IMG/VR virus record: IMGVR_UViG_3300046167_000447
Location: 1,575-65,574 of that record
DNA from: a virus
Lineage: Duplodnaviria > Caudoviricetes
Direction: 5' to 3' (one strand)
Length of the DNA: 64,000 nt
Shown here: positions 1 through 64,000 of the stretch, one piece after another
Numbering within the stretch: position 1 is the first letter of the stretch
Layout of the letters: every line of letters starts with the position of its first letter
Made by a program: the position numbers and the translations under genes
Notes under the pieces: generated by a model
What the model was told of the DNA's origin: nothing
The model's database searches: none
Seen by the model: the letters and a program-made list of their open reading frames with translations, nothing else

Positions 1-61
1 TTTTGAGGGGGAAAATTTTATTTGGCTCGTATCACATTTCTGCCCCATATTGCGAATGTCA

Positions 62-444
62 AACGGAAAGGGGGTAACCCTAGATGAGTAACACATAGAA
101 AGTCTTCCGTTAATGAGAGTGGAAATCGAAAGACCACGAAACGAGTTCAACTGAACTGCCTCTAAGAAACGACCGCTTCGATAGTCACTAGACGGGGATT
201 GCATCCCCACGGAGGTTCACCCAAGACTGAGAGTAGCAATCGCTACGGCACATCTGCAACTCAGTTACAAGCCCTCCCAACGAACGCTGAACAGACCTAG
301 AGTCCCTCGGGACAAGACGCACATTGATACTGCGAGAGGGTCGAGAGTAAGCAACGGAACAAGTCAAAACATCGAATCGAGCAAGTCCCTTACAATATCG
401 GGTAGAGTCTGCGTAACCGAGGTAGCGCCCCAAAATGACTCGTT
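62..444 (+). ncRNA. Candidate large structured leader/ncRNA at the left end
   Basis: No credible + strand ORF; nested helices such as 62-68/105-111, 140-147/437-444, 194-199/203-208, 211-215/273-277, 225-231/260-266 and 292-296/407-411. Confidence 0.45.
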
Positions 445-494
445 GGAACACCATTCAACCCTAGACGATACGGAAACACTTGTAACCCATTCCC

Positions 495-606
495 GTGGGG
501 TGAGTTGTAGAGCATTCAGCGTTACGTAGAGTATGCAGATTGTGACTACCCAAGGGAGAGCGAGACTCCCCACCCCACCTAACCCGAGCCGACCACGGCT
601 CACAAA
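495..606 (+). ncRNA. Early leader module 1: tRNA-like domain plus ACCAC hairpin
   Basis: GTGGGGTG/CACCCCAC closing stem, GGGAG-AGCGAGA-CTCCC arm, then GAGCC-GACCAC-GGCTC-ACAAA. Confidence 0.65.
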
Positions 607-616
607 TTGAATGATT

Positions 617-955
617 ATGACTAATTCAGCGAAATTGATGGAATCTCTAGAGGTAGCGGGTGCTAACATCAACCAACAACCATTGGTAGTTCTAAAGGCT
701 AACCCATACCTAGGTAAGTTCATCCTCAAGCAAAGCGATGTAAAGCTAAGTCTAGGAAGACCCGTAATCGAGACAACTCTTCACGATGCGGAAAGCGGTA
801 TGAAGATATTCACTGCTAGAGATGAGGATGCTGAGACCTTAGCATCAGCGAAATACGCTTTTACTGAGATGGAGTTCAACTGCATCCAAGATGCTATAGA
901 CAAGGCTAAAGCCAAAACCAAAGCGGTAGTAGATACGCTAGGATACTTAGAGTAA
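617..955 (+). CDS. Hypothetical early protein
   Basis: ORF; start set at 617 by conserved leader spacing. Confidence 0.75.
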   Translation: MTNSAKLMESLEVAGANINQQPLVVLKANPYLGKFILKQSDVKLSLGRPVIETTLHDAESGMKIFTARDEDAETLASAKYAFTEMEFNCIQDAIDKAKAKTKAVVDTLGYLE

Positions 956-962
956 TCCACCA

Positions 963-1032
963 AGCATATATGGTATTCAGCGGGGTTCGATTCCCCGCTA
1001 TGCTACTAACCGACCCGACCACGGGTCACAAA
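963..1032 (+). ncRNA. Early leader module 2: mini tRNA-like domain plus ACCAC hairpin
   Basis: AGCATA/TATGCT stem, ATGGT linker, GCGGGG-TTCGATT-CCCCGC T-arm, GACCC-GACCAC-GGGTC-ACAAA. Confidence 0.8.
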
Positions 1033-1042
1033 TTCAATTGTT

Positions 1043-1315
1043 ATGAATATTATTTCATGCCCATCAGCACTCATTGGATGCAATGAGTCTAATTTCAATC
1101 TAATCACCAAGGACGTAGCGGTGGTTAAATTTCCTTGCAAGGATACATATATCCTATACAACAAGGAGCAACAGACCTACGGGGTCTTTGATAACGAGAC
1201 CGATGAGTTGATATCCATAGGGTACAAAGGTCACGGATGCGTTATATTCGATAACCGATATTTCGGCAGAGATGAGTTCATCATCATAGAGACAATCTAC
1301 AGAATGTCTCTCTAA
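1043..1315 (+). CDS. Hypothetical early protein
   Basis: 90 aa ORF after leader module. Confidence 0.75.
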   Translation: MNIISCPSALIGCNESNFNLITKDVAVVKFPCKDTYILYNKEQQTYGVFDNETDELISIGYKGHGCVIFDNRYFGRDEFIIIETIYRMSL

Positions 1316-1383
1316 GCATATATGGTACAACGGGAGGTTCGAGTCCTCCCTATGCTACTAACCGAGCCACCACGGCTCACAAA
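1315..1383 (+). ncRNA. Early leader module 3
   Basis: AGCATA/TATGCT, GGGAGG-TTCGAGT-CCTCCC, GAGCC-ACCAC-GGCTC-ACAAA; compensatory changes relative to module 2. Confidence 0.8.
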
Positions 1384-1394
1384 TCCGATTGATT

Positions 1395-1781
1395 ATGAAT
1401 TTTTCAATGAATTTTATGACCCGCCAACTTGTACGTGCAAGAGGCATAGTGAACAACCGCATCGAGGCGGTAGAGTCCGACCTAACTAACGGGCTGAATG
1501 GAGGTCAAAGTCTGTCGCAGAAGTACGAAGAGATAGGCATTCTGTTAGCCTTGAAACTTAGACTAAAGAAGTCTATCAAGGAAACGGCAGAAGAAGGGCA
1601 CACTCGTAACTACCTAACGCTACCTATAGCTGAGTTAGAAATGCTTGAGTTGTTGGTTGAGTCCAAGAAGTTGCAGATGGTTGCAAAGGTAGGCGAGATG
1701 GACTACGAGGCATCTCCCGATGAGATACAAGAGTTAGCTGATTTCTTCAGTATGGGTGTGATTATCAGCAAAATTCAATAG
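1395..1781 (+). CDS. Hypothetical early protein
   Basis: ORF; ATG at 1395. Confidence 0.75.
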   Translation: MNFSMNFMTRQLVRARGIVNNRIEAVESDLTNGLNGGQSLSQKYEEIGILLALKLRLKKSIKETAEEGHTRNYLTLPIAELEMLELLVESKKLQMVAKVGEMDYEASPDEIQELADFFSMGVIISKIQ

Positions 1782-1801
1782 CTGACCCCTAATTTCACAA
1801 A

Positions 1802-1881
1802 GGGTAGTGGCTGACTGCAACAAGGTCAGCACCGACATCGTGGTCGGGCTACCCACTAACCGACCCACCACGGGTCACAAA
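1802..1881 (+). ncRNA. Early leader module 4: three-way junction plus ACCAC hairpin
   Basis: GGGTAG/CTACCC enclosing GCTGAC/GTCAGC and CCGAC/GTCGG hairpins, then GACCC-ACCAC-GGGTC-ACAAA. Confidence 0.7.
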
Positions 1882-1892
1882 ACTGAATTGCT

Positions 1893-2126
1893 ATGGCTAA
1901 GGTCACAAGAAGTACGGCGGGTGCAAACTTCCTCGCCAACAAGGATAAATTCAACGCAGAGTTCGTTGAGTTCAATGTCAATGAAAGACTCGTAGGTCGT
2001 GCAGAGCGCAAAGCCATGAAGCAAAGACTTGCAGAGTACAACAGAATGAAAAATGCCCCAAAGACCCCCGTGACTGCGGGATTCGTTGAGGTGAAGTCTA
2101 ACCTTAAATTTGCTTACGGAGTATGA
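1893..2126 (+). CDS. Hypothetical basic early protein
   Basis: 77 aa ORF after leader module. Confidence 0.75.
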   Translation: MAKVTRSTAGANFLANKDKFNAEFVEFNVNERLVGRAERKAMKQRLAEYNRMKNAPKTPVTAGFVEVKSNLKFAYGV

Positions 2127-2470
2127 GTGTTACTTTGAATACAATGATAGCCAAAGACCTATTCAATCTATGTGTTGATGGCGGTGCAAGTGTGTTAGGG
2201 AAGTTCGAGAATGACCGAGGTCAGCGTTTGCGTTTCTACGAGCACCCAATCTATGGGGAGGATTGCCCTATAATCGTAGCGTTCATAGACTACGGAGTTG
2301 CGTTCAACTCTACGTTCTATGATTTGCACGATATGACACAAAAGAACTGCGATGTTGTTTCCGTTGAGACTTGCATCAAGTTTGGGTTTGACCCTAATGC
2401 GGATGCGGACTACGTGCCGAGATACGTTGATGGGTATATGTTTTGTAAGTATGAAGAAAATGAAGATTGA
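2123..2470 (+). CDS. Hypothetical protein
   Basis: ATGA-coupled ORF. Confidence 0.7.
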   Translation: MSVTLNTMIAKDLFNLCVDGGASVLGKFENDRGQRLRFYEHPIYGEDCPIIVAFIDYGVAFNSTFYDLHDMTQKNCDVVSVETCIKFGFDPNADADYVPRYVDGYMFCKYEENED

Positions 2471-2472
2471 TT

Positions 2473-2643
2473 ATGGATGGTTTTACTAAGAATGTTGTCG
2501 CTTACTTGTTTTGTTGCGTAGCATCGTTTCTGTCTTTTGTAGTGGCGTACTGCGGTCACCCACCATTTTTTTTGCTTAGTCTATTTAGCTTTGCTTGTAG
2601 CTTTTGTATTTTGTTGAACTCTAAAATGAATGAGAATGAGTGA
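2473..2643 (+). CDS. Small hydrophobic membrane protein (56 aa)
   Basis: Manually read ORF MDGFTKNVVAYLF... filling the gap between genes. Confidence 0.5.
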   Translation: MDGFTKNVVAYLFCCVASFLSFVVAYCGHPPFFLLSLFSFACSFCILLNSKMNENE

Positions 2644-2932
2644 AGTTGTTGAAGTGAGAGACAATGTCTCTGTGAGATTTGCTTTCGGGCAGAACCAAAA
2701 AGTAGACCTTGGTAGAGCGGTCTATATGGTGTATAGCCACGAGGATGTTTACCACCCTCAGCTACTGAAAGTCTTCCATAGATTGGAGGATGCCGTTGAG
2801 TATGCGAGTGCTTACGTTGAAGACAGAACGGACTCGTATTCTTGGATGGACTTCGAGATGCTCATCTATCAAGAGATGATTGCATTCGACTCCCATCTGC
2901 ACGAGTTCGATGGCGATGACGATGAGGAATAG
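2630..2932 (+). CDS. Hypothetical acidic protein
   Basis: ORF in operon. Confidence 0.7.
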   Translation: MRMSEVVEVRDNVSVRFAFGQNQKVDLGRAVYMVYSHEDVYHPQLLKVFHRLEDAVEYASAYVEDRTDSYSWMDFEMLIYQEMIAFDSHLHEFDGDDDEE

Positions 2933-2939
2933 ACTCATA

Positions 2940-3037
2940 AGGGTAAATGGTTGTCGAGTGTTCACTATCACTTGGCTCTGCGGGGTTCGATTCCCCGCTA
3001 CCTTACAAGTTTAACCGACCCTACCACGGGTCACAAA
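2940..3037 (+). ncRNA. Early leader module 5: tRNA-like domain with extra arm plus ACCAC hairpin
   Basis: AGGGTA/TACCTT, AATGGTT linker, GTCGAGTG-TTCACTAT-CACTTGGC arm, GCGGGG-TTCGATT-CCCCGC, GACCC-TACCAC-GGGTC. Confidence 0.78.
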
Positions 3038-3048
3038 ATTGAATAACT

Positions 3049-4416
3049 ATGGCTCGATTTGTAGCAGATGTTTGGGCACTTGCCCGATTGGAATTGAATC
3101 TTCAAGGATTCGAGATTATTGAAATGGCTTCCAAAAGCCAAGACTTATTCCGTAAGGCGGGAATCAACACCGCATCAACGGGTAAGATGAGTACGGGACA
3201 AGCCGTGAAGAAGATAGAGGCGGGTAGTAAATCCCACCCTATGGAAAGAGGAGGAGGCGAGGGAGTTGATTTGATTTTCGCTCTGCGTGATTCGGATGGT
3301 ACGTTAGCCGTGTATAGCCAAGATAAACCAAGCGGAGTTCAATACGATTGGGATTTACTTACCGAGGGTAAGGAATTTGGATGGTCTATAAAATCGGATG
3401 TCATTTCAAGATTCCGCTTTAGCCATCATCAGCTATTCGGAGTTAGAGGAAAGATGTACAGATTCGAGGAGAAAGGAACAGAATTAAAAACGCAGACCGA
3501 GTCTGCACAAACCACAAAGAGTATGGGACAACAGACTGACCCCTCAGCGCTAATTGCTCAAGCGCTTGAAATGATGAGCAAAGGTGGTTCAATTGATGAG
3601 TCTCAAGTGGAGGCTATTGTTGAGCGCAAGTTGAAAGCGGTTCAGCCACTCAAGGTTGAGGTCGTATCTGCTACGTCTACCAAGCGAGTCGAGATGGCTC
3701 ACAAGAGTTTCGCTGATGGCGTTGCGCTCTTGGGCTTAGGCAAGAATATCGCCTTAATTGGCGAGGCGGGTAGCGGTAAGTCTTTCGGGGCTATCCAAAT
3801 GGCTCAGTCGTTAGACTTAGACTACGTAGTTGAGTCTTGTCACGGCAAGATGCAGTCATTCGATTTGGTCGGGGCTATGTCTCCAACCACGGGTAGCTAC
3901 ATCAGCACCAAGCTACGGGATGCCTACGAGAATGGTAAGGTTCTCATCCTCGATGAGTTTGACCGCTCCAACACGGAGACCACTATCGCATTGAACGGAG
4001 TGTTAGCGGGTGATTGCTACGGATTTCCCGATGGGATGGTGACTCGCCACAAGGACTTCCGAGTGATTGCTTGTCAAAACACATTCGGAACGGGAGCATC
4101 CAAGACCTACGCATCAGCTAAGGCTCAAGATGGCTCTACGCTGACTCGATTCACTCGATTAGAGTGGAACATAGATGCTCACTTAGAGAGAGCTATCTGT
4201 GGTCACAACGATGTCACACGAGCGGTGCAGATGGTTCGCAAGAATGCTAAGGATAACGGCTACGACCAAATCCTTATCACTCCTCGCCAATGTATGGATG
4301 CTAACCAAATGGTTGATGCCCTTGGGTGGGATTTGAAAAAGGCTATCAACTTCTCTTGTCTCAATGGCTTGGCTGATGATATCAAGAAGAGATTACTCAA
4401 TGGAGTGTCTCTCTAA
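3049..4416 (+). CDS. MoxR/CbbQ/CobS-like AAA+ ATPase
   Basis: Walker A GEAGSGKS, Walker B ILDEFD, FPDG..RHKDFRVIACQNT segment. Confidence 0.88.
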   Translation: MARFVADVWALARLELNLQGFEIIEMASKSQDLFRKAGINTASTGKMSTGQAVKKIEAGSKSHPMERGGGEGVDLIFALRDSDGTLAVYSQDKPSGVQYDWDLLTEGKEFGWSIKSDVISRFRFSHHQLFGVRGKMYRFEEKGTELKTQTESAQTTKSMGQQTDPSALIAQALEMMSKGGSIDESQVEAIVERKLKAVQPLKVEVVSATSTKRVEMAHKSFADGVALLGLGKNIALIGEAGSGKSFGAIQMAQSLDLDYVVESCHGKMQSFDLVGAMSPTTGSYISTKLRDAYENGKVLILDEFDRSNTETTIALNGVLAGDCYGFPDGMVTRHKDFRVIACQNTFGTGASKTYASAKAQDGSTLTRFTRLEWNIDAHLERAICGHNDVTRAVQMVRKNAKDNGYDQILITPRQCMDANQMVDALGWDLKKAINFSCLNGLADDIKKRLLNGVSL

Positions 4417-4436
4417 GGCGTTCACTATCACGCTGA

Positions 4437-4508
4437 GGGTGCATGGTGTAAGAGGGGGTTCGACTCCCCCTCACCCCACTACTAATCGAGTCTACCACGA
4501 CTCACAAA
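4437..4508 (+). ncRNA. Early leader module 6
   Basis: GGGTG/CACCC, CATGGTGTAAG linker, AGGGGG-TTCGACT-CCCCCT, GAGTC-TACCAC-GACTC-ACAAA. Confidence 0.8.
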
Positions 4509-4518
4509 TAGATTGCTT

Positions 4519-5406
4519 ATGCGATATGAAATCAAAGGGAAACTATGCAAGACCCACACCACGTTCAGCGAGTTCGTTGAGATGTCCAACAGAGAGGACT
4601 TAGTCTACGAGAGTTCGGATGCAAGAACGGGAGCAAGAGATAGTTTCTACGGGAACATCAAGTCTTACCAAGAGATGTACGATGCTTGTTACAATGGTAT
4701 GGGCGTTAAGAAGATGCTTAAGGCTCGTGCAGACCTCAACAACTTAATGAACCACGAGGTTGAAGAGCCACGCAAGGCTATCGTTGGAGAGACCCTAAAC
4801 GTAGGGGCTTACTGCGCGGGTAATCCTCACCACTTCTACAAAGACGCTGATGAGTACGGAAGGCCACGGGTACACATAGTCTATAGCACTAATGCGGTAG
4901 CGGATGTTAGGTCTTCTCAGTTCACGAGACACGGGGCATCAATCTGTGCTTTGGTTGACCAACTTGGTGAGCAAGTCGATGTGAAGATTAGCCTGTACAT
5001 CACAAACAAATGGGTTTTCGGTGGTAATGGTTGTCAAATCGTTACTATCAAAGACTACGAGGATGTAATTGACGTGCCCCGTGTGTCAGCTACGGCTCAT
5101 CCAAGTTTCTTCCGTAGAATAGGTTTTGCTTGGTTCGAGAATGCAGACAAGCTAATCCAAAAGGGATTAGGAACGGGTACGGGAGGCTCGTACACAGGTA
5201 GTGACAGACCTTACGTAATCAAGGACGATGAGTTCATGGATTGGGTTGGAATCGAGAAAGGAGAGATGATGATTGACTTTCCCGCTCCCGATGAATACCA
5301 ATTCAAAGATGATGAGGGTACTGCTTATTGGCTGAAACAATCTACCAAGAAGATTGAGAAAGCGGTTGAGGAGGAAAGTAGTATCTGTAAATTATTCGGA
5401 TTATGA
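4519..5406 (+). CDS. VWA-like partner of the AAA ATPase
   Basis: Adjacent to MoxR-type ATPase; G.LNVGAY..G.P and HPSFFRR..F motifs seen in such phage partners. Confidence 0.6.
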   Translation: MRYEIKGKLCKTHTTFSEFVEMSNREDLVYESSDARTGARDSFYGNIKSYQEMYDACYNGMGVKKMLKARADLNNLMNHEVEEPRKAIVGETLNVGAYCAGNPHHFYKDADEYGRPRVHIVYSTNAVADVRSSQFTRHGASICALVDQLGEQVDVKISLYITNKWVFGGNGCQIVTIKDYEDVIDVPRVSATAHPSFFRRIGFAWFENADKLIQKGLGTGTGGSYTGSDRPYVIKDDEFMDWVGIEKGEMMIDFPAPDEYQFKDDEGTAYWLKQSTKKIEKAVEEESSICKLFGL

Positions 5407-5422
5407 TTTATTTAGACTTGGC

Positions 5423-5453
5423 GGTGGGCATCGTGCAAACGATGTTCGCCTTT
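5423..5453 (+). terminator. Strong hairpin, possible terminator or processing site
   Basis: GGTGGGCATCGT-GCAA-ACGATGTTCGCC followed by TTT. Confidence 0.45.
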
Positions 5454-5520
5454 AGTATTTTAGGACAAGCAACGCTGACTGCGGTGTTGCTAATTATAAA
5501 CTCGTTAAAAAGTAAAAAAG

Positions 5521-5727
5521 ATGAGTAAGGATTTGACTTTTGCAATTGTCCTTGAGGACAATACGCTAACAGACTTGACCACCCGATTGGTGGGTGAGTT
5601 GGTTACTATGGGGCTTATTACTGATTACAATTTCTCGGAAACGGAAACGGAAATCGAGGCTCATAATGTGATAATGGACTTTCTTCAAAATGAGATAAGT
5701 GTATTAAAAGCACAGACTGATGAGTGA
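5521..5727 (+). CDS. Hypothetical protein
   Basis: ORF with A-rich leader. Confidence 0.65.
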   Translation: MSKDLTFAIVLEDNTLTDLTTRLVGELVTMGLITDYNFSETETEIEAHNVIMDFLQNEISVLKAQTDE

Positions 5728-5886
5728 TGGAAAGTTAGCACGGATAAATGGTTGGAGAGTCGTGCCTCCAACAGACAAGACCCATGAGTACAGGCTAACG
5801 GGTTTTACCTTAGGTAACAAGGTGGAGGTAGTCTGTTGTGCAAATGGACAGAGATTTGATACAATGCTAATACACAAGAATAAATT

Positions 5887-6186
5887 ATGAGAGATTTTAT
5901 CGTGGGCACACTTATACTATCGAGCGGAGCGTGGGCATCGCTCGGGTTCTACAACAGAGATTTCGGGATGCTAATTATAGGAGCGATGTTTTCGCTACTT
6001 CTTCTGCTCTTTGTTGTTGGTGAGTTCATCTACAAAAGATGGATTCTAAGTAGACTACCTAAGTTCGTAGCTATCAGCTACGGAGATGAGTGGTTCTTGA
6101 GAGATGAGCGTGGTGTTATGCACCAATCATACAGAAAAGAGGTCAGCGACCTAATGTTAAGTGGACAAGTAACTAAATTTGAATAG
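5887..6186 (+). CDS. Hypothetical membrane protein
   Basis: Two hydrophobic segments. Confidence 0.65.
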   Translation: MRDFIVGTLILSSGAWASLGFYNRDFGMLIIGAMFSLLLLLFVVGEFIYKRWILSRLPKFVAISYGDEWFLRDERGVMHQSYRKEVSDLMLSGQVTKFE

Positions 6187-6465
6187 CATGCTAGTAGCAA
6201 CTGCAATCATTTCATTCGTAGCTAACACAGGAGTGTTGGCTTATGTAGGTTATCAAAGCGGTAACCAAGTATCAACTTTAAAAGCAAGGAGCAATGCCCG
6301 TAAATAAAGAGATATGGTTCGCTTACCGAGGCGTACAAGATGCGGGTTACTTCAATGTGTTTGACCCAAGGGCGAGAGCGTTGGCTAACGAAGTCAACGA
6401 TATGAATATCACAAAAGAACAATGGACTTTTGTTATTACTAATTACGATAAATTAAAAGAGACCT

Positions 6466-6819
6466 ATGAGTAGTCTAGTTGATGTGCGAGAACTTCCGAT
6501 GCACACAAAAATGGAAGTAGCGGTTGGACACGCTTTTGATGTCCTAAACGGAAAGGTCAACTCTGTTTTGTTTGACTCGGATGCTCAACCACTTGATGAG
6601 GCAGAGCGTTCATTCTACCTAATCTCTCCCGACACTATGGTTGTCGTAGAGGGTGCTGAGGAAATTCGCAACATCATCGAGGAGGACTTCAAGTTTATCC
6701 AAGGTCGTGATGTGAAGTTACTAATCAACAGACTCTCCGAGAATGTGGTTGGTATTGCAGTCTGTCACTTTGATAAAGATTGCTTGAGTGTGTCTTCCTA
6801 CAAGGGCGAGGAAGAGTAG
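6466..6819 (+). CDS. Hypothetical protein
   Basis: 117 aa ORF. Confidence 0.7.
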   Translation: MSSLVDVRELPMHTKMEVAVGHAFDVLNGKVNSVLFDSDAQPLDEAERSFYLISPDTMVVVEGAEEIRNIIEEDFKFIQGRDVKLLINRLSENVVGIAVCHFDKDCLSVSSYKGEEE

Positions 6820-6913
6820 ACCCTATAGTATGGAGGGCGGTGTGTAGCAGACCGCTCTCTGTACTTAATGATTAACCGCTACATCTTAAACAACAACTTT
6901 AATTCATATTCAA

Positions 6914-7096
6914 ATGAACAATTCAATTATTTTCAAGTTTGGCTCACTAAAATTAGTAGGAACGCAAAAGGCTGATGGTAGCACTTTCAAGGTGTTTTGG
7001 GACGGCATATACCAAGAGTTAATCACATCCAAGGAGAAAGACTTAGATGTTGCCTCGGAGCGTGTTACTGAGCAGTTAATGGGTGTTATACTTTAA
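6914..7096 (+). CDS. Hypothetical protein
   Basis: 60 aa ORF with AT-rich leader. Confidence 0.6.
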   Translation: MNNSIIFKFGSLKLVGTQKADGSTFKVFWDGIYQELITSKEKDLDVASERVTEQLMGVIL

Positions 7097-7108
7097 CACC
7101 AAAGAGAG

Positions 7109-7522
7109 ATGAGCAACACAACATCTTGGGGAGGAATCCCTTATAGCAGAGACTACTACATAGAGTTAGCAGAACTGCAAGACTTTGAGATGGTTAATCA
7201 GCTATTGGCTTATGCGATTGCTGAGTCCGAGTCTACGATAGAATACTACGTTAGTGTAGCTGACACGGAAGGTTACTTCTCGGAATCCGATGCTTGTTCG
7301 TACGGAGACCTTACAAGGGATATAGCTTACTCGGATATGGTGGATGACATCACCGAGACATTCCAAAAGGCTAACAGACTCGATTCAGTTCAGTCTGTTA
7401 ATGATTTATACAAGAGTAAATTCAAGGACATCACCTTGCTTACTCCTTACGTGTTTGAAGAACTGATGGAAGAGATATCAAGCAACGTCGGTTTAGTGGT
7501 AGACTTAGAGCCTTGGGGCTAA
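7109..7522 (+). CDS. Hypothetical acidic protein
   Basis: Starts within the TTTAACACCAAAGAGAGATG repeat. Confidence 0.7.
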   Translation: MSNTTSWGGIPYSRDYYIELAELQDFEMVNQLLAYAIAESESTIEYYVSVADTEGYFSESDACSYGDLTRDIAYSDMVDDITETFQKANRLDSVQSVNDLYKSKFKDITLLTPYVFEELMEEISSNVGLVVDLEPWG

Positions 7523-7525
7523 TAA

Positions 7526-7584
7526 TAGGGGCGGGTTCGAATCCCGCTCTACCACCTCAGTAGAATGTTCACTATCAACATTCT
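7526..7584 (+). ncRNA. T-loop minihelix ending in ACCA, plus CACTAT-loop hairpin
   Basis: GGGGCGGG-TTCGAAT-CCCGCTCT-ACCA and AGAATGTT-CACTATC-AACATTCT. Confidence 0.55.
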
Positions 7585-7670
7585 CACCCTCAGCGACCCC
7601 GACTAAAGTGGTTTTATAAATTCGGGATAGAGGGTAACAATATTTATTCACCAATTTTAACTCAGTTGTT

Positions 7671-8084
7671 ATGATTAACACTAAAGAAAAGACCTTAGAG
7701 TATTGGCTCGGAGAAAGGTTAAAGAAGAGCGGAGAGGTTTCGCAGAGCGCAAAACTAAGAAACAGACTTGATGCTTGGTTCATCAAGAAAGGATTCAAAC
7801 CAATTCACATAGCGTATAGTGAAAACTTCTCGGAGTATTACAACAACACGACTTCACAAGTAATCTCTGTGAATGAGATAGACTACTTTGATGATAGTCT
7901 GTTAAGTAGTAACTCTTGGGTTTTGGCGCACGGATTCCTTATGCCGTATAATGCTCTATACGACTTTGGCGTTATGTGGGAGATTCGTGAAAAGTCTTAC
8001 ACAGATGTAGATAACTCAACTGAACGGCAGTTGATTGACACTTTAGAATTATTAATTGAAAATGGAATAGCTTATGAACTTTGA
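7671..8084 (+). CDS. Hypothetical protein
   Basis: 137 aa ORF. Confidence 0.7.
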   Translation: MINTKEKTLEYWLGERLKKSGEVSQSAKLRNRLDAWFIKKGFKPIHIAYSENFSEYYNNTTSQVISVNEIDYFDDSLLSSNSWVLAHGFLMPYNALYDFGVMWEIREKSYTDVDNSTERQLIDTLELLIENGIAYEL

Positions 8085-8481
8085 TGACATTATGAGTGGG
8101 GGACTCACACCCAAGTCAAGAATGGGAGAAAACATAACCGATATATTCGGTGTTGACTCGGACTTCGCAATGAAGACAACGAGGGATTTAGTCAAGCTAA
8201 CAACTGACACGGAATCTACTGATGCTGACATCATTCAGTCTGCATTGGCGATGTGTGAAACCAAGGAAGAGTTGGCTGTTGTCTTGCACTTACACACTAA
8301 AACTTTGGTTAGCAAAATGGCTGACCAATTCGAGGAAGCAAGTGCGCTCTTAGAGGATACTAAGGATGTCCTTGAATCGTTGGGAGAAGATGTCTTGATG
8401 AGATACGCTGAAGGAATGATGCAGAAACTCATGGAGAGAATGGGCGGTAGTCTTGACGACTTAAACTTAGATGAAGAGTAG
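8074..8481 (+). CDS. Hypothetical acidic protein
   Basis: 135 aa ORF. Confidence 0.7.
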   Translation: MNFDDIMSGGLTPKSRMGENITDIFGVDSDFAMKTTRDLVKLTTDTESTDADIIQSALAMCETKEELAVVLHLHTKTLVSKMADQFEEASALLEDTKDVLESLGEDVLMRYAEGMMQKLMERMGGSLDDLNLDEE

Positions 8482-8495
8482 TTACTTAGTAACTC

Positions 8496-8568
8496 ACACG
8501 TGCACGTGTACGCACTATATCATATACCATTGTAGAGAGAGTAGCATATATGCTACTACTCTCTCTAC
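8496..8568. repeat. Palindromic element copy 1 (candidate origin or operator)
   Basis: ACACGTG palindrome, CTATATCATATACCAT box and 17-bp inverted repeat with 3-nt bulge; second copy at 43243-43309. Confidence 0.7.
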
Positions 8569-8589
8569 TTAACTATTAATAATCACATT

Positions 8590-8787
8590 ATGAAAGTATT
8601 TGTAATAAAATTACTAACCCCTAACAGAAGAACGGGAGGATTCATCTCCGATGTCGTTGGGGTTTTTGACATTGAGTCTGTTGCTTTTGAGGAATCCGAA
8701 AGGATTGACAACGAACAGAAAGAAGATTGGGGTGATGGAGGATTTACTACTATCGAGCCATTCGAATTAAATGAATCGACCTTATGA
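8590..8787 (+). CDS. Hypothetical protein
   Basis: 65 aa ORF. Confidence 0.65.
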   Translation: MKVFVIKLLTPNRRTGGFISDVVGVFDIESVAFEESERIDNEQKEDWGDGGFTTIEPFELNESTL

Positions 8788-9080
8788 GTAGAATGCACAA
8801 CCTAAGGGTAGATACCTACAAAGTAACAGAATGCACATCTGTTAACTTAATCTCCTATGAAGATGACCTTGGTTCTACTAAGGTTATGATGGAAGGAGAG
8901 ACATACTATTCCGTTGAGGGTAACATTGCAGTTATGTCTGTGATGGATGAACAGACCATAGAGATATGGGATGAACGTGCTGAGAAAGGCATTGAGAACT
9001 TATTGTTTACGGATTATGAATCTGTAAGTAAGTATTGGGGTGATATAAAAGTGATATACAATTTAAACGAGAGAAAATGA
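8784..9080 (+). CDS. Hypothetical protein
   Basis: Coupled ORF. Confidence 0.7.
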   Translation: MSRMHNLRVDTYKVTECTSVNLISYEDDLGSTKVMMEGETYYSVEGNIAVMSVMDEQTIEIWDERAEKGIENLLFTDYESVSKYWGDIKVIYNLNERK

Positions 9081-9445
9081 CAGAATCAAATGTTTATGGG
9101 GTCTTGATAGACCCTATTAATGGAGTGACCATCAAAGAATTCGGTGGAGAGATTGGATTAGATGAGATGTATTCAGCAATCGATTGCGAATACGTTGAGC
9201 TATCAGTCCTAACCGATGAGCTAGACCTATGGGTCGATGAGGAAGGATTCATCAACGGAGCAACACAGAGGGTTGGAGTGTTCCAAGTTCAAGATGCGGA
9301 TGGCGAGAGACTCGGTCAGCCAATGTATGCGGGTAAGGGTCTTATCCTTGCCTCCGACAACGAAGGTCGCATTGTAGGTCTAACGAAAGAACGGGCAGAG
9401 GCTATAGTCGGTAGCTTAATGTTTCAAACATCTATGTCTCTATGA
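9077..9445 (+). CDS. DUF3846-like protein
   Basis: L..MY.AIDC..VE and LWVDEEG motifs. Confidence 0.7.
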   Translation: MTESNVYGVLIDPINGVTIKEFGGEIGLDEMYSAIDCEYVELSVLTDELDLWVDEEGFINGATQRVGVFQVQDADGERLGQPMYAGKGLILASDNEGRIVGLTKERAEAIVGSLMFQTSMSL

Positions 9446-9534
9446 TAACAGAATCAACCAATGGAGAATTTATTTTTACGTTGCCTTGTTTTAGGGCAAC
9501 ATTTCATTTATATTAATTTAAACAACTTCAATTT

Positions 9535-10107
9535 ATGAGTAAACTTCAAACTGCTTTAATCAAGGTTCAATCGGAACTAAAAGCACCTAAGAACCAAAGA
9601 AACAACTTTGGGAAGTACAACTACCGCTCTGCTGAGGACATTCTCGAGGCGGTTAAACCTTTGCTATCTGCAAACGGATTGACAATGACAATCACGGACT
9701 CTGCTGAAGAGCTAGGCGGTATGGTGGTTATCACCTCTACTGCAACGATTACAGATGGTACTGACTCTGTTTCCTCATCTGCTCAAGCGGGTGTTGACCC
9801 TAACAGAAAAGGTATGGACATTGCTCAGTCATTCGGCTCATCGAGTTCTTATGCTCGTAAGTATGCAATGAACGGACTTCTTCTTATCGATGATACTAAG
9901 GATGCTGATGCTACCAATACTCACGGACAGACTGCCTCAAGCAGACCCGCAACGTCTCAAGGCGATGATGGTGATTGGTTCTCGAAAGCCATTGAATATA
10001 TAAAGAACGCTAACGACAAGAACCAAGCGTTCGAGTTAGTCAAGAACAAGTACGGAGCAACTGCAAGTGAAAAGCAGATTGGCGCACTAAAGAAGTTCGT
10101 TAAGTAA
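9535..10107 (+). CDS. erf: ERF-family single-strand annealing protein
   Basis: LKAPKNQRNNFGKYNYRSAEDILEAVKP and GSSSSYARKYA motifs. Confidence 0.92.
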   Translation: MSKLQTALIKVQSELKAPKNQRNNFGKYNYRSAEDILEAVKPLLSANGLTMTITDSAEELGGMVVITSTATITDGTDSVSSSAQAGVDPNRKGMDIAQSFGSSSSYARKYAMNGLLLIDDTKDADATNTHGQTASSRPATSQGDDGDWFSKAIEYIKNANDKNQAFELVKNKYGATASEKQIGALKKFVK

Positions 10108-10910
10108 TGCAGTTCGCACAAGCAATACAAGAGAAAACGGGGAAGGGGTATGTATCCGCTTCCTCGTTGAAGTATGCTATCACGGGTAGCAAAGACTTCG
10201 ATATGATGGCTTGGGAACTCAATATGAAAGGAGAACTCAAGAAGACTTCTAAGGCGTTCACATTCGGTGGATTCTTTGATAGTCTGTTGTTAACTCCCAA
10301 TGAAACTTGGGACAGATACGTTGTCTTAAAGGATGATGAGATTTGTGAAGAGATTGGCGGTAAGAACCCTCGTGCTACTAAGCGTTACAAAGAATGGAAA
10401 GCAGAGCAGATGGGTGACAAGGAGTTAATCACACAAGTCGAGTACAATGTAGCTAAGGTTATGTGCCGTAGGTTACGCAACTCCGAGGTCGTTGACCACG
10501 ACACGGGAGAGATTGTAAAGCTAGACAGATTCATTCAAGGCAATGCTCAACAAGAGTTTAACACTTGGATTGGAGATGTGCCCGTACGAGGCTTCTTAGA
10601 TGTCTTGGGCGATGGATTCATTACCGATGTCAAGACTTCATCACGTAGTCTGTCTCAGTTCAAGTGGGATGTTCGTGACTACAACTACGACCTACAAGCG
10701 TGGATGTACTGCGAGGTCTACGGAACTAAAGACTTCTATTGGTTAGTACAGACTAAAGACAAACCTTATACTTGTGGTCTGTTCAAAGCTACTGATGAGA
10801 CTCTTGCTAACGGAGAGCGCAAGTTCTACGATGCGGTTGGAAACATCAGTAATTGGTTAGTGGAAGAACCTAAAGACACATCAACATTTGCCGTACAAGG
10901 CTCAATTTAA
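10107..10910 (+). CDS. PD-(D/E)XK exonuclease (RecE/DUF3799-like)
   Basis: RGFLD, DVKT and Y.YDLQAWMY motifs; next to ERF. Confidence 0.82.
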   Translation: MQFAQAIQEKTGKGYVSASSLKYAITGSKDFDMMAWELNMKGELKKTSKAFTFGGFFDSLLLTPNETWDRYVVLKDDEICEEIGGKNPRATKRYKEWKAEQMGDKELITQVEYNVAKVMCRRLRNSEVVDHDTGEIVKLDRFIQGNAQQEFNTWIGDVPVRGFLDVLGDGFITDVKTSSRSLSQFKWDVRDYNYDLQAWMYCEVYGTKDFYWLVQTKDKPYTCGLFKATDETLANGERKFYDAVGNISNWLVEEPKDTSTFAVQGSI

Positions 10911-10922
10911 AATCAAGTAAGT

Positions 10923-11330
10923 ATGAATATGTTTAGACTTAGGTTAGTGCTGAGGACACTTAAAAGAACCCTCAACAAAGTTATCTATGGTAGACACAAG
11001 GTCAACTATAATAACTCTACGCTCCTTTTCTTGGAGTCGGCTATGGAGAATATGTATGGAGTAGACTTAAACGTCCCGCAACACGGACACAAAGAAGTGC
11101 AACTCAAAAGATTCTTTATTAACTTCTTAGTCGCAGAAACAGATTGGAGCGTAATGGAAATCAGCAGAAGATTTAACTCTGCGGGTATCATAGCCAATGG
11201 ATTATCGAGAAGAACTATGCAGTATTACGTCAACTCTCACGCAGACGAACTGAAAGAAATTTCTCCTAATTCAGTAACTTACGCAAGAGCATACAGAACA
11301 TTCACAAAAACTTTAATTTCAATTCTTTAA
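10923..11330 (+). CDS. Hypothetical protein, possibly DNA-binding
   Basis: 135 aa ORF. Confidence 0.6.
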   Translation: MNMFRLRLVLRTLKRTLNKVIYGRHKVNYNNSTLLFLESAMENMYGVDLNVPQHGHKEVQLKRFFINFLVAETDWSVMEISRRFNSAGIIANGLSRRTMQYYVNSHADELKEISPNSVTYARAYRTFTKTLISIL

Positions 11331-11333
11331 ATT

Positions 11334-11654
11334 ATGAGCAATCAAAATCAAAACTATCAAAACGACCCATTAGTAGGATTCACTAACGCACCACGTGTTG
11401 AGTTACGAATCTCATTCACAGAGGCAGAACTCAATGACCTCAAGCAGTATCTAACGGGCAAGGACACCAAGCGTGTGTACTTAACAATCAAGTCGGGTGA
11501 GAAGAAAGACAAGAGCGGTACATACAACATCTGCTCAGTCTACGACCCGAACAAAGGTCAAGGCACTCAAGCATCTCAGCAGTTTGCACAGAGCCAAGGC
11601 GCACCCGCACCGAGCCAAGCAAACAACACGAATTCGGATGACTTACCATTCTAA
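11334..11654 (+). CDS. Single-stranded DNA-binding protein-like
   Basis: Low-complexity linker and DDLPF C-terminus; recombination context. Confidence 0.7.
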   Translation: MSNQNQNYQNDPLVGFTNAPRVELRISFTEAELNDLKQYLTGKDTKRVYLTIKSGEKKDKSGTYNICSVYDPNKGQGTQASQQFAQSQGAPAPSQANNTNSDDLPF

Positions 11655-11677
11655 GTCGCAGACTTAATAACTACATC

Positions 11678-11706
11678 AGCCTCGCTCCATCGGAGCGGGG
11701 CTTTTT
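11678..11706 (+). terminator. Rho-independent terminator
   Basis: AGCCTCGCTCC/GGAGCGGGGCT stem followed by T run. Confidence 0.8.
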
Positions 11707-11709
11707 AAT

Positions 11710-11748
11710 GCAGAGGATGGTCAATGTGGTTCGACTCCACGCTCTTGC
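11710..11748 (+). ncRNA. Mini tRNA-like element without ACCAC hairpin
   Basis: GCAGAG/CTCTTGC, GATGGTCAA linker, TGTGG-TTCGACT-CCACG. Confidence 0.55.
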
Positions 11749-11994
11749 CCTAATTTTAAATTCAATCACAAATGAAAAAGCTATTATTACTTAGTCTGTT
11801 TGTTGTTTTACCAAGCGAATTAAACACAACAGAAGAGGTCTACCTTGAATCAAAAAGAAACGAACTTGACTCTACTTCAGTCATTAAAACAAACCACTAA
11901 AATATTTAACTATGACAGATTCAATAAGTGCAATATTTCTACTCATAGTCTTGGCTTATTGCTTAGACAAACTAACTTCGCTAATAGAATAACT

Positions 11995-12333
11995 ATGAAA
12001 GCACTAACCAAAGTATTAGCTATGCACCTTTACTCGGAAGGTATGGGTGAGGTTAGCGAGATAACAGACACGACCTTTTGGATTGAAGGTCAACGCAAGA
12101 ACAAGGTTGAGGTTTACGGAACTCACTTAGGCAGAGAAATTAATCTGTCAAATTGTTGTTTATGTGCGGATTTTTTATTACTATCTCTTTTCGACAAAAC
12201 GGGTGACAACGTAATCCTAATGAAGACAAGCGAAGTAAAAGACAGACTAAAAGACAATCAAATATCCTTAGTGGATATGGCTGAGATTATAGTTTATCGA
12301 TGGCAAGTAGAATTTTTACCAACAAAAGAATAA
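11995..12333 (+). CDS. Hypothetical protein
   Basis: Part of ORF 11845-12333; likely start MKALTK at 11995. Confidence 0.55.
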   Translation: MKALTKVLAMHLYSEGMGEVSEITDTTFWIEGQRKNKVEVYGTHLGREINLSNCCLCADFLLLSLFDKTGDNVILMKTSEVKDRLKDNQISLVDMAEIIVYRWQVEFLPTKE

Positions 12334-12344
12334 AACCAAAGAGA

Positions 12345-12470
12345 ATGAATGAGCAAGAGAAAGTCACAAAGATTCTATTTGCCTTGATGGTATTTACAAT
12401 TGTGCGTCTAGCCTTTATTGTTATTGGATTAATGTATGTCTATGCACACCCTACAATAAGTTTAAGATAA
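12345..12470 (+). CDS. Small membrane peptide, paralog A
   Basis: MNEQEKVTKILFALMVFTI...YVYAHPTISLR. Confidence 0.6.
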   Translation: MNEQEKVTKILFALMVFTIVRLAFIVIGLMYVYAHPTISLR

Positions 12471-12622
12471 AATTATGAATAGAATACCAAGTTATCCAAG
12501 TGCAACAAAAGCAGTTTTTATAGGAATAATTATAGCATTGATTTTATACTTTGTGATGCTGAATCTAATTTCCTACAACCCCCAATAAACACCCTACAAT
12601 AAGTTTAAGATAAAATTATGGA

Positions 12623-12832
12623 ATGGATAATATAGAAATTAAAAAAACAAGTATTGGAAAAGTAGGATTCTTTTTTAATAGCGATGAAGAAAAAACACAT
12701 AGAATTGGTAGACTTGTATCAGTTACGCAAAACGGGAATTGTCAAGATGAAGATGGTTGCTATTATGACAATTTTACACCAATGAAAAGAGCTGATTTGT
12801 TAGAATGTATTGATTTGGAATTTTTCTCTTAG
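12623..12832 (+). CDS. Hypothetical cassette protein
   Basis: AT-rich ORF. Confidence 0.6.
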   Translation: MDNIEIKKTSIGKVGFFFNSDEEKTHRIGRLVSVTQNGNCQDEDGCYYDNFTPMKRADLLECIDLEFFS

Positions 12833-12888
12833 TTGTACATAAGACGAGTGTATGGCACGTTGCAACCACTAACTTAAATTAAAAAGAT

Positions 12889-13107
12889 ATGAATTGGATT
12901 AAGAGATTACTTGGATTGAAACCTAAAGAGCAATGTGCTATACACAATGTTAGCAAACGTTTTTGTGTTAAGTATGTTGTTGATGGGAATTTAGCATTAG
13001 AATACAGTTGGTTTTGTGATGCTACAAATGAAGCTATGGCAAGATACGATTTTTGGGATAATCATAATGGATTATATCACGATATAATTTCTGTAAATGT
13101 TTGCTAA
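12889..13107 (+). CDS. Hypothetical cassette protein with attC-like boundaries
   Basis: AT-rich ORF with inverted-repeat signatures. Confidence 0.6.
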   Translation: MNWIKRLLGLKPKEQCAIHNVSKRFCVKYVVDGNLALEYSWFCDATNEAMARYDFWDNHNGLYHDIISVNVC

Positions 13108-13272
13108 CCCCCAATAAACACCATAAACTAATTTAAAACCAAAGAGAGATGAAAATGACAAACGAAGAGATTTACGAGAGAGTAATGGGACACAAGCCAA
13201 ATAAAGATTTTGGCATTAAGGGTTCATTTAGTTGGAATGATATAAACGCTTTGATGAATGAGGCAAAGAGAG

Positions 13273-13395
13273 ATGAGTGAGAGAGAAAAAGCCACAAAGA
13301 TTCTATTTGCCTTGATGGTATTTACAATCTGCACTTTAGCACTAATCGTATTAGCATTGATGTACGTATACGCTCACCCTACAATTAATTTATAA
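13273..13395 (+). CDS. Small membrane peptide, paralog B
   Basis: MSEREKATKILFALMVFTI...YVYAHPTINL. Confidence 0.6.
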   Translation: MSEREKATKILFALMVFTICTLALIVLALMYVYAHPTINL

Positions 13396-13414
13396 CCCTT
13401 TAAAACCAAAGAAA

Positions 13415-13780
13415 ATGGACAGAGAGTTAGCAAATAACATACTCCGAAACGGAGGTAGCGGACAAGCGGGAATGATTAGTTTCACCCGATGTAATCAAGA
13501 AACCATAGACAATATAGAGGCTATGGGCAACGAGCAACTTGAATTAGAGATGAGGTCTGCTTATTGGATGACGTATGTATACGGGCAGTTTTCAATAGCA
13601 GACTTGCAGTATGTTGAATTATTAGCCTTAGAGTTAGACTCAAGAGGTTGGACAGAGACAGATTGGGATAAGTTTAACGAATGGGCAGATGATGAAAAGA
13701 TTAAATTCGATGAGAGCCAAGAAGACTCAATGGGTTCTTTTGAAGTTGATAGTGAATCCGAAGAACCTTTATCTCTTTAG
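13415..13780 (+). CDS. Hypothetical protein
   Basis: 121 aa ORF. Confidence 0.7.
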   Translation: MDRELANNILRNGGSGQAGMISFTRCNQETIDNIEAMGNEQLELEMRSAYWMTYVYGQFSIADLQYVELLALELDSRGWTETDWDKFNEWADDEKIKFDESQEDSMGSFEVDSESEEPLSL

Positions 13781-13783
13781 ACC

Positions 13784-14053
13784 ATGGGCAGAAGGAAGAT
13801 GATTTACGACTCTATAGTTAGGGTTAAGTTCAAGAAGACAGCTAAAGCAAAAGGTTGGACTGAGAGAGAATTAAATACGGTGAGTGTATGTGAAACTCCA
13901 ATAGAATTCAACTCAACTCCACGAGCCTTAGAGGGACTCAAGCAGATGGTATTCGATAAGAAGTCTGTCGGTTTTAGAACCAAGGGAAACTTTGTAGTTG
14001 TAGAGGTAAAGGAAAAGAAACCAATTAGTGAAAGTTTTTATTACTATGATTAA
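13784..14053 (+). CDS. Hypothetical protein
   Basis: 89 aa ORF. Confidence 0.7.
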   Translation: MGRRKMIYDSIVRVKFKKTAKAKGWTERELNTVSVCETPIEFNSTPRALEGLKQMVFDKKSVGFRTKGNFVVVEVKEKKPISESFYYYD

Positions 14054-14717
14054 ATTAACAGACAAGATAATATCCGAGTTCTTTCCGAGGGACAATCGGT
14101 TTCTCCACTTTGTAGCCAAGAAGCACGGACAATTCTTCATAAACGAAGATGATGTTGAACGTGCGTCTTTCTACGCTTTGGAATACATACTCAAGAAGCG
14201 AGGCGAGGAGTTTGAGAATATGTCTCATGTAAACTCGTTGGCTGAATGGGCTTTTCGTGGTGCTATTTCTAGGATGATATCCTACAACCAAGCACAGAAG
14301 AGAGATGTCGAGGTTTACTCCGAGTCGGACTTCTATGCAGACCATGATGATGCAAGAAGCGTTATGGACAATCTGTTCGAGATGCAACCCGAATTGGATA
14401 CGCTACTGACAGATGCAAAGCAATGCTTGGAGGACAAGGATTACGACATCATTAAGATGATAACCCTTGGGTACAATATGGTCGAGATTGGAGAGAAGTA
14501 CAATCAAAGTGCAGAATCCATAAGACAAAGAAAAATCAAAGTTATTAAGCAATTAAGAGTTTATTATGAAATTGACAAGAGAACTGATAGAGTCAATGGC
14601 GAGAGTCTACGAAAAAGAATACAACGTAAATCCTCTAAAAAAGAGAAGGTACAAAGAAGTCGTGCTGAGTCGGCAATCGATTATCTCTATTCTAAAGAAA
14701 AGGTTTTCGCTGAGTGA
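14046..14717 (+). CDS. Sigma-70-like factor (region 4 HTH)
   Basis: L..KDYDIIKM..LGYNMVEIGEKYNQSAESIRQRK resembles sigma region 4; start at ATG 14046. Confidence 0.6.
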   Translation: MIKLTDKIISEFFPRDNRFLHFVAKKHGQFFINEDDVERASFYALEYILKKRGEEFENMSHVNSLAEWAFRGAISRMISYNQAQKRDVEVYSESDFYADHDDARSVMDNLFEMQPELDTLLTDAKQCLEDKDYDIIKMITLGYNMVEIGEKYNQSAESIRQRKIKVIKQLRVYYEIDKRTDRVNGESLRKRIQRKSSKKEKVQRSRAESAIDYLYSKEKVFAE

Positions 14718-14988
14718 GTCGCACTTATCCAATCTGTTTGAGTGCGATAGAGCAACGATATATCATTCTGTGTACACAGTAGAAGAACAAATCAAGCTAA
14801 GAAGCACAGACTACGTTCAGTCTATTGAGAGATGGATTCCAATAATCGAAGAGTTCGAGGAACAGATGAAGAGCGTATCGGTAAGTGTAAATGCAAACAC
14901 AACCGAAGAAATCATCTTGGGATTACTATCAAAACATACGGCAGAAGAACGTGAGGAACTCTTATCTAACATAACAAATCAGTTATAA
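14566..14988 (+). CDS. DnaA C-terminal-like HTH protein
   Basis: RRYKEVVLSRQ...LSNLFECDRATIYHSV resembles the DnaA domain IV signature. Confidence 0.6.
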   Translation: MKLTRELIESMARVYEKEYNVNPLKKRRYKEVVLSRQSIISILKKRFSLSESHLSNLFECDRATIYHSVYTVEEQIKLRSTDYVQSIERWIPIIEEFEEQMKSVSVSVNANTTEEIILGLLSKHTAEEREELLSNITNQL

Positions 14989-14989
14989 C

Positions 14990-15454
14990 ATGACAAACGA
15001 AGAAAGGAAAGCCACTCCTATATTTCAAGGGGTGTTGCGTTATTTCCCAAACGCTTTAAGGGAAGTGTCTCGATGCAGTCTTGCATCAAACAAACAACAC
15101 AATGGAGACGCTCCCGTTTATTGGGATATGGAAAAATCTAAAGACGAACTTGGTTCTTTGACAAGACACCTTGTAGATTTAGCATCGGGCGAAGAGTACG
15201 ATGAAGATGGTACACTCAATCTAGCCAAGATAGCTTGGAGGGCGTTAGGCGCACTAGAAAGACATCTGCAAGGAGATGAATCATTCGAAGGAGAAAACTT
15301 TTATAAAGAACTAAAACAAACGACAGATGGCGAAGAAAACAGAACCGAGGGTAACGATGTTCGAGAGCGTGTTCAAGACGGACAAGCCTTACCACATAAC
15401 ACTTACTACCGCACTACAACGAATAGCAGACGGGTCGAGCAAGGAAACGATTGA
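14990..15454 (+). CDS. dATP/dGTP diphosphohydrolase-domain protein (DUF5664-like)
   Basis: GVLRYFPNAL.EV, QHN, SL.RHL and LAKIAWRAL motifs. Confidence 0.7.
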   Translation: MTNEERKATPIFQGVLRYFPNALREVSRCSLASNKQHNGDAPVYWDMEKSKDELGSLTRHLVDLASGEEYDEDGTLNLAKIAWRALGALERHLQGDESFEGENFYKELKQTTDGEENRTEGNDVRERVQDGQALPHNTYYRTTTNSRRVEQGND

Positions 15455-17162
15455 GAAGGTTCGTGAAGGCGATAAGAAAGCAAAGACAGATTTGCCCGTT
15501 GTTTTATTTTCGGGAGAGTTTACTGCTCGTGAAGATGACCAAATCATATCTCATAGCGGATTAGTAGTCTTAGACTTCGACCATATCGATGTCGAGGCTT
15601 ACAAGAACATTCTATGTACTGACGACCACATACTTGCGTGTTGGGTTTCACCAAGTGGTGATGGACTCAAGGCGTTGGTTCGCATCAGCAACCCCGAAAG
15701 ACATCGTGACCACTTCCGTGCGTTGCAACAATACTTTGACAAGCAGTACAACTTAGAACTCGATTCTTCGGGGGCTAATGAGTCTCGTGCTTGTTTCGAG
15801 TCTTGGGATGAGCACATCTGCATCAAGGAAGATGCACAGACCTTTGGCGGGATGCTTTCGGATGAGGGTGCTACCAAGAATGCTAACGCTACAATCCTAG
15901 AAGGAGAGTTTACAGATTATCAAAAACTCAACATCGCTTGTCGTATGATTCGTACGGCACAAGACGGAGAGAAACACTCTGTTCTTTTAAAGGCATCTGT
16001 ACTTGTCGGTGGTTACATCGGAGCGGGTCGCATAGAAGAGCAAGAAGCTATCCGTGTACTTGAGCGTGAGATTGCACGGCACGATGTTGACTCAATGGAG
16101 ACGGCTCGTAACACTATTCGTGACGGAGTCGAACAAGGTAAGCAGTTGCCTATCCGTGAGGTTATGGATGTTGAGAATGAGGTTCAGCGTGAGCAACTCA
16201 TTGAATCTACAGATATGTCATTCATCTCATCCGATGATGAAGACTTGGCGTGGATTAACGCACTTGCAGAAGGTAAACTTCAGTTAGGTTTAGATACGGG
16301 TAATGAAGCCCTTGACGAACACTTCCGATACAAGAAGGATTTCTTTATCTTTAATGGACACTCCAACGTAGGTAAGACTACAATGGCTCTGTACTTAATG
16401 GTAAACTCATCTATGCGACACGGGTGGAAGTGGCTGATATACTCAGCAGAAAACAAGACCGCATCAATCAAATCTAAACTGATGCAGTTTGCGGGTAATC
16501 GCAGGCTTGAGTCTATGTCTTATCACGAACGCAAGTTCTTGTACGAGTGGGTTAACGAACACTTCGTTGTCATTAGCAACAAGCAAGTGTACACATACTA
16601 CGACTTGATTATATTCGCTGAGAAGATGATGAAGAACGGAGGAATTGATGCGATGTTCATTGACCCTTATAACTCATTGAAGATTGACTTGAGTGGTCGT
16701 AACCAAATCGGTGTACACCAATACCACTACGAGGCAGCGAGTGAATTCCTAACCTTTGCTAACAAGCACGACATTGCGCTATGGCTCAACACTCACGCAG
16801 TTACTGAAGCACAGAGAAGAAAAGGTCAAGACGGATTACCCGTAGCGCCATTCGCTGAAGACACAGAAGGTGGTGGTCTTTTCGTGAATCGTGCAGATTC
16901 ATTCGCCACATTTCACAGAAAAATTCAGCACCCCGAGCCACATTGGAGAAGAACGATGGAGTTTCACATGAGAAAGGTTCGTGAGGTTGAGACGGGCGGT
17001 AGACCTACTCCATTTTTAGAGCCTCTGTACTTCGAGTTGAATGGCACGATGACGGGATTCTCAATCAACGGGCAATATTTATTTCAAGATTTGTTCACTA
17101 CAAAGAATAGTAGCCAACAACAAGAAATAAAACCGCCACAAGACTTGTCTAACGTGTTTTAA
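15327..17162 (+). CDS. Primase-helicase (BT4734/VirE-N AEP domain plus DnaB-like helicase)
   Basis: HSGLVVLDFDH and SPSGDGLK motifs; Walker A GHSNVGKT; IDPYN. Confidence 0.85.
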   Translation: MAKKTEPRVTMFESVFKTDKPYHITLTTALQRIADGSSKETIEKVREGDKKAKTDLPVVLFSGEFTAREDDQIISHSGLVVLDFDHIDVEAYKNILCTDDHILACWVSPSGDGLKALVRISNPERHRDHFRALQQYFDKQYNLELDSSGANESRACFESWDEHICIKEDAQTFGGMLSDEGATKNANATILEGEFTDYQKLNIACRMIRTAQDGEKHSVLLKASVLVGGYIGAGRIEEQEAIRVLEREIARHDVDSMETARNTIRDGVEQGKQLPIREVMDVENEVQREQLIESTDMSFISSDDEDLAWINALAEGKLQLGLDTGNEALDEHFRYKKDFFIFNGHSNVGKTTMALYLMVNSSMRHGWKWLIYSAENKTASIKSKLMQFAGNRRLESMSYHERKFLYEWVNEHFVVISNKQVYTYYDLIIFAEKMMKNGGIDAMFIDPYNSLKIDLSGRNQIGVHQYHYEAASEFLTFANKHDIALWLNTHAVTEAQRRKGQDGLPVAPFAEDTEGGGLFVNRADSFATFHRKIQHPEPHWRRTMEFHMRKVREVETGGRPTPFLEPLYFELNGTMTGFSINGQYLFQDLFTTKNSSQQQEIKPPQDLSNVF

Positions 17163-17180
17163 TTGTTTATCTTTATAGTT

Positions 17181-17639
17181 ATGAGAAGTTATAACAGAAA
17201 ACGCAAGACAGGTGCAGTCAATAGCAAGAAGAAAGTTATAGACGGGATTACGTTTGCATCTAGCCTAGAGGCTTATACTTACGCTAAACTAAAGGAGGTT
17301 GGCATTGATTTTAAATATGAGGGCGAATCTTTCGAGGTTCTGCCCTCGTTTAAGTTTAAGGGGAAATACTTATCCTCTTCGCCAAAAAAGAAAGAGTTAG
17401 CAGACAAAAGCAGCAAGGTGGTACGAGCAATAACGTATACGCCCGACTTCGTTGGAGAAGATTGGGTAATAGAATGCAAGGGATTCATTCCAAGTAATCA
17501 CTCGTTTCCACTTAGATGGAAGCTGTTCTTAAAGATTGCTGACAAGAGAGGCTTTGATGTCTATATGCCTAAGAATCAAAAACAAGTAGACGAAGTTATT
17601 AAATCAATTCAAGAAAAAGGATGGACATTGGGAATTTAG
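17181..17639 (+). CDS. Endonuclease (T7 endonuclease I/DUF1064-like)
   Basis: DGITFASSLE, YTPDF and IECKG motifs. Confidence 0.8.
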   Translation: MRSYNRKRKTGAVNSKKKVIDGITFASSLEAYTYAKLKEVGIDFKYEGESFEVLPSFKFKGKYLSSSPKKKELADKSSKVVRAITYTPDFVGEDWVIECKGFIPSNHSFPLRWKLFLKIADKRGFDVYMPKNQKQVDEVIKSIQEKGWTLGI

Positions 17640-17815
17640 AAATGTTTCAAAGAGAAACAACAGAAAGAATCTACAAGTTGGTAGACGAGTTAACATTGCT
17701 TACGGGTAACACAGACTTAAACATGGTCGACTTCGAGATAAAGCGAATACGCAAAGCTATAGAGGTCGAGACAGAAGCAATACTTGAGTCTGTAAAAGAA
17801 TATCACGGAATTTAA
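17621..17815 (+). CDS. Hypothetical protein
   Basis: 64 aa ORF. Confidence 0.6.
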   Translation: MDIGNLEMFQRETTERIYKLVDELTLLTGNTDLNMVDFEIKRIRKAIEVETEAILESVKEYHGI

Positions 17816-17826
17816 AAACAAACAAT

Positions 17827-18273
17827 ATGGCTAAAAGATTTGAAAGTCAAGAAGACCTTGACAGAGAAAAGAAAGCTATAGACTTGTTCGTTAGAGGTGC
17901 TGAAGGATTCTTCCCTAGAAAGATGCCTCCTTTCGAGATAGACTTTGCTATAGCTAGTAGAAAAGAGGGCAACAGAAATGTAGCCTACGTTGAAATCAAA
18001 GGAGTGAAGAAGGTTGAGTCTGTTCATGATGAACACAACCCCGTTGTATCGGTAAAAAAGTTAGCATCCTTACAGAAGTATGTTAACGAGCGCAAGTGCC
18101 CTACCTATGTTGTATGGGCATATTCCGATGGAATTAAGTATGCTAACCTTATGGACTTGAAGGGAGTTATTCTTTGGAGCGGTCAGTTAATTAAAAGAGA
18201 AGGTTCTGCCAATGACCACGAACTAATGTTCATCAACACAGACACTAACTTTAAAATCAAAACATTTAATTAA
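17827..18273 (+). CDS. PD-(D/E)XK nuclease-like protein
   Basis: IDF...YVEIKG motif. Confidence 0.6.
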   Translation: MAKRFESQEDLDREKKAIDLFVRGAEGFFPRKMPPFEIDFAIASRKEGNRNVAYVEIKGVKKVESVHDEHNPVVSVKKLASLQKYVNERKCPTYVVWAYSDGIKYANLMDLKGVILWSGQLIKREGSANDHELMFINTDTNFKIKTFN

Positions 18274-18278
18274 ATCAA

Positions 18279-19010
18279 ATGAAAAATTCAGAAATCAGAC
18301 CACGTTTAAGTGGAGCTAAGAAAGCAAATCACGAGTACTTCAACAACGGAGAAAACAGAGTATTGGTTATCGGTGATATCCATGCGCCATTCGACCTTGA
18401 TGGTTATCTAGACCATTGTAAGGAGACTTACGAGCGATACAATTGTAACAAGGTTGTATTCATTGGAGACGTAATCGACAATCACTATTCCTCGTACCAC
18501 GAGACTGATGCCAACGGCATGGGCGGTGCAGACGAACTTGAGTTTGCGATTGACAGACTGAAGCCTTACTACGACGCTTTTCCCGAAGCAGTAGTTCTGT
18601 GGGGTAACCACGATAGAATTATTATGCGTAAAGCACAGACTAGCGGTCTACCAAGCCAATGGCTCAAGGACATCAATCAAGTGTTAGGCACACCTAAGTG
18701 GGAGTTTGTGATGGACTACTACCTAGATGGTGTACGATACACACATGGAGATGGTTCGGGCAAAGCCAAAACGGCTTGTGTTCGTGATATGCAGTCTACG
18801 GTAACGGGACACTACCATACAGATTTCTATGTTAACTACCACGTTGGTGCTAACACCCGTGTGTTTGGCATGGCGGTAGGTTGCGGTATAAACGACAAGT
18901 CGTACGCTATGTCTTACGCTAAAGGCGGTAAGAAGAGTGCTATCGGATGTGGAGTTGTCCTTGGTGGTAGTACAGCTATAGCTGTCCCCATGAGACTAGG
19001 AGGTAAATAA
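18279..19010 (+). CDS. Calcineurin-like metallophosphoesterase
   Basis: GDIH, GDVID, GNHD, THG and GHYH motifs. Confidence 0.9.
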   Translation: MKNSEIRPRLSGAKKANHEYFNNGENRVLVIGDIHAPFDLDGYLDHCKETYERYNCNKVVFIGDVIDNHYSSYHETDANGMGGADELEFAIDRLKPYYDAFPEAVVLWGNHDRIIMRKAQTSGLPSQWLKDINQVLGTPKWEFVMDYYLDGVRYTHGDGSGKAKTACVRDMQSTVTGHYHTDFYVNYHVGANTRVFGMAVGCGINDKSYAMSYAKGGKKSAIGCGVVLGGSTAIAVPMRLGGK

Positions 19011-19027
19011 TTTAAAACCAAAGAGAG

Positions 19028-19261
19028 ATGAGTTGGAACCACAGAATATTAGCACACAAAGACGGAGACGAAATGTATTTCCAAATACACGAAGTTTACT
19101 ATGATGAGGATGGTAAACCTATAAGCTATACTACCGATGGCGCAAATGTAGGGTCTGAAAGTTTAGATGGTATTAAACGGGTATTAGATAAAATGAAAGA
19201 GTGTGTTAATAAGCCTATTCTTTCAGCTGATGATTTCCCGAATGAGTACAATGGTGCATAA
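19028..19261 (+). CDS. Conserved small phage protein (WNHR...IHEVYY type)
   Basis: ORF within cassette. Confidence 0.75.
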   Translation: MSWNHRILAHKDGDEMYFQIHEVYYDEDGKPISYTTDGANVGSESLDGIKRVLDKMKECVNKPILSADDFPNEYNGA

Positions 19262-19282
19262 AAAATTTAAAACCAAAGAGAG

Positions 19283-19390
19283 ATGAAGATAATGAAGCTA
19301 ATTAGGTTTTTAGGACTGCTTATACTGATAATGCTTTTACCTGTGTTAATTATATTATCTCCGATAGCTACTTTATATGAACGCAGTTAA
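19283..19390 (+). CDS. Small membrane peptide
   Basis: 35 aa hydrophobic ORF between repeats. Confidence 0.5.
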   Translation: MKIMKLIRFLGLLILIMLLPVLIILSPIATLYERS

Positions 19391-19418
19391 TACACCCTAA
19401 ATTTAAAACCAAAGAGAG

Positions 19419-19679
19419 ATGAAAATGGAAAGTGAACAAACAAATTGGAATGACCTTACATTAAAAGAAAGACTTGCTTTTGTAAAGCATAATGAGCAAT
19501 TGGATTTATACAGTGTTAGTGGTAGTTGTTTTGCTATTAACGCTTTTGTAAGGTGTAAGAACAACGGAATTATTAGGTACATAAGCGAACAGAATGGTAG
19601 AACATTTAAGGATGATGGAAAAATAAGTGGGTGTGAACCTTCTCCATTTTGCCACTATGAAAATTATGTGATGATATAA
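19419..19679 (+). CDS. Hypothetical cassette protein
   Basis: ORF starting in repeat. Confidence 0.65.
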   Translation: MKMESEQTNWNDLTLKERLAFVKHNEQLDLYSVSGSCFAINAFVRCKNNGIIRYISEQNGRTFKDDGKISGCEPSPFCHYENYVMI

Positions 19680-19734
19680 TTAATAACGTGTTACATTTTA
19701 ATACATTTTTAACACGATTTAACACCAAAGAGAG

Positions 19735-19935
19735 ATGAGTGAGAAACAAACACAACCAACAGAACAACCAACAGAACAACAAAACGATAATTTTCTTGTA
19801 TGGGATAAATTGTTTTCAATATTAGCTTGGAAATTTATACCAACCAAAAGTGGTGATATGATGATTAACGCTGAGGATGTTTACAATGAATTGAAAGATG
19901 AATTTAATTTAACCTTTAACACCAAAGAGAGATGA
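19735..19935 (+). CDS. Hypothetical cassette protein
   Basis: Ends FNTKER, which is encoded by the repeat. Confidence 0.65.
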   Translation: MSEKQTQPTEQPTEQQNDNFLVWDKLFSILAWKFIPTKSGDMMINAEDVYNELKDEFNLTFNTKER

Positions 19936-20135
19936 GTAAATGTAATTGCGTTTGCGGAAACTGCAAACAAGACCCAAACAAAACGGGAGTCTACGGAGTA
20001 GACACAACAGATGCCTTGCAATCGTGGCAGACAGAAATCATAAACAAAGAGATTGAAGACCGATATAGGGATAACCAAGACCCATTCGGAGACCATTTTA
20101 GTATTAACCCTAATTCAGCAAAAGAAAATGAGTAA
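19932..20135 (+). CDS. Hypothetical protein
   Basis: ORF starting in repeat. Confidence 0.6.
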   Translation: MSKCNCVCGNCKQDPNKTGVYGVDTTDALQSWQTEIINKEIEDRYRDNQDPFGDHFSINPNSAKENE

Positions 20136-20469
20136 AGCGTATGCAACAGAAGCTATCCTTATAGAGAAAGGAAAGTTTAAAATCTATCAAGTAACATGGG
20201 TAGACACGAAAGGAAAACAAAGAGTGACCGATGTAAAAGGTCACAATATGAAATCAGCACTAGACACGGTTCTGAGACAGAGAACTGCCGACAAGGTTAA
20301 GTCTGTTCCTTTATTCGTATGGATAGCAGGATATCTAGTAGTCATGTTAGGATTCACTTGGAGTGTGTTATACGGAGGTGTAAGCATACTTGGAGGAGTT
20401 TTAGGCATGGGAGGGCTTATATCTACGGGCTTAATGTTTGTAAACAAATACTTTAGATATACAGAATAA
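20128..20469 (+). CDS. Hypothetical membrane protein
   Basis: Likely start MSKAYA at 20128; two C-terminal hydrophobic segments. Confidence 0.65.
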   Translation: MSKAYATEAILIEKGKFKIYQVTWVDTKGKQRVTDVKGHNMKSALDTVLRQRTADKVKSVPLFVWIAGYLVVMLGFTWSVLYGGVSILGGVLGMGGLISTGLMFVNKYFRYTE

Positions 20470-20549
20470 TTCCGTATATTTATCGGTTCAATAGGAAGGG
20501 TGCTTATGGCATCCTTTCTTTTTCTATAATCACTTTAAAAAACAAAACA

Positions 20550-20669
20550 ATGGATGACTTCCAACTTGAAGGAGACTTCGCAGATTTCGTAGACGAATTA
20601 GAGAGCAGCGAAAAGAATGAAAACGCTTGTAGCATTGACAACCCCGATTGTGAAGGGTGTGGCTCATGA
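20550..20669 (+). CDS. 39 aa acidic peptide with CxxC C-terminus resembling a ribonucleotide reductase tail
   Basis: MDDFQLEGDFADFVDELESSEKNENACSIDNPDCEGCGS; A-rich leader; coupled to next gene. Confidence 0.7.
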   Translation: MDDFQLEGDFADFVDELESSEKNENACSIDNPDCEGCGS

Positions 20670-20851
20670 TGAGTCCTAAAAGAGAAAAGAAGTACGTAGA
20701 TGAAATCTTAGAGAAGTGCGCTGTAATACACTCCAATTTGGGTATAGACTCAACCGCTGAAGAAAAGCTGTCAGCTAAACTAGAGTGTGAGTCACTTATA
20801 AAAGAGATACAAGGGTTTGCTCCCGATGTCTACGACAGACTGAAAGATTAA
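20666..20851 (+). CDS. Hypothetical protein
   Basis: Coupled ORF. Confidence 0.65.
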   Translation: MMSPKREKKYVDEILEKCAVIHSNLGIDSTAEEKLSAKLECESLIKEIQGFAPDVYDRLKD

Positions 20852-20866
20852 TTTAATTCAAAAGAG

Positions 20867-21070
20867 ATGCCAAATTATAAAAACAAAGAGACGGGTGAGA
20901 TAAAAAGATTCGCCTCAGTTAGAACAAAGTTCAACGCAGACGGAACTAAGACAGACATCTGTCTGACCACGGGTGAAGAGCTCAATAAGAATTGGAACTT
21001 CGTTCCTTGGGACGGAGAATACAACGTCAAGATGAAGAAAGCTAATGGCGATGGAAGAGGGATGCGCTAA
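20867..21070 (+). CDS. Hypothetical protein
   Basis: 67 aa ORF. Confidence 0.65.
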   Translation: MPNYKNKETGEIKRFASVRTKFNADGTKTDICLTTGEELNKNWNFVPWDGEYNVKMKKANGDGRGMR

Positions 21071-21189
21071 CGCATTATAACCCACGCTCTGTGATAGATT
21101 TAATCTACGAAGGTTTGCGACCTACACAGAGCCCTAGAGACGATTACAAGTCTATAAATTGTAAAACTCACCCACGGGAATGGGACAAT

Positions 21190-21220
21190 AGGAAGGGGCA
21201 TTGCGCCCCTCTCTATTTTT
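21190..21220. terminator. Terminator between convergent modules
   Basis: AGGGGC/GCCCCT hairpin with T run at the convergence point. Confidence 0.65.
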
Positions 21221-21630
21221 TACTTCTGTTTATTCCAAACACGAACTGCCTTTTCAATACCACGACTACCAATGTAGAATGTGATGAACGCAGTGTACGT
21301 TGTTTCGATTAACGGGAGATAGGCTTTGTTGATAGTAAACGAGCCTATGTTACCATCTGTAAAGATGATTAACAGAATCATAACTGTCCAAAGCATAAAG
21401 CCAATAGGTCGTACAGACTTAGCTAACCAATTGTCGCTAGACATATCCGCCTCTAGTCTCTTGGTGAGTTCTTTCTCGTACTCGACCTCAGCCTTAGCAA
21501 TCTCTTCTTCTGTTAACTTGTACTCGTCTATGAGTTCAGCAAGTTTACCTACACTACCATCTTTGATAGCTGATTGAGCCCCACCAAGGAGGCTCTTTAG
21601 CATTAATGTTAATTTATTCATTGTTTCCAA
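21220..21630 (-). CDS. Holin (3TM holin-like)
   Basis: ADMSSDNWLAKSVRP and FYIGSRGIEK motifs; transmembrane segments. Confidence 0.8.
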   Translation of the reverse strand: METMNKLTLMLKSLLGGAQSAIKDGSVGKLAELIDEYKLTEEEIAKAEVEYEKELTKRLEADMSSDNWLAKSVRPIGFMLWTVMILLIIFTDGNIGSFTINKAYLPLIETTYTAFITFYIGSRGIEKAVRVWNKQK

Positions 21631-24600
21631 ATTTAAGTATATCTGCGATAGCTTGACTCTTAACAGTCTCTACTCCGTATTTTATTCCGAAGTATAGGTA
21701 CGAGTCTAGCACGAATTGTTTAGCTTCTTCGGGAGACATATCCTCAGCGATGTGGTGAATCATAATCGCCCTACCTCTATTGCTAGTTTCTGACTTGTCT
21801 ATCACACGCATCGTGTTGATGTTCTCCTTACTTACAAGACTCTCCATAATCTCGTTAGAACCTTTGGCTTTTTTGATTATGCTGTCTATCTTAGACATTG
21901 CATTAGTTGGGTCACCTTCTATCTCGGTATTTAGGTAGTCTATCATTTCATCTAGACCAACATCGTTACCCGCCATTATCTCGTTGCCAATCCAACGCTC
22001 TATGTCCGTCTCTGCTCTGCTCTCCATAGGTTTCTTCCCTTCCTTGAGAATCTTAGACAACTCTTTAGAATGGAGACCCGTTCCCGCCATTATACCTAAC
22101 AGGACAAGTCTACCTGTTTCAATCAAAAGCATCTTATCTGCATCTTTCGTTGATATGTATTTCTTTTTCCCCGTTGAGGTTGTGTAGCTAGGTATATTTT
22201 CACTAAGAGTCATGTCTGTATTTAATTCCATCATAAGCGTCTTGATGTTTGACATAGTGTTGGTTATGTCGTAAGCAACATTACCCGTCACACCAAGCAT
22301 AGAGAAGAAATTCTTAGAACTAAAGTCATCACGACCCGCACCTTTGAATATAGGCATTCCATTCATTTTTTCCCATCTTTCGAAACCTTTAGACCAAGTC
22401 TCGTCTGCGTATCTCCAATCATCTTGGTCTTGAGTTAGACCGTACTGAGCCATGTTAGACAGATGCAAGAACCAATGCTCCATAGCAGCCACAGGAACTA
22501 CAAGTGGATTTAAGTCTAGGTACATACCACGCTTAATCATTTGACTTCCAAACTTCTTGTCCCACCAAGACTCTTCTTCTTCGTCATCTGCTCCAAATAG
22601 TGCGCTACCTATAGCAGCATACATAGGGGACAGAATAGCCCACGCTGCTGCTTGGAATGCGTACACCTCGGCAACTGTACCTAATAATGAACGAATAGCC
22701 TCACCTTTAGCTTTCTTGTCGCCAACAAACACCTTCTGCATATCCAACGCTAGGTTTAATTTTTTGTTAAATAGGAAGTTAGCAAACGGCATAGCGACCA
22801 TCTTAACCACTTGCATTAACTGACCTCTCATAATCTCATTGATACGAGACTTGTCTCTTTTGGTGGATATGTTTTGGTCTTTTACAGTCATTTGTTCTGC
22901 AAACATAGCAGCGTCCTCATTAGGGGAATCAGACTCTTTAGCCCAATCTATATCGCTAGGGTCTACTCCTTCTTCGGAAATCAAGTAGTCTGCATAGTAA
23001 GCCAACCAAGTAGCAGTAGCTACCATCTCGTCAGTTCCCCTTAGGAATGTTGTAGACTTCTCTACACCCTTTTCGATTCTTCCCTTTTCTCCAATCTTAG
23101 CTTCCGCGCCAACCATAAGAACCTCTGTGGTGATGTTTCTGTTCCCGATAGGGAATTTGTTTATCAGTCCCGCGTAAGGTAGACTAGAGTCTATTCCCTT
23201 GCCTATAATAGCTCCTCTCAAGTCTCCCATTACGTTGAAGTAAATCATACGTGCAGCCATGCTCCTAGTCTCAAACAAGGCATTAGCCATTGCAGAGCCT
23301 TGCTTCAAGAGCTGTTCTATAGTTGCGCCAAAGTAAGCTACAACGGTAATATTCATAGCGTACTTAGCAGCCTTTGCGCCATGCTTACCTAAGATTTCAT
23401 CCGCTTGTTGGTAGTCTGATGCGTTTACTAGGTAATTGTATACCTTCTTACGGATAGCCGCACGAATATCCTTATCATCAATAGAATCAACAAACGAGTC
23501 ATTCTTCTCGCTAGTCATGACAGAAATGTAAGCAACATCCTCTGCTGTAGCTGTTTTGATTTCGTTCTCCTTGTAAGTCTTCTCAATAGCAGACAAGAAG
23601 TTCAAGTCTATGTATCTCTTTTGAGATTTGATAGCATTAGCATCACGTTCGTAAGTCGAACTAGCTTGTGAGTTGGCACGAGTCAAATTATGCTGACCTA
23701 TGGCTTTGCCTACGTTCTCAACCTTTTGTATTAAATCATCAACCTCACTTGCTTTAGAGCCAACTGCACGGAACATCATAGGTAGATAATTAGCCTCTTC
23801 CTTGAAGTGCATTCCTAAGAAGTTTTCTGCGTATTCCTTAACCTTAGGCTCTTGAGCAGCGAATTCCATCTCTAGGTATTCAACTGCCTCTACAACTCCC
23901 TCTGTTTGCTCTAGTTGCTCTATAATCTGTGATAGTGAACGAGAACGTCTACCATCCTTTAAAACGGCTAGTGCTGATTCTATTTCAGCTCTCTGCTTGT
24001 CAGAGATTCTAGTGTCCTCTGCTAGTGCTAACTCGATAGAGTTCTTGATGTAAACTACCCAAGCAGCATCTGTAACGCCTTCGGGCTTCTGTTTAAGCAA
24101 AGAGTATAACTGCATCTGTGTTTGAGCCTTAGAACTCAGCATGCCAAGCTCACCTAGCTTAGTACGGACACGACCAACAAACGCTTCGTGTCTAGCTTCT
24201 GCTTGTGCCACATTCTTACGGATGTTACCGAATCCAATAGCGTTCATATACTGAGCTACCTTTCCTTGAGAGTATTTCTTGAATATTCTGCGGAAAAAAG
24301 TAGGAGTATTTTCCATTAGACTGAAGTAACCACCACGCAGACCTTTTGTTGCAGGAGACGCTTTCATGTTCAGTTTATTCAACTTAGCATTGCCATCGTT
24401 CTTCGCTCTAACAACCGCAGACAGAGCTTTAAGACCATAAGTCTTTCCGTTTGTTAGGTAGTCGTAAGTAAAGAATTCTAAACGCTTTAATTCGCTGAGT
24501 TTCAACTCGTTAAGCCTAGCCTTTACGTTGTCTATGTTAGTCTCATAAGGTAGGTCAGGATTCCAACCTAGGATGTCCTGAAAATCACTGTTAGACAGCA

Positions 24601-27600
24601 ATAGACTGAGGTGAGTCTGAACAACAGGAAGGATAGCATCATTTATAATGATGGATTTAGTCTGTTCTTCTCCCTCTCTTTTTTCTTCCTCGTAAATCTC
24701 GAATGCAGTTTCCATGTCGTCAACATTATCCAAGTCTAACCCTAAATCATCAGCAATAGCTTTGAGCTTCTTCTCCATTGGCTTCAGCTCTTTCTCCATC
24801 TTCTTACGTAGTAACTCTTGGTAAGCTGTGTACCAATCTGTTCCTTCTTCGTAAGCCTTGTCCATTGCTAATTCAATCATCCTTTCTTCGGTACGTTGAA
24901 TCTCTTCGTTTTTCAGTTCATTGAACACCTCGTCAAAGTACATTTTGGCTCTCCTTCCGTTAACCATTTCACCCTCTACTTCGAAGTATGGATTACCCAA
25001 TACTTTTTCTCCGTCTTCGTTCTTGCGTACTGATACTGATTTAACAGTAACTTCTAATGATGATAAAGCATCACTAAGTCTCTCTAATGATTCATAGCTT
25101 AATACTCCACCATCTAATGATATAAGATTATCTACTTGTTTGATATAAGAAGTCAAAGGGCTTTTAGAAGCCTTTGACATATTCTTTATTCTATTCTTTA
25201 ACTTACTCTGTTGTTTGTTAACCTTACGTAATAGATTAGCATGTTCTTCAATCTGTTTAGCATCCATCTGCTTATCTATAATTCTAGCAACAGCATCTAC
25301 AAACGATGTGAAGACAGCGTACTGATGATTAGGGTCAGTCTTCTTTCCAATACTTCTGTGAGCGGCATTCATCAATCTCAATATTGTTTTTAACTGAGAC
25401 GCCTTGATGTTAATCTTCTTGTCCTTTTAGGTAATCCGAAATCTCTTTAATCATAGCATCGGTTACTCTCTTCTCTCTCTTGAAGATTTCTTTTGCTCTT
25501 TGACGAAGGAACTTAGCCTCTAGTCTTTCTTCAGCTAACTGCTTCTTGCGAGCCTCACGATAAGCCTCGTTACGCTCTTTGACTCCTTGTCTGTATCCTG
25601 CATTGTTACCTATCTTGTAACCTGCTGCTTTTTGATACAGACTATTTGCATCTTTCTTAGAGTAGCCTCTGTCCACAAGTTCTGCGATTATATCCTTCTT
25701 AGAAACATTGTCTCTAATCTGTTGTGCTACTTCTATGTAGGTCTGAGTCTTCTGCTTTTTTAGGTCGCTCTTCTCTTGCTTTTCTAACGTAGGGGAAGGC
25801 TTATATTCAGACTTTACTTGCTTTCCTTGGAATAGTTCAGCAACAGACAAATCTAAGAAACTTTCTAGAGTTAATCTCTCAAAGAACTCTTTTTTCTCAG
25901 CCTTCTTCATTCTCATGCTGTCTTTGCTGTCTCTAGAGAATATAACCTTGAAGTTGGTTCTGATTAACTGATAAAGACCTTTCATCCAAGACTTGAATGT
26001 GTTTTTGGCAGCCTCTTGTATGTTTTTCCCTTTGTTTCCTATAAGTTGAGCCAACGTATCTTTAGCAGCAGCATCTTCATCTCCGTTTCTTTTTTCTAGA
26101 TTTTGCTCATACAAGTCTGTTTCTTTTGCAAGTGCTAGTCCTTTAGCTAATAGGTCTCTACCGAACTTGGAAGCACCCTCAGACAAGAACTTTAACCAAA
26201 CGTGACCAAATTGACCTACAGCGGAATTAACTGTATCGATACTTGGATTTAAGACTATAACTCCGTCTTTTGTAACTGCATACAAAACAACCCCGTCAGG
26301 AGATGTTACGACTTCCGCTCCATCTTGACTAGCTGTTTCTTCAAATGACTCTTGAGTTTTAGCCAAGTGAACGAATGGGAAAGCGTGACGCATTTTAGCA
26401 ATAATGGTCTGAACTTCGCTAGACTCTTCGGTCTGAACCGCAGCACCACGGAACACTTTGTCTCCAAAGAATGTACTACCAACAGATGACAACGCTTTGG
26501 AATCCTTGGTTTTAGTGCCTGATGTAGCCATACGAGACAGCTTAACCTCCCATTCAGGGAATATGTCAGCACCATGTCGTGGGTCGCTCAATACCGCTAT
26601 AAATCTACCTTTTGGGCCGAATCCGTAGTTTTCATGAGTCGTTTCCAAAACCGCAGGGTTTAGTACATCAACTCCCATAACAGCTACAGCGTGATTAGAC
26701 TTAACATCTCTCATAGATGGTTCACCTATAGACTCAGCAACATTATGGAATGTGAATTTTTCTGCATCTCCTTCCTGTTCTCCAAACAACTCCTTAACTA
26801 TTTCATTAGGCTTTGAGCGAGTTTTGTATCCACTCTTAGTGTCTGCATGAACACGGAAAAGAATAGAAGTGATATATTCCTTATCTGTAAGCTGTATGAA
26901 TTTCTCAGACGCTTCTTTATCTACAGCAGCTCTTGCTCTTTTGTGAGAATCCTCTGCAATTGCGTCCATCAATTGGTCTAGAGTAGTTATATTATTTTTC
27001 TCAAAAAACTCTAGTAGACGCTCTTGAGACTTAATCTGATTAGATTCTAGCTTTGATAAGTCTGATTGTTTTACACTTGGGTCTTTAACGGTTCTAGAAC
27101 GCTTATCCATCATAGGGAGACCTTGCTCGAAACGCTCTTTCTTTTCATCTAACCAAGCTTTGTCTGCTTCTACACGTGCTTTAAACGCATTAAATGCCTT
27201 TACTCTATTCTCTTTTGGAAAGTTCTTTATGTATGGAGATATGTATCTAAACACAGCTTCGTTTGAATTCACAGCAGTGTCAGACATTCTCATTATAACC
27301 ATAGGAACATGACCGTAGGGAATAGGGTTTGTCTCGTCTGCCCAAATTTTCTCGAAGTATGCTTTATTCGCATTGTAAACATTTAAGGCATCGTTAAGTT
27401 GAACCTCTGCGTCATGCTTTGTAACACCACACCAAGCTACTCCGTCCTTAAAACTACTACCAAACAAACCTGTAGTTATACCTCCGTTTACACTCATGGG
27501 ATTACCATTAGCGTCCTTTGCGTTTCCTGAGCTCAACATATCACTCATAGCAGGAATACTAGGTATGCCGTTAAATGCTGAAGTAGGTTTAGTTAAATCA

Positions 27601-30600
27601 CTAACAGATTTATATCCCAACGCTTTTAGTATAGCTTTGGTTACTTTGTTAGGATTGGCTTTTATAGGGTCTACTATTACTGAAGCCGTCCCTACAGGTT
27701 CTACCCATTCTATTTGAGCAGAAGGCATAGAAAGCATCATTTGTGTATACTTCTCTACCTCCGACCTATCGTCTAATATTTTTTGTTTCTTTAAATCAGG
27801 GGAGTCTCTGTTATCGTGGTCTTCTTCGGTAGCTGTAGGTATGTAGTCTCCTGTACTCATGTCAAATACACCAAACTCTTTTCTTTTCTTACCTAGTCTT
27901 ACTGCCGTATCTCTGTTGTCATATACCTCAGATACATCTAAATAGAACATACCGTTCTCAGAGTTGAACCATCCGCCTATAGCTGCGATTGGGTTTTTTA
28001 AAGCTCGTTCGATTATTTTTTCTATAACTTCAGTCGCAATATTAACTACACCACCAAATCCTACGGACACTTCACCTTTAGCGTCACCAACAGCAACGCC
28101 TTTAGTCATGAACTCTCCTGTTATTGGGTCTATAGTAAACCCTTCGGATTTGTTTTCAATCTCTTTTTGAACTTTTTCTATTGTCTTTTTTCTAGCCTCC
28201 TCAGACTGAACTCGTTTAGTATATCCTTTGCTGTCTGCGATTTTATAAGCCTCTGTGATGGCGTTGGTTAAGAAACTTGAAGCAACATCAGCGTTAGGAC
28301 TACTTGTGTCTACTGAATCCAAAGCTGTTTCTAGCAACTCAATGTATTCGTCTATGTTGTTAACAGCACCGAATCTTCCGTCTAACGCAGAGTAAGACAT
28401 CTTGTCTAACCTCATGTACAACGAAGAAGGTATAGCTCCTTTTACAGCATTTAATATGGATTTAGCTTGTGCGTTTACGGCTTTCCTAGAGTCGGTAGCT
28501 TCTACTACTTCCGTCTCGATGTCGTAAAGATTAACGGGGTCAAACTCAACGTAAGGTGCTACTTCCAATTTAGAGACTGTTTGTGCTCTAACTTTGGTAG
28601 AAGTCCAAGGAGTAACAACCATTTTGTACCCCTTCGCAGCAGCCATCTTAGACGCTAGAGCATAAACTGTATTATCTGATGCGGCTTTTCCTTGCTCCTT
28701 TAGCTGAGCCTTTGCTTTTTTTACAAAACCCTCAGAGTCATCAACGGCATTGTATACCTCGTTAGGGTTTATTTCAACCATATAGGTGTATTCTCCCGCT
28801 ACATCTATGTCATTTGGGTTAACACCATACATAGACAAAGAAACGCCTGCTAATCCAACGTCACGACGCTCTTCTGAGCTAGTTAAGTGGTTCTTACCAA
28901 AGTATTGAGGGTCTACGTTAGTTAGTTTTTTACCTGAAACATGAGAGAAAACAAAGTTACCATTTTTATTCATCTGCATCTTGTCTGTAATAGTAGAGTT
29001 TTCCATAGACCAATTGTCTCCTAGAATCTCTTGTTCAGACATACTCTGCTGAATTGGACGCTTGTTGTTTTCTGAGTCTTGCTTTAACTGCTTAAAGAAG
29101 CCAACGGCTGTCTTAGGGTTTTTTGATGCCCAAGTTTCATCTCCTGTTAGTTCAGTTCCGCTTCTTAGGTTACCCGCTTCTGTTTCCAAGAAGCTAACAA
29201 AATCCTTGAACGTAGGGAGTTTTTTGCCTTTCATGAGCCCTGCTCCTTGAATGATTTTAAATACCTGTCCCATAGCCATTGATGCTACAGATGTCCCCAC
29301 GCCTTCTATGCTTATAGCTCCTGTTGCAACGTCAGCTAACATTTCGACGAACATTTCCTCAAACATTAGCTTTTTGTCGCCTTTGTATTGCTGACCAAAG
29401 TCTTTGTATTTTTTAGCTAACTCTTCATCCATTCCCGCTATAGCAGCTTCTACAAACTTTTCTCTGTATTTTGGGTCAATTGTTTCAGCAATCTTGTGGA
29501 ATGCCTCGTGGTAGGATGTATTTTCCATAGCGGCAGGCAAGAAGATGTGAACGCTTCCGTCCTTTCCGTTGTATATACCCGCAGAGTCTTCAACTTCGCT
29601 TTTATCTACACCAAGAGACTTAGCCATAGACTCGTAAGAATCATGGACTTGAACCTTGGCTTTTTTACCTAACGCTTTCTTTATATTCTTTAAACCTTCT
29701 AGAATCTTTATTCCTTTTGTGTCTGTGTTTTCGTCAATTTCTAAACTTCCTGACTCGCCATAATCAAAGTTTTTAACAGCTTCTCTCTGTTCTTGAACAG
29801 ACTTGACCTGACCTTCGTACTTAGCTTCAATAGACTGAATTGCTTTTAGGGCAGCTTTTGCTTCTGCACGGGCAGCGTCTTTTTCTTTTCTTCCTTCCGC
29901 TTTCTTATATTTAAGCATAGCGTTTTGGAATTTCTGATTCTCTTTGATTGTGTTTTCAGCATCTTCGTCTGAGTATTCAGAGTAGACATCATCCATGTCT
30001 CTCTTTAGGTTTAACTCTATCTTAGTCAGTGACTTTAACTTAGATTCTATTTGAGTTCTACGAACACTATCTGTAGTTTTTGCTAATTCTTTAGCTAACT
30101 TTTGTTTTTGTCCTTTTATTTTAACTAAGTTTTTTCTAATCCCACCGAACCCTAGCGATGACGCTGTTGCAGTTATGGTTTCGTTTACAGCACGGAATCC
30201 TCTAGATTTAGCACCCGCACCAAAACCTACAATCATGCCGTCAATGACTTCAAACAAATTCATTTCTTCGTCGTTGATAACACGGTGTAGGAACTGAGAG
30301 CCTATTCCTGCAATCATCTCCTCCATACCTTCTTCTAAACCACTTTCTAAAACTTGAACACCTGTTCTTTGAGCGTGTTCAGTAGCCATCCTTCTAAACT
30401 CTTTACTCATAAGACCTTTCTTAAAGAAATCTCTACGTATAACGTCTAGACTAACGCCTTTGTATTGTTTTTTGGTTAAAGCCATCATGTCATCAGGGAA
30501 AGCTCGTTCAGAAAGAGTCTCCACAAGAGCGTCTCCAAATGCCATCACATAACGCTTATGGTCATCAACTAATCCATAATACTGAGCTGAAGTACCGCCA

Positions 30601-31790
30601 AAGGTATTAAGACCCATTACACCCGCACTAACCCACATGGACGCTGATGCACTCAATCCTAAGCCACCTGTACCTGCCGCTATAGCAGCCTGCATCATTA
30701 ACTGAGGAGCTGTTTGCGCTAACTGAGTTCCAAGCATAGCTGAAAAAGCGTTCCAATTACCTTCCTTGAGGTTTCTAGATAAGCCTTTTTCAATTTCTTC
30801 ATCTGTAAGACCTTCTATCTTGTAGGATGCTTGAGTACGTGTTCCGTCTTGATAAAGATTGTATTGAGATTGCTCAGGATTCCACAGACCCATAAACCTA
30901 AATCCAATACTACGAGCACCTGTCCATAAGTCGTATGCAACTTCTTGAACTTCGTTTTTTTGAGCTAGTTTGCCCATTTCCTCAGTGAATCTGCGCTCAT
31001 CATCCTCTAGAACTTCCTGCATTTTTATGCTGTATTGCCCGTAAGCAATTGGATTAATTCTCATTATTCCATTCTCATCTTCTTCAAAGAATGAATTTTC
31101 TGATTCGGGGAATGCCTCTTTGTACTTCTCGTTTATATCATCAGAGAGCCCAAATTGACGAAAATTGTAATCAAGCATCTCGTCCATAGAAGCGCCCGAT
31201 TCAATCATTCTTTTCGTCTCTTTCTTGACTTCGACTAAATTTTCCCCGACAGCCTCACCGAGCTCTTCTTTCCTTGCTTGAATTTGAGCGTAAGTCGGGT
31301 CTTCTTGCCGCCTACCCATGTCAATACCATATATAAATTCAGCAAATTTTACGTCGCTGTCTATAGTAGAAATATCCTCTATTCCGTCCTTTATTCCTTG
31401 TTCTATCTCGAAGGCTGTCATAACATCAGCCCCAAGGTCTCTAATTCTGTTAATGGATACTACTCTTGACTTTTCAGCCGAAGTAGCATCCAAGTCTGAT
31501 TCTGTAGAACTTCCGTCCTGACCTCCATCCGAGGGAGAGACCTGTGAATTTTCCGAATCCAATCCCGAAGATAACGGAGAATTGGAATTTTTTTTTTGAG
31601 CTCCTTGAAACCCTACAAGGGTATTGAAGTCTCCTTCATTTTTTTTATAACCATCAGACTGAGCTAACGAATACATTTTACTAACAGCGTCTTTGTTAGT
31701 TTTCATTAGAGTTTTAAACTCTTCTAAGGATTTATCGTATCCGTCTTTTTTCGCAAGACTATATAGCGTCTCTAGTGCCTTCTCGTTCAT
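21614..31790 (-). CDS. Giant internal virion/ejection protein (about 3390 aa) split by one frameshift near 25425; zincin-like domains
   Basis: The 2126 aa and 1255 aa ORFs join in frame if one A is removed from CTAAAAGGAC; HEAFH motif. Confidence 0.7.
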
Positions 31791-31817
31791 CTGATGTCAT
31801 CATTTGGTTTATGATGT

Positions 31818-31829
31818 TACAAATATACG
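31818..31829 (-). promoter_or_regulatory. Bacteroidota -7 promoter element
   Basis: CGTATATTTGTA on - strand (TAnnTTTG). Confidence 0.65.
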
Positions 31830-31851
31830 AAAAAACTATTTAAAAACAAAG

Positions 31852-33360
31852 TTAGTAATCACCCATTGTTCCACTACTTTCCCCCTTGTCTTCGTTGTCT
31901 TTGTTTAGCCCTTCTTGAGCTCTTCTTGCTTCATTGAAGGCAAGCTGTTGCATAGCGTTTAATTGACCTTGAGGTATGTCTCCTTTCATTGTCCCTAAAG
32001 GCACAGGCGTTAATGTGTAGTCTACTAGGTTAAATATATCCTCAGGACTCATATTATCGTTTTCTCTTAGGGCTATTATTTGAGCAAGTTCACCTTCAGC
32101 GGGCACTCTAGTGTTTAATAAGAATTCACGAGTTCCTTTAACTAGTTCTCCTTTTTCGTTAAACTCAGCATCCTTAGAGAGAACACAGGTAATACCTTCG
32201 TAATAAACAGCATTCTTTCCTTTCCCTATGGACTTGAGTGTTCCTCCCTTTGTAGAGGCTTTACCTAAAGCCATATCTGACATACCTTCTACATCAGGGA
32301 CTTTACTTAAATCAGCTCCTTCTCCTAAGAGACCCTCAAAGCTATAAGCAGCGTTTATACCATAGTCTGAGCCGTCTTCTCCTGTTGTTGCTCCTGTGGC
32401 TCTTCCTTCTTGTGTTCTGTCTCTAACTTCAGCTTTTTCTACTAGCGTGTTAACCCATCTTTCTCTACCAAAGTTGTCAATATCCTGAGGAAGATTAAAA
32501 AGGTCTTTAACTCTTCTCATTTCAGCGGGATTGGCTTTTAGGTATGGGTCTTTTTCAATGTTTTCAATTTTTTCGTACTCAGCTATGATGTCTTTAGACT
32601 GATTCAACATATTATTCATTTCTGTAACATCCTCGTCCGTAAACCTGTCTATATCTCCAAATCTTTTTTGGAAGTAGGCTTCTTCAACGACCTTTTGATT
32701 GGTTGGTGACTTTGTAAATTCATCATATAGAGAGTTAGCCTTTGCTTCAGCTTTGTCTTTTTGAAAACGAGTAACAGAAGTGCCTTTTTCGTCTGTGTGT
32801 TGATAAGTGCCCATTTCCCTTACTAGAACTACGTCTTGAAGAGCCATTTCGTTTAAACTGCTCGGAGCAATGTCTTTCTTGGGTATGTACTGATAACTAT
32901 CCTCTCTAGCTATAAAGTCCTTGTCTTTAGACAGAGCTGTTTCTTTTCTCCTAGTTTCCCATTCTCCTCTGTAGTACGCAGGGTCATCAGATGCGGTTAT
33001 TACCTCTAAAGTTCGGAAGTCTTGCTCGTTAATCATTTGAGACTCTTTAATCTGTCTAGAAAGAGTTGATTGTAATTCTAGTGCTCTTTGTGCATCAGCA
33101 GGGTCTTCAGACAACTGAGCCTTAGTAGCAGCTTCCATGTATTCATCTTTTGAAGCCTCTAAAAATTCTTTATCTACGTCTCTGACCATTGTAACCTCAG
33201 GCTTTTCTTGAAGTTTAGAGCCATATTGAGTCTTAAATTTCTGAGACTTCTTTTCTCTCTTAGCTTCATTCATAGCGTCTAATTGCAAACCAAATTCTGC
33301 AATTCCACTAAAATCAAATACTGTTTGGTCTAAACCAAGACCTGTAGTTCCGTTAGCCAT
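31852..33360 (-). CDS. Internal virion protein
   Basis: 502 aa; position among ejection-type genes. Confidence 0.6.
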   Translation of the reverse strand: MANGTTGLGLDQTVFDFSGIAEFGLQLDAMNEAKREKKSQKFKTQYGSKLQEKPEVTMVRDVDKEFLEASKDEYMEAATKAQLSEDPADAQRALELQSTLSRQIKESQMINEQDFRTLEVITASDDPAYYRGEWETRRKETALSKDKDFIAREDSYQYIPKKDIAPSSLNEMALQDVVLVREMGTYQHTDEKGTSVTRFQKDKAEAKANSLYDEFTKSPTNQKVVEEAYFQKRFGDIDRFTDEDVTEMNNMLNQSKDIIAEYEKIENIEKDPYLKANPAEMRRVKDLFNLPQDIDNFGRERWVNTLVEKAEVRDRTQEGRATGATTGEDGSDYGINAAYSFEGLLGEGADLSKVPDVEGMSDMALGKASTKGGTLKSIGKGKNAVYYEGITCVLSKDAEFNEKGELVKGTREFLLNTRVPAEGELAQIIALRENDNMSPEDIFNLVDYTLTPVPLGTMKGDIPQGQLNAMQQLAFNEARRAQEGLNKDNEDKGESSGTMGDY

Positions 33361-33393
33361 TATCCCGTGTTCTGTTTTTAGTAATTAAATTGG

Positions 33394-34158
33394 TTACTTA
33401 AATCTCTTTTGTTTAAGAAGGTTTCTGAAGAATTTAGACTCTTTTGAAATAGACTTGGCTTGTTTTGGGTTAAGTATATACTCACCTCCTGTAGCTTCAC
33501 CTGTTACGTTTCCTTCCTTGTCTACTAGGTAAAGTGGATTTGAATCATGCGAAAACTCGCCTTTAGTCTTCATTCCGTTTTTAGCTTCCTTAAACTCATC
33601 GTAAGATGTACCCGCAGCCATAGCTCCTTTTGCAGCAGAGCTTATTCCTCCACCGATATTAGCTAATGCGGCTTGTTTTGCAGCGTTAGCTTGACCGTAT
33701 TGCATTTGGAATCTTTGCTCCCTCATTTGTTGATTTGCTGCTTGCGCTCCACCAAGAACCTGTAGTCCTTGCATCTCTCTTTGTCTTTGTGCGTCTTGTG
33801 CAGTAATTTCAGCAGTGTTAGCGGCAGTAACCTGACTCTGAAGACCACCCAATAAAGCACGACCACCTGCCTTGCTTAGAGCGTCTGTAGATGTAGCCAA
33901 CCTTCTGTTGATAGCTTCAGTCTGAGCTCTTAACGCTGACTTGTCCATAGCTTTCTGAGCGTACTCAGTGTAAGCAGACGGTAATGTTAACTCAGGGGCA
34001 TCAGCTAACAGCCTATTCATAGCTGCGTTAGCTTTTTTTGCTTGACCTATTCCGTATATAGTCTGACCGATACCCGCTACTCCTTGTACCGCTCCACCGA
34101 TTATACCGCCAACATTGTACTTCTTTATTTTACCTTCTTGAGATTTCTTGATTTTCAT
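33394..34158 (-). CDS. Internal virion/pilot-like protein
   Basis: Gly/Ala/Gln-rich; EATGGEYILNP segment. Confidence 0.65.
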   Translation of the reverse strand: MKIKKSQEGKIKKYNVGGIIGGAVQGVAGIGQTIYGIGQAKKANAAMNRLLADAPELTLPSAYTEYAQKAMDKSALRAQTEAINRRLATSTDALSKAGGRALLGGLQSQVTAANTAEITAQDAQRQREMQGLQVLGGAQAANQQMREQRFQMQYGQANAAKQAALANIGGGISSAAKGAMAAGTSYDEFKEAKNGMKTKGEFSHDSNPLYLVDKEGNVTGEATGGEYILNPKQAKSISKESKFFRNLLKQKRFK

Positions 34159-34161
34159 ATT

Positions 34162-34173
34162 TGCAAATATACG
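34162..34173 (-). promoter_or_regulatory. -7 promoter element 5 nt before ATG (possible leaderless mRNA)
   Basis: CGTATATTTGCAAATATG on - strand. Confidence 0.65.
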
Positions 34174-34178
34174 AATTA

Positions 34179-37100
34179 TTACTGACTTGCGTCGTTATTA
34201 TGTAGGTTGCTTTCAGCTACAGAGGCATTTACTGCAAATACCTCTATATCCTTTACATCATCAAATGTAAACTTAGCTGTAGAGTAAGAACCCCTCATTG
34301 GCTCTCCGTCTATAACTCCTTCTCCTGATATCGCTACTATTGTATCAAGGGACAGATTAGAAGCGTTAACAAAGGACAAAGTGTAAGCATCAACCACTCC
34401 GCTAACAGAAGTTCCTGCAACAGAAGTGTATGTACTTCCTGACTGAACAAAAGCATCGCCACCTAATTTAAAAGGTATTCTGTTTACTCTATTTTGGAAT
34501 GTTACATTGTCTCCGTTTATACTAGCGACCTTACCAACAACTATTTTGTTAAAATCAGAGTCTGACCTACCTACCTTGGTATAATACTCACCCTCTCTAA
34601 GTTTAAATGATTCTTGTGGTATTGTAAGGTTTTGGTTATTAGATGTAGTTATTTCAACGTCAGCGTCAGCAGTACCCTCTATACTTAAAGCATGAAACAC
34701 TTTGTTCAAGCTAGGTGACTGATTAAACGACACCTTAAAATAAGCGTCTTCTTGGTTTCCGTAAAAGTTTCCTTTAGTGTTGTTTGTATTTTGTTCCCAA
34801 GCATCGTCATCTCTAAATGAAAAGAATCTAAGTCCTAGTGTTCCAAAGTACGGAGCGGCAACAGAGCTCTTTGAAGTAAACTTGTCTAGCTGCTTAGAGT
34901 AAACTATTGACTCTGAGTATGATGTAAGCGGAAGATTCTGTAATGAAAAGTACACCTCGTCATTATCTTTGTCTACTCCTACGCTAACAAAGTAACCATT
35001 AGCATCTTCAAGCATAGAGCTCGTTCTTTCGTTTATCCAAGAATCTACTCCTAAGTCGTTAAGAACCTTTACGCCTTGTTGTGTTATGGCTACAATCTTA
35101 GAACGTGTTACATCTACTAGATATACAGTTCCGTCGTCGTTTAGGAAAGCTGTTCTGTTTTCGTTAATCCCAAAGTTTCCTGAGTAATGTTGCTGAAGAC
35201 CTAAAATATCCGTAGACTGAGTTACAAGCTCAGAACCTGTTCCTGTAGCAAGTATTTGGCGACTTAGAGGAACTCTAGAAACCTTGTCAGACTGAAGTAT
35301 CATTATGCTATCAGACATATCTACAAGACCGTAAATACCACCATAGTTCATTTCGTAGTCTGCAAAATTAGCTAGACTAGCGTTGAATGATGACAAGTTA
35401 TTCTGAGCATTGTCTGCTAATTGAGGCTCTGAATAAGTTATAGAAGATATTCTATTTTGCTCTACCTCAGAGTTCAACACAGCATACGGTTTACCTCCTA
35501 AGTCTCCTATAGTTGATTTGTCTAGGTCGCTATACTGCTGAGATTCAACAAAAGCATAAGAATTAATTAATCTATTTCCTCCTGACTTGAATTGGATTTG
35601 TCTTCTTTTGTACCAAGCGTTACCTTCTGTTAAAGTCTGCGTAGTACTACCTATATCAGAGACATTGTATTTTTGTGACAATGCTCTGTATATTTTTGTT
35701 TCATTTTCTTTCTTAGGGGTAAATACCTCTACTAAAACATTGTCCTCCCAAAGGTTATCGTCTGTTCCTACATAAGCAACGCCGAATCCTTCGTGGTTAG
35801 CATTTTCTAAAACCAAAAAACTACCCGTTCCTTGGAAATCATTATCTGAACTAAGAGCACCGCTTTCGTTGTTTGTATACACACCCGAAACATCAAAGAC
35901 ATATTCGTCAGGATATGTTTTACTTGTTTCCCCATGGGAGAGTATACGTAGCTTGTCCCCTTTCGAAAAGCCTGTGTTTAAATCCCCTCCTCTAGAGTTT
36001 ATGGACTGACCATTTCCTTCTATGCTCCTTAAAGCAACAAAAATAGAATCCTCGCTAAATTGCTCTTTTACATTGTCAGAAACCGCAGTTACCGCTTCAG
36101 AAACACCAAACTGCAAGTAACTATCTATACTGCTGCCTCCTCCGTAAACGTAGAAAAATTTACTTAAAGATGGGTCTAAATTAGAGACGGTCAAGGTTGA
36201 ATCTATACTAGCAGAGCCTTTGCTGCCTGCTGCTCTAGAGCCTATTCCTTCTATTTCAATGCTATCTAATTCGTAAACACCTGTAGTTCTTCCCAATTGG
36301 TCTTCAAAAACCACACCAATTGAGTGAGACTCGTTGGCTTTAAATGTCTTGTTACTTATGTTAGCTAGATATGCTATAGTGTTATTAGCTCCGTAGTCAA
36401 AACCTGAGACAGTTGTTGCTCCTGATTCAGAAACACTTGCCGAGTATCCATCAGCAACAGTGTAATCAGAAGGGGTAGAACCGCCTCCTGTTCTTTCACG
36501 AACTTCGGAAGAATTTAATTTGTAAGCAATTATATCGTTTTCTATTGAAACACCGTTTGTATCTACTACTGCTGTAATTTCAATTACAGCAAACCCTTCC
36601 CATTTAAAAGCCCAATCCGTATGGTAGTCTATAAGGGAAGAGCTAGGTATACCTATCGTAAATTGCAGTCCATCAAGCTGTGCAGCCATTTTAGTTTTAA
36701 AGTCAGCTATGGTAGATGGGTTTTTAACGATAATGCTTGCTGATATACTAGTTCCTTTTATTACTCTAAATTGAGGGTTTGACGTAACGGTGGCAGCGAC
36801 AGTGTTGGTTTCATCTTTTATATTAAATGACGGAGCTGTTGATGTTGACACAATGTAATACCCTAGAGATGTGTCACCTAGAGTGTAGTCCACAATTACA
36901 TTTACATCCTCTCCTGTTCCGACAAGTGAGCTAATGTTAGTAGTGCTTAAAATAATTTCAGTAGAAGCTCCTGATGTTACGCTTATTGGCATTGTTTCTC
37001 CAATAGTCTCGTCAGAGTAGTTTGCTGCTAATGTTGAACTAACCGTAGCTTTATCAAACCCTTCTGTATAATTTCCGTAAAACAGCCTATTTGAACTTAT

Positions 37101-38039
37101 TGTTTGAGCCTTAGCCTTCTTGGGTACTAGGTCTTGCAGTTTATTGTAGTCGTTATCAGAAACCTGTGTGTAAACTCCGTCATTATAAAAATTTATACCT
37201 GTCACAAGTTCTGAGTAAGTAAACTCTCCAATCCTGAACATTGTGTTGTCATAAACATCCCTGAAATAAACACGAATATTAGGCACTAAAGATGCACCTA
37301 TCCCGATTATAGACGTTTGTTGTATTTTTATGCTATTGGAGTTATTATCTTCTGTTTTTGTGTCACTTATGGATTCGGATAATGTGTTTGCAGCACATAA
37401 GTTACCACTGTATTGACCAATTGCAGAAACCTCACCATCTGCATAAACATACTGAAGGGCAAACTGAAAAGACTTTCCTTTTATGTTATTTGTACTTATG
37501 CTTGAGTCGGTTTGAAAGGTTACCGTGGGTGACAATGGAGAGACTTTCATTACAGCAGACTCAGTTGTAGAAGACGGGTAAGTGCCCACTACTAAACTAG
37601 TGTCTACGTTTATCTTTTGTGGCTCTTCAACACCGTCAGTAAAATACAAGAACAGGTCTCCGTTAATAACCATTCCGTCAATGTGTAGAGGCTCTCCTGA
37701 AAGAAGAATATTAGCAGACTCAATAATTTTAACAAAAGAGTTGCTAGATTGCTCTAGTTCGTAAACTGTATTTATACCTAAACTGTTATAAACAAAAACA
37801 AAAAACCTGTTAGTCCCTTCATGTTCGTAAGTGCCTACTATCTTGTTTGTACTTCCTGTGGTTGTGTTTCCTAAAGCACCAAGAGAAGTATTGCCGTCTA
37901 CATTCTTAACAACACCTGCATCTCCGTTGTCTTCCGCTGTTATACGAATGTTAAGAGCATCAGACATTTCAGTTGTCTGTAATACTCTTTCGTCGCTATC
38001 TGTATTTAAGTAACGTGGTGTGTTTTTTATAGTAGCCAT
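34179..38039 (-). CDS. Tail stabilization/nozzle-type protein
   Basis: LNTDSDER, DALNIR and NRLFYGNY motifs of Bacteroidota podophage tail proteins. Confidence 0.75.
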   Translation of the reverse strand: MATIKNTPRYLNTDSDERVLQTTEMSDALNIRITAEDNGDAGVVKNVDGNTSLGALGNTTTGSTNKIVGTYEHEGTNRFFVFVYNSLGINTVYELEQSSNSFVKIIESANILLSGEPLHIDGMVINGDLFLYFTDGVEEPQKINVDTSLVVGTYPSSTTESAVMKVSPLSPTVTFQTDSSISTNNIKGKSFQFALQYVYADGEVSAIGQYSGNLCAANTLSESISDTKTEDNNSNSIKIQQTSIIGIGASLVPNIRVYFRDVYDNTMFRIGEFTYSELVTGINFYNDGVYTQVSDNDYNKLQDLVPKKAKAQTISSNRLFYGNYTEGFDKATVSSTLAANYSDETIGETMPISVTSGASTEIILSTTNISSLVGTGEDVNVIVDYTLGDTSLGYYIVSTSTAPSFNIKDETNTVAATVTSNPQFRVIKGTSISASIIVKNPSTIADFKTKMAAQLDGLQFTIGIPSSSLIDYHTDWAFKWEGFAVIEITAVVDTNGVSIENDIIAYKLNSSEVRERTGGGSTPSDYTVADGYSASVSESGATTVSGFDYGANNTIAYLANISNKTFKANESHSIGVVFEDQLGRTTGVYELDSIEIEGIGSRAAGSKGSASIDSTLTVSNLDPSLSKFFYVYGGGSSIDSYLQFGVSEAVTAVSDNVKEQFSEDSIFVALRSIEGNGQSINSRGGDLNTGFSKGDKLRILSHGETSKTYPDEYVFDVSGVYTNNESGALSSDNDFQGTGSFLVLENANHEGFGVAYVGTDDNLWEDNVLVEVFTPKKENETKIYRALSQKYNVSDIGSTTQTLTEGNAWYKRRQIQFKSGGNRLINSYAFVESQQYSDLDKSTIGDLGGKPYAVLNSEVEQNRISSITYSEPQLADNAQNNLSSFNASLANFADYEMNYGGIYGLVDMSDSIMILQSDKVSRVPLSRQILATGTGSELVTQSTDILGLQQHYSGNFGINENRTAFLNDDGTVYLVDVTRSKIVAITQQGVKVLNDLGVDSWINERTSSMLEDANGYFVSVGVDKDNDEVYFSLQNLPLTSYSESIVYSKQLDKFTSKSSVAAPYFGTLGLRFFSFRDDDAWEQNTNNTKGNFYGNQEDAYFKVSFNQSPSLNKVFHALSIEGTADADVEITTSNNQNLTIPQESFKLREGEYYTKVGRSDSDFNKIVVGKVASINGDNVTFQNRVNRIPFKLGGDAFVQSGSTYTSVAGTSVSGVVDAYTLSFVNASNLSLDTIVAISGEGVIDGEPMRGSYSTAKFTFDDVKDIEVFAVNASVAESNLHNNDASQ

Positions 38040-38042
38040 TTA

Positions 38043-38849
38043 TTAAAATTTAGGAGATTGCTTAGTGTTCTTTCTGATTGTGTAAAGAGCTTCTTCTTTA
38101 GTAAACTTCTTCAATCTAGCATTAGCGCGTCTCAATTCGTTAAAATACTCTGCACGAGCACGTTGTTTTTCTACAGCAGGTACATTAGACTTGCGTTGGA
38201 TAACCTTCAAGTACATATACTGACGTAGAGCCTCCTCTGTGTATACATGGATAGAAGGATTTGTTTCTAAAGCTGCGTCAGCGATATACTCTACAATTAT
38301 TTCCTCAGCACCATTATTACTAGGTAATTCTATTCTGTTTTGGTCGTAGTTTATTCTGAACTCGTTTCTAGCGTGAGCTCCTCCATATCCATACCAACGA
38401 CCCTGTATGCTGTCGTATAAGTATCTAGCGTTTATGAAATCGTCAGCTATGATACCTGTAGGAGATTCACCAACAGTCTTAGCGTCTTCTCTTTCATACA
38501 CCCCGTCGCCGTCTGAGTCTACAGGATTACCGTCTGCATCTAGACAGTAGGTCATAGCCATGTTGATGTTGTTGTTTTCTTTGTACGTATAGACTAGACC
38601 GTTCTGAACTTCCCCTATCTTCTTGTAGTCTACAAAATCATCAGGTAGTTCAACTGTGTTTAACGTAGAGTTAACCTGCAAAGTAACAGACTTGATTCTA
38701 CGCATTATGTCAAAACCTAGTTCACGAGCTCCACGAAGAGCTAAATTCCTTAAATGGTAATCAGGCACGTTAGAAGCGTAATCATCTTCTGAAGTTCCTA
38801 ACATAAAGTCATTAACGACTTGTTCTATTGTAACTAAGTTTCTAGCCAT
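38043..38849 (-). CDS. Tail tubular/ring protein
   Basis: ELPDDFVDY motif; synteny. Confidence 0.65.
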   Translation of the reverse strand: MARNLVTIEQVVNDFMLGTSEDDYASNVPDYHLRNLALRGARELGFDIMRRIKSVTLQVNSTLNTVELPDDFVDYKKIGEVQNGLVYTYKENNNINMAMTYCLDADGNPVDSDGDGVYEREDAKTVGESPTGIIADDFINARYLYDSIQGRWYGYGGAHARNEFRINYDQNRIELPSNNGAEEIIVEYIADAALETNPSIHVYTEEALRQYMYLKVIQRKSNVPAVEKQRARAEYFNELRRANARLKKFTKEEALYTIRKNTKQSPKF

Positions 38850-39623
38850 TATTCGTATCTTTTATTGGTTTCTTCAGACTGAGTGTATTGGAATACATCA
38901 GCTTGACGCAGACTAACTCCCATCATTTTAGCTATTTCTAAGACTAGCTCAGGAACGTAATGGTCAGGTAGCTCAAAGTCTACAGTTGTGTTTATATCGT
39001 AAACCTCTTGGTTAGAAGCACTTACAGTGTATCCGAACTTAGGCTGCGAAGCTGTCTGAGCTCCCGTCAATGGATTAACCCCTTCAGGAGTTTTGTAGTA
39101 TCTGAGTCTAATGTTCTCTATGCTAGTAGGAAATACTAGTATGTCTCTAGACACTAAAGCTACAGGTGTATCGATTGTAGGTGCTGACAAACTAGAACGA
39201 AGAATCATATCTAGCTTTGCTTCATCATATACGATATCAATATGTTTTGTTTCTCTGTTTTTAACAGTTAATGTGGTCTCGTCTAGGTATTGGTCATCAT
39301 TTGTCGTCATAGAGATGATTCTAGCCATGTCTACGGGCTTTTCAAACAATCCTGAGGTGGATGTATCAACTGCAATAGTTAAGGTCTTAGAAAAGACGCT
39401 AATGTCTTCTTGTAATTGCTTTACTCTGTTCTTATCTCCACCACCGTCAACTTGACGTAATGAATTCTTTTTGTTTAGCTGAAACTCTTTAAATATGTCG
39501 TTAAACACTTTTACCTTGAGCGTGTGCTGCAAACGCATTAAACTGAGACGGAGATACCATACCTCTAGCATCCTTGTTAGCCAAGTCTCTAATAACGCTA
39601 TATACTTCAAATACTGATGCCAT
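38849..39623 (-). CDS. Head-tail ring/adaptor protein with a frameshift near 39515
   Basis: Start MASVFEVYSVIRDLANKDARG at 39623 joins QVKVFNDIF after removal of one base. Confidence 0.65.
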
Positions 39624-39638
39624 AATTATTACTTATGA

Positions 39639-39650
39639 TGCAAATATACG
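39639..39650 (-). promoter_or_regulatory. -7 promoter element
   Basis: CGTATATTTGCA on - strand. Confidence 0.65.
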
Positions 39651-39673
39651 AAATTATAGCTAGACGATAGCAA

Positions 39674-39705
39674 CAAAAAAGAGCGAGACGTTAGCCCCAC
39701 TCTTT
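39674..39705 (-). terminator. Terminator
   Basis: Hairpin with A run on + strand. Confidence 0.45.
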
Positions 39706-39729
39706 CGTTATTTGTCTATGTAATGTCTA

Positions 39730-40563
39730 TTACAATTCTCCTAACTGACGCTCTAATTCGTCACGTACAGGGTTTCCTTTATCTGTCATTAAGAATCTAG
39801 TGAAGACATCGGTAGTGTTTTTGCCCTAACGGTGTAGGCATAATCAAGGTATTAGAATCGTGCCAATACATACCGTCTTCTGTTTCTCTTAGAATCTGAA
39901 AGTCAATAGCAGTAATAATATCTGCCTTTAAGCGAACAACAGGGCTATCTACTAGACCCATGAAAGACGCAGGGTTAGCCTTTGCCTTGTTGCTAGTAGA
40001 GCTCTTTTAATTTCAATACTTGACATATCTGCTGAAATGCCATACGATAAAGCGATAGGAATAAGAGCGTCTAGCTCGCTAGTCTTGATTACAGCTATAG
40101 CATCGTGCAACGCAAACTCATTTTCAAGTTCCTTGGCAGCGTCTACCTCAGTGTTAACTTCATTAAATAGACTACCTCCGTTTGCTGTGTTGTCAGGATG
40201 TAAACGTAAATATGCTAATAAAGAAGGACTAGTGTGTTCAACAACTAAAGAGCCTTCAGTAAATACAATCTGCTCTCTGCGTGCAGCGTCAGACTGTTCT
40301 TCTTTAAATATAGATTTTTCAGCAGGACAGAACCGTAATTCACGATTGTATCCTTTCTCTTCATCAAATACAACAATGTTGTTTTGTCGTAACTTCATCC
40401 AAATACCACCACCTGTAACTACGCTGAACACTACAGGCTTTGGTGCTGATGGTTTGCGTGATGTAGGGGTTTTCTTGGGGGCTACGTTTTTAGCTCCCTT
40501 TAATGTAGGTTGAGCAACCTTAGGTTTGTTTGTGCTCTTGCGAGCTACTTTCTTTTCTGCCAT
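39730..40563 (-). CDS. Conserved protein downstream of capsid gene, with frameshifts near 39990 and 39825
   Basis: Protein-like reading continues AKANPASFMGLVDSP...RFLMTDKGNPVRDELERQLGEL to a stop at 39730. Confidence 0.65.
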
Positions 40564-40591
40564 GATGCAATTAAATTAAATTATTATTGTC

Positions 40592-40602
40592 GCAAATATA
40601 CG
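40592..40602 (-). promoter_or_regulatory. -7 promoter element
   Basis: CGTATATTTGC on - strand. Confidence 0.65.
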
Positions 40603-40630
40603 AAATTTTTGTTACAAAGTTTTAAGCATA

Positions 40631-40656
40631 AAGAAAGGGGCATAAAGCCCCCTCCT
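40631..40656 (-). terminator. Terminator after capsid gene
   Basis: GGGGC/GCCCC hairpin with A-rich flank. Confidence 0.6.
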
Positions 40657-40678
40657 AAATAATATATGTTGTAAGTTA

Positions 40679-41962
40679 TTACTTCAACAATACGTGACGG
40701 TTCGCAGCACGAGTGATTAAGTTACACTCAGTACGGTAGTTGAACTGAGCAGCATCAACAGTACCGTTCTTAGCACCTAGTACAGAACCTGTTAACCAAT
40801 GCTCCATTTCACGGCTGTAACCGTTAGAAGCCTTGTAGTTAAGCTCTAGAGCAGGAGACTTGTCACCTGTCTTAGCATCAGCAACCATAGCCATAGGAAT
40901 CATAACACCCTTAGCAACAGACGCTCCTGAAGCACCTAAAAGAGTTGGGTCGTTAAGAAGTTTCCAATCATGCTTGTGGAAAGTGTAACCACCACGTCCG
41001 AATGATTTGAATCCTAATTCAACAGCCATATTCTTGTCATTGTTGAATGCACCGTAAGCGTTAGCTAGACCGCCTTCACCTGCTAGACCTGAAACCATAT
41101 CGTCGATAGCTAAATCAACTGCACGGTTAACATACATAGCGTACTCAGAGTTAGCACCTTGCTTGTCCAATTGTACGATTATGTCATCAATAGCAGTAAG
41201 ACCGTTAGAACCCATGTTTCCAACAAAGTCAGCATCGATAAGACCACGGTCTTCGATAGCAGCGAAGTAACCTTCACCTGAAGTAAGACCTGCAACACCT
41301 GACTCCTGACCTAGCAATAGCATCATTTCACGCTTGTCGATAAAACGCTTACGAGTATCACCTTCAGACTTCAAGTACCACTTGAACTCACCACCGCCTA
41401 AGTCTACCCAACCGATGTTAGTCGCTTGAGAACCTGAAACAGCGTAAGTTTCTTTCATAATCATGAAGCTGTTAGTGCGCTTAGTAACCCCACTTTCTAA
41501 GTAAGCAGAACCTTGGTCAGAGCCTTGCTCGTACAAGTTACCAATAATAGGGTAGTCGCCGTCTGTGATAGAAGTCAAAGCACTTCCGTCAGTCAAGTCT
41601 ACCATTGCAGTACCGTTGTAGAAAGCACGAGTGCTTCCAATTAATACAACGTCGTTAGCACGGATTGCAGAACCCGTTGCAGGAACATTTGAAGTAATTG
41701 CACCTACAGCGTGTAGACGACCTTCTTCCCAAAAAGTAACGTCATCTTGAACAGCTTGTGCTTTAGTAGCACCTACCATTTTCAAGAATCCTGTGATACC
41801 TTGGTCACCGAAAGTTTTAATAAGAGCAGAACGGTTGTCAGGTTTCCCTAAATCACCGTCTAACAAGTCAGCTAGTGACGTGTAGTTTGCAGCAGAAGGA
41901 GTAGGAGCACCGTAGCCTGTACCTAGTCCGTTTCCACCTTGGGCATTATTTGTTAAAGCCAT
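40679..41962 (-). CDS. Major capsid protein
   Basis: WEEGRLH, YAVSGSQATNIGW and LGFKSFGRGGYTFHKHDWK motifs; strong codon bias; follows scaffold gene. Confidence 0.88.
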   Translation of the reverse strand: MALTNNAQGGNGLGTGYGAPTPSAANYTSLADLLDGDLGKPDNRSALIKTFGDQGITGFLKMVGATKAQAVQDDVTFWEEGRLHAVGAITSNVPATGSAIRANDVVLIGSTRAFYNGTAMVDLTDGSALTSITDGDYPIIGNLYEQGSDQGSAYLESGVTKRTNSFMIMKETYAVSGSQATNIGWVDLGGGEFKWYLKSEGDTRKRFIDKREMMLLLGQESGVAGLTSGEGYFAAIEDRGLIDADFVGNMGSNGLTAIDDIIVQLDKQGANSEYAMYVNRAVDLAIDDMVSGLAGEGGLANAYGAFNNDKNMAVELGFKSFGRGGYTFHKHDWKLLNDPTLLGASGASVAKGVMIPMAMVADAKTGDKSPALELNYKASNGYSREMEHWLTGSVLGAKNGTVDAAQFNYRTECNLITRAANRHVLLK

Positions 41963-41999
41963 AATAAAGTTTGTTTAAAAAAAATAGTTATTGTTGTTT

Positions 42000-43166
42000 C
42001 TAAAATTTAATACGCATGGTATCTTCGCCACCACGCAAAGCGTTTAGAACCTGTTGTCTGACTTTATCTTGAGCCGAGGCTGCATCAACTGTTTGACTTC
42101 TTTCGGGATTTGGAGAAGATGGATTAATCGCATCTTGCACTACTCTAGACTGACCATCAGACATTCCCTGTGCGTAGATTGAGGCAGCAATGCTGTCTAT
42201 GTTATCTATGATTGCACGGTGTGCAGACAGTGTGTCAAAGTCCCAATTCCCTGAGTTGTCAACATATTGGTCGAAAAACTCATCCAACTTGGAGTTCTTG
42301 TCCTTCAGAGTAGATTTGTATTCGTCAGTCATGCCAAAGCTAAAAGACTTATCACCCCCTAGCGAGAATTCTAAAGAATCTATTGCATCGACTTCTTCTG
42401 ACATACTACTTACCCACTCTTCAGTAATAGGGCTTTCAAGTTCTTCTTCACCTGCGAATTCATTAGTCTGCATTGGAGCAGCATAAGATTCACGAATAGT
42501 GTCGAGTTCCTCTCTAGCCTTTTGAGCGTCCATCTTTAGATTCAACTTACCGATACGCAATTCATTTTCAGAATGCATATCCTCGTCCATTTTGTACTTA
42601 TCGCCTAATAAGAGTTGCGCTTCCTCGTTAGACATATCAGGAAAGTCCTGCTTGAGTTTAGCTGTCATTACAGTCATATCGTCCATTTCAGACGGATTAA
42701 AAGACTGATAAGTAAACCAATCATCAACAGAGCGACCTGTTTCTTGTACAAAATCAGCGATAGCCTTAACCTGTGGGTCAAGTTCAGTTGGCTCTAGATT
42801 TTGCTCAGGTTCAAGCATACCTCTAAGTTCATCAATGCTGTTTGCCTCAGTCCCTAACATTTCATTAAAAGACATTAACAAATCCTCACTGTTTATCTCT
42901 TCAGTAGGCTCTATATTTTCATTTGCTTGTAGAGTATTTAACTCAGGCTCTAAACCTTCATTATCAACTTCTAATGGCTCGTCAGCAACAACAGGCTCAT
43001 TCCCTTCAGTCACTTCCTCACCGCCAAGCGGTTCATTTTGTAAAGAACTTTCAGGCTGTTCTCCATCTTGTGGTGTAGCCGCCTCTGCTTGTCCTGCTAA
43101 GTCTTCAGGGGAATCACCGAAGCTCATTCCCATGCTGCTTAGAGCACTTTCTAAATCGTTACTCAT
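42000..43166 (-). CDS. Capsid scaffolding-like acidic protein
   Basis: Very acidic; directly upstream of capsid gene. Confidence 0.7.
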   Translation of the reverse strand: MSNDLESALSSMGMSFGDSPEDLAGQAEAATPQDGEQPESSLQNEPLGGEEVTEGNEPVVADEPLEVDNEGLEPELNTLQANENIEPTEEINSEDLLMSFNEMLGTEANSIDELRGMLEPEQNLEPTELDPQVKAIADFVQETGRSVDDWFTYQSFNPSEMDDMTVMTAKLKQDFPDMSNEEAQLLLGDKYKMDEDMHSENELRIGKLNLKMDAQKAREELDTIRESYAAPMQTNEFAGEEELESPITEEWVSSMSEEVDAIDSLEFSLGGDKSFSFGMTDEYKSTLKDKNSKLDEFFDQYVDNSGNWDFDTLSAHRAIIDNIDSIAASIYAQGMSDGQSRVVQDAINPSSPNPERSQTVDAASAQDKVRQQVLNALRGGEDTMRIKF

Positions 43167-43188
43167 AATGAATTGAATTTACTTATTG

Positions 43189-43199
43189 TGCAAATATAC
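43189..43199 (-). promoter_or_regulatory. -7 promoter element of scaffold/capsid operon
   Basis: GTATATTTGCA on - strand. Confidence 0.65.
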
Positions 43200-43242
43200 A
43201 AAAACTTTTTTAATAAAACATTTGGAAGTTTGGTTTTTTATA

Positions 43243-43309
43243 CACACGTGTGCGCTATATCATATACCATGGTTCTAGTAGTTGCATTATATGCAACAAC
43301 TACTAGAAC
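43243..43309. repeat. Palindromic element copy 2
   Basis: CACACGTGTG, CTATATCATATACCAT box and 16-bp inverted repeat with 3-nt bulge. Confidence 0.7.
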
Positions 43310-43408
43310 AATAAAGACATAGTATTCACAGTATATAATTATTTATGTGTTTTACTTGTTTTTTAGTTAAGAGTTGTTTATATTAGAATTGTAACAAAAA
43401 GGAAAATT

Positions 43409-43708
43409 ATGAAAAAGTTGTTAGTTTGTTTAAGTTTGATTGTTTTTTCAAGCTGTTCTATACTACCTGTTAGACAAACAGAATCAGAATGGGTAAGTAT
43501 CATAAACGTATGGGATTCTGATATAACTAAAGCACAGGCTAAGTTAATGAATGATTTCATGGAGAACAGTGTAGATTCTACTTGGACAGATACAGATGAT
43601 GGTTGGATTAATGTTCACGGAACTAATGCAGCATTTGACACCGTAGTGGTGCAGGAGACAAGCCCTGAAGGTAAAAAAGGACATCAAATGTTATATTGGA
43701 AAGAGTAA
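43409..43708 (+). CDS. Lipoprotein
   Basis: MKKLLVCLSLIVFSSC signal peptide/lipobox. Confidence 0.7.
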   Translation: MKKLLVCLSLIVFSSCSILPVRQTESEWVSIINVWDSDITKAQAKLMNDFMENSVDSTWTDTDDGWINVHGTNAAFDTVVVQETSPEGKKGHQMLYWKE

Positions 43709-43721
43709 ATAACAGATTAAT

Positions 43722-43871
43722 ATGCAAGAGCTAAACGAAAAAGATATGGAGCGTTATGAGACAATGTCCAACGCTCGTCTTGAAGGAGAGTCTTTCGAAG
43801 ACTATAAACAACGAAGAGTAATTACAAACAGAATGATTAAACAATACCTAAAAGGAAGAAGAATAAAATGA
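43722..43871 (+). CDS. Small hypothetical protein
   Basis: 49 aa; RLEGESFEDYKQRR. Confidence 0.55.
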   Translation: MQELNEKDMERYETMSNARLEGESFEDYKQRRVITNRMIKQYLKGRRIK

Positions 43872-44038
43872 GTAAAGAACTAAAAACGATTAAAAAAAGA
43901 GAAGAAGAAGCTGTAACCCTTTACAATAAGGTAGCTAAAGAGATAGTTAGTCGCAACGAAGACAGGAAGGAAATAGTAGATGCGTGGGATTCCATTAGAC
44001 CGCAGTTTGAAGATGCTTTTCGTTCAATCCTTAAATAA
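43868..44038 (+). CDS. Small hypothetical protein
   Basis: 56 aa coupled ORF. Confidence 0.55.
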   Translation: MSKELKTIKKREEEAVTLYNKVAKEIVSRNEDRKEIVDAWDSIRPQFEDAFRSILK

Positions 44039-44046
44039 AGTATAAA

Positions 44047-44463
44047 ATGAGACCAATAAACAAGATAATACTACACAGCACATACACACCTGAGGGTCGT
44101 GAGCACGATGTAGAAGACATTAGAGCTTGGCACATAGCTAGAGGATGGAAGGATATAGGTTATCACTACTTGATTCAGTTAGATGGTACTATAGAGCAGG
44201 GTCGTCCTTTAGACAATATAGGAGCTCATGCCAAAGGATACAACCAAGGTAGCATAGGTCTCGTTTATGTCGGAGGGATGTCATCTAGCGGAAGGACACC
44301 ACAAGACACTAGAACACCTGAACAGATTAAGTCTATAAGTAAATTGGTTGATAGTCTGAACTTGGTTTTAGGCGGGAACTTGACCGTAATGGGTCACAAC
44401 GAGGTTAGCTCTAAGGCTTGTCCTTGTTTCGATGTAGCAGAGGAATTCCCTCAGTACAGATAA
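44047..44463 (+). CDS. N-acetylmuramoyl-L-alanine amidase (T7 lysozyme-like endolysin)
   Basis: IILH, RGWKDIGYHY, GAHAKGYN and GHNE..KACPCF motifs. Confidence 0.93.
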   Translation: MRPINKIILHSTYTPEGREHDVEDIRAWHIARGWKDIGYHYLIQLDGTIEQGRPLDNIGAHAKGYNQGSIGLVYVGGMSSSGRTPQDTRTPEQIKSISKLVDSLNLVLGGNLTVMGHNEVSSKACPCFDVAEEFPQYR

Positions 44464-44497
44464 AGAGAAAGGGGCTAATGCCCCTTCTTCTATTTTC
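44463..44497. terminator. Bidirectional terminator
   Basis: AAGGGGC/GCCCCTT hairpin between convergent genes. Confidence 0.7.
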
Positions 44498-44729
44498 TAA
44501 ATCTTCTTACTAGCCTAGCTATCCTCTTAGGCTGTTTTACAAACTGTTTACCTTTCTTATTACCCTTAGCTTTAGCTGCATTTGTTGAAGCCTTCTCTTC
44601 AGGTGTTAACGCATTCCAAGCAGCCTTAGGCAGATACCTTTTCTTTCCTTCAGACTTAGAGCCATCCGATGTAGTCCACTGTTGAGATGTCCATTTACGT
44701 AGACTCTTTTGTGATTTACTTAGACTCAT
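44490..44729 (-). CDS. Small basic protein (DUF5872-like C-terminal part)
   Basis: QKSL..WT.Q.W and RYLPKAAW motifs. Confidence 0.7.
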   Translation of the reverse strand: MSLSKSQKSLRKWTSQQWTTSDGSKSEGKKRYLPKAAWNALTPEEKASTNAAKAKGNKKGKQFVKQPKRIARLVRRFRK

Positions 44730-45043
44730 TAGTTTCTGTATCCTCCTCCGTTCTCTTTGTATCGCTTTGCTAAAAGCTGTGCCTTACGGGCAGACCATTG
44801 TCCTGCGCGACCACCTTTAGTCCCTGCCATAATTCTATTAAACAGATTCTTTCGCATAGTCGGCTTAGTGTAGTTTCCTGCCTCGTTTACTTTAGATTTA
44901 GTTTTCCCTCCTTTATCGTACTTAGGCTTATCGTGACCATACCCTTGTCTCTTTAAACGCAAGTGGTCAGCCATAGTCTTAGCCATGACAGCCTTCTTGC
45001 CCTTGTACATCATGTGAGGCTTAAACTTTTTCTTTACGTTCAT
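44729..45043 (-). CDS. Small basic protein (DUF5872-like N-terminal part)
   Basis: YTKPTMRK and GQWSARKAQLLA..Y...GGGY motifs. Confidence 0.7.
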   Translation of the reverse strand: MNVKKKFKPHMMYKGKKAVMAKTMADHLRLKRQGYGHDKPKYDKGGKTKSKVNEAGNYTKPTMRKNLFNRIMAGTKGGRAGQWSARKAQLLAKRYKENGGGYRN

Positions 45044-45304
45044 TTTTTTGCTCTGTTTTTAGACTTTGTCAAAACCCCTAGATTTGCTCTAGAGTTATTC
45101 TGTAGGATTTCCATCTTTATGGTCTACGTCTTTTCCGTCACCCTTCTTAACTAATCCTAATGAAGCCAAAGCTCTACGAGCCATGTTTCTACTTGAACGG
45201 TTTTTACGCTGTTCTGATTTAGCATTATACCCCTTGTCGTATTTAGCCTTTTTAGCTTTAGCTTCAGGGTTATTGTTATAGAATGTTTGGGTTCTTTTTG
45301 CCAT
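45037..45304 (-). CDS. Small HNH protein with a frameshift near 45100
   Basis: GDGKDVDHKDGNP continues NNSRANL..L.KSKNR in a shifted frame; end coordinate approximate. Confidence 0.6.
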
Positions 45305-45819
45305 TACCACTTTACCTTATTAGCAACAGCTGTACACATATCAACAAACTCTTCTTGAGTATATCGCTGTTTGCACATATTAACCATCTTATGAACCCAC
45401 TGAACATTTCCTTCAATGTATCCTTTTGATGAATCTATTCTATCTAAAGACGCTGTATTGCCGTTTACCTCCATAGCATCAATATCCCAATCTGTTAAAG
45501 CACATTTAAAGTCTTGTTCAATCAACAAGTCTGCTAGATATTCAAACGTAACGTCCCAATCCAAATCTCTTAAATCTGCGTTTACTTTGTATTTACGGCA
45601 GAAAGACTCTCTTAAAACATCCTTTACCCAACCCTTGTGAGAATTATTCTCAGGTTTTTTATTAGAGCAAGGTTTGCATTCCTTTCCCTCATTGTATGAT
45701 GTAACAGCATAGTTACGCCTCAGATATGATTGCATATCGCCACAACTAGGACACGGTTTATACCAACGTCCATCTTCGCCTTTATATACTTTTTTTGGTA
45801 ATTCTAAAGGGAAAGCCAT
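45304..45819 (-). CDS. Free-standing homing endonuclease-like protein
   Basis: CxxC pairs; ASLDRIDSSKGYIEGNVQWV motif; likely start MAFPLE. Confidence 0.75.
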   Translation of the reverse strand: MAFPLELPKKVYKGEDGRWYKPCPSCGDMQSYLRRNYAVTSYNEGKECKPCSNKKPENNSHKGWVKDVLRESFCRKYKVNADLRDLDWDVTFEYLADLLIEQDFKCALTDWDIDAMEVNGNTASLDRIDSSKGYIEGNVQWVHKMVNMCKQRYTQEEFVDMCTAVANKVKW

Positions 45820-46127
45820 AATGGTAGTATTAGAATCCACTTAACTTTATTAGCCCAATAAGCTGCACTTAAAACTCCTTTAGCTATGTTTCTAGCGTGA
45901 CGAGCTTTAAAACTCTTTCTTCGGTTTCTGTGTGACTTAGACTCACCCTGTTTTTTAGGAGAGCCTGACACGCCTTGTTGACCGAATCGTATAGTCTTTA
46001 CAGTGCTCCCTGACTTAGCTACAACAACGTGAGACTTAGTAGGATGGCTAGGGGTACGTTTTGGTTTGTTGTACCCGCTAACACCTATCCTTTTAAGAAC
46101 ACCATCTTTTTTCTTTACAGAAGCCAT
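45804..46127 (-). CDS. Conserved basic phage protein
   Basis: GYNKPKRTPSHPTKSHVV...IRFGQQG...SAAYWANKVKW. Confidence 0.8.
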   Translation of the reverse strand: MASVKKKDGVLKRIGVSGYNKPKRTPSHPTKSHVVVAKSGSTVKTIRFGQQGVSGSPKKQGESKSHRNRRKSFKARHARNIAKGVLSAAYWANKVKWILILPLWLSL

Positions 46128-46130
46128 TAT

Positions 46131-46457
46131 TTATTTATCGCTTACGCTTTTAGGAAAACCATAACTAGCTAATCTATCTTTAGTAGCTTTCGCTTTAGCC
46201 CGCTTAAAATTTTCATCTGTTCTGTCCATCCATTTTTCTTTCAAATAACGACTCGCTGTTATTCCGTCTTTTATATCATTCTTATATGCCCGTTCTTTAT
46301 CAGCTTTTTTATTATGAGCTACAATATAGGCTTGCTCTTTTTTACTTGGTATGCCTCCGCCTTTGTTGTATTTAGGGATGTTGTTTTTTCTTGTTTTACG
46401 CGCCTTTGGTGCGGCAGCCCCTTTCTTTTTGGTTAGCTTTTTCTTTACTACTTTCAT
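46131..46457 (-). CDS. Lysine-rich small protein
   Basis: MKVVKK start; YNKGG motif. Confidence 0.65.
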   Translation of the reverse strand: MKVVKKKLTKKKGAAAPKARKTRKNNIPKYNKGGGIPSKKEQAYIVAHNKKADKERAYKNDIKDGITASRYLKEKWMDRTDENFKRAKAKATKDRLASYGFPKSVSDK

Positions 46458-46497
46458 GTTACTTGTTTTTTAAGATATTAATTCCTTACTTTACTAG

Positions 46498-46905
46498 CTA
46501 CTTCCTCTGCTTTCTATTTGCCTTAACTGACTCACGGACTTTTTTACGAGTCTTAGGAGCAGCAGCACCTGCAACAGCACCTGCAAACCAATCACCTGTA
46601 CTCTTAATAACCTTTGCCTCGTCTAGTACAATTTTGCTATCTTCAGAGCGTTTAGTCTCCCTGTACTCCTTACGAGCAGCCTCTAGGTTTTTATTTTGCT
46701 TACTTGTGTTCTCTTTTTGAACAGCTACTTGAGTTTGTTTAGATTTTTTTACTCTAACCTTTTCTGCTGATTTTTCTTCGTTTTCCTTTTTTTTAGCCTC
46801 AGCTTCAGCAGCTAGGCGTTCTTTCTTTTCCTCAAGAGTTTCCTTCTTTCTTTTGTTTTTTACCTTGCCGCCTTCGTTGTAGGTATTCTTTTTTACTACC
46901 TTCAT
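46498..46905 (-). CDS. Lysine-rich small protein
   Basis: MKVVKK start; YNEGG motif. Confidence 0.65.
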   Translation of the reverse strand: MKVVKKNTYNEGGKVKNKRKKETLEEKKERLAAEAEAKKKENEEKSAEKVRVKKSKQTQVAVQKENTSKQNKNLEAARKEYRETKRSEDSKIVLDEAKVIKSTGDWFAGAVAGAAAPKTRKKVRESVKANRKQRK

Positions 46906-46906
46906 G

Positions 46907-47239
46907 TTATTTGTTTTTCAGGATATTGTTTTCTGCCCTAAGGACTTTGTTTTCTATTTCGAGTTCTTCAACCCTTCCTTCTAGCTCGACTATCCTTCCT
47001 GATAGATTAGCTCTTTCTTTTTCAGACTGAATAAAGTTATCATGGAGCTCGGTGATTCTGTCTTCTAGTCTAAGGTATCTTTTTTGTAAGTCTGCTATAA
47101 ACTCATCCTTAGCTTCTATCAGAGCATTGTCTTTCTTTTCGTCGCCTTCTTTACGTTGCTTAAAATAATCCCAAGCTCCCTTAGAAGTAACTCCTGCTGC
47201 TAATGCAGCTACCGCTCCCCAAATCCCCGTTGAATCCAT
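46907..47239 (-). CDS. Membrane-anchored coiled-coil protein (possible lysis accessory)
   Basis: N-terminal hydrophobic helix followed by coiled coil. Confidence 0.6.
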   Translation of the reverse strand: MDSTGIWGAVAALAAGVTSKGAWDYFKQRKEGDEKKDNALIEAKDEFIADLQKRYLRLEDRITELHDNFIQSEKERANLSGRIVELEGRVEELEIENKVLRAENNILKNK

Positions 47240-47265
47240 TAGATAGTTCTATTATTTGTCATAGT

Positions 47266-47276
47266 TGCAAATATAC
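47266..47276 (-). promoter_or_regulatory. -7 promoter element
   Basis: GTATATTTGCA on - strand. Confidence 0.6.
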
Positions 47277-47282
47277 AAAAAA

Positions 47283-49829
47283 TTAAGTATACCTGATATC
47301 GCTTTTTATTGCACTTGGAAGTTTGTTCTCAAGTTCTGTTTTAACCAACCCTGCGACTGCTGCGTATCCAAACTCATTCCAATGCTGATGGTCTGTTTGT
47401 AGAAATTGAGCATCCATATATCCATCGCCATCTAAATCTAAAACACCCATAATATCTATCAGAGAAACTAGGTCTGAGTTTTCTGAATACTCAGCTACAA
47501 CCTCCTGCTGCCAAGTCCATATTTTCTCACCACCATCTTTAAGTTCCGCTATAGGAAATGTAGTATAAGACGCACCTACTGTAAAAGCACCTTCTATTAT
47601 CGTAAGTATGCCCTGACTTATGTTATAGTCTAACAGCTTTCTTAGTTTGCTTTTTATTAAGTCTTCTGCTTCTGCATCGGTTAAAGGTTCTGCTCCTGTG
47701 TAACTAGCAGCCATTTGGAATCTAGTAATCGTCCCTCCGCTAGTAATAATACAGTCAGGATTGATGGAGTACAATCCTGTGCTCTTTTTTGTAGAAAGGT
47801 TCTTGAACGAAGATGGGGCTGAATCCCACCTGTTGTTAAAGTCTGTTTCATTTTTTGGATTGCTACTTGAGTCTAAATGAAGGTCTACCTCTTCTCTAAA
47901 GAATAACGCATTAATTGTGTATGAGTAAGCGTCAAAATTATCATGACTATGCAGAAAACTCCATTGAGATTTATTATCTATATCGGGTTCTGAAGCTAAA
48001 TCACCTTGCTCTAAACCCCCGTAAAATAAGGAACTTGGACCGATTTGCGCAACCACAGAGCCTACGGGATTATTGTCCGTATACTCTATAGCTTTATCTC
48101 TAGTTATGTTTTCTTCTTTACTGAACGCTATGCTTCTTATCCTTCCGTCAAAGTAAAAGCTATCGGAAGTGGTATTGTTAGAACCTGTGAAAAATTGAGA
48201 AGCTCCCGATAATTCTGCTGTTCCTTCTGCTGAGTTGACAACAACTCCGTTAATAGCATAGAATTGGTCTCCTTCATGGTATTTTATAAGAACCTTGTTG
48301 AACTCGCCTAATCTGAAGTAAGACTTTGCATTAGTTTCATCTAATAAAAGATTCGTTGCTGTTCCCCTAACTATTACTTTAGACTTCATGTCTGACTCGC
48401 AGTATACCAAAACCCTGTTGTCTAGCGTAGTATCGCTAACACTAAGTGTAGGAAATTCTGTGCTGCTTCTCGGTGTATTAAACATAACATCGAGATACAT
48501 ATAAGCGTTTTCGTCAAATAAACTACTTCCTGTTATAGATAAGTTTTCGGCAGCTCTAACTATAGAAGTTCCCGAACGAGGAATAACGCTGCTAGGCTCT
48601 AGTCTTTTTTCTACAGTTGCTTCGTATAACGCTATGGTTTCATTTTCTCCACTCCAAAGTTCATTTCCATCAGAGTCTAAAAAATATATAGCGAACCTTG
48701 AGTTACCCGCACTAGAGGCAGACCCGCTCATGACTATTCTTTGATAGCCTGCTACGTCTAACGAAAACCTTCCTGTTGCGTTTGTCTCGCTAGAAACAGT
48801 CCCCAAGCCTAAATCATAAACAACAGAATCTTGCTCAACGTAAGAAGCATCAACTCTTTTTAGTTTTACTTTGCTAATATTCCCTATGTTTTTTACATGG
48901 ATGGCAAATGAATAATTCTGACCTGTTAAAAAATTAACCAAGTCAGATGCTATTAAATATTCGCTTGAATCTCCTCCTAGGGTTATTCTAGATGCGTTGT
49001 TTTGATTTTCAGGGCTTAGTTCAGCACAATTCAAAACATCTACATTAAATGTATTCCAATATAAATTTTTGAAGCTGTTAGAGTCTTCTAATGCGTTTTC
49101 AGATTCAGTTTCAACGAGTAACGAAGAGCAATCACCGCCGTAAGCGTAATCATATCTAGGCGTGTTTACGGGAATTTCCCCTGATGTTACATAGTTATAA
49201 ACACCGCTGCCAACAGAAATCATTGGCTTAGTAACTGTTATACTTCCTTGTGTTCCGCTAAGAACCCCATCAACATTAATAGGATAGGCTCTGTAATCAT
49301 CTGTAGGTTCTTCACAAACAAAAGAACATCTGTAGAAGCCGTTTTCTGAGGCAGACATTTCAACCCCGTATGCGCCAACAGTTTTAGAAGCTGTAGCAAC
49401 GCCTGTTTGTAAGTCAAAAGTAGCGTACTCAGAGCCACCTGATGTTTTGCTTACAGAAAGCGTAAGGTATCTAGAAGTCTCTTGTTTGGCTTCTATGTAA
49501 TACCTCCTCTCTCCGTCTTCCGATATGAGTTGACCAAGATAAAGCAATCCCGTTTCGGAATCAACTACAGCCTCTGTTCCGTCGACTGTTACGTCAGCAG
49601 TAGATGTAGCCCAATCCGAACTTCCAAAATTCTTCGAAGAGCGTATGTTGTTTTCGCTGTATCTAGCAATGTATCCGTTTGAGTCTACATAGGTAGCGGG
49701 AAATCCACAAGCTCTTGTTACAGATAAGTCTCCTAATCCATTGTTGGGTTTAACAGAGTGTACTTTGCCTGACTTTCCCATTGCAGGTCTTCCGTCAAAC
49801 CACATTGATGTAAAATCTACTTGACTCAT
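47283..49829 (-). CDS. Virion fibre/spike protein with carbohydrate-binding-like repeats and C-terminal SGNH-like domain
   Basis: PRYDY...LLVE...N motif; C-terminal DHQHWN..GY. Confidence 0.6.
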   Translation of the reverse strand: MSQVDFTSMWFDGRPAMGKSGKVHSVKPNNGLGDLSVTRACGFPATYVDSNGYIARYSENNIRSSKNFGSSDWATSTADVTVDGTEAVVDSETGLLYLGQLISEDGERRYYIEAKQETSRYLTLSVSKTSGGSEYATFDLQTGVATASKTVGAYGVEMSASENGFYRCSFVCEEPTDDYRAYPINVDGVLSGTQGSITVTKPMISVGSGVYNYVTSGEIPVNTPRYDYAYGGDCSSLLVETESENALEDSNSFKNLYWNTFNVDVLNCAELSPENQNNASRITLGGDSSEYLIASDLVNFLTGQNYSFAIHVKNIGNISKVKLKRVDASYVEQDSVVYDLGLGTVSSETNATGRFSLDVAGYQRIVMSGSASSAGNSRFAIYFLDSDGNELWSGENETIALYEATVEKRLEPSSVIPRSGTSIVRAAENLSITGSSLFDENAYMYLDVMFNTPRSSTEFPTLSVSDTTLDNRVLVYCESDMKSKVIVRGTATNLLLDETNAKSYFRLGEFNKVLIKYHEGDQFYAINGVVVNSAEGTAELSGASQFFTGSNNTTSDSFYFDGRIRSIAFSKEENITRDKAIEYTDNNPVGSVVAQIGPSSLFYGGLEQGDLASEPDIDNKSQWSFLHSHDNFDAYSYTINALFFREEVDLHLDSSSNPKNETDFNNRWDSAPSSFKNLSTKKSTGLYSINPDCIITSGGTITRFQMAASYTGAEPLTDAEAEDLIKSKLRKLLDYNISQGILTIIEGAFTVGASYTTFPIAELKDGGEKIWTWQQEVVAEYSENSDLVSLIDIMGVLDLDGDGYMDAQFLQTDHQHWNEFGYAAVAGLVKTELENKLPSAIKSDIRYT

Positions 49830-50809
49830 TATAGTAAGTTGTATTTATCGATTAATTCATCTTCAGCGTCAGAAACACTAGCAGGAGTTGAGTTAAGAAA
49901 AACAACAGCCTTAAACATAGAGTTATTGAAAGAAGGAAGGTTTCCGTAACCTATCTGAATCTTTCTTTTATTCAATGTGTTACCTGTGGTCTTGACCAAA
50001 TGAAAGTCACCAAAAACTTCATTATATATATCATCTCTAGTAGCTGAAGGAATTTCTGTCTTGTTTACATGGTATGACATAGAACTAAACTCGCCCGTAT
50101 GAGGGTCTAAACCGCTTCCGCTTTGTGCTATCAAATGGTACTGACCACTGTTTTCTGTTCCTAAAACAACCGCATTGCCTGAAACTTTAACCACACTCAG
50201 CATTGTGAACGCAGTAGAGTTTGAGAGTTTTCTTTTAGTTAGTAGACCTGTTCCTGTATTTAATACTTGGTTTTCTATATACCCTAAGTAAACGCCTGAT
50301 TTCGCTATGTACGGCATTAGCGCGGGGTCTGTGACTTCCGCATGACCTCCATTTACACCTTGGTCGTACCAAGTATGAACCAAAACATCTCCCCCTTGGG
50401 AAAAATTCACAATAGAGCTTGAGTCTATAAGCCCACCGTCAGAAAAACCTATATCTAAAGTCTCTCCATCAGAGTCTCTATATACTTTAAGGCATTTTCC
50501 AAAGTAGTCCCCTCTTTCTAAGAAAAGAGAAAAAACAGAAGCCGTTTCTATTCCTGATATATTTAACAAGCCTGTAACTGAGGATGGTGCTGTCGGGTTT
50601 AACTCCTCAATAACACTTTCCAAGCAGGACTCGCTGCCTACTAAGCCACCGTCAGATTCAACTCTCTCCAATATACTTGAAAGGTATATACTGTTGTAGC
50701 TAACAGCATCAGCTCCTGACGTATCTATGGAAAAAGTAAAAACATCATGACTCAGCTTTAGAGACACAGGAACTGCGCTCTGATTTTCTATTTGTATGCT
50801 TTTAATCAT
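49829..50809 (-). CDS. Virion protein with ConA/arabinofuranosidase-B-like domain
   Basis: VYRDSD...DIGF and V.TWYDQ motifs. Confidence 0.6.
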   Translation of the reverse strand: MIKSIQIENQSAVPVSLKLSHDVFTFSIDTSGADAVSYNSIYLSSILERVESDGGLVGSESCLESVIEELNPTAPSSVTGLLNISGIETASVFSLFLERGDYFGKCLKVYRDSDGETLDIGFSDGGLIDSSSIVNFSQGGDVLVHTWYDQGVNGGHAEVTDPALMPYIAKSGVYLGYIENQVLNTGTGLLTKRKLSNSTAFTMLSVVKVSGNAVVLGTENSGQYHLIAQSGSGLDPHTGEFSSMSYHVNKTEIPSATRDDIYNEVFGDFHLVKTTGNTLNKRKIQIGYGNLPSFNNSMFKAVVFLNSTPASVSDAEDELIDKYNLL

Positions 50810-50811
50810 TC

Positions 50812-51183
50812 TTACTGAGTTACGTCTTCATTTATTGCAAAAAGACCGTAAAGCCAAGTTTGAACGTAAAGATTGTCTATTCTTGTGGACTCTAAATCAT
50901 AAACATATCTCCCTGCTGTAGCAACAGATGCAGAGTCTATAGAGATTACTAGTCTACCTGTTGTCGAGTCAGAGTTCTTTGTATAAGTTACCGAAGCCTT
51001 GCTTATAACTACCGAATCTGAAGCGTCTCTTACTTCTAGCTCAAAACTATATAAAGACAAATCTATAGGACTTCCGTCAGCGTCTGTAAAATCAACAGTA
51101 AGAGAAAATGAATCTCCTTTTCTGCACGTAACATCTAGCCTTTTAGCTATGTCTAAGTTTACTAATGAATTTGTTGATGCCAT
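50812..51183 (-). CDS. Virion structural protein
   Basis: LDVTCRKGDSF...YVYDLE. Confidence 0.65.
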   Translation of the reverse strand: MASTNSLVNLDIAKRLDVTCRKGDSFSLTVDFTDADGSPIDLSLYSFELEVRDASDSVVISKASVTYTKNSDSTTGRLVISIDSASVATAGRYVYDLESTRIDNLYVQTWLYGLFAINEDVTQ

Positions 51184-51194
51184 TTTTTTGTCTA

Positions 51195-53636
51195 TTATCC
51201 GTTGTTAATAAATTGTTGTAGGAAGTCATCTTCCTCTTCTACTGAATTATCTTCAAGCTCGCCTCTGTCTCCTTTTCGTTGTGATATTAGTTTAGACTGC
51301 TCAACTGCTTGTTTTTTAACACGCTCATCTTTACGGTCTTCCATAACTTTCTGAACCTCAGACTTTACGTTTCCTTGAGCCTCAGCTACTTGCTTAGAGT
51401 TAGCTCCTTTGAGTTTCTCAAGCTCCATTTCAAACTTGTACTTTAACTCCATTTCCTGCATCTTGAGATTACCTCTCATTTGCTCTTCCTGCATTCTTAT
51501 TTGAGCTTTAAGCTGTTCTAACTGAGCATCAGACTGAGCCTTTGCTTGGGTAGCCTGCATATTGGCTTGAGCTTGAGCTTGGGAGTTTTGTTGAGCCATT
51601 TGCTGTAGTCTTTTTATTCTCTTTTGTCTGCGAACAACTAAGAGTCTTTCAGCTTGGTCAACATCCTTTAGTCTACGTATAGCTATAGCGTCCTCTAAGT
51701 CTAATTCCTTTTGAGCTATTGCCTGTGCGATGTTCTGCTCTAAGTATACTCTGTCCTTGTCATTCATCTCTGTTGTAACACCTACTCCAAAGTTATACAT
51801 AGGAAGTTTTTCGAATTCTTTTATAATCTTCATAGAATCCTTCCCTATTGCTTTTTCGTAAGTCTTAAACAAGACAGAATCCTTAGGTAGTATCTGAAGG
51901 GATTTAATTACATCCTCACACACTTTCTTGTACAGAACCAATGAAGAATGAGTTATGTCGTAAATAGCGTTGTTAGCGGCAGCCATTTGCTGCTCACGAA
52001 CACCTACTAAAGCATCCCCCTTTGGAGTTGAGCCGTCCATGGCTTCATTTATACCTGTAGCGTCACGAATCATTCGTAAATAATGGTTGTACAGGTTTAT
52101 TAGTTCGTTTATGTTTCTTATCGAGTTGTTTATCTCCTTGATAGGAGGGTTTTGGAATCCACCTTCAGGATTCTTGCTACGGTAGTACATAACACCCGTT
52201 TGCTCGTAGATATCCTGCAACTCTAGAGGTGATAAATCACCACCCGCTCCTAGCTGTACATTTTCTAGACCTTCGATATCAATCATAATCCCATCAGGCT
52301 TTGCCTTAGCGATAGCTTGTTGAATCTTTAGGTGAGTAAGCTGTAGTTGGTCTGCGAATCCCGTGATTCCTCCAACCATAGACTTAGGCTTCATTCTACG
52401 TATATTTGTAGCTACAGCCGAGTAAGATAATGTTGTTCTAGATAAATCGTGTATGTTGCGTGGTTGGTTTTCTTTCTTTCCGTAGTTAACAATCATGTTA
52501 CACCCCTCAAGATAAAGACCACCGTAGATGCACATTATATCCATGTAAAACGGCTTGCGCTCAAATACAGACTGAGTAGGCATCTTGTATTCCTCTCCCT
52601 TAAAGTAAAAGCCTATGTTGCCGTACTTAGAGTCCTTCTGTTCGTATACCTTGGTGTCTAATCCAATGAACTCAAAATCCAATACAGGTATCTTAAACTC
52701 ATCATAACCGTAGGATGTAGTTCCGCTACTTTGGTCATAATGCGATTGACCGATAAGACTAGAATTGTTATCATACTTTCCTTTTACTTTTTGAGCCACC
52801 TTTAACCATTGGTCTTCGGTTAAGTCTTTAGCGATTCTTTTTAAGTCTAGTATAGACATCTGTCTTATCTCACCTGCGTAGACTAAATCACGCATAGCGA
52901 AATCATCAGTATGGGAATGAATAAACTCTGAAGGGTTTACGTATCTTTCAACTATACCGTAGTTTGGGTCGTTCTCTCTTTTAACAACAGCCATACCTGA
53001 TACAACTAAATCTTCCACAGCTCTACGGAATGTAGTATCATTAAAGTCGTTCCACTCTAGGGTAAGGTTGGTTGCTATTTGTGCAGCAATCTCTGCTGCT
53101 ACTTTTACATTCGTGTCTAGAAATATCTCAGCCTCCTCTACAGTATCAGGAAGAGCATCTAGGTTTTCACCTATCTCTACACCACTTTCTTTGATTTCTT
53201 TTAGAAAGTCTTTATTCTGTATTGTAGCTTTTACTCTAGCTTTTCTATTCTCTTTTTCAGAACGGGACACAGGGTCAACAGCCTCTACATTAGGGTAGGG
53301 TCTTCTAGAAAGTATCTTGTTTACTACTATCTTAACAAACTTAGGAACGATAGGAACAGGAGACCAATCTAAGTTAAGTAGAGTTCCGTCGCTGTTGTTA
53401 GGGTCTAACGTGTTAAGTATCTGTTTGTAGATTTCTGTAGACTGAGTTCCCTGAGCGTAATCTCTGTTATTCTCAAATTCTTTCTTTCTTGTCTGATATA
53501 AACCTGTGTTTGAATCTGTTCCTCCCCATTGAGATAAAATAGCTTTAGCATACTTGATTCCGTAAGCCTTTGACATCTTCTCCATTGATGGAGCTGCGGG
53601 GTTTGGAAAGTTTCCGATTTTCTTGTTTCCGTTCAT
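51195..53636 (-). CDS. Portal protein
   Basis: LNLDWSPVPIVPKFVKIVVN and IRDATGINEA.DGSTP motifs; Gln-rich tail. Confidence 0.88.
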   Translation of the reverse strand: MNGNKKIGNFPNPAAPSMEKMSKAYGIKYAKAILSQWGGTDSNTGLYQTRKKEFENNRDYAQGTQSTEIYKQILNTLDPNNSDGTLLNLDWSPVPIVPKFVKIVVNKILSRRPYPNVEAVDPVSRSEKENRKARVKATIQNKDFLKEIKESGVEIGENLDALPDTVEEAEIFLDTNVKVAAEIAAQIATNLTLEWNDFNDTTFRRAVEDLVVSGMAVVKRENDPNYGIVERYVNPSEFIHSHTDDFAMRDLVYAGEIRQMSILDLKRIAKDLTEDQWLKVAQKVKGKYDNNSSLIGQSHYDQSSGTTSYGYDEFKIPVLDFEFIGLDTKVYEQKDSKYGNIGFYFKGEEYKMPTQSVFERKPFYMDIMCIYGGLYLEGCNMIVNYGKKENQPRNIHDLSRTTLSYSAVATNIRRMKPKSMVGGITGFADQLQLTHLKIQQAIAKAKPDGIMIDIEGLENVQLGAGGDLSPLELQDIYEQTGVMYYRSKNPEGGFQNPPIKEINNSIRNINELINLYNHYLRMIRDATGINEAMDGSTPKGDALVGVREQQMAAANNAIYDITHSSLVLYKKVCEDVIKSLQILPKDSVLFKTYEKAIGKDSMKIIKEFEKLPMYNFGVGVTTEMNDKDRVYLEQNIAQAIAQKELDLEDAIAIRRLKDVDQAERLLVVRRQKRIKRLQQMAQQNSQAQAQANMQATQAKAQSDAQLEQLKAQIRMQEEQMRGNLKMQEMELKYKFEMELEKLKGANSKQVAEAQGNVKSEVQKVMEDRKDERVKKQAVEQSKLISQRKGDRGELEDNSVEEEDDFLQQFINNG

Positions 53637-53659
53637 TTCGTACGAATAAATGTTGTAAT

Positions 53660-53669
53660 TGCAAAGATA
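53660..53669 (-). promoter_or_regulatory. -7 promoter element
   Basis: TATCTTTGCA on - strand. Confidence 0.55.
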
Positions 53670-53685
53670 ATGAATTTTAAGTAAA

Positions 53686-53713
53686 CAAAAAGGAGAGCCG
53701 AAGCCCTCCTTCT
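53686..53713 (-). terminator. Terminator
   Basis: AAGGAG/CTCCTT hairpin with A run on + strand. Confidence 0.55.
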
Positions 53714-53730
53714 GTTTCTTTCAAATTTAA

Positions 53731-55308
53731 TTACGGAGCATCCGTAACTATGTCTGAGGCGGTCATATTATACATTTGGAAAATACAATTTGCCTCTGTA
53801 CCGCTGTCTTGAAGATAAGGAAATGTATCTCCGTCTCCCATTCTCCACCAATGCTTAGGCTCTGTGGTTAGCGTAGATAAATCGAAAGGATTACCACCAT
53901 TATATATAGATGAAACATTTGCTGTTTGGTCGCTGTCCCATATAGCTAACTCGTCTATTTTTTCTCCCGCTAAAGTGTTTCCACTTATCAACTTACCGAT
54001 TCTTAGGTTTTGACCGCTCAAAGCTCCACTCCAACCATAGTTGCTGTGAGTGTTTGCTGTACTTTGACTAACTCCATCAACAAATAGCTCAAATCTGCTG
54101 TAGTAGTTGCCTATACTTCCGCTTGATGCGCCTGTAGTTCCTCCGTCATAAGTATAGACTATATGCTGCCAAACATTATTTGCTAATGCGTTTGCTGACA
54201 CCATTTTGATATTATTATTTGCACTACCGTACTGAAGCCTCAACTTGTGGGTGTTTGTCATTCTTATCTCTAGTATGCCACCGTTTGTGGTATCGTTAGA
54301 GCCGTAATACAATACAACCCTTCCGCTTGTTGTGTGCGTTGGCTTTATCCAAAAAGAAACAGTCCAAGCATCTGAAGAACCGCTACCATTTCCACTTCTT
54401 CCTAATGTACTATCTAATAGTGCTGCGTTTGCGCCTAAGTAATCCGAACTATTTAACTGAACGCTTTTAGTATTGGAAAAAAGAGGTGCAGAAACTGTTA
54501 AAACTATTGTTTCGGAATCTTCACCGTTGTAGTTGATTGCCTTTACAGGTATGTTGTAAGTACCTACTGCTAAAGACGAGCCACCTATAAGCTTTCTTAA
54601 ATTTCCTTCTACTGTAGTTACTCCACTGACATTAGACAAGTCCCACTCAAATCCAACGCCATTGTCTGCTGTTAATTCGTAATTCAGAGTTTCTCCTTCT
54701 GTAAGCGAAACAGCCAAACTTGATGTTATAACAGGCGCGTCCGAAGACGAAGTCCCTGAGTTCTGAAACAGTGCGTTTAGTGTATTTATTTTATCGTTGT
54801 CGGTTCCTGATAAAGTTACCCCGTCTATAGAAACATTGTTAAGGTTTATGTTTGAGTAGTAAGTCTTTGAACCTGCGACAGACGTTATGCTCATTGTGTC
54901 GGACTCTAATACGGCGTGTATTGTATTTACAGGGAAGTAATCGCCTGTACTCATTATAACCGTATAGTCACGGGAATCCAAGTAAAAGTTAAATAAATCT
55001 GTATCCGATGCCACCTGCTGTCCTATGCTACCCAACACATTAGCTTCTTGAGTAATGTAGTCTGCGGCAGCTTGAGCGTTAGCAAAAGCATTACCATCAG
55101 CATCTAAAAACTCTGTGTAAGGTATTCTAAAGAACTCATATACTGTTCTTTCTTCTGTGACGGTTCTTACGTCATTCTTTATATTAACAGCATTTGAATC
55201 AACGCTGTCTACTTCACCGCTAAGGCAAGAGTTCCAATATACAGGGTTACTTGACCCCTGAAAGGTTACACAGTTACCTGCCTCGTTTCTTACAATTTTA
55301 ACAGCCAT
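53731..55308 (-). CDS. LamG/ConA-domain virion protein
   Basis: WTVSFWIK, WQHIVYTY, IDELAIW and WWRMGD motifs. Confidence 0.75.
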   Translation of the reverse strand: MAVKIVRNEAGNCVTFQGSSNPVYWNSCLSGEVDSVDSNAVNIKNDVRTVTEERTVYEFFRIPYTEFLDADGNAFANAQAAADYITQEANVLGSIGQQVASDTDLFNFYLDSRDYTVIMSTGDYFPVNTIHAVLESDTMSITSVAGSKTYYSNINLNNVSIDGVTLSGTDNDKINTLNALFQNSGTSSSDAPVITSSLAVSLTEGETLNYELTADNGVGFEWDLSNVSGVTTVEGNLRKLIGGSSLAVGTYNIPVKAINYNGEDSETIVLTVSAPLFSNTKSVQLNSSDYLGANAALLDSTLGRSGNGSGSSDAWTVSFWIKPTHTTSGRVVLYYGSNDTTNGGILEIRMTNTHKLRLQYGSANNNIKMVSANALANNVWQHIVYTYDGGTTGASSGSIGNYYSRFELFVDGVSQSTANTHSNYGWSGALSGQNLRIGKLISGNTLAGEKIDELAIWDSDQTANVSSIYNGGNPFDLSTLTTEPKHWWRMGDGDTFPYLQDSGTEANCIFQMYNMTASDIVTDAP

Positions 55309-55316
55309 ATTTTTAT

Positions 55317-56114
55317 TTATTTTGTAATAGTTACTAAAAGGGATAAAGGTTGAATTAACACAGGGTTGTCTGACTTAATTACAGGAAGAGTAATTGCATT
55401 GATGTCTTCGTTGGAAGCTAAGTAAGCCGTTGAAGTAACACGCTGTAGTTTAGTTTCACCTACAGTGCCTGTTCCGAAAAAATTTGTAGCCCCTTGTAAG
55501 AAAAACTCAAAAGTAATGTTATCTGAGCTGTCTCGTGTAGCCCACCATAAACCACTCTCTACGGTGGTGTTTTGAACCTGAGGGACGATATTGTAGTCAA
55601 AACGAACAGATACCAAATCACCTACACTCAAGCCATCTAAAGCGATAGTGCCCGTGTCAGTTGATTGATTGCCTGTCATACTTGATGCAGACCATCCCGA
55701 AAAGTCGTAATCTATAAGGGTGGTTGTTTTTCCTGCGGGTAAATGGTCACCTGCAAACATACCGAAACCTTCGAAGTTCATGTTCGGTGAAGGACTAGAC
55801 CAATAAGGAGCATCAACAGTTTCATGCACTGTCCTGTCTAATCCAAACCTAAGATAGTCTCCATTTGTAGCGTTTTGTGTTGTGTAAGATACGCTGTTGC
55901 TTGAATCCCATACAAACCCTGTTAAATCTGTCTTAGCTTGAAACCCTCCTGTGAACTCATAACCCGACGAGTTTACAACCATTTCCAAGTTTGCTTTCTT
56001 TGTAGTCCCTGTGTCTGCTTGTGTTGTGTCGTTTGTGTCAACGACAGGGACGAACATCCCCGAACCATCCACGTTACCAACATTTGATAACTGAGATATT
56101 TTTGTATTAGGCAT
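55317..56114 (-). CDS. Virion/tail fibre-associated protein
   Basis: MPNTKISQL N-terminus typical of fibre proteins. Confidence 0.6.
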   Translation of the reverse strand: MPNTKISQLSNVGNVDGSGMFVPVVDTNDTTQADTGTTKKANLEMVVNSSGYEFTGGFQAKTDLTGFVWDSSNSVSYTTQNATNGDYLRFGLDRTVHETVDAPYWSSPSPNMNFEGFGMFAGDHLPAGKTTTLIDYDFSGWSASSMTGNQSTDTGTIALDGLSVGDLVSVRFDYNIVPQVQNTTVESGLWWATRDSSDNITFEFFLQGATNFFGTGTVGETKLQRVTSTAYLASNEDINAITLPVIKSDNPVLIQPLSLLVTITK

Positions 56115-56135
56115 AGTTTATTTGTGTTTATTGTT

Positions 56136-56354
56136 CTATGTATTACTTTGTAAAAACCAATCATTACTGAGTGATTCCACCAAAGTCAGTGCTGCATCAT
56201 ATTTAGGATGCTTCAGTATAGCGTAATCCGTTCCGCTTGGATGTTCTGTAATAGATGCCCAATCGGTAGTGTAAATGCCATCATAACCCTCGCCTTCAAC
56301 TACTAAAGTATTGTAGGCTACTAATTCTTCTTTATTTTGTGAGGTGTAGTACAT
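56136..56354 (-). CDS. Hypothetical protein (possible fibre chaperone)
   Basis: Coupled to preceding gene. Confidence 0.6.
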   Translation of the reverse strand: MYYTSQNKEELVAYNTLVVEGEGYDGIYTTDWASITEHPSGTDYAILKHPKYDAALTLVESLSNDWFLQSNT

Positions 56355-58660
56355 TAGTATATTGAGTAGAAGTCGTTAATATTCGTTTCTATTCCACTTA
56401 TATTAGAGCCTTGATTCGAATCATAAATTATAAATTCAGAAATCTTACCGCTATATAAAAAGCTTGAATTTCCGAATATTTGCCGAACACTCAATGCCGT
56501 TGTGTTTGAGGTAAAAGGTGAGTTATTCATTTCGCTTCCATTCCTTCTTAGCGTTAAAGATGTACCATTTCTTGAACCATTAAATAAAGAAAATTCATTT
56601 TCATCACCGACATCAGTTCCTATGTAATTATCACCGCCGTAATTGTATCTATAATTACCATCAATTTTAATATATCCACCTATTTTTGCTACAAATCCTG
56701 CGCCCTCGTTTATATGAATAATACTAAAATCATTTGCAGATATGGAAAGTCCTGTGAGTACACCATTGCCTCCTTGTATTGATGGCTTTCCACCTAATGT
56801 TATGGTAGTGCCACTACTCACGATTTGATTTTGACTAGATGCGTTTGTTTGCGTTGCATTACTGCCATTCCCACTTTGGTCATACCATACGGTTACAAAT
56901 CCATCCGTACCGATACAAAAAGTCTCAAGGCTTGAAGTGTCAAGCTCGTTATCTACAAAACCAATATCTTGCTCCGTATTGTCGGAAGCTCTACGCACCT
57001 TAATAGCATTACCGCTATAGGAAGAGTCTAATAATCGTAAAGAGTAAGCTGCTGTTGCACCGCTATAGTCGTCAAGTAATCCTGTGAACAAACCTGCCAC
57101 TTGAGTGGTCGCTACACTGCTTGCTGTATCACCACCTATAACATTGGTTTCTGTCTGTACAACCCGTAAATATTTATCCTCATCTGAAGATAGCGCGGTG
57201 TATGTAGAAGATGTAGCTCCGCTGATAGTAGACCAACCTGATACACCATCGTTACTAACCTCCCATTGTAATGTAGATGTTGGCGTTGGAGTACCCGAAA
57301 CGCTTGCTGATGTAGCTGTAAGAACCTCATCGACCTTAGCCGTTCCACTTATCGTAGGCACACCGCTAATAACAGGAACAGTACCTGCAATATTTGTTAT
57401 ATCGTTGGAATCCTGATTAAGACTTCCTAAAGAATTTGTAGCAGTAACTACACAATCTATGTCTGTAGTGTAATCAGAGGCAGTTAATGTATAAGTGCTT
57501 GATGTTGCTCCGTTAATATCAATTCCGTCTCTACGCCATTGATAAGAAAACACTATGGTAGACACTCCCTGCCAAGTTCCGTCTGTTGTAGACAACACTT
57601 GGTCTACTTGAGCTGAACCACTTGCAAAAGGCAGTGCTAGATTAAACGGTAATCCTAAGACTACGCTTGTAGATGTCGAAGAAGCTGTATCAGTCCCTTG
57701 CCCGTTTGTTGATGTTTGTACAACCCTTAGGTACTTATTCTCGTCTGAAGATACTATTGTGTGTGTCGTAGATGTTTCTCCTGAGATGTCAGACCAACCG
57801 CTTATCCCGTCGTTGCTCACTTGCCACTGCAAAGAGTTTACAGGAGCAGGGTCTCCGCTTACTGAGGCTAATGTAGCTGTAACAACTTCTCCAAGTTCAA
57901 TTACTCCACTTATCGTAGGCACACCGCTAATAACAGGTGTAATGCCCGCAATGTTTTCTACGGTATTAGACTCAGCGTCAACATTTCCTAGAGAGTTTGA
58001 TGCTGTAACTACACAGTCTATATCAGTATCGTAATCAATAGTAACTAAGGTGTATGTGCTTGAATTAGCACCACTTATGTCGATACCATCTCTACGCCAT
58101 TGGTAAGCGAATGTAATAGTAGGTACACCTACCCAAGTTCCATCCGTTGTGGATAGCGTTTGTCCTAATTCAGCAGTGCCACTTACCGCAGGTGATGTTG
58201 AGTTGAACGGCAATCCTAACGGTACGCTTGAAGACACTGAAGAAGCTGTATCGCTTCCTTGGTTGTTTGTAGCTGTCTGAACAACTCGTAAGTAATTTCC
58301 TGTATCAGAAGGCTGAACAACGTAAGACGAAGAGGTAGCTCCGCTAATCGAAGTCCACCCTGTCGAGCCGTCAGCACTGCTTTCCCACTGCCATGAAACA
58401 GTTGGAGTAGGGACGCCTGTAATCGTATCAGATGTTGCTATTAATGTTTGTCCTTCGTTCGGTACACCTAAAACTACAGGTATTCCTTCTATAACAGGAG
58501 GAGCAGAAGCTCCGTTAGCGTTTTCCATTATTATACAGCTCGTTCCATCCTCTTGAAGAATAGCATCACCATTTTCATCAAGAAGACAAGCGTTGTCAAA
58601 CAAGTTGCTGCTCGCCTGACTAACGATAAACTGTAAACCGAATATATTACCTAAAGGCAT
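56354..58660 (-). CDS. Virion protein with five Ig-like repeats and a ConA-like C-terminal domain
   Basis: Repeated P.ISG....G..L, YQW.R and ISGATSSTY; AAYSLR...WYDQSGNG. Confidence 0.78.
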   Translation of the reverse strand: MPLGNIFGLQFIVSQASSNLFDNACLLDENGDAILQEDGTSCIIMENANGASAPPVIEGIPVVLGVPNEGQTLIATSDTITGVPTPTVSWQWESSADGSTGWTSISGATSSSYVVQPSDTGNYLRVVQTATNNQGSDTASSVSSSVPLGLPFNSTSPAVSGTAELGQTLSTTDGTWVGVPTITFAYQWRRDGIDISGANSSTYTLVTIDYDTDIDCVVTASNSLGNVDAESNTVENIAGITPVISGVPTISGVIELGEVVTATLASVSGDPAPVNSLQWQVSNDGISGWSDISGETSTTHTIVSSDENKYLRVVQTSTNGQGTDTASSTSTSVVLGLPFNLALPFASGSAQVDQVLSTTDGTWQGVSTIVFSYQWRRDGIDINGATSSTYTLTASDYTTDIDCVVTATNSLGSLNQDSNDITNIAGTVPVISGVPTISGTAKVDEVLTATSASVSGTPTPTSTLQWEVSNDGVSGWSTISGATSSTYTALSSDEDKYLRVVQTETNVIGGDTASSVATTQVAGLFTGLLDDYSGATAAYSLRLLDSSYSGNAIKVRRASDNTEQDIGFVDNELDTSSLETFCIGTDGFVTVWYDQSGNGSNATQTNASSQNQIVSSGTTITLGGKPSIQGGNGVLTGLSISANDFSIIHINEGAGFVAKIGGYIKIDGNYRYNYGGDNYIGTDVGDENEFSLFNGSRNGTSLTLRRNGSEMNNSPFTSNTTALSVRQIFGNSSFLYSGKISEFIIYDSNQGSNISGIETNINDFYSIY

Positions 58661-58923
58661 TACTTAATGTATGCTATAAGTTCACCCGTCCCAACTGAGA
58701 CTGCGGTAATGTTACCGTAGATAATCATTCCTTGCTGAAGGTCTCTACCGTTAAGGTCGTCACCGTTAGCTGTAGTTAATACTGTGTTCGTAGTGTTAGC
58801 TATGCAATAAACAGCTACATACTCTTCACCCGCAGGTTGAACAAATGTATTGTCTACTACACGGAATCCGTCTTGAGCAAAAGTCTGTCTACGGTATTCT
58901 GTTGGGTTTGTTAAATTAGCCAT
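58660..58923 (-). CDS. Small virion protein
   Basis: IYGNITAVSV..G..IAY C-terminus. Confidence 0.65.
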   Translation of the reverse strand: MANLTNPTEYRRQTFAQDGFRVVDNTFVQPAGEEYVAVYCIANTTNTVLTTANGDDLNGRDLQQGMIIYGNITAVSVGTGELIAYIK

Positions 58924-58946
58924 ATCTTTTTTTTAATCTTGTGAAT

Positions 58947-58957
58947 TGCAAATATAC
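58947..58957 (-). promoter_or_regulatory. -7 promoter element
   Basis: GTATATTTGCA on - strand. Confidence 0.65.
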
Positions 58958-58964
58958 AAAAAAA

Positions 58965-61088
58965 TTAAGCATTAGGTTTGTACCTTCTAAAGAATTCTTT
59001 TTTAGAGAAGTCTGTTCTTTTTACCTCTTTGTGCGGTGTCTGAGCACCGAGTAAGCACAACCCTGAGCTAATAGTTAAATCGTATTTAGTACGCTTATCT
59101 ATCCTAAACCCAATCCAATCTTCTAGGGTTCTGTTGAAATACATCTTACCCACCTTTCCTGTTTCGGGGTCTTCCCCAACATGGTTGTGTATGTATGCCT
59201 CTATAGACTGAGCGTGTGCTTGCAGTATATCAGCTCCATTAGAAGGTATTCCTTTTGTTTTAGTTTTACTAGCAGCTCCGCCTAAATGTTTAGGTCTGTC
59301 CATCAAATACTCCAAGTACCCTCTTTGTTCAAAATACCTAGCTATACCGTACTTGTTGTTTTCTATAAGAACAGGATACCCAAAGAATACAGCAGCCATC
59401 AATACATCCTCGTAGAATATCTTAGCTAACGGAGGACGACTAGCGTACTCTGCGACAAAGACATTAGAAGGATAGCTCATGTTAAACTTGTTATAGAAGT
59501 GACAAGCTCCTTTAGAGCCTCTTCCGTCTACAGTACCATCTAAGTCATAACTATCGACACCCCCTATACCGATGTGGGGATTTGCAGCCATCCAATGACC
59601 GTTCCTGTGTCTAGTCTTCTTGTTTCTAGACTCTTCGGGCGGCATCCATGATAAACGCCACCTACCCTCGGGGTTGGGTTCGAAAACAACCTCTGAATCC
59701 GTCTCTCCATTTTTCCAATGGAAGTTCCCTACAATTACAGGGTCAGGGTACATCATTTCGTTTGCCTGTATTTGCTCGTATATCTTACCGATGTTAAATA
59801 TAGAAGAGTCAACAGAATCTCTAAACGCTTCATCAGGAGAAAACGGAAACTGACGTATAACCTCGTTCAGCTCGTTAGCATCTCCTTTGAGTGCGTCTCT
59901 TTCGTTCAGCAGGTACGTACGAGCACCTATGCTCACGTAATCTCCGTCAATAGTCTGCACGGGCTCTTCAGGGTCTTCTATGATTGGATTCCCATAAACG
60001 TCAAAGAACCCCTCTAGGGCTTCGTAAGCAGGTATGAATATCCTATATAGCATAGAGCGAGTTCTGCCGTTAGCGTTACGCTCTGAAGGGTCTGAGTCAG
60101 CCCACAGGTCTTTGTACTGTTGACCACCTTTGTCCATGGGGTTTACAGTAGACCCAACAAGTGCAGTACCCACAATTTTCCTACCCACAATAAGACAAGT
60201 CCTGTTAATACGCCAAGCCTCTCTAATGTCTGCGGGTTTCTCCCACTTTCCTGCTTCATCTAAGAATAAGTAGTATAGACGCTCACCATCGTATGCGTTG
60301 TTCACAGTGTTGCGCCAATTAATAGTAGTGTTCAGTGCCTCACCTGCAACAGCAGACTTATTAGTCTTTGTGATACGTTTAGCAGGTTCACGGAAAGCTA
60401 ACTCCATACGTGGGTTTGTAGTACCGTCCTGTATTGGCTTAAAGAAGAACGGGAAGTGCCTATACATAGACACAACCTTCTTCATGAATATATTGTCCTG
60501 AGCGTCCTTACCTGTCTTGGACATGATTCCTAAAACCTTATCCTTAACAACTGTGCCCTTGGCTAATAACTTACCTACAGCTATGTTTGTATATCCCGAA
60601 CGTCTACACTTAACGAAGTTCTGCCCTACAGCTCTAGGGTCTACCTCACAAGCCTCTGCGTGAATCTGTAACTTTCTTTGGAACGCTAGGTAATACCCAT
60701 AGAACGAACCATCTATCTTAGTCCACTGCAACAGCATATAATGGTCTCCTGTGATGTATGTAGGCACACCATTGTTATAAAACCAAAGACCTTCCACCCT
60801 GCGACGGAACTCTTCCTTAATGTAGTCCGTGTGCTTCTTTCTAAACTCCTTAGGCATATCCATCCAATCGTCCATGCTCTTGAGTTTAAACAAGTCGCTG
60901 CTTGGCTCGGCTCTTACCCAACGCTGTTCGCTTTTGGGCAGGTCGTGATAAAGTATATCCTCGTGTTTAGGCTGCTTAGGTAGCTGTATATTTAGCCCAT
61001 CTATTTCTATTACCTTTCCTTTCGTGTCATTAGGACAGATATTTACGACCTCCTCGTCATACCCTATTATCTTTACTAGCCCTGCCAT
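58965..61088 (-). CDS. terL: Terminase large subunit
   Basis: KCRRSGYT Walker A, FLDEAGK Walker B, GVDSYD nuclease motif. Confidence 0.92.
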   Translation of the reverse strand: MAGLVKIIGYDEEVVNICPNDTKGKVIEIDGLNIQLPKQPKHEDILYHDLPKSEQRWVRAEPSSDLFKLKSMDDWMDMPKEFRKKHTDYIKEEFRRRVEGLWFYNNGVPTYITGDHYMLLQWTKIDGSFYGYYLAFQRKLQIHAEACEVDPRAVGQNFVKCRRSGYTNIAVGKLLAKGTVVKDKVLGIMSKTGKDAQDNIFMKKVVSMYRHFPFFFKPIQDGTTNPRMELAFREPAKRITKTNKSAVAGEALNTTINWRNTVNNAYDGERLYYLFLDEAGKWEKPADIREAWRINRTCLIVGRKIVGTALVGSTVNPMDKGGQQYKDLWADSDPSERNANGRTRSMLYRIFIPAYEALEGFFDVYGNPIIEDPEEPVQTIDGDYVSIGARTYLLNERDALKGDANELNEVIRQFPFSPDEAFRDSVDSSIFNIGKIYEQIQANEMMYPDPVIVGNFHWKNGETDSEVVFEPNPEGRWRLSWMPPEESRNKKTRHRNGHWMAANPHIGIGGVDSYDLDGTVDGRGSKGACHFYNKFNMSYPSNVFVAEYASRPPLAKIFYEDVLMAAVFFGYPVLIENNKYGIARYFEQRGYLEYLMDRPKHLGGAASKTKTKGIPSNGADILQAHAQSIEAYIHNHVGEDPETGKVGKMYFNRTLEDWIGFRIDKRTKYDLTISSGLCLLGAQTPHKEVKRTDFSKKEFFRRYKPNA

Positions 61089-61090
61089 AT

Positions 61091-61381
61091 CTACTTTTTA
61101 CTAAATTTTTCGGCAAACCCCGCACCAAAGTCAGCTTCATCTTCGATTTCGCCTCCTTCGGATAAGCTCTTAATTGTCTCGTCTAACTCCTGTAGAGTTC
61201 TGAGCATCTCCCTAGCATCAGTTGTAGCTAACGCTATAGACTGTAGTTCTGCCTTTCTAGCAGAGCCACTTAGCTCATTATCAACGGGTTTGCGTATCTC
61301 GCCTATTAAGTTATCAATAGCAAGAGCCACGCTATGGCGCAGCTCTACAGCATAATCATAAGTTGATTTAACCTTTGACAT
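61091..61381 (-). CDS. Putative terminase small subunit
   Basis: Helical protein immediately upstream of terL; GFAE tail. Confidence 0.5.
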   Translation of the reverse strand: MSKVKSTYDYAVELRHSVALAIDNLIGEIRKPVDNELSGSARKAELQSIALATTDAREMLRTLQELDETIKSLSEGGEIEDEADFGAGFAEKFSKK

Positions 61382-61979
61382 AATAAATATCGTTTATCGA
61401 CATTCTAAATACGTCACCATGTGGTTCGGGCAGTCTAATGCGATAGTCTGCGTTTTCCCTAAACCCTACAGTGTCTCCTACTTCAATGTCGGTTATTGAT
61501 TGATTTTTCGCCTTTACCACACCTTCGGTGTTGGTTGTATCGGGCTGCACTAGCCCTAAAAACAGTCCTGATTCCGATTTCTCTTCTTCAATCTTTTCTT
61601 CGGGTGCTTCTAAGAATACCCAATTAGTTAGGGTAATTATCTCACCACTAGGCTTAATCACCCCAAAAGCATGACAGCTTCTCTCATTCGGGTCGTACGT
61701 CACCATGTAATGGTCGTCTCCAATTCCATACTTGTGCGTCTCCTGACACACATGGTGGTGAAATATCAATGTATCACCAACTCTAGCGGGTGTATCGTAC
61801 TTCTCAGGGACAGCAGTTATCTCCCCGTAAGAGATACGTCCCTTGAAGTCATCAAATCTAGTATCCTTGTAAAGCTCAACTCCATTCAGATTAATAGTGT
61901 CTTCGTACAGTTTAGGAACTTTAACGATAAATTCAAATAAAGGTCTCATACTACTCGAATCTACAGTCAAATTCAACAA
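61368..61979 (-). CDS. GroES-like co-chaperonin (tandem domain)
   Basis: VGDTLIFHH, KSESGLFLG and VGDTVGF motifs; true start probably MRPLF near 61949. Confidence 0.7.
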   Translation of the reverse strand: MLNLTVDSSSMRPLFEFIVKVPKLYEDTINLNGVELYKDTRFDDFKGRISYGEITAVPEKYDTPARVGDTLIFHHHVCQETHKYGIGDDHYMVTYDPNERSCHAFGVIKPSGEIITLTNWVFLEAPEEKIEEEKSESGLFLGLVQPDTTNTEGVVKAKNQSITDIEVGDTVGFRENADYRIRLPEPHGDVFRMSINDIYYVKG

Positions 61980-62202
61980 TACAAGGCATATTTACTACCC
62001 ATTTCCATAGGATAGTTCCTTCTCCTTCGACATCTATGTATATCAGAAAGCGTTCCTTGCCGTGCTTGTAGAGGTACGGCTCGTCAAACATGATTGCTGT
62101 TACCTGTCCTCCCCCTGCTCTCATTCCTAGGTAGTACGCCATTGCGTTCTTTGGGTCTTCACCTATAATGATTTTTCTTATTATATTTGAATTAGTTGAC
62201 AT
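61951..62202 (-). CDS. Conserved hypothetical protein
   Basis: IRKIIIG.DPK.AMAY...LWK....MP..VE. Confidence 0.75.
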   Translation of the reverse strand: MSTNSNIIRKIIIGEDPKNAMAYYLGMRAGGGQVTAIMFDEPYLYKHGKERFLIYIDVEGEGTILWKWVVNMPCIVEFDCRFE

Positions 62203-62563
62203 CGTTATCTCCTTTTTTATTTAAGTAATCCATCCACTCATCAACACCCCAATCCTCTGTATCTTCTAGAGATTTAGGCATGACTTCCTTTGCTTCCTCC
62301 ATTACGTCGTCGTTCATAATGGTGTATAACTGCTCCGCAGCGTCAAGTAGTTCGTCTAGCTCCTCGCTATCTGCAACCACAAAATCTGCTGTAGCGGCTA
62401 GCTTGGTAGCACCCTCGTCTGTTACGGTGTATAAACCCCCGATAAAAGTCATAGCAAAAGCGTCCTCAACGCCATATTGCTTGACGATACCCTTAATGCC
62501 GTCTAATTTGTCTTTAATTTCTTGGAAGAATTCTATTTTTTCCTCCTGAGATAGTTGTTTCAT
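62192..62563 (-). CDS. Hypothetical acidic protein
   Basis: 123 aa ORF. Confidence 0.7.
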   Translation of the reverse strand: MKQLSQEEKIEFFQEIKDKLDGIKGIVKQYGVEDAFAMTFIGGLYTVTDEGATKLAATADFVVADSEELDELLDAAEQLYTIMNDDVMEEAKEVMPKSLEDTEDWGVDEWMDYLNKKGDNDVN

Positions 62564-62597
62564 TGTAATTTAATTTGTATATACGCATAAAATAACG

Positions 62598-62613
62598 TAT
62601 ATTTGCAAATATA
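62598..62613. promoter_or_regulatory. Palindromic back-to-back -7 elements
   Basis: Perfect palindrome TATATTTGCAAATATA between divergent genes. Confidence 0.65.
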
Positions 62614-62642
62614 ACAATTTAATATCAATTAATTTATCCACA

Positions 62643-63077
62643 ATGCCTAAGTCTAGGACACATAAGAAGAAGAAAAACAGGGATTTCCTGATGCTTAACG
62701 ACAAATACGTCAAAAGCAACTACATAAAATGGTTGGATTTAGCTGTTAAACACATAACAAAAGTAACAGACTTAACACAAGCTGAATTATACTTCTTGCT
62801 CTTCGCTTACGATTACGAATGGTTCACCAAATCCAAGATTGCGGAGGACTACGGACGCTCAGAAAAGAAACTTTACGAGAACATCCTGTTGCCTTTGCGT
62901 AAGAAGGGGTATTTAGAGAACTACTACAACCACGGAAAGACTAGCGCAGACATAGAACAGAGTCTAGGTATCACCCATACGCCCGATAAAATTGGAATGG
63001 CGCACAAGGGTCGTCACGCAGTGCAGCGTTTTTACAGAATGATAGATGGTTCAGAGGACATAGAGTACCACAACTAG
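62643..63077 (+). CDS. Winged-helix (MarR-like) DNA-binding protein
   Basis: LTQAELYFLLF, L.KKGY and KGR..V.RFY pattern. Confidence 0.6.
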   Translation: MPKSRTHKKKKNRDFLMLNDKYVKSNYIKWLDLAVKHITKVTDLTQAELYFLLFAYDYEWFTKSKIAEDYGRSEKKLYENILLPLRKKGYLENYYNHGKTSADIEQSLGITHTPDKIGMAHKGRHAVQRFYRMIDGSEDIEYHN

Positions 63078-63750
63078 CGTTTAGACTTACTTAACTGCCG
63101 CATTATGGTTCTAAGCGCAGAATCTGTACTCTTTTTTGTAGTTTTAGGTGGTTTACCGCCAAGTATACGAATAACAAAAGAAACAAAAGACAGCCCTAAA
63201 CACAGAGCCGTGTACTTTAGTACGAATCTTAGGTATTTCTTTAAGTTTTTGTAATATCCCATTGCGGTGAAATTAGTTGCAGAATTGCCCTGCAAAGATA
63301 CGGCACAAAAGATAAACATTTACCCATAATCCCTTTATTTACAGTGTGTCCACGGTACACATACCCCTAAAACAAACACAAAGAACAGCCTAAAATATTG
63401 TTATATCCTTGTTTAATACCAACAAATGTGTTAAATTCTTAACAAATAGGGGAATACCATTGACAATGTCGAAAATAATCACTACCTTTGCAGCAACCCT
63501 AATATTAAAAGACGACAGATTCAGGAGTCTTTTCAACTAAACACGACGGGTTTTCCAACAGACAAACCTCGCTCGTAACACATCTCTTCACAATTAGCCC
63601 ATATTATACCCTTACGTGCGCACCTCGTTAGAACAGATTCTACCTCGTTACGCAGACAAGTATAATTCCCCCTCTGTGGGCTTATCTTTTTCACAGGTAT
63701 ACAACTCCCCCTTAAAAATGAAAAAAGCCCCCTGATGTAAAATTTAGAGG

Positions 63751-63804
63751 GTTATAAGGAATGTTTGGATGGTTATAAGGAATATTTGGAGTGTTATAAG
63801 GAAT
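63751..63804. repeat. 21-nt-period tandem repeat with GTTATAAGGAAT core
   Basis: Cores at 63751, 63772 and 63793; another near-copy at 63982. Confidence 0.8.
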
Positions 63805-64000
63805 GTGGGGATTATACATACATACAGACGAATCGCAAGCAAAACCGAAACGCATCCCGAAACCCATGCCCCGTGACCGAAGGGAACGGCCCCAAAACCT
63901 TTTAGCTTTTTGTTCAGCCATTAGACTGACAGACTCAATCCATAGGAGTGTTTTGTTGGAGGGTAGGAGGATTAGAGGAGGGTTATAAGGAACGAGGGGA

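Follow-up and report, generated by a model that had tools for sequence, protein, structure and literature searches.

Early promoters of coliphage N4 are described, in the available portion of the source, as hairpins of 5-7 bp with conserved and freely covarying stem bases, set in a conserved block from -17 to +1 with a fixed four-base run between stem and start (PMC4496689). In the N4 sequence we found the early units in the order terminator hairpin, promoter hairpin, gene, with the P2 hairpin ~10 nt 5' of the annotated gp2 ATG. Lambda-type nut sites combine a boxA with a boxB hairpin that is bound in the nascent RNA by N, a small phage protein. Other cis-acting RNA signals direct cutting, stabilize, jointly repress, or protect the 5' end, among them the T7 early RNase III sites, the T4 RegA operators, and the ompA 5' hairpin; RNase III acts on long helices of irregular shape, RegA binds unstructured sequence that overlaps the AUG, and the hairpin of ompA is not conserved in sequence. 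In plant mitochondria, t-elements reportedly help to form 5' and 3' ends (PMC1920247, available portion); the literature searched contained no description of tRNA punctuation or t-elements in phage early operons. For translation, the accessible part of one study states that the host group does not use Shine-Dalgarno pairing, that A-3, A-6, A-12, and A-13 are positive determinants in Flavobacterium johnsoniae, and that bS1 is positioned near -12 to -15 (Baez et al., 2019, PMC6847099).

The window, which here means the whole 64,000-nt stretch of marine flavobacterial phage DNA that was analyzed, carries six hairpins before early-gene start codons. They are listed below, each with its lead-in, 5' stem strand, loop, 3' stem strand, ACAAA tract, start codon, and covariance model score.

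580..619, + strand: module 1; TAACCC 580-585, GAGCC 586-590, GACCAC loop 591-596, GGCTC 597-601, ACAAA 602-606, leader, ATG 617 (a second in-frame ATG lies at 611); 54.8 bits
1007..1045, + strand: module 2; TAACC 1007-1011, GACCC 1012-1016, GACCAC 1017-1022, GGGTC 1023-1027, ACAAA 1028-1032, ATG 1043; 60.2 bits
1359..1397, + strand: module 3; TAACC 1359-1363, GAGCC 1364-1368, ACCAC 1369-1373, GGCTC 1374-1378, ACAAA 1379-1383, ATG 1395; 53.4 bits
1857..1895, + strand: module 4, head of a unit of four overlapping genes (1893-2932); TAACC 1857-1861, GACCC 1862-1866, ACCAC 1867-1871, GGGTC 1872-1876, ACAAA 1877-1881, ATG 1893; 46.8 bits
3012..3051, + strand: module 5, before an AAA_5 ATPase gene (3049-4416); TAACC 3012-3016, GACCC 3017-3021, TACCAC 3022-3027, GGGTC 3028-3032, ACAAA 3033-3037, ATG 3049; 50.7 bits
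4483..4521, + strand: module 6, before a DUF7192 gene (4519-5406); TAATC 4483-4487, GAGTC 4488-4492, TACCAC 4493-4498, GACTC 4499-4503, ACAAA 4504-4508, ATG 4519; 47.3 bits

The initial annotation had reported these hairpins, and all stems, loops, ACAAA tracts, and lead-ins were confirmed in place, as were its stem-to-ATG gaps of 15, 15, 16, 16, 16, and 15 nt. Every copy has TAACC(C) or TAATC on its 5' side and ACAAA on its 3' side. The motif ACCACNNNNNACAAA has six exact matches in the window, all on the + strand (shuffle mean 0.22; 0 of 100 shuffles reach six), and the whole 65,574-base phage record contains 6 forward and 0 reverse matches. With filters off, the covariance model recovered these six (46.8-60.2 bits) and nothing else in the window; the strongest remaining candidate scored 11.7 bits (E = 7). 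The copies are confined to early-unit heads in the leftmost 4.5 kb, in one orientation, and as RNA the hairpins are stable, with predicted energies from -5.5 to -10.6 kcal/mol. Among relatives the same model found 78 copies (~50 distinct), all in gene orientation and all before a start codon.

The covariation test used 25 copies, some from the window and some from relatives, and it bears out the compensatory stem swaps claimed earlier: all 125 stem cells are paired, and none of 500 shuffles reached the covariation score. Pair 3 is split between GC (13 copies) and CG (12); at pair 4, 23 copies have CG and 2 have UA; at pair 5, 24 have CG and 1 has UG, the last being the only G-U among the 125 cells. 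Sliding the partner column by 1-3 positions lowers pairing to 1-50%. Two of the five stem positions show pair swaps, and the basal G-C and A-U pairs are constant. Relatives also carry two compensated pair deletions, with the closing pair (GAGC/GCTC) or the A-T pair (GCCC/GGGC) gone from both sides. The hairpin structure is under selection. The narrow stem variation, two positions with two alternatives each, fits base-specific reading of B-form DNA at least as well as it fits an RNA stem. A search of Rfam matched no family, in agreement with the earlier statement that this is not a described RNA family; the searched literature contained no description of it, and a scan of cellular genomes gave single scattered matches only. 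The hairpin is a real signal without earlier description.

The distance to the start codon is explained by the sequence 3' of the stem. In 51 distinct copies the stem ends 14 (10 copies), 15 (30), or 16 nt (11) before the ATG, because ACAAA puts adenines at -11 to -13, positions reported as favorable for translation in F. johnsoniae. A is found at -12 in 51 of 51 copies, at -13 in 41, and at -11 in 42, all supplied by ACAAA, and further at -7 in 43, -6 in 39, and -3 in 23. Since the adenines at -11 to -13 match the F. johnsoniae determinants, ACAAA should belong to the mRNA. The link that the initial annotation drew to translation without Shine-Dalgarno pairing is thus apt, as far as the available portion of PMC6847099 goes; the fixed spacing, however, is explained by the ACAAA tract and not by the hairpin. 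It had proposed a translation-initiation enhancer or a protein-binding element. A structure-constrained motif at early-gene starts holds, and a protein-binding RNA is preferred here too; docking of the ribosome at an exact distance is not retained. In a distant relative, MW202828.1, the corresponding setting has a different hairpin (GTGTCG-TTAA-CGACAC), whose distance from the ATG varies between 16 and 39 nt; this argues against a strict ribosome-docking geometry. That the hairpin differs there points, from sequence comparison, to a partner that may co-evolve with the phage.

Directly 5' of all six hairpins, the first included, lies a tRNA-like RNA fold, separated from the hairpin by 6-18 nt. 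The folds, and the leader before the first of them, are as follows.

44..494, + strand: conserved, structured, apparently non-coding leader 5' of module 1
495..578, + strand: cloverleaf-like fold before module 1; GTGGGGTG 495-502 pairs with CACCCCAC 571-578 as the closing stem, and the last arm is GGGAG-AGCGAGA-CTCCC 554-570
963..1005, + strand: tRNA-like minihelix before module 2; AGCATA 963-968 with TATGCT 999-1004, T-arm GCGGGG-TTCGATT-CCCCGC 980-998, then A1005
1315..1357, + strand: tRNA-like minihelix before module 3; AGCATA 1315-1320 with TATGCT 1351-1356, T-arm GGGAGG-TTCGAGT-CCTCCC 1332-1350
1802..1855, + strand: Y-shaped tRNA-like fold before module 4; stem 1802-1808 with 1848-1854, two arms with 7-nt and 6-nt loops
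2938..3005, + strand: tRNA-like fold before module 5; stem 2938-2942 with 3001-3005, arm loop TTCACTATC, T-arm GCGGGG-TTCGATT-CCCCGC 2980-2998
4436..4477, + strand: tRNA-like minihelix before module 6; T-arm GAGGGGG-TTCGACT-CCCCCTC 4452-4472

In nine relatives, 13 of the 31 predicted pairs of the module 1 cloverleaf are changed on both sides, and its 8-bp closing stem varies between GC and GU and between UA and CG. These adjoining RNA structures thus contain G-U pairs, and in relative L025 the homologous arm of the 1802-1855 fold has a G-T wobble. The minimum free energy of 1779-1892 is -36.9 kcal/mol, and the fold at 2938-3005 has a z-score of -4.11. Against the mascRNA-menRNA model, the 963-1005 fold gave a weak, non-significant match under threshold (19.8 bits, E 4.5). 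The module 3 minihelix starts in the last base of a stop codon (1313-1315), so a cut on its 5' side would truncate that codon, which speaks against a cleavage reading. Of six MW202828.1 copies with an inspected 5' flank, only one has a tRNA-like fold before it; the tie to tRNA-like processing is therefore not general. The leader (44-494) is 78-79% identical to those of relatives L018, L037, and L027, with visible compensatory changes and without codon periodicity (mismatches by codon phase 36/47/37). Since module 1 is preceded by the conserved cloverleaf and ~450 nt of structured leader, its hairpin lies inside a transcript. The folds, this position of copy 1 inside a conserved structured transcript, and an N4-type promoter as a serious alternative were points absent from the initial annotation.

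The phage genome has terminal repeats, early and middle genes on the plus strand, and late genes on the minus strand. Host-type -7 boxes (TATATTTG) precede 8 of 8 minus-strand late genes checked; none of the early intergenic regions has a host-type promoter box, and no terminators were found between early units. Two further elements are as follows.

63460-63490: host-type promoter in the terminal repeat, TTGACA-17-TACCTTTG
5423..5450, + strand: terminator-like hairpin followed by TTTAGTATTT, just past the last hairpin-headed unit

In four lineages a -7-like box, GAT(T/A)TTTG or (T/G)ATGTTTG, lies 567-640 nt 5' of the first hairpin; as a proposed upstream promoter box it is imperfect, its first position being G and not T. 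This operon-like frame of late-gene host boxes, terminal-repeat promoter, box 5' of the first hairpin, and one end terminator counts for a reading in RNA. Against such a reading, host-type -7 boxes are almost absent from the 21-kb plus-strand region, and some non-host promoter class must therefore exist there. Middle genes have a different conserved leader, TTTAAAACCAAAGAGAGATG, in eight copies without the hairpin, and the genes inside unit 4 start without one of their own.

Most likely the hairpin acts in RNA. Our preferred reading, to which we give a probability of about 0.5, is that it forms the 5' border of early translation start regions in a processed polycistronic RNA and probably docks a lineage-specific protein. 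A three-part module would punctuate a single long transcript from the early region of this phage, a marine podophage of Bacteroidota: a tRNA-like fold with acceptor-type stem and T-arm; then, 6-18 nt further, UAAYC and a 4-5 bp stem with an (N)ACCAC loop; and directly 3' of the stem the translation initiation region, in which ACAAA would provide the Bacteroidota-favored A at -11 to -13. We infer a single upstream promoter, with host RNA polymerase starting 5' of the structured leader and transcribing up to the terminator-like hairpin. Enzymes of the RNase P and/or RNase Z type may cleave at the tRNA-like folds, so that every early mRNA would begin a few bases before the stem-loop, which could then protect this 5' end and keep the A-rich start region from pairing with upstream structure. 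The invariant loop and stem bases would dock a hypothetical, probably phage-encoded protein, and this protein may control the early mRNAs as one set, by acting on their stability or by shutting off translation. A gap of 15-16 nt would be the nearest placing that keeps the A tract in register while the hairpin stays clear of the initiating ribosome.

The main rival, unlikely in our view but to be taken seriously, is that the hairpins are early promoters (DNA hairpin or dyad duplex) read by an RNA polymerase injected with the DNA as in N4, the units being transcribed singly and the tRNA-like folds marking or processing the 3' ends of preceding units. A block of ~25-30 nt found only at early-unit heads is the layout of phage-polymerase promoters such as those of N4, and this counts against the RNA reading, as does the restriction of the copies to one orientation in the leftmost 4.5 kb. 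The terminal repeats, the strand arrangement with host promoters on late genes, and a giant virion protein are N4-like; predicted DNA hairpin energies (-2.2 to -7.2 kcal/mol) are comparable to those of N4 P1 and P2 (-3.3, -5.3), and the Watson-Crick-only stem variation fits base-specific DNA reading. However, searches by sequence motif and profile detected no polymerase signature in any ORF. The D[FYWLIVM]DxD motif is absent from the 2126-aa and 1255-aa virion ORFs, PDB searches matched no polymerase, hhalign against the N4 vRNAP gave a probability of 0.6%, and a PF00940 profile search gave no match, although its control matched nowhere either. Two ORFs with a D[FYWLIVM]DxD-type motif were rejected as polymerases, both being fiber or Ig-like tail proteins. 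The giant protein is a single chain of 2,111-3,716 aa in relatives, and its conserved core, which in relatives has an HExxH motif, falls in a family whose 201 clusters gave no polymerase match. A polymerase hidden in such a protein has a precedent in P23-45 gp96; according to the available portion of that report, it was recognized precisely through a DxDxD motif (bioRxiv 10.1101/2022.12.01.518664). Phages elemoD and phi38:1 have homologous giant proteins but no such hairpins before their early genes. In addition, the first copy follows a conserved RNA structure that would need another promoter, and N4 geometry, with the start 5 nt past the stem, would exclude the A tract at -11 to -13 from the mRNA.

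Improbable, too, is a processing signal, in which an endoribonuclease (a host RNase Y/E type cutting in the single-stranded UAAYC immediately 5' of the stem, or a phage Cas6/Csy4-like enzyme) would cleave the polycistronic early RNA at every module, and the hairpin would cap either the new 5' end or the 3' end upstream. RNase Y and Cas6 are enzymes whose cutting can be guided by a hairpin, and a UAAYC lead-in with a stable stem is kept in two lineages despite the differing hairpin sequence. The 38-42 nt intergenic gaps of MW202828.1 contain no feature besides the hairpin, which begins 3 nt past the stop codon, yet the lead-in TAA there is in many cases no more than the stop codon that ends the preceding gene. 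The tRNA-like fold a few bases 5' would already offer a processing site in this clade; moreover, the early ORFs yielded no nuclease candidate and the sequence bears no sign of a cut. We consider it highly improbable that the hairpin itself brings in the 30S subunit, or sets it at a fixed distance, as a structural stand-in for Shine-Dalgarno pairing, the main idea of the initial annotation. The tight 14-16 nt spacing in 51 of 51 copies, the A/C-rich single strands of loop and flanks, and a host group without Shine-Dalgarno use (PMC6847099, available portion) suit it, but the A tract already accounts for the spacing, the internal unit 4 genes and the middle genes start without a hairpin, the distance varies in MW202828.1, and ribosomes are conserved while the hairpin sequence varies among lineages and cellular genomes hold only scattered matches. 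A nut/boxB-like site, where the nascent hairpin would bind an antiterminator so that polymerase reads past downstream stops, is barely credible: stem and loop size, an upstream single-stranded box, and the position early in each unit recall boxA-boxB, but the loop is not GNRA-like, the boxA consensus is missing, there are at least six copies per early region and no intrinsic terminators between units, and the strict start-codon coupling is left unexplained. The boxB analogy drawn earlier falls for its loop type and the lack of boxA.

Compared with known systems, the modules share with N4 P1-P3 a short hairpin with invariant and covarying stem bases in a conserved block of ~20-30 nt, a place at early-unit heads at the genome's left end, a short fixed run between the stem and the downstream region, and a structured element of the preceding unit just 5'. 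They differ in the loop (5-7 nt here, 3 nt in N4), in the recognizable T7-like polymerase domain that N4 has in its 3,500-aa virion protein and for which no counterpart was found here, and in the fixed hairpin-ATG distance, which fits a translation signal. With lambda nut they have in common a 5-bp stem, a 5-nt loop, and a conserved single-stranded box 5'; loop type, boxA consensus, the six start-codon-bound copies, and the lack of inter-unit terminators set them apart. In contrast to the RNase III, RegA, and ompA signals, the modules carry a stem of 4-5 bp and its invariant loop at -16 to -31. Mitochondrial tRNA punctuation, t-elements, and MALAT1/mascRNA show that tRNA-like folds between coding regions can define mRNA ends; they resemble the neighbor fold and not the hairpin, and cleavage here is a prediction. 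The A-rich initiation regions of Bacteroidota, as presented in the available portion of PMC6847099, correspond to ACAAA and the leader only, the upstream hairpin not being part of them, and share with the modules A at -12 and -13 and often at -6 and -3.

Six hairpins precede plus-strand early genes whose ATG codons lie at 617, 1043, 1395, 1893, 3049 (AAA_5 ATPase, 3049-4416) and 4519 (DUF7192, 4519-5406), each module consisting of a TAAYC lead-in, a stem enclosing an (N)ACCAC loop, and ACAAA. The hairpins, their loops, the ACAAA and all six gaps to the ATG were found exactly as stated in the initial annotation. The core pattern occurs six times versus 0.22 expected, on the plus strand only, with no further copy elsewhere in the 65,574-base record. 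Relatives retrieved with the ATPase gene of the fifth module comprise five IMG/VR contigs (58-70% identity) and 18 metagenome loci. A covariance model built on 25 copies gave 78 matches at E<=3 among 23 sources, all in gene orientation and about 50 of them distinct (50 distinct alignment rows; 52 with longer context). The same model picks out early regions in contigs from uncultured marine phages. Run over the window with all filters off, the model returned these six copies only; it found nothing in the N4 locus (bases 1-45,000) and nothing in the first 50 kb of the distant relative MW202828.1, although five hairpin sites of that phage lie there. In exact-pattern scans of 2.9 million viral contigs the motif was confined to this small clade, apart from two single occurrences that are probably due to chance. 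A scan of cellular genomes with ACCACGNNTCACAAAT gave at least 120 single matches in many phyla, with a maximum of one per contig among the matches listed, and is uninformative, since by our own calculation 596 Gb should contain thousands of chance matches. In agreement with the initial annotation, in which the element was not recognised as a described RNA family, Rfam gave 0 matches at the gathering threshold over the window and only sub-threshold, chance-level matches in 1-12500; the literature searched held no paper on the motif, nor on tRNA-like punctuation, in flavobacterial phages. Upstream of the window, at bases 1270-1385 of the record, there are three plus-strand boxes GTTC(G)CCACGG(C/G)T that share the CCACGGSTC half of the hairpin motif without its pairing partner; similar boxes lie upstream in two relatives (L009, L010), and all 13 CCACG[GA][CG]T words in the record are on the plus strand.

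The covariation first noticed among the six copies extends to the relatives, where every stem cell pairs in the 25-copy alignment. At the third stem pair, 13 copies have G-C and 12 have C-G; at the fourth, 23 have C-G and two have U-A. Divergent copies have 4-bp stems by loss of one whole pair: the loop-closing pair is gone on both sides in the GAGC/GCTC stem, and the A-T pair on both sides in the GCCC/GGGC stem. An intermediate state, in which A faces G at the closing position, occurs in one copy, and another has U-G. Stem variation is otherwise narrow, the basal G-C and A-U pairs being invariant in the 5-bp form, and the 3' part of the loop reads ACCAC in all distinct copies but two (ACCCAC, AACTAC). 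Overall, stems measure 4-5 bp, or 6 bp in copies with G as the additional loop base, and loops 5-7 nt (or 4). By this comparison the stem is selected as a stem; since it is kept by covariation while its bases and the loop vary narrowly, shape and sequence are therefore both read by something.

Downstream of the stem, the distance to the ATG is 14, 15 or 16 nt in 10, 30 and 11 copies, respectively (51 of the 52 distinct copies; the one with the AACTAC loop was left out by the regular expression). Adenine occupies position -12 in 51/51 copies, -13 in 41/51, -11 in 42/51, -7 in 43/51, -6 in 39/51 and -3 in 23/51. In Flavobacterium johnsoniae, according to the portion of Baez et al. (PMC6847099) consulted, adenines at -3, -6, -12 and -13 are positive determinants of initiation, and bS1 is placed near nt -12 to -15. 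Because the adenine positions match these determinants, ACAAA is most plausibly the A tract in the upstream part of the start region. The fixed spacing from hairpin to ATG is a translation signal, and the hairpin lies directly outside the A tract. The middle-gene leader TTTAAAACCAAAGAGAGATG, in eight copies, also puts A at -6, -12 and -13. Near-identical (TTTAA)AACCAAAGAGAGATG leaders abut middle-gene start codons in eight copies:

7098, (TTTAA)AACCAAAGAGAGATG leader
12335, (TTTAA)AACCAAAGAGAGATG leader
13138, (TTTAA)AACCAAAGAGAGATG leader
19017, (TTTAA)AACCAAAGAGAGATG leader
19272, (TTTAA)AACCAAAGAGAGATG leader
19408, (TTTAA)AACCAAAGAGAGATG leader
19724, (TTTAA)AACCAAAGAGAGATG leader
19921, (TTTAA)AACCAAAGAGAGATG leader

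Five CACC(C/A)TA boxes lie 22-36 nt upstream of the starts at 12447, 12590, 13119, 13375 and 19393; leaders and boxes together are a putative second class of promoter or leader cassette.

On the other side, RNA folding places a structured element 6-18 nt upstream of every hairpin. Four of the six upstream folds carry a canonical T-arm GGTTCGAnTCC on an acceptor-like stem, seen again at 11728, together with a UGGU remnant of the D-loop, and one is Y-shaped with a variant T-arm. The tRNA-like folds are located as follows:

963-1005, tRNA-like fold between early genes
1315-1357, tRNA-like fold between early genes (it begins inside a stop codon)
1802-1855, tRNA-like fold between early genes
2938-3005, tRNA-like fold between early genes
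4436-4477, tRNA-like fold between early genes
about 11710-11750, further tRNA-like fold after the strong terminator at 11678, with no hairpin behind it

ARAGORN called none of them as a tRNA, and Rfam gave nothing significant on the upstream folds, the fold at 963-1004 having a weak likeness to mascRNA-menRNA (19.8 bits, E 4.5). In one relative the pairing of one arm is kept through a G-T wobble, as expected for RNA. We considered pairing of UGGU with the ACCAC loop and rejected it, as UGGU in these folds is better read as the D-loop remnant. The folds may punctuate the phage mRNAs as t-elements do in organelles, as putative cleavage sites of RNase P or RNase Z. Ahead of the first hairpin, an 8-bp stem of GUGGGGUG with CACCCCAC closes a multi-arm fold in nine relatives; the closing stem shows GC/GU and UA/CG changes, and 13 of the 31 predicted pairs of the fold are changed on both sides. 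Further upstream, about 450 nt (window 44-494) are 78-79% identical in three loci, with visible compensatory changes, no codon periodicity and no Rfam match; this apparently non-coding stretch may represent either a large leader or an RNA of its own. Given this conserved fold and structured leader, the first hairpin is therefore not at the start of the RNA-conserved stretch.

Several further elements were seen. The only ARAGORN call in the window is a 93-nt tRNA-Tyr (GTA) at 7464-7556; no Rfam family, tRNA included, reaches threshold within the window, and the tRNA-Tyr may be an unusual or long-arm tRNA. Hairpins at 2955-2978, 4419-4437 and 7560-7587 have a common loop TTCACTATC(A), two of them in or beside a tRNA-like fold and one after the tRNA-Tyr. 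The same word CACTATC is found again in Cellulophaga phage phi38:1, ahead of many genes, as AACACTATCAAAA, and in MW202828.1 as CAACACTATC-ATG.

The window spans bases 1575-65574 of the record. Plus-strand genes run rightward to about 21 kb, and a leftward block extends from 62.5 kb to 21.6 kb; this block encodes the terminase, the portal and a muzzle protein of the crAss type, and it also contains a neighbouring pair of giant ORFs (2126 and 1255 aa). A direct terminal repeat of about 860 bases (record 1 to about 860) recurs at window 63137-64000; its two copies show a few differences, in a short stretch, and it contains tandem GGTTATAAGGAAT-like iterons at about 63745-63810. By terminase, the nearest cultured phages are the Flavobacterium elemo phages (41% identity); identity is 35-38% to Cellulophaga phages phi46:3, phi13:2 and phi38:1 and 44% to the uncultured MW202828.1, and crAss-like phages are distant matches only. 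A blastn search of the phage collection with window 1-6000 returned no match. The sequence is present in seawater and marine metagenome sequencing runs, with no RNA run among those listed, and the host, judged from relatives and promoter type, is most likely a member of the marine Flavobacteriia.

As for transcription signals, the late ORFs are preceded at 5-45 nt by eight minus-strand TATATTTG boxes, usually as TTTcgTATATTTGca, which are predicted host-type Bacteroidota promoters of the -7 type:

31820-31827, minus strand, TATATTTG box
34164-34171, minus strand, TATATTTG box (ATG 5 nt further on from 34171)
39641-39648, minus strand, TATATTTG box
40593-40600, minus strand, TATATTTG box
43191-43198, minus strand, TATATTTG box
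47268-47275, minus strand, TATATTTG box
58949-58956, minus strand, TATATTTG box
62606-62613, minus strand, TATATTTG box

The six early intergenic regions hold no TAnnTTTG of the host sigma-A type (-33 TTTG, -7 TAnnTTTG). The terminal repeat contains a good plus-strand promoter of host type that points rightward, TTGACA-17-TACCTTTG, at 63460-63490; in four lineages, the first hairpin is preceded at 567-640 nt by a -7-like box. Within the first 12 kb, terminator-like plus-strand hairpins with a T run occur only at 5423-5450, directly behind the sixth unit, at 9480 (weak) and at 11678-11702. This layout of promoters and terminators fits one long early transcript. An ORF at 14046-14717 (223 aa) has a weak Sigma70_r4 match (E 2.6e-4, 20.9 bits, below the Pfam cut-off) and may encode a phage sigma-like factor; the match hints that transcription of later gene classes relies on the host enzyme together with a phage factor.

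We favor the reading that the hairpin is part of an RNA-level module in a processed polycistronic early RNA, to which we give a probability of about 0.5 in this specific form; an RNA-level role of any kind is rather likely. Such a role would account for the hairpin being flanked directly by RNA structure upstream and by a translation signal downstream, and would agree with a first copy apparently inside a conserved transcript, with the operon frame and with the failure to find a polymerase. The main rival, under which the hairpins are N4-style promoters, is in our estimate unlikely, and the remaining probability falls to other rivals. The promoter reading draws on the block-like conservation, the base-specific stem, the fact that copies stand only at unit heads at the end of the genome, an architecture like that of N4 and the scarcity of host promoters on the plus strand; if right, it points to an unknown virion polymerase.

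The giant virion protein (21614-31790, minus strand) is split here into the 2126- and 1255-aa ORFs, and in the relatives listed it is a single chain of 2,111-3,716 aa, mostly above 3,000 aa. Its conserved core (residues about 1400-2040) defines a family of 201 clusters at 50% identity, mostly proteins of 2,000-3,800 aa. The core has HEFGH in relatives and QFGH here, a separate HEAFH lies at residue about 761, and an ADP-ribosyltransferase domain is present in one relative; family members resemble injected polyvalent proteins. A protein-atlas search with the 1255-aa ORF returned unnamed viral clusters only. No polymerase was detected by T7-type motif regular expressions, by phmmer and two profiles against all PDB sequences (N4 mini-vRNAP and phi14:2 gp66 included), or by Pfam and PHROGs on the large ORFs and relatives; hhalign of the giant-protein family against N4 gp50 gave a probability of 0.6%. 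The PF00940 profile had no match, its controls being equally silent. A cryptic polymerase may nevertheless be present; P23-45 gp96 is a known example of one, spotted by its DFDGD motif according to the consulted part of bioRxiv 10.1101/2022.12.01.518664. A scan for DxDxD found none in the 2126-, 1255-, 502- and 1286-aa ORFs save DKDND in the muzzle protein, and DLDGD and DYDTD sit in a fibre protein and an Ig-like tail protein. We hold a further version to be more doubtful still, in which the hairpins act as DNA-hairpin promoters and serve an RNA polymerase of unrecognised type, hidden in the giant injected virion protein of this widespread 201-cluster group of Bacteroidota podophages. If true, the N4 strategy would have a second, independent instance, in a lineage close to the crAss-like phages, whose own virion-polymerase promoters could not be identified in the single study consulted (bioRxiv 10.1101/2020.03.07.982082). 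The 3' half of the hairpin, CTCAC-AAA, resembles T7-group promoter cores, a mere curiosity without a polymerase. A tblastn search for a co-occurring binding protein, with 41 plus-strand ORFs against MW202828.1, elemoD, phi38:1 and N4, gave six matches, none in early genes save one small ORF common with phi38:1.

Distant relatives indicate how the hairpin is embedded. The early region of MW202828.1 has a different hairpin, GTGTCG-TTAA-CGACAC, at nine sites, of which seven or more precede annotated early genes; the sites (1542-6900) are perfect 16-base palindromes, GTGTCGTTAACGACAC. Each has TAAYC(N) before it and an A-rich leader after it, the TAA of the lead-in often being the stop codon of the upstream gene and the palindrome often starting 3 nt past the stop. 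A tRNA-like fold lies ahead of one of the six copies whose upstream flank was examined. In the viral scan this palindrome occurred in 11 stretches, with several copies in one contig only (L165), where one of four is in early-gene context; single matches sit in coding sequence, at chance level by our own estimate. No such hairpins precede early genes in elemoD and phi38:1, and phi38:1 has tRNA-like folds, then CTAATAATCACAAAAC, then ATG, i.e., the same flanks without the hairpin. Taken together, these comparisons imply that the hairpin is a lineage-specific insert between the stop or tRNA-like fold and the start region, and that its sequence co-evolves with the phage. The hairpin-to-ATG distance of 16-39 nt in MW202828.1 suggests that only a minimum distance is needed, not the exact spacing emphasized in the initial annotation. 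Mimicry of a tRNA 3' end by the loop ACCA was rejected, the MW202828.1 loop being TTAA.

Bacteroidota translate without Shine-Dalgarno pairing, and the organization of early expression in their phages is little known. Each early intergenic region stacks three signals, a tRNA-like fold, a covarying sequence-specific stem-loop and a textbook A-rich start, which makes a compact, testable system for asking whether phage mRNAs, like those of organelles, are punctuated by tRNA-like folds. The system also bears on how a single RNA (or DNA) operator may control an entire set of early genes, and on the minimal 5' context for strong translation in Flavobacteriia.

Among known systems, the lambda nut site has a GNRA-like pentaloop on a 5-bp stem and an upstream boxA; here the loop is (N)ACCAC and the lead-in TAAYC, and the boxB-like element suggested at the outset is very unlikely. 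The two-barrel virion RNA polymerases (crAss-like gp66, P23-45 gp96) carry DxDxD in a large virion protein, unlike the giant protein here. For the crAss-like phi14:2, the part of bioRxiv 10.1101/2020.03.07.982082 consulted describes early transcripts without a detectable common upstream motif and a virion polymerase that prefers single-stranded DNA; the paper naming the neighbouring phage families (PMC8776804) has 0 occurrences each of 'RNA polymerase' and 'promoter'. N4 promoters, as described in the consulted portion of PMC4496689, have a 5-7 bp stem and a 3-nt loop, which differs from the present hairpins, and sequence and profile searches gave no counterpart to the T7-like polymerase domain in the giant N4 virion protein. 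Transcription from the N4 promoters begins about 5 nt past the stem. The modules do share with N4, within the same portion of that source, invariant next to freely covarying stem positions and a conserved block upstream of left-end early genes. Four of the six upstream folds have the acceptor-type stem stacked on a T-arm, with a UUCRANY-type T-loop, that marks tRNA-like elements of the t-element type, and the module leaders have the A-rich initiation region of Bacteroidota, with A at -12/-13, -6 and -3 in an unstructured leader.

Follow-up and report, generated by a model that had tools for sequence, protein, structure and literature searches.

The window analysed here, a stretch of 64,000 nucleotides from a 65.6-kb marine phage of Flavobacteriia type, carries a short repeat that heads small genes of unassigned function in the early/middle arm of the phage and ends in their start codon. 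With a confidence somewhat better than even, we regard this repeat, called the leader below, as a portable stop-start translation leader that also provides a crossover point for cassette exchange; we infer both the translational role and the enzymes involved.

The leader is about 20-31 nt long and has the consensus AAACC-TTTAA(C/A)ACCAAAGAGA(G/A)-ATG-A. A search of the window found seven exact copies of TTTAAMACCAAAGAGAGATG (at 7092, 13132, 19011, 19266, 19402, 19718 and 19915), all on the + strand, where 0.02 would be expected by chance; this number was reached in none of 100 shuffles, and an exact search of both strands found no antisense copy in the window. These are the seven positions listed in an earlier note made from the sequence alone, and the three variants that it reported at 12331, 13265 and 13399 are also real, mapping to 12331-12347, 13262-13275 and 13399-13417. 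The 14-base core of the leader, with up to two mismatches allowed, had 11 matches in the window vs. 0.71 expected. Two further statements of the note were borne out: the 27 nt of 13131-13157 recur unchanged at 19401-19427, and the arrays are AT-rich, with a GC content of 0.351 at 12001-14000 and 0.383 at 18001-20000 vs. about 0.40-0.42 elsewhere in the window. The 3' end of each leader copy is the ATG of an ORF.

All features described in the following are on the + strand. The copy at 7092-7111 (exact, C form) stops ORF 6914-7096 with the TAA at 7094-7096 and starts with its ATG a gene of 137 aa (7109-7522), to which no family was assigned. The variant at 12331-12347 (TAAAACCAAAGAGA-ATG) lacks one base; other strains have the full leader at this place, with an extra G behind 12344. 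It is followed by the gene of a small hydrophobic protein of 41 aa (12345-12470, corrected coordinates); in the unrelated fragment G001, and in the other array of the relative L140, homologues likewise follow a leader. A second kind of start-linked leader (CACCCTACAATAAGTTTAAGATAAAATTATG) lies at 12447-12477; it belongs to a 31-nt direct repeat whose two copies, this one and the one at 12590-12620, flank the gene 12475-12588. An extended intergenic leader (TAAC..CAATAAACACCATAAACTAA + TTTAAAACCAAAGAGAGATG, 13104-13151), which has TAA in all three frames and occurs four times in G001 as well, heads a 43-aa gene (13149-13280). A partial leader (GGCAAAGAGAGATG, 13262-13275) lies within the end of the preceding ORF, at the start of a 40-aa paralogue of the 41-aa protein (13273-13395, corrected coordinates), and a variant one base shorter (..AAAGAAAATG, 13399-13417) precedes a 121-aa gene (13415-13780) that is conserved in L140. 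The exact copy at 19011-19030 (A form) lies directly 3' of the stop of a metallophosphoesterase gene, and homology with five relatives stops there. It is followed by exact copies at 19266-19285 and 19402-19421 (A form) and at 19718-19737 and 19915-19934 (C form), the last with the consensus AACC just before it. The cassette genes behind these copies encode, in the same order, proteins of 77 aa (19028-19261), 35 aa (hydrophobic, 19283-19390), 86 aa (19419-19679), 66 aa (19735-19935) and 67 aa (Cys-rich, 19932-20135). The 66-aa ORF ends, as the note had read it, in FNTKER and a stop; the next leader encodes both, and the TGA of this ORF overlaps the ATG that follows.

A scan for the 5' half of the leader only (AACCTTTAACACCAAAG), which is unbiased as to the ATG, yielded 134 distinct instances. 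ATG followed exactly 4 nt after this half in 119 of the 134 and within 0-6 nt in 124, in agreement with the earlier claim that the repeat supplies the start codon. In the alignments of the instances codon periodicity begins after this ATG, no conservation was seen upstream of -5, and in 99% of 155 instances an A follows the ATG. In two frames the leader also offers the preceding gene a stop codon, and such stops are often used: of the 98 upstream ORFs that have 30 codons or more, 60 end inside the leader, 18 of them with the TAA of TTTAA and 42 with the TGA that overlaps the ATG. The 228 distinct leader-headed proteins fall in 117 clusters, by which measure the leader precedes at least 117 unrelated families of predicted small proteins; FNTKER-like tails were found in 51 of the proteins, from 23 clusters.

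On the mRNA the most likely role of the leader is that of a translation (re)initiation region which works without a Shine-Dalgarno sequence. In Bacteroidia, according to the part of Baez et al. 2019 (PMC6847099) used here, start regions are enriched in A at -14 to -11, with a positive contribution of A at -3, -6, -12 and -13. The leader resembles these start regions in its A-rich stretch at -14 to -11 (A at -14, -13 and -11), in the A at -6 (it has A at -8 to -6), in the AUG, in low secondary structure (five of the seven window copies fold no better than shuffles) and in having no Shine-Dalgarno sequence, whereas its position -3 is G, where A is favoured. The window's own genes likewise show an A peak at -13 to -11. 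We found no significant complementarity of the leader to a Flavobacteriales 16S rRNA. The start regions of the hosts are, however, degenerate (PMC6847099, same part), whereas the leader is a fixed word of 20-26 bases, which occurs almost only in viruses. A loose translation signal alone does not account for 20-26 bases kept identical. TTAA at -22 to -9 is present in 21 of the 32 middle-class genes without exact leader vs. 7 of the 38 late genes, which hints at a class-specific signal beyond what translation alone explains.

Comparison of genomes revealed cassettes of 95-100% identity which run exactly from leader to leader between differing neighbours. In G010 and G009, whose flanks are 81-92% identical, two cassettes stand in the orders A-B and B-A; identity is 100% over 305 nt for cassette B and 97% over 199 nt for cassette A, and the matches end at leaders. 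Cassette B is 100% identical also in G012, whose flanks are just 73-77% identical to those of G010 and G009, and a 99.5% identical copy of cassette A was found in a third context. G012 and G011 have in common a 43-aa cassette, 94.9% identical from leader to leader, with no similarity of the flanks around it. Window positions 19011-19287 are 98.6% identical to L094, and the neighbours differ on either side. L140 is without the 1,070-bp block 12335-13404, which is edged by the leader variants at 12331 and 13399. A near-identical strain from run X2 is without two window cassettes (13149-13280 and 13273-13395): a contig of this run, with no mismatch over 1,272 nt, joins 13111 to 13394. This indel, which shares its right edge, the variant at 13399, with that of L140, has TAAC in place of 13112-13393 and is not a clean leader-to-leader crossover. 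When the loci were compared all against all with blastn, 40 of the 106 right match ends lay 20-29 nt downstream of the leader start, and 13 of the 94 left match ends 1-10 nt upstream of it. Breaks were seen at leader-bearing gene starts in 82 of 130 partner comparisons vs. 2,606 of 7,703 (34%) at other starts, a control that mixes conserved core genes with small genes. Because breaks are about twofold commoner at leaders yet common elsewhere, exchange is favoured at leaders without being restricted to them. At the level of sequence, then, cassettes are exchanged with their ends at the leader. The earlier reading of variable cassettes, delimited by a repeat which supplies ATG and stop, agrees with these gains, losses and reorderings; its expectation that breakpoints lie at the repeat holds for the cassette ends, but the repeat is not the only place where genomes break.

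The search across viromes that the note had proposed found the exact 20-mer in more than 124 virome stretches, and there were six matches in 185,579 bacterial and archaeal species genomes. The unrelated fragment G001 has 20 copies, and the 117-kb G011 and the 297-kb G012, in neither of which a homologue of the window's TerL (terminase large subunit) was detectable, have four and five, confined to one island of less than 1 kb in each. The two closest complete relatives, G002 and G003 (TerL 74% identical), contain no copy, and the leader is absent from all five cultured relatives. By these matches the spread of the leader is viral and patchy, and common to unrelated phages.

It is conceivable, and we give it perhaps one chance in a few, that the leader is an expression signal only, serving translation or coupling and not promoting exchange; cassette boundaries would then coincide with leaders because viable recombinants must break between genes. 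The breaks at other gene starts fit this explanation (at least one at 432 of 1,149 boundaries, besides the partner comparisons given above), as do the ends of the X2 indel, which lie 21 nt and 5 nt upstream of two leaders and not inside them, and other short junction repeats of this region which bound indels (joints 12481-13102 and 12593-13106, with weak sides). It does not explain why match ends cluster within a few bases of the leader edges, nor why leaders are the sole sequence shared beside cassettes of 95-99.5% identity in G011/G012, L094/window and L132/G009. The A-B and B-A orders need exchange at three leaders, and the leader is identical even where it is non-coding, between unrelated genes. 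That the shuffling is an artefact, assemblers having joined co-occurring phages at the shared repeat, seems very improbable to us. The comparison genomes are all metagenome contigs, in which a shared repeat could cause chimeric joins, and k=31 contigs of public runs do break at leaders (ends 19040 and 19908) and have loose ends at 12331, 13131/2, 19266 and 19910/1. The leader (20-31 nt) is, however, shorter than the reads and than the final k of common assemblers, and cassettes common to different samples are 88-99.5% identical, not only 100%, and thus represent separate, diverged copies. Moreover, an internal cassette in the 297-kb contig would need two switches back to the same genome, and the X2 contig reads through the deletion junction without a mismatch, the shorter of its two sides matching over at least 255 bases.

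Another alternative, which we consider unlikely, is a compact promoter: a phage RNA polymerase or sigma factor, or an alternative sigma factor of the host, would recognise the leader and give mRNAs with a very short 5' leader or none. The exact and uninterrupted conservation of the element over about 26 bases is reminiscent of the promoters of single-subunit polymerases, the window's phage encodes a sigma-like protein, and a TTTAA-like sequence at -17 to -13 is common to the middle genes. Host-type TAnnTTTG boxes, which many late genes have upstream, number only two in the + strand of 5400-21600, and the repeats of T4-type phages discussed below, which include a promoter, offer a precedent. 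A promoter does not, however, require an ATG within the element at a fixed distance or upstream ORFs that end inside it, and the leader has no TTTG or TAnnTTTG element. G002 and G003 share the sigma-like and replication genes yet have no leader, the unrelated 117-kb and 297-kb genomes have it in one tiny island only, and in G001 another promoter-like motif precedes the genes outside the leader array, with no such motif within the array of 16 genes. No greater probability can be given to an operator for a trans-acting factor that co-regulates all cassettes (an endoribonuclease, or a protein that represses or activates translation), comparable to RegA or RegB of T4. That about 26 bases around the start codon are conserved exactly would suit sequence-specific recognition, and the leader is limited to one temporal arm and one strand. 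Against this, no protein is detectably common to the carriers: of 93 window ORFs one, a cassette gene, matches G001, although this argument is weak, G001 being a 22% fragment. Searches of the window ORFs revealed neither a RegA-like nor any other RNA-binding family, and neither antisense copies in the window nor significant complementarity to 16S rRNA were found. It is possible that the trans-acting partner is a host factor.

The favoured interpretation, a leader for both translation and exchange, can be put together as follows. In marine phages with Flavobacteriia-type hosts, the leader would stand before small accessory genes whose arrays lie on one strand and are probably polycistronic. Its A residues, lack of structure and fixed distance to the ATG would allow (re)initiation without a Shine-Dalgarno sequence, and it would also terminate the upstream gene, by the TAA in TTTAA or by the TGA overlapping the ATG. 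Since the same 20-30 bases flank unrelated genes in unrelated phages, they would be the sole shared homology and the site of exchange, at which cassettes could be swapped, deleted, inserted and reordered. This would probably occur by homologous recombination in mixed infection, and the window's phage encodes a candidate recombinase, an Erf-family single-strand annealing protein (9535-10107, + strand), and its likely partner, a PDDEXK exonuclease (10107-10910, + strand); annealing by these two enzymes, as proposed in the note, may bring the exchanges about. A search of the window ORFs with Pfam and PHROGs revealed no site-specific recombinase, be it an integrase, a transposase or another type, and the 1,574 bases outside the window have only ORFs of up to 88 aa, in line with the exchange free of integrase that the note had suggested. 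Exchangeability may help to keep the leader identical.

Integrons are one-directional arrays of small, promoterless, exchangeable genes, mostly of unassigned function, bounded by a recurring site. The leader arrays are similar in their single direction, their small, promoterless, exchangeable genes, most of them of unassigned function, and their recurring boundary site; they differ in having no integrase and no attC-like imperfect inverted repeat, and the leader stands at the 5' end, gives translation signals and consists of 20-30 bases of plain homology. The promoter-early stem-loops (PeSLs) of T4-type phages are, in the parts of Arbiol et al. 2010 (PMC2839356) and Comeau et al. 2014 (PMC4122927) drawn upon here, likewise short regulatory repeats with a conserved sequence, found in hyperplastic regions between small ORFs that are not essential; indels and replacements in close relatives end at them, and recombination between the repeats was proposed to cause the shuffling. 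PeSLs consist of a sigma-70-type promoter and a terminator stem-loop, neither of which the leader has, whereas the leader is fused to the ATG and provides stops. Across unrelated lineages (60 kb to 297 kb) the leader is nearly unchanged, whereas PeSLs were described within the T4-like group. The Start-Associated Sequences (SAS) of Cluster K mycobacteriophages, as presented in the part of Pope et al. 2011 (PMC3203893) considered here, are asymmetric short repeats in one orientation, a few bases upstream of the starts of non-structural genes of many different families. They are practically missing from host genomes, sometimes contain the upstream stop, and have a putative translational function, all as in the leader. 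SAS are 13 bp long, have the Shine-Dalgarno core AGGAG and occur in one phage cluster only, whereas the leader, with Bacteroidia-type hosts, has no Shine-Dalgarno sequence, includes the ATG and spans unrelated phages; it is tied to cassette exchange, a claim not made for SAS in that part of the paper. The leader is a variation on known types, the PeSLs of T4 and the SAS of mycobacteriophages. What goes beyond the earlier reading of the sequence is that this leader is common to unrelated phages and missing in the closest complete relatives.

The leader TTTAAMACCAAAGAGAGATG is present in the window in seven exact copies, all on the + strand, where 0.02 would be expected by chance, and in three degraded variants at 12331, 13262 and 13399; together they make up two arrays. 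An ORF of 35-137 aa starts at the ATG of every window copy. None of these leader-headed ORFs matched a Pfam family, and the only one matching a PHROG (19028-19261) hit a group of unknown function. An earlier note on this DNA had stated that the repeat can encode FNTKER followed by a stop, that two of its sites are identical over 27 nt and that the ORFs of its arrays are often AT-rich; ORF translation, sequence comparison and GC composition (the arrays being AT-richer than the rest of the window), respectively, bore this out.

Alignment of 155 distinct leader instances among the matches listed yielded the consensus AAACC-TTTAA(C/A)ACCAAAGAGAG-ATG-A, with codon periodicity downstream of the ATG and nothing conserved further upstream than the consensus (beyond -5). 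The start codon is an intrinsic part of the leader, because an unbiased scan using only the 5' half, in which no ATG was presupposed, still found an ATG at a fixed distance of exactly 4 nt in 119 of 134 distinct instances among the matches listed. In the same matches AGAAATGA (68) was commoner after the 5' half than AGAGATGA (37). The 155 aligned instances contained no conserved inverted repeat, five of the seven window copies folded no better than shuffled sequences, and no hairpin common to the window copies was found.

Stop codons are also built into the leader. When the upstream ORF had at least 30 codons, its stop was the TGA overlapping the ATG in 42 of 98 instances, giving the upstream protein a tail ending in ..TFNTKER, and the TAA inside TTTAA in 18 of the 98 (both among the matches listed). 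The base directly following the ATG was A in 99% of the 155 aligned instances among the matches listed, which fits a built-in TGA. We considered whether the leader is conserved as a protein C-terminus and rejected this reading: protein coding does not explain the conservation, because FNTKER-like tails end proteins of 23 unrelated clusters (among the matches listed) and six of the seven window copies are non-coding or stop-only. There is also an extended intergenic form, in which ...AATAAACACCATAAACTAA precedes the leader and TAA occurs in all three frames; it was found at 13104-13151 of the window and four times in G001, an unrelated phage fragment.

The virus record (65,574 bp, with the window at bases 1575-65574) is complete by CheckV. 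Early and middle functions, namely an AAA ATPase, Erf, a PDDEXK exonuclease, a sigma-like protein, a primase-helicase, a resolvase-like protein and a metallophosphoesterase, occupy the + strand as far as about 21,600, and the structural genes are on the - strand. The window TerL is 35-44% identical to TerLs of Flavobacterium, Cellulophaga and Tenacibaculum phages, crAss-like phages being more distant. Upstream of many late genes (21614-64000, - strand) lies TAnnTTTG (e.g. TATATTTGCAA), which is the -7 box in Bacteroidota promoters, and no Shine-Dalgarno sequence was found before any window gene. The TerL kinship, the TAnnTTTG boxes and the genes devoid of Shine-Dalgarno sequences point to a host of the Flavobacteriia type. 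In gene 34158-33394 the TAnnTTTG box ends 5 nt before the ATG, a distance that suggests a leaderless mRNA. Two ORFs on the - strand, of 2,126 aa (25410-31790) and 1,255 aa (21614-25381), had no Pfam or PHROG match; in a phage with a terminase distantly akin to those of crAss-like phages, they may be a polymerase or proteins carried in the virion and ejected from it. No GenBank phage matched window 6000-21000 by megablast. Within the primase-helicase gene, contigs assembled from three public sequencing runs (X3, X4 and X5) depart from the window at 16371, and those of X4 and X5 at 16406, with the same foreign sequence each time, as would be expected of a variable insert or of a mosaic joint at 16371-16406.

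According to Baez et al. 2019 (PMC6847099), the start regions of Flavobacterium johnsoniae are rich in A between -14 and -11, and initiation is favoured by A at -3, -6, -12 and -13 and helped by low structure. The leader has A at -14, -13, -11 and -8 to -6, A or C at -12, and G at -3, thus apart from the G at -3 it has the features of a Bacteroidia-type initiation region: A-rich, weakly structured and free of a Shine-Dalgarno sequence. An A peak at -13 to -11 is seen in early, middle and late genes of the window alike. Pairing of the leader with Flavobacteriales 16S rRNA was rejected, the best duplex of the 26-nt leader (-16.0 kcal/mol) being no better than those of shuffles (-14.7 +/- 2.3; 74 of 300 as good) and the longest exact complement measuring 7 nt. 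Because its A positions and low structure fit Bacteroidia starts, and there is no significant 16S rRNA complementarity, the leader would appear to act as the host's kind of start signal, one without a Shine-Dalgarno sequence. Starts of middle-class genes that have no exact leader (5450-21600, + strand) tend to show T at -17 to -15 followed by A at -13 to -11, and TTAA lies within -22 to -9 in 21 of 32 such genes, versus 7 of 38 late and 1 of 10 early genes. This TTAA bias looks like a class-specific upstream signal; that the TTTAA of middle genes is merely an upstream TAA stop at fixed spacing was ruled out by the scattered stop-to-start spacings.

The leader could also be thought of as a promoter or a phage-specific operator, but it is probably neither. 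It contains no TTTG or TAnnTTTG element, and the + strand between 5400 and 21600 has only two TAnnTTTG boxes, neither of them at a leader. Of the complete genomes, G002 and G003 are the closest relatives: their TerL is 74% identical to that of the window, and they share 52 and 43 of the 93 window ORFs, among them the genes for replication and for the sigma-like protein, yet no leader copy was found in them at up to two mismatches, G002 having one indel variant. G001, on the other hand, a 63.6-kb fragment of a much larger phage in which one of the 93 window ORFs finds a match (a cassette gene, that is, a small gene headed by a leader), carries 20 copies on one strand: in a run of 16 consecutive genes 14 have the exact leader, one a near variant and one no leader. 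No other promoter-like motif lies inside this run, and other G001 genes carry a different one. Two further genomes with no detectable homologue of the window TerL, G011 (complete, 117 kb) and G012 (99% complete, 297 kb), have four and five copies, in each case in a single island of less than 1 kb. Being dispensable within a lineage and limited to one small island in large genomes, the leader is not the general regulatory signal of such a phage; it travels with the small genes. Pfam and PHROG scans of the window ORFs found no cognate RNA-binding repressor or nuclease of the kind that a RegA/RegB-type system has. The comparison with G001 detected no protein common to the carrier phages, which is a weak argument because G001 is a fragment.

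Several other putative signals were seen in these genomes. On the reverse strand of G001 (L204-L207) a TATTAGTAnTATAATTAAAAG-like motif, probably the phage's own promoter, recurs before genes outside the leader arrays, and a tRNA-like cluster lies at about 8,000-12,500. At the left end of the window (585-4520) the motif CTAACCGAsCC(n)ACCACGGsTCACAAA occurs in six copies (597, 1023, 1374, 1872, 3028 and 4499), about 15-20 nt ahead of the ATGs of the leftmost, early genes. Its 5-bp stem shows compensatory changes (GAGCC/GGCTC, GACCC/GGGTC, GAGTC/GACTC) and three copies are kept in G002; the motif could be an RNA element or serve as an early promoter, but it does not resemble a terminator, as no T-run follows it. 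The sigma-like protein (14028-14717) gave weak matches (PHROG 1740 at 4.9e-10; Pfam Sigma70_r4 under the cut-off), and relatives devoid of the leader retain it (34-37% identity).

The earlier note had suggested searching for the repeat across viromes, and this search showed that it is widespread and viral: the exact 20-mer was found in at least 124 stretches of IMG/VR contigs and in only six stretches from 185,579 species genomes of bacteria and archaea. These six, which lie on small or odd MAG and SAG contigs and on two Flavobacteriales MAG contigs, also led us to reject the leader as an exact copy of a host start region. At least 228 distinct leader-headed proteins of 25 aa or more fell in at least 117 clusters, nearly all without a known family among the matches listed. 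A leader also heads a 184-aa HNH_3/NUMOD4 homing endonuclease (L033:2452-3003, record G008), whose family has three members among the matches listed. The largest leader-headed family (41-42 members among the matches listed, about 75 aa, MKTPMQELIE...LEKEKE...YYNETFNTKER) frequently forms tandem paralogues whose C-terminus is the next leader (L108:97-536, L012:1340-1764, L033 and others), and the leader may have originated in it. Five cultured relatives (Flavobacterium phage elemoF, Cellulophaga phages phi46:3, phi19:3 and phi38:1, and Tenacibaculum phage Gundel_1) had no leader at up to three mismatches, only two chance-like matches lacking an ATG. Blastn of the 33-nt stretch 19908-19940, around the 19915 leader, gave no match to GenBank phages, where the low-complexity filter may hide matches. 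The 14-base core was in no paper (supplements aside), and literature searches for motifs of Cellulophaga phages and for cassette repeats of phages yielded no description of the sequence or the element; the middle promoters described in the available text of the phi14:2 preprint differ from it. The leader tags a large pool of mobile small phage genes, common to different phage families whose hosts do not use Shine-Dalgarno sequences.

The movement of these genes can be followed in pairs of genomes. The related genomes G010 and G009, with flanks 81-92% identical, have the cassettes in the order A-B and B-A, respectively, the latter followed by an extra cassette D; cassette B is 100% identical over 305 nt and cassette A 97% over 199 nt, and the matches begin 18-24 nt before one ATG and stop 3-5 nt past the next. 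Cassette B is found again in G012, 100% identical over 296-300 nt while the flanks are only 73-77% identical to those of G010 and G009, which indicates a recent transfer. A third context for cassette A (99.5%) is a Flavobacteriales MAG contig without flank similarity. G012 and G011 have in common a 43-aa cassette, 94.9% identical over 157 nt from leader to leader, and nothing else in the fetched flanks. In the window itself, the stretch 19011-19287, made up of a leader, a 77-aa gene and the next leader, has 98.6% identity to the fetched locus L094, where the genes on both sides are different. Window 12335-13404, which comprises seven small genes and is bounded in the window by two leader variants, is missing from L140, the relative closest at the DNA level (79-85% identity); the two genes flanking the block abut there. 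Homologues of one window gene, 12345-12470, are found in the other array of L140 and behind a leader in G001. Thus, as the earlier note had anticipated, breakpoints of gene gain and loss in related genomes do lie at the leader.

It must be noted that not all breaks are of this kind. A contig of run X2 has no mismatch to the window over 1,272 nt, yet it joins 13111 to 13394 with TAAC between, and therefore lacks the extended leader and two small genes; this indel is not a clean leader-to-leader event. When the fetched loci were compared all against all by blastn, 40 of the 106 right-hand match ends fell 20-29 nt after a leader start and 13 of the 94 left-hand ends 1-10 nt before one, and 11 of the 1,150 internal matches, representing about 8 distinct pairs, ran exactly from leader to leader. 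At leader-bearing starts 82 of 130 partner comparisons showed a break, versus 2,606 of 7,703 at the other predicted starts, an approximately 2-fold difference from a crude control that takes in core genes and some false ORFs. The proposal of cassette exchange bounded by the repeat therefore holds insofar as gene content differs among relatives and the differences end at the leader, but breaks are not exclusive to it. The comparison genomes are all assemblies, so chimeric joins at a shared repeat could in principle mimic shuffling; this is very improbable, as the cassettes that recur in different samples have diverged from one another and the X2 junction is firmly anchored. Contig joints with a side of less than 30 (e.g. 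19742-19911, 12344-19911) were read as the repeat matching two places and not as evidence, and loose contig ends at leader edges count as weak support only, because any leader-bearing phage would give them. Two other repeats lie in the same region: a second start-linked leader, a 31-nt direct repeat (12447-12477 and 12590-12620) flanking a 37-aa gene (12475-12588), and the 17-nt repeat AACCCCCAATAAACACC (12576-12593 and 13106-13121), which coincides with a weakly supported deletion joint in X4. The supposition that exchange is integrase-free agrees with the window ORFs, among which no integrase or transposase was found: no recombinase family turned up in 24 large ORFs (PHROGs) or 77 window ORFs (Pfam, 13 + 64), and the genome outside the window holds only ORFs of at most 88 aa. 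Erf and the exonuclease (9535-10910) may plausibly have a part in the exchange.

It is instructive to compare the leader with known systems. In integrons the IntI tyrosine recombinase is encoded beside the array, and attC, an imperfect inverted repeat, lies at the 3' end of each cassette; no IntI-type recombinase was found in the window and no attC-like imperfect inverted repeat at the leader. The nearest analogues are the PeSLs (promoter-early stem-loops) of T4-type phages and the SAS (Start-Associated Sequences) of Cluster K mycobacteriophages. Like the PeSLs, as partial accounts of them have it, the leader lies between small ORFs in variable regions and indels or replacements end at it; unlike them, it holds neither a promoter for the host primary sigma factor nor a terminator stem-loop. 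Circular excision products (mini-circles) between neighbouring PeSLs are described in sections of PMC2839356 and PMC4122927. With the SAS, as portrayed in part of Pope et al. 2011 (PMC3203893), the leader shares its shortness, asymmetry, linkage to starts, single orientation and location in the non-structural arm, its association with many gene families and its near-absence from bacterial and archaeal genomes. By the same partial account, the SAS has a Shine-Dalgarno core able to pair with the 3' end of 16S rRNA and is confined to one related phage group, whereas the leader lacks AGGAG, includes the ATG and stops, is tied to exchange, and occurs also in G001, G011 and G012.

A wider reading, which we put forward tentatively and consider rather unlikely, is that the leader is a universal adaptor for a plug-and-play gene pool of unrelated marine Flavobacteriia phages, an integron-like cassette economy without an integrase. 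The demands of exchange would have shaped the adaptor no less than those of expression: it would stop the upstream gene in two or three frames, restart translation at its built-in ATG and offer annealing-type recombinases 20-30 bases of identity, and continual exchange would keep it near-identical across phage families. The cassettes might, in addition, go through intermediates that are circular or single-stranded.

Small early phage genes are the seat of host take-over and anti-defence, and their movement between phages is poorly understood. The leader provides a simple sequence tag for hundreds of small early-type genes in marine viromes, and reveals small genes passing between phages that have nothing else in common. 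It is also a candidate for a compact, naturally occurring start signal in bacteria that disregard Shine-Dalgarno sequences, which would be of value for expression work in Flavobacteriia. If the leader is indeed a crossover site, it would be a second case, independent of the T4 PeSLs, in which modular phage evolution is driven by regulatory repeats, and here the repeats would act across phage families.
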